From positions 1,830,001-1,862,000 of the forward strand of contig CP104013.1 in NCBI GenBank assembly GCA_025839675.1: a DNA stretch of 32,000 bases, written 5' to 3'. The translations under genes were made by a program, and so were the position numbers. This DNA comes from Candidatus Lokiarchaeum ossiferum. GTDB lineage: Archaea; Asgardarchaeota; Lokiarchaeia; Sigyniarchaeales; Promethearchaeaceae. The notes beneath the pieces were generated by a model. That model saw only the letters and a program-made list of their open reading frames with translations. It was not told where the DNA came from and ran no database searches. This document shows, piece after piece, positions 1 to 32,000 of this stretch (position 1 is its first letter; each line of letters begins with the position of its first letter).

Positions 1-573
1 TCTTGTTTTCCTTACACTAATATATTCAATATCTGGGGTGCATCAGCTATTCTAATATTCAAATATCGACGACGGCCTTCAATATATCAAATGCAGTTAC
101 ATGATTATATCGGTCTGAAATCAACTCAAATACTTGAAATGTGGATTCCAAAGACATATCGCTATGTATATAAAAAATTTAAATGGTTTCCATTCAAGCG
201 TCACGCCCGGAAAGCCCCTTCATTGATAGTTTCTAAATCCCAAACACGATTAGAGCATTATATATACGGAAATATTGCACATATTCTTCCCAAACGGAAG
301 TACTTCATGCGATTTCGCAATCTTGGGCAAACAACTTATGATGATTATGCAAAAGGCATACTTCCGCAGTCAGAGTGGGATATGCTCCACACGCTACCAA
401 AATTTTCAGGATATTTCAATCATATCTTTGAAATGAATGATCTTAGTTACTTTGATAAAATTCAAGATGAATTGGAGATACAGGGAGTTCATTTCAAAGG
501 AATGTTCCTTCATGATATTATCGCATTTGAACTACTTCGTCGCCGCTTGGATTCAAAGATTATTCAGGTTTAG
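1..573 (+). CDS. IS-associated ORF A: probable N-terminal part of a split transposase (5' end open at window edge)
   Basis: Frame 1 has no stop from nt 1 to TAG 571-573 (the track starts it at ATG 91), so the ORF may continue upstream of the window. It ends 5 nt before the DDE-domain ORF, which lies in a different frame. That frame is open from nt 531, giving a ~40-nt open overlap as in frameshift-split IS transposases. No family motif recognised in this part. Confidence 0.35.
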   Translation, partial: SCFPYTNIFNIWGASAILIFKYRRRPSIYQMQLHDYIGLKSTQILEMWIPKTYRYVYKKFKWFPFKRHARKAPSLIVSKSQTRLEHYIYGNIAHILPKRKYFMRFRNLGQTTYDDYAKGILPQSEWDMLHTLPKFSGYFNHIFEMNDLSYFDKIQDELEIQGVHFKGMFLHDIIAFELLRRRLDSKIIQV

Positions 574-578
574 AAAAA

Positions 579-1580
579 ATGTCATATTTTATTGGTGATA
601 ATCCTTTGAAGGGGATTTTACATGATTCTTACTACTTTCCCTCCGCGGATGATATCAGTTATATTATGAATCGTATCCCTCTTTCCCGAGTCATGGATTA
701 TTTTCATAACTTAGTTCGTGAAGCTATTGATCTTAGGATAATCATTCCTAGAATCATGATTTTTGATGGTCAATTTGTCAGAACGAACTGTAACAACAAT
801 AAAAATTCAAAAACAACAAAGTATAATGATAGTGATGCTGGATATTATCGTCATTCAGGGAAGAAGCTTGGTGTTGGATTTGTTCATTGGACACTTTATG
901 CGTATTGTGGGAGCTGGAAACGGGCACTTCCAATACATTTTGAGACTTTTCCAGGCAATATGAACGATAAACCAGCATCCCGCAAAACCTTTACCGCTTT
1001 TAATAATCTTAAAATTGGAGAGTGGAAGATGGTGATGGGTGATACAGGTACGTATTGTAAGAAAAGTCTGGAATTTTATCAAGATCGGGGCATTTTTCCT
1101 TTGCTTCGTGCACCAAAACACCTTAAAACTCATCCAACTCGGGAATTAAAAAAAGGATTTTGGTTTAATTCCGATTATTTTCCACCTGGATGGACAGAGC
1201 AAGACATATTATTAATGTATGCTCAACGACCTTTAGTTGAAGCAGGTCAATCTGCAAACCCTACATTTTATAATCAAAAACGATTAAATACTCGTGGATT
1301 GAATATGGCCCACCTTCATCGTACCTTAACATATATACTGGATTTAATGCGAGCAATTACAGCATATAAATTAGGTAGAACTGACTTATTGACGAAATTA
1401 AGTGCATTTTCAACTGGAAGGGAGTTTAAAACAAACTCTATGTGGATTAAACTAGCACGAGATTCAGGTTTTTGTCAACTTCAAGAGATTGCTTTAAATC
1501 CACGACAAAAAGCATTTTGGGATAAACGTCGGAAGTGGGAAGCAGAATTAAGAAAAAAACGAAAAAACGGTAAATTTTAA
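579..1580 (+). CDS. DDE transposase catalytic domain, IS4/IS5-superfamily-like
   Basis: Candidate catalytic contexts read from the translation: IMIFDGQFVRT (D1); MVMGDTGTYCKKSLEFYQDRGIFPLLRAPK (D2, resembling the aDxGY...gi...r.k block of DDE_Tnp_1-type enzymes); YAQRPLVEAGQSANPTFYNQKRL (Y-x2-R-x3-E signature of IS4-type transposases). The spacing and order D..D..E fit. Confidence 0.6.
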   Translation: MSYFIGDNPLKGILHDSYYFPSADDISYIMNRIPLSRVMDYFHNLVREAIDLRIIIPRIMIFDGQFVRTNCNNNKNSKTTKYNDSDAGYYRHSGKKLGVGFVHWTLYAYCGSWKRALPIHFETFPGNMNDKPASRKTFTAFNNLKIGEWKMVMGDTGTYCKKSLEFYQDRGIFPLLRAPKHLKTHPTRELKKGFWFNSDYFPPGWTEQDILLMYAQRPLVEAGQSANPTFYNQKRLNTRGLNMAHLHRTLTYILDLMRAITAYKLGRTDLLTKLSAFSTGREFKTNSMWIKLARDSGFCQLQEIALNPRQKAFWDKRRKWEAELRKKRKNGKF

Positions 1581-1604
1581 GTTTTTAAAATTCACTCAAT
1601 TAAA

Positions 1605-2747
1605 CTATTTTTTTTGAGATTTATTCCTCTGTGCTTGTTTTTTCATCTCTTTTTTGACAAACTGCATCAACTCATTTGCATACGAATTTTCTTCGAAGTG
1701 CGTACGAACTGGTTTTATGAGTTTCTCTAAATGTTCTATTACTGCCAATTTTAAATCCACAGGAGATAATTTTTCTTGGCTATAAGCATCTTCTAAAGCC
1801 GAGTAAGACTCAAAGATAATATTTCCCCCATATTTTTCAGGTCTTTTTATCTCAAAATCATCGAAACGTTCAAATATTATAAAATTACAATATTCCAAAA
1901 TTGGATTATCCTTAATCTCTCCAGGAGGACACCATGCTTTGTTAATTTTCCGCTTAATATCAGCATAAGTATCATCCATGAAAATTGCGGAATCAGGATT
2001 GGACTTACTCATTTTTCGAGCAATTTTTTTATCCATTTCATCCATTTCCGATTCTGGAGGTTTTACAAGCCCCATTAGCATATGATGATGTATAGCGGAA
2101 GGTTTATGTCTGTATCCAACAGAGCGAGCAACTTCCCTAGCAAGCATATTCACTTTTCTTTGATCCAATCCGAGTTGACAAATGTCTGCTTTTAATGTGA
2201 ATATGTCTGCGCACTGCATTAAAGGATATAATATTTGCGAGGATTGCAGAGAGTCTTCTGAAGTACGTCCCATTATTTGGGTGCAGCGAAGAACACGCTT
2301 CAAGCTTGAATTCATTGATATTTTAAGAACAAGTTCCCAATAAGCAGGATCTTTAACTAAATCTGAAGCATAAATGAATTCCACGCGTTCTAAATCAATT
2401 CCACAAGCTTTCCATACTTCAACAAAATAATCTCCCACTTTTTTAATTACATCTAAATTTCCACCAAATTTCTGATTTGCAGCAGCATGCCAATCAGCAA
2501 CAAACATAATAAATTTAACCCCTGCTTTTGTAAATTTATTGATGTTAATGGCTCGTAATAATCCTTGTGCAATATGGATTCTACCGGATGGCTCAAACCC
2601 ATCATAAGCGATAATTTGTCCAGGTTTCCTATTTTCCAATAACCATTCAAGATGTCCTTCATCTGCTACAATTTCTCCCCCGCGACCCACGCTTAGCAAT
2701 AAATTTAACTTTTCTTCATTACTTAACTCATTATTTCTAATACTCAT
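1605..2747 (-). CDS. tyrS: Tyrosyl-tRNA synthetase, archaeal/eukaryotic type
   Basis: Class I aaRS signatures GRIHIAQG (HIGH-type) and KMSKS. The blocks GFEPSG, ILYPLMQCADI, IKRPEKYGGN and LSPVDLKLAV parallel the Methanocaldococcus jannaschii TyrRS as I recall it (GFEPSGKIHLGH, IYPIMQVNDI, IKRPEKFGGD, LHPMDLKNAV). Confidence 0.9.
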   Translation of the reverse strand: MSIRNNELSNEEKLNLLLSVGRGGEIVADEGHLEWLLENRKPGQIIAYDGFEPSGRIHIAQGLLRAININKFTKAGVKFIMFVADWHAAANQKFGGNLDVIKKVGDYFVEVWKACGIDLERVEFIYASDLVKDPAYWELVLKISMNSSLKRVLRCTQIMGRTSEDSLQSSQILYPLMQCADIFTLKADICQLGLDQRKVNMLAREVARSVGYRHKPSAIHHHMLMGLVKPPESEMDEMDKKIARKMSKSNPDSAIFMDDTYADIKRKINKAWCPPGEIKDNPILEYCNFIIFERFDDFEIKRPEKYGGNIIFESYSALEDAYSQEKLSPVDLKLAVIEHLEKLIKPVRTHFEENSYANELMQFVKKEMKKQAQRNKSQKK

Positions 2748-2883
2748 AAAAAATTACAATGTAAAATGAAAAAAGAATTTAATCAATATTTCTATTCTTG
2801 ATAAAAAGAAAAACAACATTAATGTGTTGCATAATCTCAAAAAAATAAAATTAAATAGGTGTAAGTTTTTAGAAAAAACGAGG

Positions 2884-3603
2884 ATGAAAAAATCAACTCA
2901 GAAACCAGTCATTTTATTACTAATAATTTCAATTTTAGTACAAAATCAAGGGAATATGAGTTTTTGTCAAGGAAGCCAAAGCGATTACAATGTATCTAAT
3001 GGTGATGTTTTTATTTGGGAATTTAATGATGTAGATTTTGTAGACAACAACTATTACATTAAATTTATTATACAGGAGATTTATACAAATAATTCTATTA
3101 TCGGAGAAATTGAACGGTATTATCCATTTTTGAACGTTTCAATAAGCGAAACTGCATCAGATACTTCAATAATCAATCCCAAAGAAGAAATATATTTATT
3201 ACCCGATTTTGGTTTTTTTGGATTAGAATTCAATCAATCAATTTTTGTCAATACATCCCAACTTCAATATTATGAAGAAAGTGGAGTCCAAACTGATTTT
3301 ATTAAAATTGTTGACCAAGAAATTGAGTGTTTTGCACTTTCTGTTAACGGAAAAGAAATCTGGATTGAAAAGACTATGGGTGTTGTTGTTAAAGTTGATT
3401 ATGTCAAAGTGTACACGCTTGAATTAGTATCTTGGGAAAATGTAAATTTAATTGAATTTGCTCAAGCGAGGCATTTTGAGGATTCAAAAAATTCAATATA
3501 TTATATCTTAGTTTCCGTAGCAATTGCAGGATTGTTTATTGCTTCTCATTTAATGATTAGAAATTATAAAAAAAGAAAATTCTTAAAAAAAAAAGATTTG
3601 TAG
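2884..3603 (+). CDS. Hypothetical secreted protein with C-terminal membrane anchor
   Basis: ATG at 2884 gives MKKSTQKPVILLLIISILVQNQ, a signal-peptide-like N-terminus. The track start at 2824 is GTG and adds 20 non-hydrophobic residues. C-terminus YYILVSVAIAGLFIASHLMI followed by RNYKKRKFLKKKDL (TM plus basic tail). Several N-x-S/T sequons. No recognisable family. Confidence 0.5.
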   Translation: MKKSTQKPVILLLIISILVQNQGNMSFCQGSQSDYNVSNGDVFIWEFNDVDFVDNNYYIKFIIQEIYTNNSIIGEIERYYPFLNVSISETASDTSIINPKEEIYLLPDFGFFGLEFNQSIFVNTSQLQYYEESGVQTDFIKIVDQEIECFALSVNGKEIWIEKTMGVVVKVDYVKVYTLELVSWENVNLIEFAQARHFEDSKNSIYYILVSVAIAGLFIASHLMIRNYKKRKFLKKKDL

Positions 3604-3630
3604 TTTTTTAATTATTAATTAAAAAACGTA

Positions 3631-6315
3631 TTATAGTTTACCTTGTTCATCTAAAATTGCTGCATGAGCAGCTGCAACTCTAGCAACAGGTACTCGGAAA
3701 GGACTACAACTAACGTAGTTTAAACCATATTTGTGATATAACAAAATTGAATCGGGATCTCCACCAGTTTCACCACAAACACCCACCTTCAAATTAGGTC
3801 GGGTAGATCGGCCATCTTTTACGGAAATAGCAACCAATTTTCCGACTCCATTAGGATCTAAGTGTTCGAAAGGATTGTCTTTCATAATTGGTGGCTCAAT
3901 TTCATCGATATATTTCATCAAAAATTTGCTTTCAACGTCATCACGGCTAAATCCGTAAGTCATTTGAGTGAGATCGTTTGTTCCAAAGGAGAAGAATTCA
4001 GCGTGCTTTGCAATTTCATTAGATGTTAAAGCCGCTCGAGGAATTTCAATCATAGTTCCCCATTTAATCGTATTCTTTGGAGTGAAGTTTGCGCTTGCCA
4101 TAATTTCAGATGCAAGTGGTTTCAAAATTGAGACTAAACGAGTGAATTCATTGACATGAGAGACTAATGGTAACATTATTTCTAAATGAACATCAATTCC
4201 ATCGTTTTGAGATTCAATCAGAGCTTCAATTAGAGCACGAGCTTGCATTTTATAAATTTCAGGGTTGGTATTACCTAAACGAACCCCACGATGTCCAAGC
4301 ATAGCATTTTCTTCTTTTAACTCTTCATATTTCCGAATCATGAATTCCAATTCCTTGAAACGATCGCCATGATCTCCTTTTACTCGTAATTCGGTAAACT
4401 CAATCAACATTGTTTTATAATCAGGTAAAAATTCATGCAATGGAGGATCTAATAATCGCACAGTGACTGGCTTCCCGTTCATAGTTTTGAAAATTCCCTT
4501 AAAGTCACCTTTCTGGAGGGGTAAGAGAACATTTAAAGCCTTTTCACGTTCTTCTAAGGATTCGGCAACAATCATATCGACAACTTTAGGTAAGCGCTCT
4601 TCAGCATTGAACATTCGCTCAGTTCGACAGAGTCCGATACCTTCAGCACCATTTTTAATAGCATCGCTAGCCATTTGTGGAGTATCTGCATTCGTTCGTA
4701 CACCTAATTTACGGTATTTATCACATAATTCTAAATAACGTTGGAATTCGGCAGTTATTTCAGGATCAACAACATCAACTTCTCCAACATAAACATTACC
4801 AGCCAATCCGTCGATGGATATAATCGAACCTTCTTTGAAAACCACTTCACCACTAACTTTGGCAATACCAGCTTCTTCATCAATTTCCAAATCACCCGCT
4901 CCAACAATTGCAGGTAATCCAATCCCACGAGCAACCACTGCAGCATGACAGGTTTTTCCACCACGAGAAGTTAAAATTCCTATGGAAGCAATCATACCGG
5001 GGAAATCTTCAGGTTTGGTTTCTTTACGAACTAAAATAACTTTTTCTCCTGCCTTTTTCATCTCAATTGCTCTACCACAATCAAATACAGCCTTTCCAAA
5101 TACTGCGCCAGGGGAAGCATTGAATCCTTTTACAATAGGAGATTTACGTTCAGTAGGAGAAATACGTTTATGCAATAATTCTTCAATTTTTTCAGGGGCC
5201 ACTCGGAGAACTGCGGTTTTTTCATCGATATATTGTTCATCCATCATATCAATGGCAATTTTCACTGCAGCACTTGCGGTTCGTTTGCCCACTCGAGTTT
5301 GCAAGAAGAAGAGTTTTTTATTTTCAACCGTAAATTCACAATCTTGCATATCCTTATAATGATCTTCTAATTTATTAGCCAATCCAAAAATTTCTTCAAC
5401 AATCTCAGGTCTTTCTTTTTGTAAATCATCCATACTCATTGGAGTACGAACCCCTGCAACAACATCTTCACCTTGAGCGTTTATTAAAAATTCACCCATA
5501 ATTTTCTTTTCTCCATCCATTGGAGATCGGGTGAACAAGACACCTGTTCCAGAATCATCATTTAAATTTCCAAAAACCATTCTCATAACATTAACTGCAG
5601 TCCCATAGTTTGGAATTTTATTCATTTTCCGGTAGGCTACCGCACGTTCACTATCCCATGAAACAAACACAGCATTAATTGCACCAAAAAGTTGAACCCA
5701 TGGATCTTCTGGAAATTCTGTACTTAATAATTTTTTATATTCAATTAAATATAAATCGCCTAATTCTTTCATTTCTGCAGCGCTTAATTCGATATCAAGT
5801 TTCTTACCTTTCTTTTCTTTATAATCTTCCATGATTTCATCATAAGGTTCTCGACCCGTCTCTTTTACGATATCAGAATAAGACATAATAAATCGGCGCC
5901 AAGAATCCCAAGCGAAACGTTCATTGGATTCAGCCATTTTTTCTGCAATTGCTTTGGACATTCCTAAGTTTAATACAGTATCCATCATTCCAGGCATGGA
6001 AACGGGTGCCCCAGATCGAACAGATAATAGTAAAGGTTTGTTAATATCACCAAAGACATACCCACTTTTCTTTTCAAGTTTCGCTATACTCTCTTTTACT
6101 TGATCTTTTAAAGCACTTGGCATCTCGTGATGCTCTGCATAGTGTAAACTATGTTTGCAAGGAATTACAAAACCATATGGAATTGGAAGCCCTAAAGAGG
6201 TCATATTTGCTAATCCGGCACCTTTTCCGCCGAAAAATTCTTTCAATTCGGAAGTAGTCTTGAATTTGGATGGATCTACTTCATCGAACATGTATACAAT
6301 TCTTTCTTCTGACAT
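3631..6315 (-). CDS. ppdK: Pyruvate, phosphate dikinase
   Basis: N-terminal nucleotide-binding block GGKGAGLANM, phosphohistidine swivel motif GGKTCHAAVVARG, and C-terminal PEP/pyruvate-domain motifs FFSFGTNDLTQ and VGVCGE. A length of ~890 aa is typical of PPDK. ATG at 6315 (MSEERIVYMFDE) is preferred over the TTG at 6345 used by the track. Confidence 0.95.
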   Translation of the reverse strand: MSEERIVYMFDEVDPSKFKTTSELKEFFGGKGAGLANMTSLGLPIPYGFVIPCKHSLHYAEHHEMPSALKDQVKESIAKLEKKSGYVFGDINKPLLLSVRSGAPVSMPGMMDTVLNLGMSKAIAEKMAESNERFAWDSWRRFIMSYSDIVKETGREPYDEIMEDYKEKKGKKLDIELSAAEMKELGDLYLIEYKKLLSTEFPEDPWVQLFGAINAVFVSWDSERAVAYRKMNKIPNYGTAVNVMRMVFGNLNDDSGTGVLFTRSPMDGEKKIMGEFLINAQGEDVVAGVRTPMSMDDLQKERPEIVEEIFGLANKLEDHYKDMQDCEFTVENKKLFFLQTRVGKRTASAAVKIAIDMMDEQYIDEKTAVLRVAPEKIEELLHKRISPTERKSPIVKGFNASPGAVFGKAVFDCGRAIEMKKAGEKVILVRKETKPEDFPGMIASIGILTSRGGKTCHAAVVARGIGLPAIVGAGDLEIDEEAGIAKVSGEVVFKEGSIISIDGLAGNVYVGEVDVVDPEITAEFQRYLELCDKYRKLGVRTNADTPQMASDAIKNGAEGIGLCRTERMFNAEERLPKVVDMIVAESLEEREKALNVLLPLQKGDFKGIFKTMNGKPVTVRLLDPPLHEFLPDYKTMLIEFTELRVKGDHGDRFKELEFMIRKYEELKEENAMLGHRGVRLGNTNPEIYKMQARALIEALIESQNDGIDVHLEIMLPLVSHVNEFTRLVSILKPLASEIMASANFTPKNTIKWGTMIEIPRAALTSNEIAKHAEFFSFGTNDLTQMTYGFSRDDVESKFLMKYIDEIEPPIMKDNPFEHLDPNGVGKLVAISVKDGRSTRPNLKVGVCGETGGDPDSILLYHKYGLNYVSCSPFRVPVARVAAAHAAILDEQGKL

Positions 6316-6628
6316 ATTGATATCATCTAATTTTGTGAGTCTCAAACTAAAAAAAAACGCTTCTAGCTGAGATATTCTGAGTTTTTAAAAGGAAGGAAAA
6401 GATTAAAGATTTACGATTTAGAATAAGCCAATGTTGATTTCCAACATTTCTTTTCAAAAAGAGATCATATTTTTGCATATAGTAGTTGTAGGACTACGAT
6501 TTTGAACATAATTTATCATTTTTTTTCTTAATAAACACCTTCCTTATTTCAGTTGAAATGACCTTAATTCGAGTTTACTAAATCATAAAGGTCGTTTATA
6601 ATAAATATATTAACTCTCATTATACCTT

Positions 6629-7342
6629 GTGGTATCTTCATTTCAAAAAACTTTGACAAATGAAGTAATTAGGAAAGAAATAAAAAAAAAAAAGATAAAA
6701 AACAGTAACTTAAAGGAAAAATCTAAAATTAGAATCCCAAATTTTGCAACAAAGTTAAACAGAAAATTGGATTTTTATGATCCCATCTTAAAATTGAAAA
6801 AACAAGTCGATTCTGGAATAATGATTCAAAATAAAGAAACAATTTTGATAAAATCAATATTAGACCAAAAAAAAGAAGTCGCTAGTCTTAAAGATGAAAT
6901 CAAAAAATTGCAACAAAAAAACAAGGAAGATAATGAATTTCTTAAAGAATTATTGTTGAAGGCATTAGAAGTACCTAAAATCCCTCAAATGATACCCATG
7001 AATTATTCTCAATTTATACCTCCTATAAATGCCAATCCATCTTATTCCACAACACAATCTTCATTTTCACCTCCACCGCCACCACCAAGTAAACAAAGTA
7101 AACCCCCACAAAGCTATCAAGCACCAAATACTGGAAATCTAAAAAAGGATTATATTCAAGAAATCCAACAAATTTTTACAGGAGATATTTTAAAACCGTC
7201 TCAAATAGTTCAAACAACCAAACCCAGACATTTAGAGCATGAAGTTGAAGAAATAAGTGACAATTTTGAAATTCCACCGATTGATATCATTTCAACAGCC
7301 AAAAATTTTATTTCTTCCTCAGAAAATATGATCCAAGCTTGA
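6629..7342 (+). CDS. Hypothetical Lys-rich coiled-coil protein with poly-proline tract
   Basis: ORF with a GTG start at 6629 (start uncertain). Heptad-like segment KKEVASLKDEIKKLQQKNKEDNEFLKELLLKALE. Pro-rich region including SPPPPPPS (nt 7070-7087). No TM or signal peptide. Ends 58 nt upstream of the GTPase gene on the same strand. Confidence 0.45.
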   Translation: MVSSFQKTLTNEVIRKEIKKKKIKNSNLKEKSKIRIPNFATKLNRKLDFYDPILKLKKQVDSGIMIQNKETILIKSILDQKKEVASLKDEIKKLQQKNKEDNEFLKELLLKALEVPKIPQMIPMNYSQFIPPINANPSYSTTQSSFSPPPPPPSKQSKPPQSYQAPNTGNLKKDYIQEIQQIFTGDILKPSQIVQTTKPRHLEHEVEEISDNFEIPPIDIISTAKNFISSSENMIQA

Positions 7343-7399
7343 AGAATCCAAAAAAGTATTTTTTTCGGATTTTTTTAATCCTGCCCTAAAGAACTAATT

Positions 7400-7981
7400 A
7401 TGTATAAAAAAATTTGTAAAATTGTCATCGCAGGTGATGGTGGAACAGGAAAAACAACCTTGATCAATTCAATGAAAACAAATTGTTTTTCTTACGCATC
7501 AAAAATTACGATTGGAGTCGATTTTGCATGTTTTCCAGTTCAAATTAAATCTTCTCCCGACCAAGAAATTACTTTTCTTATTTATGATCTTGGGGGTCAA
7601 AAACGTTTTCATTTCATGCATTCTTCCTACATTATCGGATCAAAAGCCGCAATAATTCTTTATGATTTAAATCGACCAAAAACTTTTGAAAATCTGGAGT
7701 ATTGGATTACTATTTTGCAAAAGGAAAATCCCTACATGCCCATCCTCATAGGAGGTGCTAAAAAGGACTTAACTCAGCCAACAGACATAAAGTATTATCG
7801 AAAAAAATGGCAGATATTATTTCAACAAATAGAAAATTCACAATATATCATTGATCACATAGTAATTTCTTCCAAGACTCGAGAAGGAATTGAAAACATT
7901 TTTCAAAAAATTGGTCAAGCAGTTCTTCAACCAGAAATTATTTTAAAACAACATAATTACGCCAAATTTAAAAATATTTAG
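7400..7981 (+). CDS. Small GTPase, Ras superfamily, Rab-like
   Basis: G1 GDGGTGKTT, switch-I TIGVDF (Rab RabF1-like IGVDF), G3 YDLGGQKRF, G4 variant GGAKKDL (AKKD instead of NKxD), G5 ISSKT. The 193-aa length is typical. No C-terminal Cys prenylation motif (ends KFKNI). Confidence 0.85.
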   Translation: MYKKICKIVIAGDGGTGKTTLINSMKTNCFSYASKITIGVDFACFPVQIKSSPDQEITFLIYDLGGQKRFHFMHSSYIIGSKAAIILYDLNRPKTFENLEYWITILQKENPYMPILIGGAKKDLTQPTDIKYYRKKWQILFQQIENSQYIIDHIVISSKTREGIENIFQKIGQAVLQPEIILKQHNYAKFKNI

Positions 7982-8616
7982 ACATCTGCTATGATTTTTT
8001 TCTGTAATAAAGATTTCAGATACATCTCTTGAATATTTTCAGAATATTGATACCATTTTTCGGAATTTTCCTTTAAAATTAATTTAATCAAATTCACCTG
8101 TTCAAAATTATAGTCTTTCAATATAAATTTGTATTTTTCTATTAATTTTTCTATTTCATCGGAGATATTTTTGTGATCAATGAGATTTTGATTTTTTTTT
8201 TTCGTTTGTTTAAAAAATCGTATGTACTTGTAAAGCGAAAGGCTGAAAGCAACACCAATATTTGGGAAAACAATAAGATTATAAAAATTTTCGAGTCTAA
8301 AGATGATAACAAAGGTAAGATGCACAAAAAGACAAAATAGCTGAATAATAACTGAAAAGAACTTATTATCACTCTTTGAATCTTTTTGAACATAACAAAA
8401 TAAGGATATATATACTGAAAATGTCCCAATTTCATACAATTCTATATTATCTACCAAAATTAGTCCAACTAATGGAAACATTGAGAAAATCAGAAAAAGA
8501 TATAATATTCGATTAGTTTTTGTATTATTTTGCCTCGTTCTTGTGAAAATCAAGACCCAGAAAAAAAAGAAGATTGAATAAATACTGGTAAACAAAATAG
8601 TTTCGAGCAGATTCAT
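7978..8616 (-). CDS. Hypothetical membrane protein (about 4-5 TM) with a soluble C-terminal helical region
   Basis: ATG at 8616. Hydrophobic spans LLETILFTSIYSIFFFFWVLIF, ILYLFLIFSMFPLVGLILV, FSVIIQLFCLFVHLTFVIIF and others. Charged C-terminal ~70 aa. Its stop codon overlaps the GTPase stop (TTAG at 7978-7981). Confidence 0.5.
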   Translation of the reverse strand: MNLLETILFTSIYSIFFFFWVLIFTRTRQNNTKTNRILYLFLIFSMFPLVGLILVDNIELYEIGTFSVYISLFCYVQKDSKSDNKFFSVIIQLFCLFVHLTFVIIFRLENFYNLIVFPNIGVAFSLSLYKYIRFFKQTKKKNQNLIDHKNISDEIEKLIEKYKFILKDYNFEQVNLIKLILKENSEKWYQYSENIQEMYLKSLLQKKIIADV

Positions 8617-8686
8617 TCGTTATTATATTCAAGTTCCACTATACATAAATAATTTTGCGGATCAATGAAATAAAGGAGTTAATAAG

Positions 8687-8760
8687 TAGGCCCGGGGGGA
8701 TTTGAACCCTCGAAAACTGGGTTCGCAACCCAGCGCCCTTCCAGGCTAGACAACGGGCCT
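8687..8760 (-). tRNA. tRNA-Arg (anticodon GCG)
   Basis: Cloverleaf folded by hand from the reverse complement. Acceptor AGGCCCG/CGGGCCT (7 bp). D stem GTCT/GGGC. Anticodon stem CTGGG/CCCAG with loop TTGCGAA. 5-nt variable loop. T arm GAGGG-TTCAAAT-CCCCC (one A:C mismatch). Discriminator A. No encoded CCA and no intron. Confidence 0.9.
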
Positions 8761-8916
8761 TTCCTTAGAAAGTGAAAAAAACAAATCCGACTAAATTCAA
8801 TATCGAAATCTTTTTCCTTCCAATCAAATGAATTTCTAATGGATAAAAAATTTTTCGGCTCGAATGAACATATCAAAGATCATCTTAAATAGAACTTCTT
8901 ATCCACATACTAGATA

Positions 8917-9654
8917 GTGGAATCCAATAACAATAATATTTTGCCCTCATCAGTTGGAAAATCATCGAGCACTTCGTGTATGATCTGCCACATGCCCATT
9001 GAACTGACAAATTTTGGTATGGGAGAAAATATTTTAGAGCAAAATTACGTTGGATGTCCTAATGCTCATTTAGTTCATCGAGAATGTTTAAAACGATGGA
9101 TTATTCATAGTCAAAACTGCCCAGTTTGTCATGAAAAGTATGATATTAAAATCATTCAAATTTTTGAAGAGTATGTTGCCCAAAAAGAAGCAGATAAGGA
9201 AAGATCAAAGCAACAAAAACAAGATTCACAACGAAAAACACTCGATCAACCAGAACAGATCGATCCAGAATTTGAAGAAAAGTTTAATCGTGCAGAAAAT
9301 TTAGCCAAACAGCAAAACTTTGAAGCGGCAATGAATATTTATTGGGATATCTTGGAACAGAATAAATATCCAAAAGATGATGGAAAAACTCTCCGGGTTG
9401 TTTTACACTTGGGATTAGCTTATTATAAAATGGGCAAATATGCTCAATGTATTCGCCAATTAATGAAAATAATAAAAATTGATTATAATTATCCATTGGT
9501 ATTTTACTTCCTAGGCTTAACTTATGAACAACTGGAAATGGCTGATAAAACAAAATGGGCAATGGAGAGAGCAAAAATTAATGCTGAAAAACTGTCCAGT
9601 AAAAATGATAAATACACCAAATATTTGGCTGATATTAAAAAAAGGTTAAAATAA
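8917..9654 (+). CDS. RING-H2 zinc-finger protein with C-terminal TPR-like repeats (putative E3 ubiquitin-ligase-like)
   Basis: Exact RING-H2 spacing C-x2-C-x22-C-x3-H-x2-H-x2-C-x10-C-x2-C in CMICHMPIELTNFGMGENILEQNYVGCPNAHLVHRECLKRWIIHSQNCPVC, including the conserved Trp (KRWI). C-terminal TPR-like helices (AENLAKQQNFEAAMNIYWDILEQN; LHLGLAYYKMGKYAQCIRQLMKIIKIDYNYPLVFYFLGLTYEQLEM). A GTG start at 8917 is required: an in-frame TAG lies at 8911-8913, and the first ATG falls inside the RING. Confidence 0.8.
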   Translation: MESNNNNILPSSVGKSSSTSCMICHMPIELTNFGMGENILEQNYVGCPNAHLVHRECLKRWIIHSQNCPVCHEKYDIKIIQIFEEYVAQKEADKERSKQQKQDSQRKTLDQPEQIDPEFEEKFNRAENLAKQQNFEAAMNIYWDILEQNKYPKDDGKTLRVVLHLGLAYYKMGKYAQCIRQLMKIIKIDYNYPLVFYFLGLTYEQLEMADKTKWAMERAKINAEKLSSKNDKYTKYLADIKKRLK

Positions 9655-9702
9655 ATATTGTAATTACAAAAAAAAATGAAATTAATTCTTTTTATTTATT
9701 TC

Positions 9703-10110
9703 TTATTCATTTCCAACGAAGGCACCAATGAAAGCTAATAGTCCCCCGACAAAGGATCCCATAAGTCCATAACCTACATGACCGGAAGAACCCCAGAAAA
9801 ATCCAAAATCACCAGCATCCAAGTAAAGAGTTACTAAAAAGAAAATAACACCAGCTAGAATTAAGAATCCACCTATAGCGCATGTGGCTTTTTTTGGAAT
9901 AAAACATAAAATTCCTCCGAGAACAACTAAAACGCCTGGAATTAAACCAAGAATATCCAATGGAGAGGGAATAATTGTTCCAGCACTACCACCAATTGAC
10001 GAAGTAAAAGTAGTACCGACATTATACCATCCAAGGAGACCTAGGAATAGGCTTCCAATAGCTCCAGCAAGGGCGAGTAAACCTCCCAATAACGAAAGTA
10101 TCTTTGCCAT
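9703..10110 (-). CDS. Small Gly-rich integral membrane protein (about 4 TM), unknown function
   Basis: ATG at 10110 gives MAKILSLLGGLLALAGAIGSLFLGLLGW. Four hydrophobic Gly/Leu/Ile-rich spans. The track start at 10152 adds 14 residues and is less likely. Confidence 0.5.
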   Translation of the reverse strand: MAKILSLLGGLLALAGAIGSLFLGLLGWYNVGTTFTSSIGGSAGTIIPSPLDILGLIPGVLVVLGGILCFIPKKATCAIGGFLILAGVIFFLVTLYLDAGDFGFFWGSSGHVGYGLMGSFVGGLLAFIGAFVGNE

Positions 10111-10216
10111 GTTTTCTAATATAAAGATTGACAAATAAAAAGCTTTAGGCACCCGACAATTTTTTAGTCTGCATTCAAGCTTTATTTTAAAAACTTACCC
10201 GATTGATGCATAATTA

Positions 10217-11308
10217 TTATAAAAAGATAATGTCGGTGATTAAAATTGACACGTTTATTTTCTGATCTATGGAAAATGAATCCATTTTATCAGAAGAAGG
10301 ACAGAAAATTTTTAAATAGAATGGTTTTGGCTCAAAAATTTCAACGATGAGATTAATTGACTCATTTGATCCAAATTGAAGAGATGTAATCTTCCCTTGG
10401 TGTTGAAATGATAAAGAGGATGGTATATCTGAGGATGGAGCATCAAATCCGATCTGGTGAATATGTAATAAGTGAGGAGGAAGCTGAATTCCAGTAATGG
10501 TGGAAGGAATAGGTATGGAAAATTCAATAGAACCTATGTCTGTGAAAATTTTAGAGATGTTCTCTAAAGTAGTGAAGGATGATACAGAAAATAAATTATC
10601 TAAACCCAAAATTTTCCCGATTACATAGTTTTTTGGATATTTTCTCAGCGATAAATAATCATCCACTTGTTGAATAGTTCCTCCATGAATAATCCCAATT
10701 TGATCAGCAATTAAACGAGCTTCTTCTTGGCTGTGGGTAACGTATAAAATGGTAGTTTTGGTAGTTCTCTGAACGCGTTGAATCATCAATGCTAAAGATT
10801 CACGATTAGAAGCATCGATACTGGATAAGGGTTCATCAAGTAACAAAATTTTTGGGGATACAACAAGGGCTCGCGCTAAAGCAACGCGTTGCTTCTGTCC
10901 TCCGCTTATCTCATGAGGATATCTGTTCAATATAGACTCAATTTGAGTAAGGTTGACAACATTGGAGATTAATTCAGGGATAACTTTTTTTGAAAATTTT
11001 TGAGCTAATAATCCAAATTCAATATTTTTCTTAATTGACATATGAGGAAAGAGCACTTGAGATTGAGGTACATATCCAATTTTCCGCTGTTGAGGATTTA
11101 AACTCGTTATATCTACATCATCAACGAAAATCCTTCCCTTTTCAGGTTCAATTATCCCACATATAATCTTCAGCAAAGTTGTTTTTCCACAGCCAGATTC
11201 CCCCAATAGAACTAAAATCTGTCCATTTTCTACAATAAGATCTAAATGATCTAGGATAAATTTATCATTGTATTTCATTTTTATATTTCTAAGTTCTAAT
11301 TTTGCCAT
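10217..11308 (-). CDS. thiQ: ABC transporter ATP-binding protein (thiamine/Fe3+-type importer ATPase)
   Basis: Walker A GESGCGKTT, signature ISGGQKQRVALARAL, Walker B LLLDEPLSSID, H-loop YVTHSQ, plus a C-terminal regulatory extension. ATG at 11308 lies 4 nt after the permease stop; the track start at 11338 is TTG. Substrate assignment comes from the upstream TPP riboswitch and a ThiB-like SBP. Confidence 0.8.
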   Translation of the reverse strand: MAKLELRNIKMKYNDKFILDHLDLIVENGQILVLLGESGCGKTTLLKIICGIIEPEKGRIFVDDVDITSLNPQQRKIGYVPQSQVLFPHMSIKKNIEFGLLAQKFSKKVIPELISNVVNLTQIESILNRYPHEISGGQKQRVALARALVVSPKILLLDEPLSSIDASNRESLALMIQRVQRTTKTTILYVTHSQEEARLIADQIGIIHGGTIQQVDDYLSLRKYPKNYVIGKILGLDNLFSVSSFTTLENISKIFTDIGSIEFSIPIPSTITGIQLPPHLLHIHQIGFDAPSSDIPSSLSFQHQGKITSLQFGSNESINLIVEIFEPKPFYLKIFCPSSDKMDSFSIDQKINVSILITDIIFL

Positions 11309-11312
11309 AAGT

Positions 11313-13082
11313 TTAAACCTTGAAATCGATGTCTCCAATTTTGTGAATAAAAAAAAAGCAAAGAACAGTAATAATAATTAGAATAGTTGCCATTGAAGCT
11401 GGTAATTGCAATGTTCTGGAAAACAAAAGTTTCGAAATTCCAATTGACAGAGTCCCATACTCAGATCGAGCTAAAAAATTAGTTGCCCCAAATTCTCCAA
11501 GACTAATGGCAAAGGAAAAGATGGCCCCCACAATCAAACCGTTTTTTATTAAAGGCAACTCAATTTTGCGAAAAATTTGTATACGCGAAGATCCTAAGGT
11601 TGCAGCAATATTCAACAAATCTAAATCGATGCGATTATAACTTGCTAGGATCGATCGAGTTGTAAATGGAATACTAATTAATACATGAGCGAGAATAATT
11701 ATGATCCAAACACTTCCGGCAAATAAAATAGAAGTTTGGAATTGTAAAAACAATCCAATAGCCAGAGTAATAGAAGATGTAGCCATTGGAATAATAATAA
11801 GAAACGAAATGAGACTGTCAGCCCGTGAAACTTGAAAATTATTTATTTTTTGGTAACGATTTCTTAACAAAAATACGATCATCAATGAAAAGAACAAAGT
11901 TGCGATCATCGTTAGACTCGCAAACCAAAAAGTATTCAATATTATCCGCATGGGGGAAGTTCCAAGTAATGAATTTGGAGAAAATGAAAATAATTGGCCA
12001 TAACCCCAAAAAATAGAGATACCGGATTTAAACGGAATAAATGAAGCAATAATTACAGCTAATATCGGTAGAATTGAAAACAATGCAACCAGTATGACAT
12101 GAATAATAAATAATGCTAAAAAAAGATTATTTTTCCAATGCTTCCTTGAAAATTGGATAGCAATTTTCGAAAAGGAGATATTCTTCCCCCTTGCCATTTG
12201 CCGAGTTTTCTTTTCAAAAAATAAATAGAGAATTATGACTAAGCTATTGATAAGTAATTGAAGTAAAGCTAATGATGCACCACCAGAAAAGTCAAACGAT
12301 GAAGTCATTAAACGATAAACACGCACTTCAATTGTTTGAAACCGAGCTTCTCCCAAATATAACACTATAGCAAAGCTATTGAAACAATATGTAAAAATGA
12401 GTAAAAATGATGACAAAATGTAATTAAATATCTGGGGAAGAATTATTTTGAAGAAACATACAAACCTATTGGCACCTAAAGATCGTGCAATCTCAATTTG
12501 TTCATAATCGATATTTTCCCAAGCAGGAATTAGCATTCTAATAACAACCGAGATATTATAAAACACATGAGCTAATAAAATTCCTTGAAAAGAACCAAAT
12601 AGTTTGATTAAGGGAAAATCGTTCTCTGTAATAATATTCCACAAAGTATTAATCCAACCATTCTCCCCATAAACGACAATAAAACCAAGGAGAACCACAA
12701 TGGAGGGAAGAACAAATGGAACAGTCATGATATTTAAAAGCAATTTTTTTCCTGGAAATGTATATTTTGCCATGAAAAAACTGATGGGAAACCCTAAAAG
12801 GAAACAAATCAAACTGGATAGAAGAGCTTGAAATATTGAAAAGCTTATCGCCGAAAGATTTAGAGAAGATGTAAAGATTTCTGAGAATTCGGAAAAAGAA
12901 AAGGTCTGATCTTTCACAAAAGCATATCGCATGATTTTTGATAGTGGAATATAAAAAAAGGCAAGCAAAAACGAACCAATTGCCAAAAAAGCAAAAATCA
13001 CTAAAAAACGATTATAAATAAGATTATAATCAGCCTTTTTTTTGGTGGATCCCTGATTTTTACCCAAAATTTGAGTTTTCAT
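11313..13082 (-). CDS. thiP: ABC transporter permease, duplicated (two-domain, ~12 TM) ThiP/FbpB-like
   Basis: 589 aa and highly hydrophobic, with two tandem permease halves. Each half has an EAA-like loop (IEIARSLGANRFVCFFKIILPQ and LNIAATLGSSRIQIFRKIELPL). Sits between the SBP and ATPase genes. Confidence 0.75.
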   Translation of the reverse strand: MKTQILGKNQGSTKKKADYNLIYNRFLVIFAFLAIGSFLLAFFYIPLSKIMRYAFVKDQTFSFSEFSEIFTSSLNLSAISFSIFQALLSSLICFLLGFPISFFMAKYTFPGKKLLLNIMTVPFVLPSIVVLLGFIVVYGENGWINTLWNIITENDFPLIKLFGSFQGILLAHVFYNISVVIRMLIPAWENIDYEQIEIARSLGANRFVCFFKIILPQIFNYILSSFLLIFTYCFNSFAIVLYLGEARFQTIEVRVYRLMTSSFDFSGGASLALLQLLINSLVIILYLFFEKKTRQMARGKNISFSKIAIQFSRKHWKNNLFLALFIIHVILVALFSILPILAVIIASFIPFKSGISIFWGYGQLFSFSPNSLLGTSPMRIILNTFWFASLTMIATLFFSLMIVFLLRNRYQKINNFQVSRADSLISFLIIIPMATSSITLAIGLFLQFQTSILFAGSVWIIIILAHVLISIPFTTRSILASYNRIDLDLLNIAATLGSSRIQIFRKIELPLIKNGLIVGAIFSFAISLGEFGATNFLARSEYGTLSIGISKLLFSRTLQLPASMATILIIITVLCFFFIHKIGDIDFKV

Positions 13083-13092
13083 TGCTAAATTC

Positions 13093-14334
13093 CTATGTAC
13101 GTTTTTTGAAAATTGTACTCATACCAATTCCAATCAATGAAGCAATCATGAAAAATCCACTTGAATAACCTGGAACAGACTTAGCAACAATCAATTCTTC
13201 CCAACCGACTTTCCAAGATTCGAGATTATCATTTAACATCTTAGGAGTGATTAAGTCATTGAGAATGGTGACATCAGCAGGACTAATTACAGCATCTGCG
13301 AATGTAGAAGAGACATTGACGTTGCTATTAGCCGGATACATCCAATTATGTTCTGCAATATTATTTTGTAATTCATCACTCAAAAACCAATCAATAAAAT
13401 CCTTGGCTTGGTCTTCATGAGGCGCATCCTTAACTAAACCTAACCCTTCAATTTGTAACCAAGCATTTTCTTGATTTTTTTCATGGGAAACAATCGCTTT
13501 TTGAGAAGGATCGTTATATAAGCAAGCACTGTATGCTGGACTTGTTCCATATGAAACCATCATAGATCGATTAGATCCTTCTTCATACCACTCAGTGAAG
13601 GCTGCCCCCCAACTTGGAGTAATTCGAATATCACTAGATGCTTTATTCCACCAATCACGCCAATCTTGGTTTAAGAGACCTTCAAATCCAATTGAAGGAT
13701 CTCCAAAAACTGCAATAGTCCACAATAAAAAACCCAAACCGGGTGAACTTAAGGTAGGATTCTCAACTATCAATTGTTTATCCAAATCATAATCGAGGAT
13801 ATCTTGTAAAGTCAATTCTTTAAGTTCTGGATTTGAAGTACTATTGATATTCATAGTATTATAATACAACGCAATTATTCCGTAATCATATGGCAAAACA
13901 TAAAAATCGGAGTCTAAATATTGAACTAAATCAGTAGAAATGTTTGATAAAGTAGGAGACTCATAAGGAGCTAAAATCTGCTGTGACTTAGCAGTGTGGA
14001 TCAAAACATTATCAATTCCAATAATAACATCCGCCACAGGATTTTCTTTCTCCAAAACAGCCCTAGAAACAATTGTATTTGCATCCTCTAAGTATTCTAT
14101 CTGAATACTGTCCTTCGAAATTCCACTATAGTTTGCATAGGCATCAATGAAATCATATTCTGGATCTGCTAAAAGTGATTCATATGTGTAAATTGTTAAT
14201 AATGTATCAGAACTCGACTCAAAATTGTTGTTAATACTTGCTGCAACAGAAATATTCCATCGGGATCCCACAAGAGGAACTAATATAAGGGCAAAAAGAA
14301 AGAATTTTGCACCATAATTCATTTTTTTTTTCAT
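13093..14334 (-). CDS. thiB: ABC transporter substrate-binding protein, thiamine-binding (ThiB/TbpA)-like, with C-terminal TM anchor
   Basis: Signal-like N-terminus MNYGAKFFLFALILVPLVGS. The blocks LTIYTYESL and AKDFIDWFLSDELQNNIAEHNWMYPAN resemble the TbpA block FMVSPAFQNAIPTGNWMYP as I recall it. First gene downstream of a TPP riboswitch. C-terminal VPGYSSGFFMIASLIGIGMSTIFKKRT anchor. Confidence 0.75.
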   Translation of the reverse strand: MKKKMNYGAKFFLFALILVPLVGSRWNISVAASINNNFESSSDTLLTIYTYESLLADPEYDFIDAYANYSGISKDSIQIEYLEDANTIVSRAVLEKENPVADVIIGIDNVLIHTAKSQQILAPYESPTLSNISTDLVQYLDSDFYVLPYDYGIIALYYNTMNINSTSNPELKELTLQDILDYDLDKQLIVENPTLSSPGLGFLLWTIAVFGDPSIGFEGLLNQDWRDWWNKASSDIRITPSWGAAFTEWYEEGSNRSMMVSYGTSPAYSACLYNDPSQKAIVSHEKNQENAWLQIEGLGLVKDAPHEDQAKDFIDWFLSDELQNNIAEHNWMYPANSNVNVSSTFADAVISPADVTILNDLITPKMLNDNLESWKVGWEELIVAKSVPGYSSGFFMIASLIGIGMSTIFKKRT

Positions 14335-14430
14335 CTGAGTAACGCACGCCTTTCAATTAATTATTTACCTTGTTTAAGAGAGACAATCACTACCAGTACA
14401 GCATAAGAAAGTAGCTTATATTTCTCCTTC

Positions 14431-14477
14431 CTATAAAAAAAATGTGACGCATAAAGAAACAGAGCACATTTTTATAG
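14431..14477 (-). terminator. Hairpin plus U8 tract immediately 3' of the TPP aptamer (candidate riboswitch expression platform / attenuator)
   Basis: The minus-strand RNA reads CUAUAAAAAUGUG-CUCUGUUUCUUUAUGCGU-CACAUUUUUUUUAUAG. This gives a 13-bp AU-rich stem with a 3-nt U bulge, or a 9-bp stem followed by U's. It starts 7 nt after the P1 3' strand and lies ~95 nt upstream of the thiB-like start codon. Confidence 0.3.
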
Positions 14478-14483
14478 TAAAGT

Positions 14484-14567
14484 TGTTTCCTTACGCTGGT
14501 ATTATCCAGAACAAGTTCAAGGGTATTTTCTCAGCCTGATTATGTGAAATATCAAGCACCCCTAACA
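14484..14567 (-). promoter_or_regulatory. TPP (thiamine pyrophosphate) riboswitch aptamer, THI-box
   Basis: The reverse complement reads UGUUAGGGGUGCUUGAUAUUUCACAUAAUCAGGCUGAGAAAAUACCCUUGAACUUGUUCUGGAUAAUACCAGCGUAAGGAAACA. It contains the conserved elements GGGGUGC, P3 hairpin CUUGAU/AUCAGG, CUGAGA, ACCC, CUGGAUAAUnCCAGCG and closing P1 UGUU/AACA. It aligns almost position for position with the E. coli thiM aptamer as I recall it. Located ~150 nt upstream of, and on the same strand as, the thiB-like gene. Confidence 0.85.
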
Positions 14568-14711
14568 TATATGTGATAATAAGTAAGTTCCTAAAAAGTA
14601 GAGATCTATTTTAAGTTATTCAATTGACTGATTAAAATCTTCCACTACGATGAAATTTTTTTGTTTACCTTATAAGTATGATTTATAAAACCACATTCAT
14701 TAAACAGCTGA

Positions 14712-16136
14712 ATGAAGTCAAAAATACTAGATTGGATCGATTCCCATAGGCAGACGATAATTGCCATTGGGCAAAAAATTTGGAAGACACCCGAAGTAGG
14801 GCTTTTAGAAACAAAATCATCCAAAGTTTTAGTTGAAGCATTAAAAACAGCAGGTTTCACAGTTAGAGAAAACCTTGCCAAAATGCCTACTGCATTTATT
14901 GCATCGTACGGAATTGGATTACCTATAATCGCAATAGTAGGGGAATTTGATGCCTTACCCAACTTAAATCAAGATACTACACCATTCAAAAACCCAATAA
15001 ATGAGGGAACGCCCGGACATGGATGCGGACATAATCTACTAGGTGCAGCAGGAGTTGGAGCATGTTTGGCAATAAAACAATTGATTGAAGCAGGAGAAAT
15101 TCAAGGAACAATCAGATTTTATGGTACACCAGCAGAAGAAATGTTTAATGCCAAAGGATACATGATCAAAGAAGGATTATTTGATGACGTAGATGTTGCA
15201 TTAACATGGCACCCTGCAGATATTAATTCGGTCACTTATATTACATCAAATGCCATGAATTCAGTGATCTTTAAATTCAAAGGAATCACCGCCCATGCTG
15301 CTGGAGATCCCTATAATGGAAGAAGTGCATTAGATGCTGTGGAACTAATGAATGTAGGTTGCAATTACTTACGTGAACACATGATTTCCGAAGCAAAAAT
15401 CCATTATTGTATTCTCAAAGGAGGGGATGCTCCAAATATCGTTCCTGCGAATGCTGAAGTCTGGTATTTTGTCCGATCTCCAAAACGTCATCAAGTGGAT
15501 GAGCTTTATGAACGAGTGATAAAAGTAGCAAAAGGGGCTGCCATGATGACCGAAACTGAATTGGAGATCGATGTTTTAAGTGGAACTTTTAATACGCGAT
15601 ATACCCCTTCGGTCCAAGAAATTATCGATCAAAATCTCACATTTGTCGGTCCCCCTAAATTTGATGTTGAAGACGTGCAATTTGCTTTAGAACTACAAAA
15701 AACCTTTCCTAAGGGTTCCGCGGAAGGACATCTTAAATACATCCCTAACAATCAATTAGAACAGATGAAAAATCTCATCAAAAAACCACTCTGTGATGAA
15801 ATAATATATAATTTTGGAAAGGGCAGTGTAATGGGTGGATCGACCGATGTAGGTGATTTATGCTGGAAAATGCCAACTGCAGAATTTATGGCATCTTGTA
15901 TGCCCATAGGAACACCAGGCCACTCATGGCAAATTACAGCATCTTCTGGAATGAGTATTGGCCATAAAGGAATGATTCTCGCGGCTAAAGTACTAGCATT
16001 ATCAGCACTTGATTTCATGACAAATTCTGATCTGGTTCATAAAGCCAAAGAAGATTTTAAGCAATGGACTGAAAATCGCCCTTATAAAGCGCCATTTCCC
16101 GAGGATTTAATCCCTCCCTTTCGTCAGTATAATTAA
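14712..16136 (+). CDS. M20-family metallo-amidohydrolase (AbgB / aminobenzoyl-glutamate-utilisation-B-like)
   Basis: Metal-binding block GTPGHGCGHNLLGAAG, which is characteristic of the AbgB-like M20 subgroup. Also FYGTPAEE, the dimerisation-domain region and a C-terminal GTPGHSWQ block. 474 aa. Confidence 0.75.
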   Translation: MKSKILDWIDSHRQTIIAIGQKIWKTPEVGLLETKSSKVLVEALKTAGFTVRENLAKMPTAFIASYGIGLPIIAIVGEFDALPNLNQDTTPFKNPINEGTPGHGCGHNLLGAAGVGACLAIKQLIEAGEIQGTIRFYGTPAEEMFNAKGYMIKEGLFDDVDVALTWHPADINSVTYITSNAMNSVIFKFKGITAHAAGDPYNGRSALDAVELMNVGCNYLREHMISEAKIHYCILKGGDAPNIVPANAEVWYFVRSPKRHQVDELYERVIKVAKGAAMMTETELEIDVLSGTFNTRYTPSVQEIIDQNLTFVGPPKFDVEDVQFALELQKTFPKGSAEGHLKYIPNNQLEQMKNLIKKPLCDEIIYNFGKGSVMGGSTDVGDLCWKMPTAEFMASCMPIGTPGHSWQITASSGMSIGHKGMILAAKVLALSALDFMTNSDLVHKAKEDFKQWTENRPYKAPFPEDLIPPFRQYN

Positions 16137-16208
16137 TAGAAAAATGAATTCATAACTTTTTTTTACATATTTTTATCTCAAATTGTTTCTATTAAAATTG
16201 TGAGATAA

Positions 16209-16850
16209 GTGGTTGAAAATAGATTATTCATGATTTGTGGTTCTCCTCAAATGGACTTAAACTTTATTGAAAGAATTATGGGTAAAAATTTAACGAATTT
16301 TGACGTATTTGCAGTGGATAAAGGATTAGAAATATGCAGTACATTAAATCTCCCTGTAAAAAAGATCATTGGAGATTTTGATTCAGTTGATCCGAAAATT
16401 CTTGATAGATATTCTTCTTCTTTAAAATGTAATTATCCTAAAGATAAGGATCAATCTGATACCGAAATTGCTATTTCAATTGCCCTAAAAGAAAATTATC
16501 AAGAGATTTTTCTATTAAATGCTGATGGGGCAAGGATGGATCACTTTTTATTTAATACCTTGCTCTTATTCATGGCCCCAATGCGGATCAAAATGATTAC
16601 TTCTTCAGGTACTTTAATAGCTTTAAAAGAAAGAAAGATAAATCAGTTCCATTTACAATCAAATTCAACATTTTCATTAATTCCATTAGAAAAATGTTCG
16701 GGGGTGTCGATTACAGGATGTAAATTCCCATTAAATGGCACTCAATTAAATTTAACTTCACTCACACTAAGTAACATAGCACTTGAAGTTGTAACCGTCC
16801 AACATGACAAAGGAAAATTATTATTCTTTTCGGAGGATCGCTTAATATGA
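16209..16850 (+). CDS. thiN: Thiamine pyrophosphokinase
   Basis: Catalytic-domain motifs GDFDS, KDQSDTEIAI (KD-x-[ST]-D-x-E) and DGARMDHFLFN (G-x-R-x-DH). C-terminal B1-binding-domain pattern FSLIPLEKCSGVSITGCKFPLNGTQLNLTSLTLSN. GTG start at 16209 (alternative ATG at 16230). Confidence 0.85.
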   Translation: MVENRLFMICGSPQMDLNFIERIMGKNLTNFDVFAVDKGLEICSTLNLPVKKIIGDFDSVDPKILDRYSSSLKCNYPKDKDQSDTEIAISIALKENYQEIFLLNADGARMDHFLFNTLLLFMAPMRIKMITSSGTLIALKERKINQFHLQSNSTFSLIPLEKCSGVSITGCKFPLNGTQLNLTSLTLSNIALEVVTVQHDKGKLLFFSEDRLI

Positions 16851-17605
16851 CCAATCCATTCTTAGATCCAGAAATTGCTAACGATTATGACACGATTTAT
16901 CGTACCCGGGAAGGGAAATACATAGATTATTTTGAAAAAGCTTCAATGGATAAACTACTAAGAAATCTTCCGCGAGGTAAATTGCTTGAAGTTGGATGCG
17001 GTACAGGACGTTGGAGCAATTTTTTTTCTTCGTTAGGCTTTGATGTTACTGGAATCGATAGTTCCCTCCCAATGCTAGAGATTGCGCGAAAGAAAAAACT
17101 TCCCTTTACCAACTTCATTCATACGAGCGGTGAGTCTTATTTTCTCCCAAAACCTCAAAATATTAAGTTAATCCGGAAAAAGGAAGGAATACTATCTCGG
17201 AAAAAATATGAAGATGAAAGTTGGAAATTCGATTCTTTGGCTTTGATGTTTTCATTGGAATTTATTGAAAATCTGGAACGAGTTTTTGAAAACTGCCTTC
17301 AATTTATAAATTCAAACGGTTTTATCATTATCGGCCTTTTTAATTCAAAATCTGATCAGGTTTCTCGAATTTTGAGTAAAAAAACCTTCCCCTATGCCCA
17401 TCTTAGATCTTTAACAGAAATTTCGCAATTTTTATCGAAATATGGGAAAGTTTCGGTTGAGAAATGTATTTTTCCCACTTTTCAAGATTATTCATCATCA
17501 TCTCTTTTTGATTTAATAGAACAGGAGCATTTGATGAAAGAAAACCGTGAAAGATCTAACTTAATTTACTTCATTTTAATCAAAATCTCACACGAACAAA
17601 GTTAG
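16847..17605 (+). CDS. Class I SAM-dependent methyltransferase
   Basis: Motif I LLEVGCGTGRWS, followed by the acidic post-I residue in DVTGIDSS. The start overlaps the TPK stop (ATGA at 16847-16850). Substrate unknown. Confidence 0.7.
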   Translation: MTNPFLDPEIANDYDTIYRTREGKYIDYFEKASMDKLLRNLPRGKLLEVGCGTGRWSNFFSSLGFDVTGIDSSLPMLEIARKKKLPFTNFIHTSGESYFLPKPQNIKLIRKKEGILSRKKYEDESWKFDSLALMFSLEFIENLERVFENCLQFINSNGFIIIGLFNSKSDQVSRILSKKTFPYAHLRSLTEISQFLSKYGKVSVEKCIFPTFQDYSSSSLFDLIEQEHLMKENRERSNLIYFILIKISHEQS

Positions 17606-17747
17606 GGCAAAAAAAAAATTTAATTTCTTTTAAAAAATATCTTGCTAAATTATGGGCTCAATTTGTTTTTTGATGGAATCCGACCTTTCTATAGTAAATC
17701 GATACAATCGCATATAAAAAATTACTGAACGATTGGAGAAAGGATTT

Positions 17748-18728
17748 ATGATTTCAAACAATGAAAAAGTGATCAATCTACAAGGATTATCTAAGATTTA
17801 CAAAGAAACGGCTGCTTTGAAACCTTTGGATTTAACAGTCGATAAAAATTCTATTTTTGGTTTCTTGGGCCCTAACGGAGCAGGAAAAACCACAACTATG
17901 AAATTGATGCTTGGTTTAATTAAACCAACTGCTGGAAATGGAACGATATTTGGAAAAGATATTGCGAAAGAGAATATTCAAATTCGAGAACGAATTGGAT
18001 ATTTGCCTCAAGAAGTGAAAATGTATGAATACATGACCGCAAGAGAGGCACTCGCTTTTACTGCACGTTTTTATTTTAAAGGCCCAAAAATTGAAATTCA
18101 GAAACGGGTCACAGAAATGCTTGAGTTGGTTAGACTGGAAGATAAAGCTGATCGCCCTATAAAAACATTTTCAGGTGGAGAAAAACAACGATTAGGAATA
18201 GCTCAAGCCCAAATAAACTATCCAGATCTATTGATTTTAGATGAACCTGCAGCATCCTTAGATCCCTTAGGACGACGTGATGTCTTGGATGTTCTTGAAC
18301 GTCTACGAGAAATAACAACAGTTTTTTACTCAACTCATATTCTGGATGATGTTGAACGCGTTTCAGATACAGTTGCAATTTTAGATCATGGTGAATTAAT
18401 AGCTCAAGGACCTATTACAGAAATTATGGCAGGAAATGAAGGCACGATTTACGATATATCCACAAAAGGAGTTTCAAATGGACTAGAAAAAAAATTGAAA
18501 AAACAATCATGGATAAACGATGTCAATATTACCCATAAAAATAGTCAAATTGAATGGAGTATCGCTGTAAATGATAATTTGCAAGCAGAACAACAACTTT
18601 TGAGACTTATATTAGAGAATAAACAACTGAATGTTATACATTATGGACAAAAGCAATATGATTTAGAAGATATTTTTATGAATTTAGTAGAAAATGGGAA
18701 TGGAGAGAAAAATAATGGCAACAAATGA
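17748..18728 (+). CDS. ABC transporter ATP-binding protein (ABC-2/DrrA-like subfamily)
   Basis: Walker A GPNGAGKTTT, Q-loop YLPQE, signature FSGGEKQRLGIAQA, Walker B LLILDEPAASLD, H-loop YSTHIL. ATG at 17748 is preceded by GGAGAAAGG; the track start at 17733 is TTG. Confidence 0.85.
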   Translation: MISNNEKVINLQGLSKIYKETAALKPLDLTVDKNSIFGFLGPNGAGKTTTMKLMLGLIKPTAGNGTIFGKDIAKENIQIRERIGYLPQEVKMYEYMTAREALAFTARFYFKGPKIEIQKRVTEMLELVRLEDKADRPIKTFSGGEKQRLGIAQAQINYPDLLILDEPAASLDPLGRRDVLDVLERLREITTVFYSTHILDDVERVSDTVAILDHGELIAQGPITEIMAGNEGTIYDISTKGVSNGLEKKLKKQSWINDVNITHKNSQIEWSIAVNDNLQAEQQLLRLILENKQLNVIHYGQKQYDLEDIFMNLVENGNGEKNNGNK

Positions 18729-19485
18729 AGTATTAACACGGGTAAATGATCCAGAATGGTTACGAGGTTTTGATAATTTAGTTAAAAGTGATATTCCAAG
18801 CTGGTTTCGAACGATGAAATGGTGGGCACAATTTCTATGGGTCTTTTTTATGACGAATGTAATTATTTCCTTCACCTTTATCGGTGGGGAATTCGATATC
18901 GCAGTTATGCTATTTACAGTCTTTCAAGGATTATACCCCGTTTTTGGTATCTTAATAGCAATGCAAGGTACTATGATTGGAGAGAAAAATAGTGGAACCG
19001 CTGCATGGGTGTTGTCAAAACCGGTATCTCGTACAGGGTTCATTTTAGCGAAATTTGTAAATAATACTTTAGCCAGTACACTATTTATTATCATACTACC
19101 AGGAATAATTGGATATCTCGAAATTACCTTAATGGCAGGTCTGGAAATCTCATTCTTTGGATTTATTCTCGGTAATTGTCTTCTTTGGTTACACATGATG
19201 TTTTTCTTGACCATGTCTTTATTAGTTGGAACGATATTTAATAATCGGAGAGCCGTTTTAATTGTGGGAATCACATTTTTTGTAATAGAAATGTTATTGC
19301 AAGGAATGGTTCCTGCCGATTTAATGGTTTCAACACTTGCATTTCCTTCTCCAAATATTTCACTTGCAGAAGCTTTAATAACTGGTCAATCAGTTTTTTC
19401 GATATGGCCAATTTTAATTGCAATTGTTTCATGTGTAGTATTTGTAATCTTAGCAATTTGGCGCTTTAAACAAGAAGAATTCTGA
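18715..19485 (+). CDS. ABC-2-type transporter permease (about 6 TM)
   Basis: Hydrophobic 256-aa protein. Its ATG at 18715 overlaps the end of the ATPase gene (stop at 18728). Topology and pairing are typical of ABC-2 exporter permeases. Confidence 0.6.
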   Translation: MATNEVLTRVNDPEWLRGFDNLVKSDIPSWFRTMKWWAQFLWVFFMTNVIISFTFIGGEFDIAVMLFTVFQGLYPVFGILIAMQGTMIGEKNSGTAAWVLSKPVSRTGFILAKFVNNTLASTLFIIILPGIIGYLEITLMAGLEISFFGFILGNCLLWLHMMFFLTMSLLVGTIFNNRRAVLIVGITFFVIEMLLQGMVPADLMVSTLAFPSPNISLAEALITGQSVFSIWPILIAIVSCVVFVILAIWRFKQEEF

Positions 19486-19531
19486 TCAATTAAAGAGGCT
19501 TTTTTTTCAACTTTTTTTCCTTTCTCTTCCT

Positions 19532-20086
19532 ATGGATAAAAACTGGTCCCGAAATTTTTCTTATATTCAGATTAATTCAGTTATATTACTAATTACTGTT
19601 TATAACTCCCAAGTGAAAAAAATGGAAAATAATAATAATCAATCAACCCAGTATATTCAATTTGAATACAAGGCTCAAGAAGCCAAGAAAAAAACCAAAA
19701 TTCAGCAATCTTCGATTGAAGAACAATATTACAACCTCCCATTAAAGGAGCGAATAAAAATTCGAAATAAACGCATAAAGCAGAAATTAAAAGAGAAATC
19801 ACAAGAAATAGGAGAGAAAGCCAAAATCAAGAGTAAGCAATTAAAGATAAAAAGCCAAGAAATTAGTGAAAAGGTGCGAGAAAAAAATAGGCAACTCAAT
19901 CATAAAATTCAGAAAAAAATTGATGAACATAAATCACACCAAAATCAACGAAATAATCGGGCAAGAGTTCAACCAAATGCACAAGTAAATATTCCTAATT
20001 CAATTCCCACCAAATTTTGTCCTGAATGCGGTCACAAAGTAAGTTTTTCTGGAAAATTTTGTCCTTCTTGTGGATCCACCCAATAA
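19532..20086 (+). CDS. Lys-rich coiled-coil protein with C-terminal zinc ribbon
   Basis: C-terminal CPECGHKVSFSGKFCPSCGS (C-x2-C-x11-C-x2-C zinc ribbon). The central part is a repetitive K/E/Q-rich helix (KSQEIGEKAKIKSKQLKIKSQEISEKVREK). The true start may be ATG 19622 (MENNNNQS). Confidence 0.5.
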   Translation: MDKNWSRNFSYIQINSVILLITVYNSQVKKMENNNNQSTQYIQFEYKAQEAKKKTKIQQSSIEEQYYNLPLKERIKIRNKRIKQKLKEKSQEIGEKAKIKSKQLKIKSQEISEKVREKNRQLNHKIQKKIDEHKSHQNQRNNRARVQPNAQVNIPNSIPTKFCPECGHKVSFSGKFCPSCGSTQ

Positions 20087-20090
20087 TTTT

Positions 20091-20609
20091 TTACTCATTT
20101 AAAAAGGGAGATATATAACTCTCAGGTAAGATCTGCAGATCCTTAAATAATTGAATGACCGTTTTTGTTAAATTATATTTGTTTAGTTCATTAAATGGCA
20201 CAAATATTGCATCCAAAACGTCAGATTTAGCTTGAGGTTTTGGAGGATCATCTATTGTATATGTTCCATTAATTTTCATCCAATAATCACACAGAACGTA
20301 ATGGTATTCCACTTTGCCTTCCAAATCATGATCTATTTTATCAATCACGCTAGCTAATTCACCCAAGGATAAATCCAAACCAGTCTCTTCAACACATTCG
20401 CGTAATGCACCTGGTCCGGCTTGTTCTCCCAACTTTAAATGCCCTCCTGGAATCGCCCATAACCCCGCATTTGGCATATATTTTCGTTTAATAATTAAAA
20501 CTTGCTTATTCCAAACAATTACACCACCCACTCCTATGTGAGGTCTAACAGGATAATGCCGGAGATCATAATGCAATTTTTGCTCTTGGGAGAAGTTAGA
20601 TTCTTTCAT
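20091..20609 (-). CDS. NUDIX hydrolase
   Basis: Complete Nudix box G-x5-E-x7-RE-U-x-EE-x-G-U in GHLKLGEQAGPGALRECVEETGL. Confidence 0.85.
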   Translation of the reverse strand: MKESNFSQEQKLHYDLRHYPVRPHIGVGGVIVWNKQVLIIKRKYMPNAGLWAIPGGHLKLGEQAGPGALRECVEETGLDLSLGELASVIDKIDHDLEGKVEYHYVLCDYWMKINGTYTIDDPPKPQAKSDVLDAIFVPFNELNKYNLTKTVIQLFKDLQILPESYISPFLNE

Positions 20610-20730
20610 CGTTATCTAAAATATTCTAAAAAAAAAAAGGTTGAGCAAAAATCACTTAAAAATTTACCTCGATATTCTCAAATAAAGGAGAAAAACATTT
20701 TAACGAAATAAAAAAAAAGAGGAAAAAAAA

Positions 20731-22323
20731 CTATTTCTTCTCCTTATTATTAATTAAAACTCCACCTATTGCTATAAAAGAAATAGGGAGGATTGATGCG
20801 AAACCTGGAATTTTACTTGAAGAGTCAATGACTGAGGAATCGTAGGAAATTGAAGTAACAAAATAATCATTGCTTCCTCTACATTCGCTTTGTGCTGCAG
20901 CTATGCAACTTATATCGGTAGATTTTGTATATCCCACGATTGAAATCCTTCCAAGAGGAGACACAGCTACGCTTTGACCTACATCGTATGCATTACCACC
21001 AAAATATGAAGACTTCTGCAAATTTTCACCAGATCCTCCAAAAATGGCATAAAACGCATCATTTGATCCTCCCTTAAAATCTGATTGAGTCGCATTAACA
21101 ATAGGAAAATCACGCGAAGATGTTTTTCCAGTTAAAACAATATTTCCATTAGGATCAGCGGCAATTCCAGAACAAGAATCCATATTTGAACCGCCAAAAT
21201 AGGTCGAAAAGCGTACAGTACGTCCATTTGAAGACAATTTCATTATGAAAGCATCCTCGATTCCAGCAAGGCTATTTTGATAAGCATTTTTCACAGGAAA
21301 GTCCTCTGATTGAGTTGAACCACCAATGATAATGTTTCCAGAGTCATCTATAGCAACACAATTTGATAGGTCACTATTGCCACCACCTATGAAAGTTGAA
21401 AAGACTAAACTTCCAGTTGAGCTAAATTTAGCACATATTACATCAATCATCCCTTGTAGACTTCCCTTATAGGCACTTTTTGTAGGAAAATCTTCAGACA
21501 TCGATCCTCCAACAATGATTGCATTATCTTCAGAATCAAAAACCAAATCCTTTGCCCAGTCATTCATCAAATCCCCAAGATATGAGGAAAATTGAAGAGA
21601 ACGCTCTTCAATATTAATACTGGCAATATATGCATCAACTGCGGTTGTACTACCAATAGATTCTTGATAGGCATTTACCAATTGTAAATCGTCCGAATAA
21701 GTGCTTCCACAGATCCCAACATTATTTTGAGAGTCAACATCTATCCCATAGCCCCAATCATCACCAGATCCCCCAAAATAACTACAATAGAGCAAATCTT
21801 GACCATCAGGACTTAATTTTACGATAAAAGCATCAGTATGATAGACTCGTCCACCAGCAAACTCAGATTGAAAAGCATTACTTGAAGTTGGTAAATCATC
21901 CGAAACAGTTGTTCCAACAACATATATATTATTGTCGCTATCTGTAACGACATTAGCTGCCCAATCATCACTTGAACCACCAAAGTAAGTTGAAAACATC
22001 AACGAACCATTTTGAGAAAATTTGGCAATAATAATATCTTTGGATCCCCCACTATGATTCGCTTGAAAAGCATTTTTTATTGAAAAATTTGTTGATCCAG
22101 TTCTACCTACAATAATTGTGCTTCCATCTGAATCTACTACAATACCAGCCACAGAGAGTGCAGCATTTGTTTCCGCCAGTTCATCTGAAGTTCCTCCGAG
22201 ATAGGTAGAAAAAACAACGTTTTCATTAAACGTGGAATTTTCACTGGTTTGCCCAAAATGTAGAGGATACATCCCAACGATAAAAAATGAGACCAAAATT
22301 ACATTATAAAAAAATTTTTTCAT
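20731..22323 (-). CDS. Secreted beta-propeller-repeat (SBBP-type) protein with PGF-CTERM-like anchor
   Basis: Signal-like N-terminus MKKFFYNVILVSFFIVGMY. At least seven ~55-60-aa repeats of the pattern STYFGGSxxDwa..v..Ds.gN.yv.G.T.S.DfP..nA.Q......DafI.K.s..G (for example STYFGGSSDDWAANVVTDSDNNIYVVGTTVSDDLP). C-terminus SSSKIPGFASILPISFIAIGGVLINNKEKK. Confidence 0.8.
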   Translation of the reverse strand: MKKFFYNVILVSFFIVGMYPLHFGQTSENSTFNENVVFSTYLGGTSDELAETNAALSVAGIVVDSDGSTIIVGRTGSTNFSIKNAFQANHSGGSKDIIIAKFSQNGSLMFSTYFGGSSDDWAANVVTDSDNNIYVVGTTVSDDLPTSSNAFQSEFAGGRVYHTDAFIVKLSPDGQDLLYCSYFGGSGDDWGYGIDVDSQNNVGICGSTYSDDLQLVNAYQESIGSTTAVDAYIASINIEERSLQFSSYLGDLMNDWAKDLVFDSEDNAIIVGGSMSEDFPTKSAYKGSLQGMIDVICAKFSSTGSLVFSTFIGGGNSDLSNCVAIDDSGNIIIGGSTQSEDFPVKNAYQNSLAGIEDAFIMKLSSNGRTVRFSTYFGGSNMDSCSGIAADPNGNIVLTGKTSSRDFPIVNATQSDFKGGSNDAFYAIFGGSGENLQKSSYFGGNAYDVGQSVAVSPLGRISIVGYTKSTDISCIAAAQSECRGSNDYFVTSISYDSSVIDSSSKIPGFASILPISFIAIGGVLINNKEKK

Positions 22324-22560
22324 AATAACTTCAATAATATGGTTTGGTTATAAAGCATTAGTTAATAAAAAAAATGTAAAGTGCCTATTTTTTAGTACTT
22401 TCAAAATTCGGTAAAAAAAAAGACCTTTGAAATAATACATTCGATCCATAAATTAATTTCCAAATATAAAAGTTTAAATGTTTTAGTTGTTTAAAAATGA
22501 TTATAATTAATCACACATTTTTTTTATGACCTTTCGAAATACTGAAAAGGAAGAATCTGT

Positions 22561-23271
22561 ATGATAGATCAAGCTTCATGCTGCAACGAACTGTTGAAAA
22601 ATAACTTACGTTTTCAAATGTGGAATCTCTTTTCCATATACCCAGAATTATCCCTTTCTGATTTAAGTCAAAAATTAAACAAATGCAAATCCACTCTTCA
22701 TCCACATGTAAAAACACTTTTAGAGTTCGGTTTAATTGAAGAAGTCAGAGAAGAACATAAACGCGGAAACATTAAAGCCAAAATATATGCCCGAACTCCA
22801 AAAAGTACAGATCAACAATTTGTACGGGAAAAATTAGAAATTAATTCCAAAATAGTTTCTTTGGATAAAGAATCAGGAAGAAAATATTTAGTACAACTAT
22901 TGGCGAGAACAAAATTACTCAAAAAATCGATAGATTCACAATTATCTTTTATTGAGAAATTATTAAATTCTGGAAGGAATGGTCCAGATGAACATGCACT
23001 TCAATTATTAAATGAGATGTTAATTAAGAATACAATGGATAATAATTCTGGATCACCAGGCCCAGATATTTTTGAGTATTGCACTTATTTAAGCAAGAAT
23101 GCCTACTGCAGCTATCGAAAGAAACTTGAACAAATCAATAGGGAATTAAAGGAAGTTATCAAAAAAGAAGAAACTCTTAATCCTACGATAGAAAAACCCT
23201 TTTATTTCTTTGGTATTGGATTACCTCTTAAAAAAATGTGTTCTTACATGAATCCCCCAAAAAATTATTAA
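22561..23271 (+). CDS. Winged-helix transcription regulator (ArsR/MarR-like N-terminus) with helical C-terminal domain
   Basis: The N-terminal segment LSLSDLSQKLNKCKSTLHPHVKTLLEFGLIEEVREEHKRGNIKAKIYARTP fits helix-turn-helix plus beta-wing. The remaining ~150 aa is predicted helical. Confidence 0.55.
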   Translation: MIDQASCCNELLKNNLRFQMWNLFSIYPELSLSDLSQKLNKCKSTLHPHVKTLLEFGLIEEVREEHKRGNIKAKIYARTPKSTDQQFVREKLEINSKIVSLDKESGRKYLVQLLARTKLLKKSIDSQLSFIEKLLNSGRNGPDEHALQLLNEMLIKNTMDNNSGSPGPDIFEYCTYLSKNAYCSYRKKLEQINRELKEVIKKEETLNPTIEKPFYFFGIGLPLKKMCSYMNPPKNY

Positions 23272-23489
23272 TTCGACGATGCTATCTTTTTCAAAAATTG
23301 ATAAATTTATTTTTATGAGAGTTAGGAGGTTTTCTCACATTTGGGTAAGAAAATCCAACTATTTTTCTTTTTATGGTAATAAATCTGCATTATGAAAATT
23401 TCAATTTAATGAAAAAGATTTATTTAGGTAGACTTCCCACATTAGATATAAGAATTATTTTTTCATAAAACTAGATAGATGACAAAGAT

Positions 23490-24878
23490 ATGAATTATCA
23501 AGAAGAAAATACGGTTCAACGGATTTTGGAAACTGAAATCGATAGAATGTCCTCTTTGTTAAAATCTATTGCAAATCCGAAACGATTACAAATATTACTT
23601 TCCCTTTTAACTCAAGAAACAATGACTGCTGCAGATCTAATTGAACGGACAAAACTTAGCAAAACAGCCCTCCAAAATCATTTGTCCTATCTTGAAGATG
23701 CCAAATTAATTACTCATCCTTCCCGAGGAATTTATTTAATTAATGAAATTGGAAAAAAATTAATTTCAGGAAATTTACGAGCATACCAAGAATATCAAGA
23801 TGTGCAAAACTTCATAACAAATGTTCACGAAAAACAATTTGCTCAATATAACCGAGGAATATCTAATTTACCAGAAGAATTCGACCTTTCTTCAGAAATT
23901 AAGTGGGTAAATTGTTGGGACTCATATATTAGTTCAATTACGGGAATTTTGCAGGCAAAAGGAAAACAAGTTGATCTAGTTGATGTTGCTGGTTATTCAG
24001 GCCAATGTTTTATAATTAACGCTCGAAAGGACGAATTAGCAATCCAAGATGCCTATTTTCACAAAGCATGGAACCATGTGCACTTGGGGACCGAACGATT
24101 AGGATACAAATTAGAAGTATATACTGACCCAAAGACTTATCCTTCCGATTTGATGAATCCAACAAAAGAAGATATTAAAAGAGCGACTTATCTGTTTCAA
24201 AAAGTCAAATTCGAATTAAGTCAATTCAACAGACCGATCATATTGTGGGGATTTCTCTTGCCGTTATATGGAATAGTTACAGGCTTTACTCAACAGAATT
24301 ACAAAACAGCTCCCTTTACAATTAATCAAAAAATTCAAAGAACAATTTATCAATTTAATGAATTAAACGCACCTCGATATTTGCAAGCGATTTTTATTCG
24401 AGAAGATACAGAAGCATTATCAAAAGTGGATGATTTAAAAGCAATCGAACGAGCAATCATTTTAATTGAGAATTCAAATTTTGCATTAACAGATCATGTA
24501 TATGGTCCTGAAGCGTATGATGAATGGGCTTCCATAATAGAAAAGACACTTTCCACAGCGAAACAGAATCAGAAAATATCTTGTGGATATTTTGGGGAAT
24601 TATATTTAGAAAGAAAAGAATTTTCAATCCAATTTTTACAAAGAATTGCACTTCGGGCGCGCGATAAACCTCAATCAATATTTCTAACTAAAGCGGCGGA
24701 AGAATATAAAAAAATTAAAGCACTCCTTACTCAATTCACATTGATATTTCCAATGTATGAGTTTGAAGATATTTCTAACTTAAAATACCAACAAGGAGCA
24801 GATATCTTAAGAGAATGCAAACATTTTGAATATAAAGCACTAAAATTTCTAAAAGATGCAAGAGATTTGTGGCAATAA
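23490..24878 (+). CDS. ArsR-family wHTH fused to a ~360-aa domain of unknown function
   Basis: The N-terminus LKSIANPKRLQILLSLLTQETMTAADLIERTKLSKTALQNHLSYLEDAKLITHPSRGIYLIN matches the classical ArsR/SmtB pattern (NP-x-R-L-x-IL ... H-L-x-x-L). The C-terminal region (from IKWVNCWDSYISSITGIL) has no motif I can assign with confidence. Confidence 0.65.
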   Translation: MNYQEENTVQRILETEIDRMSSLLKSIANPKRLQILLSLLTQETMTAADLIERTKLSKTALQNHLSYLEDAKLITHPSRGIYLINEIGKKLISGNLRAYQEYQDVQNFITNVHEKQFAQYNRGISNLPEEFDLSSEIKWVNCWDSYISSITGILQAKGKQVDLVDVAGYSGQCFIINARKDELAIQDAYFHKAWNHVHLGTERLGYKLEVYTDPKTYPSDLMNPTKEDIKRATYLFQKVKFELSQFNRPIILWGFLLPLYGIVTGFTQQNYKTAPFTINQKIQRTIYQFNELNAPRYLQAIFIREDTEALSKVDDLKAIERAIILIENSNFALTDHVYGPEAYDEWASIIEKTLSTAKQNQKISCGYFGELYLERKEFSIQFLQRIALRARDKPQSIFLTKAAEEYKKIKALLTQFTLIFPMYEFEDISNLKYQQGADILRECKHFEYKALKFLKDARDLWQ

Positions 24879-25165
24879 CCCCCTTTTTAATTAATTTAAT
24901 TTTTCCATAGAGATTGCTTAATAATACAATTTTCGGATTGATATTTTGATTAGAAAAAGTCAGGTAAGGAACAAATTTGAAGGTAAAAGGTTTTCTCAAG
25001 ACCTGATTTTCTATTTGCCCCTCAATCAAGTAAATTTTTCAATCTATTTAAAGAAATTTGTGCAATAGATCATCTTGTTCATGAAATCATGTCCTAAAGA
25101 AATATTAAAATGAAAAAGAAAAACAAATTGGGATCAAAAATATATGTCCCAGTTTACTCTCTCCA

Positions 25166-27454
25166 TTAAATAAAATCATAAAATGAGTTTTCAACGAGAT
25201 CATGATCCTTACTAAAAGGAATTGTATCCCCATTCCAATTTTTTAATCTTTGATAATGGCGTTTCTGGAAAGCTTGAAGAAATTCCTTGAGAGAACTCCG
25301 AATTGTAGCAATTTCCCTATCTGCAAAAACTGCAGCAAAGATATCCAACCGATCTAAATATTCAAGTAAGACAACTTTATCCCCACAGTCAATAGAGCGA
25401 AGTAAATCCTTACTCCGGGTAGTCTCCTTAACAAAAGATGTTATGGCAGAAAACATCCCACTTACTAAAAAGGGGGAAACAGGCTCAACGCCACCCATAT
25501 TTTCTTGAAAATTATGAAAAAATAAATTCCGACCATCAGGCGATAAAACATAAAGAGAATCTAAACGAGCTTGTTCAAAAAGACAAGAAAATTCTGGGAT
25601 CCATGAAGAAATTGCATTTTCTTTATGTAATGTTATTAAAAAATCTTTCAGTTTGGAATAATTTCCATCTGCAGATAAAACAAGTTCATGAATGTACACT
25701 TCTGGACAACTGAAAATGTGATCAAATAATTTTTGAAAGCGAGAAGATCGATTCATTAAGATATTCACTGGATTAAAACGTACTAATAATTGACCTTTTG
25801 ATTGAATGTTTCGAATAAGATGAAGATTATCACATTTTGAGAAAGAAATTCGTTCAATTTGAGTTTTAGAAGTTTGGAAGGATTTTACCATAAAATTGGT
25901 TTGGAATAATCGAATAAAATACCCCCATAGAAAAAGAACCGCAAATGGTCTTATAAGAATGAAAGGGGAAGAAATTGTTCGCAGAAGAATTTGTGTAGGA
26001 TCAGAAAAATCAGCGTACAAGAACGCCGTTCTTATCGAAGTAAGATTTATCCCAAGGTATTTTGTTATAACTGGCGTGCTGGTCATCCAAACATGATCAT
26101 ACTGAATAAATAGCGGTGATATGAACGACCCTCCAAAAACGATAGAACCGAGCCAAGTAAATATTAAAGCAATAATTGAAAAAATAAGAATCACCCACTT
26201 TTGATGAATAGAATTTCGACTGGCTACAGCGAAGAAATAACCAAATACTAAAATACGTAAAACTTTCTCAATAGACCACAATGAAAATATAGAATCAATA
26301 GTAACCATAATGGATAGGGAGGGATGAGATGAAATTAAAGCGAGATCATAGAAATCCAAAGAATCGGGGAGTTTTGATAGCAGAGGATTTGTAATTATGG
26401 TTAGTAAAAGAAAACTTAGGAAGGAAAAAGAACACGCAATTATAGCACAATAAGTAATTTGCCATAAATTTTCATTTTTTAAGCGATTTGATTTGATTTC
26501 TCTTTCATTTGTACGATCTTTCTTATTTAACATCCATTTTATTGAATTTATTAATTTTAAAAGGAGAAAAATACTGATCGGTTCAAAAATCCTTAAATTG
26601 AGAATAAAAATGACCACACCCATTAAAAAATAACATGAAAAATAAAAGATCATTACAAGGCTATCGGGCTGGTTTAAAATGAACAATAATATAGATAAAA
26701 TAGAAATTGGAGTTCCAACTTGCTTTATGCTTGAAAAAAAACTCTGTTGCATCGATTCTCCAAAAAATCGCCCTTTGAAGGAGAGGCGACTCGATCGTAC
26801 TAATATAAAACCAAAAAGCAGAGTTGAAAGATAAATGAAGTATATCTCTAAAAACCACCCTAATCCAGTCGAATTTTCGGATAAATTGAGAACATCAACA
26901 GTAGTTAAATTGAGAATCATGGTCAAAATAAATAACGAGAAAGGTAATAGAATTAGAAATGACCTCAATATCACCCATTCTTTCTTCCAAGTGGAGTCTT
27001 TGAAGCCAGACACAATCATTTCTTTGGGAGAACTGCTAAATTCATAATTTAAATGTAGAAAAATTTGTTTCAAAGATAATTTGGACTCCGATTTTAGCCT
27101 GAAAGACAAAATGATTAAAGAAACAATCGGAGAAATGATAAAAATAAAGGGAAGAAGATCAAAAGAATATTGAGCATAACTAAATAATAAAGTAATTGCA
27201 CGGATTATTAGGTAAGAAAAACCTTTCAAACCTTCATGACTCTCATCAGAATCAAATCCCATAGGATATGATTTCACTCCCAAAATACTTGGTAAAATCC
27301 AATAGATGGCAAAAAATAAAACTAATCCAATGTAGAACCGTTTATACATCATCTGGAAAAATTTTCTCTTTCTAAATAAAAGAATAGGTATGAAAAACAA
27401 TCCTAAGGGAATTAAATTAAAGACAATTGAAAACGCAATATTTTGAAAACCCAC
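25166..27454 (-). CDS. Polytopic membrane protein (>=14 hydrophobic spans) with ~240-aa cytoplasmic tail carrying a roadblock/longin-like alpha/beta segment
   Basis: GTG start at 27454. Residues 1-~520 are almost continuously hydrophobic helices. Residues ~520-762 are soluble. Residues ~620-735 show the pattern strand-strand-helix-strand-strand-helix: LYVLSPDGRNLFFHNF / LVSGMFSAITSFVKE / LRSIDCGDKVVLLEYLDRLDIFAAVFAD / IRSSLKEFLQAFQKR. The gene call is solid; the fold assignment is by eye only. Confidence 0.55.
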   Translation of the reverse strand: MGFQNIAFSIVFNLIPLGLFFIPILLFRKRKFFQMMYKRFYIGLVLFFAIYWILPSILGVKSYPMGFDSDESHEGLKGFSYLIIRAITLLFSYAQYSFDLLPFIFIISPIVSLIILSFRLKSESKLSLKQIFLHLNYEFSSSPKEMIVSGFKDSTWKKEWVILRSFLILLPFSLFILTMILNLTTVDVLNLSENSTGLGWFLEIYFIYLSTLLFGFILVRSSRLSFKGRFFGESMQQSFFSSIKQVGTPISILSILLFILNQPDSLVMIFYFSCYFLMGVVIFILNLRIFEPISIFLLLKLINSIKWMLNKKDRTNEREIKSNRLKNENLWQITYCAIIACSFSFLSFLLLTIITNPLLSKLPDSLDFYDLALISSHPSLSIMVTIDSIFSLWSIEKVLRILVFGYFFAVASRNSIHQKWVILIFSIIALIFTWLGSIVFGGSFISPLFIQYDHVWMTSTPVITKYLGINLTSIRTAFLYADFSDPTQILLRTISSPFILIRPFAVLFLWGYFIRLFQTNFMVKSFQTSKTQIERISFSKCDNLHLIRNIQSKGQLLVRFNPVNILMNRSSRFQKLFDHIFSCPEVYIHELVLSADGNYSKLKDFLITLHKENAISSWIPEFSCLFEQARLDSLYVLSPDGRNLFFHNFQENMGGVEPVSPFLVSGMFSAITSFVKETTRSKDLLRSIDCGDKVVLLEYLDRLDIFAAVFADREIATIRSSLKEFLQAFQKRHYQRLKNWNGDTIPFSKDHDLVENSFYDFI

Positions 27455-27554
27455 ATTACAGATATATGAATTATTAATATAATAAGTCGTTTCATCTCCA
27501 ATTAGAAAATGTAACTTGAAATGAATTTAAGAAAAAAAATGGAAACTAAAGAAA

Positions 27555-28688
27555 TTAATCGGCTGCAACTTCTTCCTTCTTTTTCGCCGCCGCTTTCTTC
27601 AATTTCACTTGGGCATAATACTCGTCCTTCATCATATCCAAGGCTTTTAACAGCGCATTCGGATTTTGAGAGCGGGTACGATACTGTTGACGAATGTTGT
27701 CAATATTATAACGCGGATAAAAACGTTCAATGAAGAAATCCGAGGTCAAACAGAAATATTCATTGTTCTTATCATCTTGGAAGACCGCAATCATCTTGGT
27801 TTCCCACATGGCTTTCAAAACCCGATCCACATCATCCACCCCTTTCTTCCGAAGTTTTTCCAAATCGTTGCGAGTCACCATGGCTTCCCGCATCAATTTA
27901 ATCACTTCATAGCAGGCCGGATCCAAGAGTACTTTATCGATGATCGCCAAATTATCCGCTTCACTGGGGACATACAGTTCAAAGAAATTGCGTACTTCCT
28001 TGATGTAAGAATCCTTCAAGGATGCCGGTAGATGATGATCCACGGGATCTTTGACCAACTCCACCGGAGGAGTACGTAAAACCATGATATCCTCGGTTAA
28101 AAAGACCAAATCAGAAGATAACCCCTTCACGGAAGCGATTTTCACAAGCCCAAGTTTCACCATCCCCGCCAAGAGGTTTTCCACATCCACAAAACCTTCG
28201 CGGTATTGATCCTTCATCCAAATCGAGATTTCGGATTTCGAAATGGCTGTTTCTTCCCGTAAACGATTTAATAACATCCGTTTGACATCACTATTTAATA
28301 ACATCCCATAGCGTTGTTCTTCGGTTAACGTTGGATAGACCGACAAACGTTGGAACAAGGGAGGCAAAATCGAATTTAAGGAATCCGACTCCAAATTCAT
28401 CAGAATTTGGCGCGTAATTTCCGCCAACCCTTCTTCATACACATCCCCATCTTCTTCAGCGGTGAGAATCAAGATCACATACACTGCCGATTCGGGTCCG
28501 GTATAATAGGAAGCGAGATTGACCGCCCCTGCCGTCAATGACACCATTCCAGCTTCACCGGTAAATTCATGTTGGGAATAAAGTTGCATCAAGGTTTTCT
28601 CTTGAATGACCACTTCTTCAGGGTAGGCCCCTAACACTTCGACCCCCACCCGTTCATCCCAATGCATTATGACTAATCCAGTTGGCAT
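27555..28688 (-). CDS. Cytosolic protein: longin-like N-terminal domain plus two winged-helix-like segments and a Lys/Ala-rich tail
   Basis: ATG at 28688 lies 1 nt after the stop of the upstream giant ORF. No TM or signal peptide. Residues 1-105 follow a strand-strand-helix-strand-strand-strand-helix pattern: GLVIMHWDERVGVEVLGAY / EKTLMQLYSQHEF / MVSLTAGAVNLASYYTG..AVYVILILTAEED / YEEGLAEITRQILMNL. Residues ~130-200 and ~250-320 look like wHTH units (for example ISKSEISIWMKDQYREGFVDVENLLAGMVKLGLVKIASVKG). GC content is clearly above that of the neighbours. The gene call is solid; domain calls are by eye. Confidence 0.55.
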   Translation of the reverse strand: MPTGLVIMHWDERVGVEVLGAYPEEVVIQEKTLMQLYSQHEFTGEAGMVSLTAGAVNLASYYTGPESAVYVILILTAEEDGDVYEEGLAEITRQILMNLESDSLNSILPPLFQRLSVYPTLTEEQRYGMLLNSDVKRMLLNRLREETAISKSEISIWMKDQYREGFVDVENLLAGMVKLGLVKIASVKGLSSDLVFLTEDIMVLRTPPVELVKDPVDHHLPASLKDSYIKEVRNFFELYVPSEADNLAIIDKVLLDPACYEVIKLMREAMVTRNDLEKLRKKGVDDVDRVLKAMWETKMIAVFQDDKNNEYFCLTSDFFIERFYPRYNIDNIRQQYRTRSQNPNALLKALDMMKDEYYAQVKLKKAAAKKKEEVAAD

Positions 28689-28689
28689 T

Positions 28690-31600
28690 TTAAAGCCCTC
28701 CTACTTCTTCATCGCCTGCAGCAATGACAGAATCTGATGCAGTTTTTGCATCATTTACACCCAAAATCGAAGCAAGATCTAAATCTAAGATTTGCCAACG
28801 TTCTGCCAGAACTTCAACAATTTCATCTTTTGCAGTTAAACTGATTAATCCATCGGGTAGATCATGCTTTTTCTCCATATCTTTCTTCGTCGCATCAATT
28901 TGTTTAATAATCAAAGGAATTCGAGCACGTTTGATACCTTGTTGCACCATTATTATCACAACTACAGCCCCCAAAGTAGATCCGATTATAATCCAATTTT
29001 GGAATGTGACCCCTAAATAGGGATCCACAGGAAGTGTGATGGCAAATGTTACAGTTTCTTCTACCGTTGTATAGTTTTCTTTACTTATGGCCAGTGTTAA
29101 TAAATAGGAATTTACATTATGAGTTTTCAACTCTGCAGGAGTAAAAACGTATGAATAAACTCCTGCATCTCCTTCAACTAAGACATATTCCCGATTATTA
29201 AAACTTAAAACTACATTCGCACCTTGAATTCCAAGTTCTACGGAAAAAGTGATTCCTTGATTCTGAGGGGTATCAATTACCCCTTCGATCGCAATTTCAT
29301 CGAATATTGATACCACATCAATAGTTTTTGTTCCAACGATGATATCAAAAGTAGTTTCTGCATTTGAGTAATTCATAATACTGGACACAATTTTTATTCT
29401 ATAAGATCCCAAAGTGTTTCCATTGAAATGATAAAGATAGAATCCATTCGAATCAAAAGTCAAATCACCATCTTCAATTTCAATCGTTTTATTGTTTGCA
29501 AGGTCATAGATATAATATACAACCCCAGCATTGTTAATTACATTATTTTCCAAATGGCTTTCATCATCAGACACAAATAATTTCACACCCATATCTACCA
29601 TTTCATCCAATTCAATGTTAATGGTTTCCACTATTGAGGAAGCAGTCGAATTCATTAAAGGTATTAAAGTGGTTTTTAGAGGTTCAATCAATAAGTGTTC
29701 ATGGGTCCAAGCTTCTGCATAAACGCTCACATTGATAATTGGAATAGCATAAAATACCGTTTGTTTCGCTACTGAGACAATGCCAGTGTTAAACCACACA
29801 TCATAATAACCAGCACCTAAGTCATTATTCGCATTCCAACCCCAAAGAGATCCCATAGTACTAGCACCTAAAGAATGAATCAAGTTTTCCTTTTCTCCTT
29901 GGATAGAAGTAATGTTCAACCCAGAAATATCAGCCCCAGATAACGCAAGACCATTACGCGGAGATTCTGAACAATAATATTTCATTGTAAAAGTTGAATT
30001 CTCACCCCATGGATATATTATCGGAGGATTAATTACTTCTATTTCAGTCTCCCAATATTCAATTATTTCTAAATCGAGATTAACTGTTTTTGTTGCAGTA
30101 TTCTCTTTTTGGGCACTTAGAGTTAAGGTGTATTGTCCTGCCGGGAAATTAATAAGCGATTTATTACAAATATATTCTCCTGTACTTACCTCATAGACAT
30201 CTAAATCCAATCCGATTGAATCTATCCTTCCGGATAACGTCGGATAAATTTCGAGGAAACTCAAAAATTGAACTCCCAAGCTTAACACTTCATTTTGTGC
30301 AATTTTTATCGCATTCGAAGATATTTTAAAATCTTTACCAATTGAATAAACGAAATCCACTGATCTTCGAAGAACTAAAATATTCACAGAAGATTTTTCG
30401 GAAAGTGAATAATTGGTTAATTCCATTGTGAATTCAAGCAAGAATGATCCCACTTTACTCGCAAGGAAAGTAAAATTATATTCACCATTTTCTGTAAAGT
30501 CCAGATACCCTCTTTCAATAGAATTACTTCCGGGTTGAGAAACGTTGTACAAATTATACTCTATTAATGCCCCATCGATCCTTTTTCCTAAAATACTGCT
30601 GGAAGATTCAGTGACATTCATTATGACGTTTATGTCGATTGAATCATCGAAATAAAGTTCTACTTCTTGGATCTCCGATTCACTATCAAATGGTGTAAGA
30701 GAAGTATCCACAGGACGAATTGAAACCCATGGTTTTACAGTTGCTATAGAATATTGAGATTGTTCAATGGTTGGAATGATATAGAATAATTTCTCACTTG
30801 CTACTTCTAAAACACTCGTATTTACCTCAATTCGATAATAACCATCGCCATAAGCACCATCATCTTTTAGATTTTCCCAAGTCCAATTTGCAGGATCACT
30901 CGAAGAAAGCAAAATTTCTTCAACTTCAGTAGCACCTTCCATATAAGTAATCGAGAGTTGAGAAATTTCGGCATCACTCAGCGGATCGCTTAATCGAGGT
31001 TCGGATGTGCATTCATAATAAACATAGAATGTGACATTATTACTCCAAGAAGTTGATAATGGAGGATTAACGATTTCTAATTTGGAACTCCAGGTAGATA
31101 AGATTTCCACATTTATTTTGATAGTTGAATTTTCGTGGTTCATTTTTTCAGTGATAATGTAAAATTCGTGGAAACCTAAACTAAAACCAGAAGCACTTAC
31201 CGTACAGTTATATTGCCATTCTCCAAGCCCATAATTATAATTCATTATAGGATTGGCAAGAGTATCTAAATATACCGTAATACTTGCATCATTGACTTGG
31301 CTGGAATTACTCACATAGGTATAATTCAAAAATGTCGTGATATTTTCCGTGATTGATGTTCGTAGTGAAGTATCACTTATTTTGAAGTCGGATTCAATAA
31401 AAGTATCTGTTTGAGTATCTACAGGTAAAATAGTAATCACTACAGTCAAGGATTGCGCCGTAAGGTTTCTTGCAGCAGCACTCAAACTGATTGTGTAAAC
31501 CCCAACATTCAAACTATATTTTGAAACAGTGAGTAAATACACACTACTGCTCGCATCTAAACTCGCTAATGTTCCCGAAAATACAGTATCTTGAATGGTA

Positions 31601-32000
31601 TATTCAATGGTTGAAATCGAATCAGAAATGTTCATAATTTCAGGAAGAACTGTTGTATAGTTGAAAGAAATAACAATATCTTGATCCCATTGTTTAGTAA
31701 GTTCAGATGTAGATGTTATTCGTTGGAATTTTGTGGTGTGATTCAATATTCGAATTTCACAAACAAAAGTAGAACTTTGCAAATCTTCAGTACCAGCATT
31801 TTGACCTCCTACTACAAATGTAAACACATAAGTTCCTGCCCCATACTGTGTTGAGAATAAACTAATATTGTATAAACCGGTCCCCACAGATAAATCATTG
31901 AAATCATCTGAGGATGAATCATTTATACTGTTTCCATTTTTAGTTAATTCCCAACTTCCTGTAGTTAGCCCTACTCCATGAGTTACAGCAGCATCATTGA
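28690..32000 (-). CDS. Giant single-pass (type-I-like) surface protein, sequon-rich, internally duplicated; 5' end outside the window
   Basis: The reading frame stays open from the track's GTG (31887) up to nt 32000, so the N-terminus is missing. About 960 aa of Ser/Thr/Asn-rich beta-type sequence carries roughly two dozen N-x-S/T sequons (counted by eye). One TM (WIIIGSTLGAVVVIIMV, ~28942-28995) is followed by KRAR and an ~83-aa acidic cytoplasmic tail. Confidence 0.7.
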   Translation of the reverse strand, partial: NDAAVTHGVGLTTGSWELTKNGNSINDSSSDDFNDLSVGTGLYNISLFSTQYGAGTYVFTFVVGGQNAGTEDLQSSTFVCEIRILNHTTKFQRITSTSELTKQWDQDIVISFNYTTVLPEIMNISDSISTIEYTIQDTVFSGTLASLDASSSVYLLTVSKYSLNVGVYTISLSAAARNLTAQSLTVVITILPVDTQTDTFIESDFKISDTSLRTSITENITTFLNYTYVSNSSQVNDASITVYLDTLANPIMNYNYGLGEWQYNCTVSASGFSLGFHEFYIITEKMNHENSTIKINVEILSTWSSKLEIVNPPLSTSWSNNVTFYVYYECTSEPRLSDPLSDAEISQLSITYMEGATEVEEILLSSSDPANWTWENLKDDGAYGDGYYRIEVNTSVLEVASEKLFYIIPTIEQSQYSIATVKPWVSIRPVDTSLTPFDSESEIQEVELYFDDSIDINVIMNVTESSSSILGKRIDGALIEYNLYNVSQPGSNSIERGYLDFTENGEYNFTFLASKVGSFLLEFTMELTNYSLSEKSSVNILVLRRSVDFVYSIGKDFKISSNAIKIAQNEVLSLGVQFLSFLEIYPTLSGRIDSIGLDLDVYEVSTGEYICNKSLINFPAGQYTLTLSAQKENTATKTVNLDLEIIEYWETEIEVINPPIIYPWGENSTFTMKYYCSESPRNGLALSGADISGLNITSIQGEKENLIHSLGASTMGSLWGWNANNDLGAGYYDVWFNTGIVSVAKQTVFYAIPIINVSVYAEAWTHEHLLIEPLKTTLIPLMNSTASSIVETINIELDEMVDMGVKLFVSDDESHLENNVINNAGVVYYIYDLANNKTIEIEDGDLTFDSNGFYLYHFNGNTLGSYRIKIVSSIMNYSNAETTFDIIVGTKTIDVVSIFDEIAIEGVIDTPQNQGITFSVELGIQGANVVLSFNNREYVLVEGDAGVYSYVFTPAELKTHNVNSYLLTLAISKENYTTVEETVTFAITLPVDPYLGVTFQNWIIIGSTLGAVVVIIMVQQGIKRARIPLIIKQIDATKKDMEKKHDLPDGLISLTAKDEIVEVLAERWQILDLDLASILGVNDAKTASDSVIAAGDEEVGGL
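29338..31215 (-). repeat. Intragenic tandem duplication: two ~280-aa homologous segments, period ~346 aa, within the giant surface-protein gene
   Basis: Protein-level parallels at an offset of ~346 aa: KLEIVNPPLSTSWSNNVTFYVYYECTSEPR vs EIEVINPPIIYPWGENSTFTMKYYCSESPR; GDGYYRIEVNTSVLEVASEKLFYIIP vs GAGYYDVWFNTGIVSVAKQTVFYAIP; LDFTENGEYNFTFLASKVGSFLLEFTMELTNYS vs LTFDSNGFYLYHFNGNTLGSYRIKIVSSIMNYS. Divergent at the DNA level. Confidence 0.6.

Follow-up and report, generated by a model that had tools for sequence, protein, structure and literature searches.

Giant surface proteins of Lokiarchaeia are encoded beside a conserved protein of NPRL2/NPRL3-like architecture

Described longin systems and the Lokiarchaeum locus

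NPRL2 and NPRL3 (Npr2/Npr3) are the longin subunits of GATOR1, a Rag-GTPase GAP complex, and we know of no eukaryotic longin GAP that is arranged as the partner of a giant transmembrane protein. Here we describe a protein of similar architecture in that position in Lokiarchaeia, which are kin of the archaeal ancestor of eukaryotes. Within 32,000 nt of Ca. Lokiarchaeum ossiferum DNA (the window, to which all coordinates refer) three co-directional ORFs on the minus strand form a cluster in which the gene of a giant type-I surface protein is followed by a 377-aa gene and, after a 100-nt spacer, by a 762-aa gene:

28690..32000, minus strand: giant type-I surface protein gene, 3′ part; 1,102 codons plus stop, the ORF reaching past the window
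30265..31215, minus strand: ectodomain repeat unit 1 of the giant (visible residues 262-578; BLASTP against unit 2)
29233..30177, minus strand: ectodomain repeat unit 2 (visible residues 608-922; BLASTP against unit 1)
28945..28998, minus strand: the giant's single transmembrane helix, NWIIIGSTLGAVVVIIMV (visible residues 1001-1018)
28693..28944, minus strand: conserved cytoplasmic tail of 84 aa, kept across giants with unrelated ectodomains
28697..28701, minus strand: GGAGG Shine-Dalgarno-like motif in the giant's final codons, read from the sequence
28686..28692, minus strand: stop/start junction TAA-A-ATG with a 1-nt gap (TAA 28692-28690, one A, ATG 28688-28686)
27555..28688, minus strand: 377-aa gene, soluble acidic protein (AlphaFold2, Foldseek, homologues)
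28389..28688, minus strand: longin domain of the 377-aa protein, aa 1-100 (AlphaFold2, Foldseek, signature motifs)
28044..28298, minus strand: winged helix 1, aa 131-215 (AlphaFold2, Foldseek)
27711..27962, minus strand: winged helix 2 with invariant EKLRKKGVDD motif, aa 243-326 (AlphaFold2)
27455..27554, minus strand: 100-nt spacer from the 377-aa stop to GTG 27454, read from the sequence
25166..27454, minus strand: 762-aa polytopic membrane protein gene (homologues, AlphaFold2, Foldseek)
25184-25612, minus strand: longin-like C-terminal domain of the 762-aa protein, aa 615-757 (AlphaFold2, Foldseek)

The 377-aa protein shares with NPRL2 and NPRL3 its size (~380 aa) and an N-terminal longin domain, helical linker and C-terminal winged helices in identical order. 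NPRL3/NPRL2 chains of GATOR1 were its top Foldseek matches, with full-length alignments (best E 5.7e-4). The likeness holds at the level of fold and architecture only, with TM-scores of about 0.2, no Pfam NPR2/NPR3 match and an hhalign probability below 1% for the 377 family against NPRL2-NPRL3. The most conserved loops of its longin domain, beta1-beta2 (WDxRxG) and beta4-beta5 (SYYTG), correspond in position to the GTPase pocket of GATOR1, folliculin and C9orf72-SMCR8 (PMC12290439). Unlike NPRL2, however, the protein has SYYTG in its arginine-finger loop, with no Arg at the R78 position, and the GP motif is reduced to G in the family (7 of 58 members keep P). No counterpart of DEPDC5 is evident, and the gene is coupled or fused to that of a giant transmembrane protein.

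That partnership recalls eukaryotic adhesion receptors and their adaptors (cadherin-catenin, integrin-talin) in its variable extracellular adhesion or recognition domain, single transmembrane helix and short conserved tail, on which a conserved cytoplasmic adaptor would sit; the folds are unrelated, and the analogy is one of architecture, with no homology implied. Among Asgard proteins, the longin domains of the 377-aa protein and of the 762-aa tail belong to an expanded longin/roadblock superfamily (Lokiarchaeota Roadblock-Longin protein, PDB 8yqg; asCOG Roadblock/LC7 superfamily). The studied members are small and soluble, or GTPase-fused, whereas here giants are wired to one longin domain and a 12-TM membrane domain carries another as a fusion.

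Linkage of the giant and 377-aa genes

The giant ORF is open at the window edge, which leaves just the final 1,102 codons in view; its orthologue in strain B36 has 2,380 aa and an N-terminal signal peptide. Two copies of an internal unit of ~320 aa align at 30% identity over 321 aa (E 4e-42), N-x-S/T sequons number 26 (14.8 +/- 3.3 in shuffles), and a Pfam search returned weak matches only; the ectodomain is fast-evolving, beta-rich and probably glycosylated. Its Pfam content differs by locus (Laminin_G_3, DUF2341, MG2, CarboxypepD_reg), although the transmembrane helix and a tail of ~80 aa are conserved among giants. The tail (pI 4.7) is basic near the membrane and acidic farther out, and contains a basic juxtamembrane ARIPLIIKQ, an amphipathic helix, W..LDLDLASILGV, and, at its very end, GG. 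A sequence-only reading of the window had already described a type-I-like protein with a repeat ectodomain, one transmembrane span and an acidic tail of ~83 aa, as well as the co-directional ORFs, the 1-nt coupling geometry and the spacer; these sequence facts are confirmed.

GGAGG (28701-28697) encodes the giant's conserved terminal Gly-Gly and precedes the ATG of the 377-aa gene by 8 nt. Counting upstream ORFs of at least 280 codons at 81 testable occurrences of 377 homologues in other Lokiarchaeia genome loci, we found a long ORF ending -1 to +2 nt from the homologue's ATG in 76. The gap in these homologous pairs was -1 in 41 cases, 0 in 15, +1 in 8 and +2 in 12, and the complete upstream ORFs (n = 51) had a median length of 1,439 codons. 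GGAGG was present within 20 nt upstream of the ATG, at a distance of 7-13 nt, in 67 of the 76 pairs (1.1% of background 20-nt windows). Near-zero spacing is thus not due to chance, since it recurs in this large majority of occurrences in other genomes.

In some genomes the two genes are fused as a single ORF of 1,330-2,548 aa (P0242, P0243, P0245-P0248), ordered as ectodomain, transmembrane helix, tail, 25-aa linker and entire 377 module. One fused ORF was verified at the DNA level, and its 90%-identity cluster includes a protein of 2,548 aa, NCBI MBY8985841.1. L. ossiferum B36 carries three tandem giant/377 pairs, in which the 377 paralogues are 98.7-100% identical in protein and 92-93% in DNA (dS 0.39-0.47, dN/dS about 0.015), and the giants share 30-35% identity confined to their C-terminal part. 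Pairs differed least in the 377 protein (mean identity 66%), more in the tail (48%) and most in the membrane-proximal ectodomain (31%). Identity in the tail followed that in the 377 protein closely (Spearman 0.93); the value for the ectodomain was 0.45, lowered because ectodomain identities are near saturation. Co-divergence of tail and 377 protein could also stem from linkage and shared constraint instead of contact.

Four loci have an additional solo 377 paralogue with no giant gene upstream, and in Helarchaeota 377-like modules are fused to SIR2+TPR instead of giants; use of the module is therefore not limited to giant proteins. We found no published description of the pairing of a 377-type protein with giant surface proteins. 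The sequence-only reading had recognised neither the arrangement nor the architecture. Its second point needs amending: 'NPRL2-like longin domain' is probably the label under which asCOG lists the family, so the architecture is not wholly unrecognised.

Fold and proposed role of the 377-aa protein

The 377-aa protein has no transmembrane helix and a pI of 4.9. Its AlphaFold2 model (pLDDT 89.6) shows a beta-beta-alpha-beta-beta-beta-alpha domain followed by two winged helices, the full layout being longin domain, helical linker, winged helices 1 and 2, and a basic C-terminal helix; with Foldseek, this bears out the earlier prediction of a soluble protein with a longin-like domain and two wHTH-like units. 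Below NPRL3/NPRL2, the next Foldseek matches were ESCRT-II Vps22, CPLANE, BLOC-3 and DENND1, and the N-terminal domain matched the longins of VAMP7, Ykt6, Sec22b and sigma-adaptin with probability 1.0. Longin signature motifs are W10-D-[ED]-[RK]-x-G15, P23 and S60-Y-Y-T-G64. There are 624 homologues in Lokiarchaeia, 52-79% identical across the class, and 457 representatives at 50% identity, fusions included.

The two genes form a conserved cassette across Lokiarchaeia, Helarchaeales included, and we consider it probable that the 377-aa protein is the giant's detachable cytoplasmic subunit. The first gene encodes a protein with signal peptide, variable ectodomain, one transmembrane helix and conserved cytoplasmic tail of ~80 aa. 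The second would be translated by re-initiation at the GGAGG/ATG on the giant gene's stop, so that the 377-aa protein would be made 1:1 with the giant and beside the membrane. It would then bind the tail, whose basic ARIPxFVKK stretch and amphipathic W..LGLSL..ILG helix may dock on its acidic longin/winged-helix surface, and would present an identical intracellular face, longin-wH-wH as in NPRL2/NPRL3, for all giants regardless of ectodomain. This platform may recruit a conserved intracellular partner, for which a small GTPase is our first guess and the actin cytoskeleton or ESCRT-type machinery are alternatives. The longin domain has a net charge of about -12 and the first 30 residues of the tail contain 8 K/R, a charge complementarity that we counted for tail docking. 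The earlier proposal of a longin platform linked to a surface protein is much strengthened by the recurrence, co-divergence and fusions, and a very conserved NPRL2/NPRL3-like protein beside variable giants suggests an undescribed surface-to-interior wiring.

The winged helices also raise the possibility, which we regard as unlikely, of a wHTH transcription factor that is fused to the tail of the giant sensor, or tethered or sequestered by that tail, and that a surface signal releases or activates, with anti-sigma/sigma pairs, ToxR-type regulators and Notch-like logic as models. A sensor-like alpha/beta domain plus wHTH is a common prokaryotic regulator layout, and the 377 family profile weakly matched the ArsR-like PH1932 over winged helix 2 (E 3.5e-4). 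Several members have sub-threshold Pfam matches to HTH_20, HTH_5, TrmB or TFIIE_alpha, one is named an ArsR regulator by JGI, the asCOG term for the C-terminal part is 'HTH domain', and CRP/FNR, Phr and CodY were also among the Foldseek matches. Against DNA binding, however, the protein is acidic, both putative recognition helices and the wing are net negative in the Lokiarchaeia clade, and the winged helices that it most resembles in fold bind proteins rather than DNA (NPRL2/3, ESCRT-II). The class-wide identity and the dN/dS of 0.015 are unusual for a specific regulator, and the fused forms anchor the module covalently to the membrane.

The fusions also bear on a somewhat less probable reading, in which the 377-aa protein is a factor dedicated to biogenesis, targeting or turnover and would touch the nascent giant only transiently, while it is inserted into the membrane, quality-checked or sorted into vesicles or protrusions. 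Parallels would be the SRP receptor, through its longin-like SRX domain, and the cargo-binding sigma/mu-adaptin longins. Tight coupling would bring such a factor to a ribosome that has just finished the giant, and adaptin small subunits as well as cargo- and SNARE-type longins are among the fold matches of the longin domain. Human ESCRT-II Vps22 (2zme_A, probability 0.96) is a match of the tandem winged helices, and one 762-aa paralogue adjoins Vps4/ESCRT-II genes, which is circumstantial. In comparison with Vps22/Vps36/Vps25, the 377-aa protein has an additional N-terminal longin domain and no EAP30 or ESCRT-II Pfam match, and its gene lies outside the ESCRT gene cluster. Against a transient factor, no Sec, SRP or ESCRT gene link was seen in the pair loci examined. 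The giant's tail emerges only once the ectodomain has been translocated. A stable subunit fits better than a transient factor because the natural fusions hold the module on the mature giant's tail permanently.

The 762-aa membrane protein

The interpretation in the sequence-only reading was only partly supported, since it had suggested that all three proteins could form a membrane module, possibly acting on a small GTPase such as the Rab-like one encoded at 7400-7981. The genes lie side by side in one direction here, and likewise in strain B36 and a related Lokiarchaeum contig, and the 377-aa and 762-aa proteins both bear longin-type domains, which often heterodimerise. The 762-aa gene adjoins the pair only within this genus, however: of 77 other genome loci only one had a 762-family match at up to 10 kb from the pair, a partial one at the locus edge, and outside Lokiarchaeum the homologues stand alone beside unrelated genes. 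The GTPase gene is ~17 kb from the cluster with housekeeping genes between, and no enrichment of GTPase genes near the pair was found (22 of 77 loci, 21 in one synteny block), a frequency that we judged close to chance in GTPase-rich genomes. Comparison of the 377 family with the 762 tail by hhalign gave no similarity. The three-component module is largely refuted by synteny, and we hold it to be very improbable; the conserved unit is the pair of giant and 377-aa genes.

The spacer measures 100 nt if the 762-aa ORF starts at GTG 27454, a start supported by conservation of the N-terminus in homologues (the NCBI product is shorter, 728 aa). Directly behind the 377-aa stop it has a T8 run (27532-27539) and, some 24 nt ahead of the GTG, a TATA-like TTATTATATTAATAA (27471-27485); both are kept in B36 and in a relative with an 84% identical 762-aa protein. 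These elements suggest a terminator and, for the 762-aa gene, a promoter of its own, and we counted this hint of separate transcription against the three-component module. The 762-aa protein is an independent conserved family outside the cassette, and a Pfam search assigned it to no family. AlphaFold2 (pLDDT 80) gave about 12 transmembrane helices (aa 1-518), fewer than the at least 14 spans first counted. The cytoplasmic tail starts at about residue 519, and in it a small beta domain and a winged helix precede the longin-like domain at the C-terminus. This longin/roadblock-like end had been correctly anticipated, and Foldseek matched only the tail, to TRAPP Bet5/Trs23, zeta-COP, sigma/mu-adaptin, Sec22b and LAMTOR.

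A coupled gene pair and its neighbour

The three ORFs described here lie on the minus strand, and no Pfam, NCBIfam or PADLOC model matched any of the three window proteins above threshold. With no PADLOC match for any of them, an anti-phage defence reading was rejected.

Features of the locus in the window
28690–32000, minus strand: giant type I surface protein ORF, 1,102 codons visible, open to the window edge
28692–28686, minus strand: giant/377 junction read from the sequence, GGAGGGCTT-TAA-A-ATG, with the stop at 28692–28690 and the ATG at 28688–28686
27555–28688, minus strand: 377-aa protein
25166–27454, minus strand: 762-aa membrane protein with a cytoplasmic tail

An L. ossiferum protein is 100% identical to the 377-aa product, NEF87_001530 of strain B35 is the match for the 762-aa product, and the giant has an orthologue of 2,380 aa in strain B36 (CP163304) that begins with a signal peptide. 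The visible part of the giant contains one TM helix, a cytoplasmic tail, 26 N-x-S/T sequons (14.8 ± 3.3 in shuffled sequence) and an ectodomain unit of approximately 320 aa that is present twice (E 4e-42). Rereading of the sequence bore out the junction, the 100-nt spacer ahead of the 762-aa ORF, the single TM helix and the acidic tail of about 83 aa described in the sequence-only reading, with a refinement for the tail, which is 84 aa long and acidic overall (pI 4.7) but basic beside the membrane and acidic farther away. The spacer is exactly 100 nt given GTG 27454 as the start codon, a start that is favoured because the first 34 residues are conserved in homologues.

Four neighbourhoods of 377 homologues each contained a giant gene (1,355–3,420 aa) that ends at the start codon of the homologue, and a 762-type gene was near none of them. 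A further 77 loci, from a scan of species-representative genomes, contained 93 occurrences of a 377 homologue, 81 of them with testable upstream DNA. An ORF of at least 280 codons ended −1, 0, +1 or +2 nt from the 377 ATG in 76 of the 81 (41, 15, 8 and 12 cases, respectively), and the upstream ORFs that were complete (n = 51) had a median length of 1,439 codons and a maximum of 2,602. The motif GGAGG was located 7–13 nt ahead of the 377 ATG in 67 of the 76 pairs, compared with 1.1% of background 20-nt windows, and it is because of this motif that 69 of the 76 giants end in ..GG... The junction geometry from which translational coupling was initially proposed recurs across genomes, with a stop/start gap of at most 2 nt and a Shine–Dalgarno (SD) motif inside the upstream gene; as judged from this gap, motif and conservation, the two genes form a translationally coupled operon pair. 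The converse check, that a tail-like sequence is always followed by a 377 homologue, is circular, given that the 377 protein was used to pick the loci, and does not count as evidence. The cassette of giant and 377 genes is real and strongly non-random. Four loci also carry a solo 377 paralogue that has no upstream giant and stands directly behind a methyltransferase gene, just ahead of a normal pair (L036:4377-5444, L040:4352-5419, L054:4282-5349 and L072:3550-4617).

The 762-aa protein stands apart from this pattern. A match to its family within 10 kb of the pair was found at one of the 77 loci, where it was partial and at the locus edge, and the only other places with the complete trio are strain B36 and a relative with an 84%-identical 762-aa protein. 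Elsewhere the family occurs alone beside unrelated genes, which in two genomes are those for a histone deacetylase and profilin. The alternative of a three-part module, in which all three proteins act with the window's Rab-like GTPase, had been put forward from the sequence alone and is without support from synteny; what recurs across the class is a cassette of two genes, sometimes fused into one, and the third gene is an unrelated neighbour. The spacer contains a T8 run after the 377-aa stop and a TATA-like box approximately 24 nt before the 762-aa start, and the conservation of both in relatives suggests that the 762-aa gene is transcribed separately. The database start of this gene (728 aa) probably drops the conserved first TM segment (window 27352–27454), and a 27-codon hydrophobic upstream ORF (window 27413–27496, ATG 27496–27494), conserved in a relative, overlaps the GTG start.

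The AlphaFold2 model of the 762-aa protein (pLDDT 80) has its TM helices, about 12 in number, in the part that ends at residue 518; the cytoplasmic tail beyond includes a winged helix and closes with a longin-type sandwich at the C-terminus (aa 615–757). All 50 Foldseek PDB matches listed were longin or roadblock proteins aligned to the tail, including TRAPP Bet5/Trs23, zeta-COP, sigma/mu-adaptin, LAMTOR and Sec22b (TM-score up to 0.68), with none to the membrane domain among those 50. The longin/roadblock-like tail predicted from the sequence was therefore correct. No profile similarity was found between this tail and the 377 family. At one locus a 41%-identical 762 paralogue adjoins Vps4, ESCRT-II (Vps25-like) and EAP30 genes (L085:8001-14878), a context absent for two other 762 homologues; a 360-aa HTH-like neighbour of a 762 paralogue was ruled out as a relative of the 377 family, to which it is unrelated.

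Constant cytoplasmic parts, variable ectodomains and natural fusions

The Pfam content of the giant ectodomains varies between loci (Laminin_G_3, DUF2341, MG2 and CarboxypepD_reg). Conservation lies in the TM helix and tail, for which the consensus is R.iQ.ARIPtFVKk...sdsllypsKee...GDkWe.lgLsL..iLG...GG. Over 74 pairs, mean pairwise identity fell from 66% in the 377 protein to 48% in the tail and 31% in the 300 aa of ectodomain nearest the membrane, and the identity of the tail tracked that of the 377 protein closely (Spearman 0.93), compared with only 0.45 for the ectodomain. Within one genome, the pair is present in tandem.

Tandem giant+377 cassettes
L088 (L. ossiferum B36, CP163304) 1–19703: three tandem cassettes, the third of which is the copy in the window

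The three B36 377 paralogues are 98.7–100% identical as proteins and 92–93% identical as genes (dS 0.39–0.47, dN/dS approximately 0.015). Their three giants share 30–35% identity, confined to the C-terminal parts, with ectodomains that have diverged almost beyond recognition and tails that have dN/dS of 0.12–0.29. As the paralogous 377 proteins are essentially one protein, keeping a copy behind each giant seems to reflect a requirement that synthesis be local, coupled and stoichiometric, not a requirement for specificity.

Some giants depart from the window type. The two encoded upstream of positions 2631 and 8677 in L026 have tails lengthened by acidic EPPEPE(R/W)EYPE repeats before an ..EGGSEE end. 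In L024 and other majority-clade giants, and not in the window giant, the TM helix opens with an FPGFP(M/T)FYF motif. Compared with the Loki-CTERM model NF033507, the TM start of one relative (FPGFPMFYF) scored E 0.045, below threshold, and the window giant gave no match. A Loki-CTERM/PGF-CTERM archaeosortase reading was rejected, the similarity being sub-threshold; an 80-aa tail follows the TM helix in every case. The motif hints that sortase-type surface proteins may be the origin of the majority-clade giants, which would then have acquired their cytoplasmic tail.

Of 1.84 billion representatives searched with a profile, 457 proved to be members of the 377 family. Several are single ORFs (1,330–2,548 aa) that encode an ectodomain, a TM helix and a tail and, after a linker of approximately 25 aa, a complete 377 module.

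Fusion ORFs in some Lokiarchaeota
P0242, P0243, P0245–P0248, P0279: family members with giant and 377 module in one ORF
L091:3213-10859: fusion ORF at a genome locus

One fusion was verified on its contig, and its 90%-identity cluster has the 2,548-aa MBY8985841.1 (Lokiarchaeota MAG, NCBI). These ORFs bear on whether the 377-aa protein could be a transient biogenesis or sorting factor for the giant, a role that fits the coupling of the two genes but fits permanent fusions poorly. In Helarchaeota, two adjacent members on a 247-kb contig (P0284 and P0290) have a 377-like module fused C-terminally to SIR2_2 and TPR repeats, and other members have long coiled-coil or Pro-rich extensions, which indicates that the 377 module is reused with other effectors.

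Fold of the 377-aa protein and its nearest relatives

An AlphaFold2 model built with 40 homologues (mean pLDDT 89.6) placed a beta-beta-alpha-beta-beta-beta-alpha domain at aa 2–97. A helical linker leads from there to two winged helices, and a long basic helix forms the C-terminus. The N-terminal domain alone matched the longins VAMP7, Ykt6, Sec22b, sigma-adaptin and zeta-COP with a Foldseek probability of 1.0; together with the model, this shows the earlier guess of a longin followed by two winged helix-turn-helix (wHTH) units to have been right. The five-stranded sandwich order of the longin superfamily, beta-beta-alpha-beta-beta-beta-alpha(-alpha), was present in the models of both the 377-aa protein and the 762-aa tail, and neither protein matched Pfam Longin or Robl_LC7. 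With the complete model, the NPRL3 and NPRL2 chains of GATOR1 ranked first in the PDB (8fw5_C, E 5.7e-4; 9v0j_A; 7t3b_B/C) with alignments of 327–446 columns spanning the whole protein, followed by ESCRT-II Vps22, CPLANE, BLOC-3 and DENND1.

As modelled, the 377-aa protein shares with NPRL2 and NPRL3 an N-terminal longin domain, C-terminal winged helices after it and a length of about 380 aa, and these are the closest known proteins to it by domain order and size at the fold level. The low TM-scores (about 0.2) indicate that the domain arrangement differs. Neither the window protein nor 58 diverse members matched Pfam NPR2 (PF06218) or NPR3 at E ≤ 1. Alignment with hhalign to human NPRL2 (validated against PDB 6ces_N) and to a vertebrate NPRL2 alignment gave a probability below 1%, in a homology test of low power (three variants, all negative) owing to a shallow, vertebrates-only NPRL2 profile (Neff 1.45). 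In a positional equivalence set by secondary-structure register and a non-significant hhalign alignment, the Arg finger of NPRL2 (R78, beta4-beta5 loop) corresponds to S60-Y-Y-T-G64, without an Arg, and the Gly of the GP motif before beta2 corresponds to G15, which is kept in 53 of 58 members and followed by Pro in only seven; a basic residue occupies position 13 in 35 of 58. Given these sequence and catalytic differences, the 377-aa protein is NPRL2/3-like in architecture and does not qualify for membership of that family. ESCRT-II (Vps22/25/36) has tandem winged helices that are alike at the fold level only, the 377 family has no EAP30/ESCRT-II Pfam match, and no ESCRT genes were found beside the pair at the loci examined. 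NPRL2-like longins have been described in Asgard archaea by Liu et al., and the enrichment of such longins has been noted (PMC9834061); these are probably the 377 family, the published table carrying no gene identifiers.

The two winged helices raise the alternative that the 377-aa protein is a membrane-held wHTH transcription factor. The family does carry weak ArsR/TrmB-like sequence signals: ArsR/MarR-type Pfam models gave sub-threshold matches to 5–7 of 58 members, and a profile search of the PDB with the family HMMs returned only de novo designs or weak ArsR-like matches (PH1932, E 3.5e-4). Against this role, the protein is acidic (pI 4.9), its best fold matches are protein-binding in character, and no basic DNA-contacting recognition helix or wing was found in the Lokiarchaeia clade, where net charge is −2.5 for the recognition helix of the second winged helix, −1.3 for its wing and −1.1 for the recognition helix of the first.

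A proposed subunit of giant surface proteins

Considering the results obtained directly (the gene pair with its spacing and SD motif, the natural fusions, the folds and the pattern of selection), we find it most likely that hypervariable surface proteins have the 377-aa protein as their constant, detachable subunit on the cytoplasmic side. The membrane-bound ribosome would re-initiate at the junction of the pair to make this subunit, which would dock on the tail through its acidic longin (net charge approximately −12), which would meet the basic juxtamembrane stretch (8 K/R in 30 residues). All of the surface proteins would thereby share one common intracellular platform.

The platform would in turn recruit an intracellular partner. 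The two most conserved loops of the family, W10-D-[ED]-[RK]-x-G15 and S60-Y-Y-T-G64, occupy the site of the GTPase pocket in longin GAP complexes (PMC12290439), which makes a small GTPase the first guess for the partner. Against this guess, the canonical Arg finger is missing and the gene neighbourhood lends no support.

Small GTPase genes near cassettes
L006:2326-3261 and 20 similar loci: Gtr1/RagA-like gene, 6–9 kb upstream of the pair, with unrelated genes between
L091:11017-11937: Ras-like gene with a 140-aa N-terminal extension, convergent, 158 nt after the fusion gene

Such genes occur near the pair at 22 of 77 loci, 21 of which belong to one synteny block, and the Ras-like gene beside the fusion comes in addition to these; we judge this frequency to be close to chance for GTPase-rich genomes; guilt by association was rejected on this basis. 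The suggested link to the Rab-like GTPase of the window likewise gains nothing from synteny.

A more specific reading, which we regard as rather unlikely, is a modular outside-in receptor in which interchangeable giant ectodomains, which may contact a partner, prey or substrate, are combined with an invariant NPRL2/3-like longin-winged-helix subunit beneath the membrane that switches a small GTPase or anchors the Lokiactin cytoskeleton. If true, the receptor-adaptor-GTPase logic of eukaryotes would have a prokaryotic forerunner here. Models of eukaryogenesis invoke this cell surface for syntrophic contact.

Should the module signal to a GTPase or the cytoskeleton, contact between cells would be tied to regulation inside them in organisms related to the archaeal ancestor of eukaryotes. 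Cryo-ET of L. ossiferum has revealed disordered surface densities and membrane-to-membrane connections (PMC9834061; bioRxiv 10.64898/2026.02.13.705702), which the giant surface proteins plausibly form.

In the literature searched we found no description of a 377-type longin paired with or fused to giant surface proteins. Asgard longin, roadblock and GTPase eukaryotic signature proteins (ESPs) are numerous and, to our knowledge, almost none has a known cellular context; the cassette gives one abundant, strongly constrained longin family an address, at the tail of giant surface proteins. The role of trafficking-type ESPs in cells without endomembranes thereby becomes a testable question in a cultured organism, and it is this testability in cultured strains that makes the interest for Asgard cell biology high.

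Elsewhere in the window, a Ras/Roc-type small GTPase gene (7400–7981), a gene for a RING-H2 zinc finger and TPR protein of an E3-ligase-like eukaryotic signature type (8917–9654) and a gene with a weak, sub-threshold DDE transposase match (579–1580) stand among housekeeping and ABC-transporter genes.
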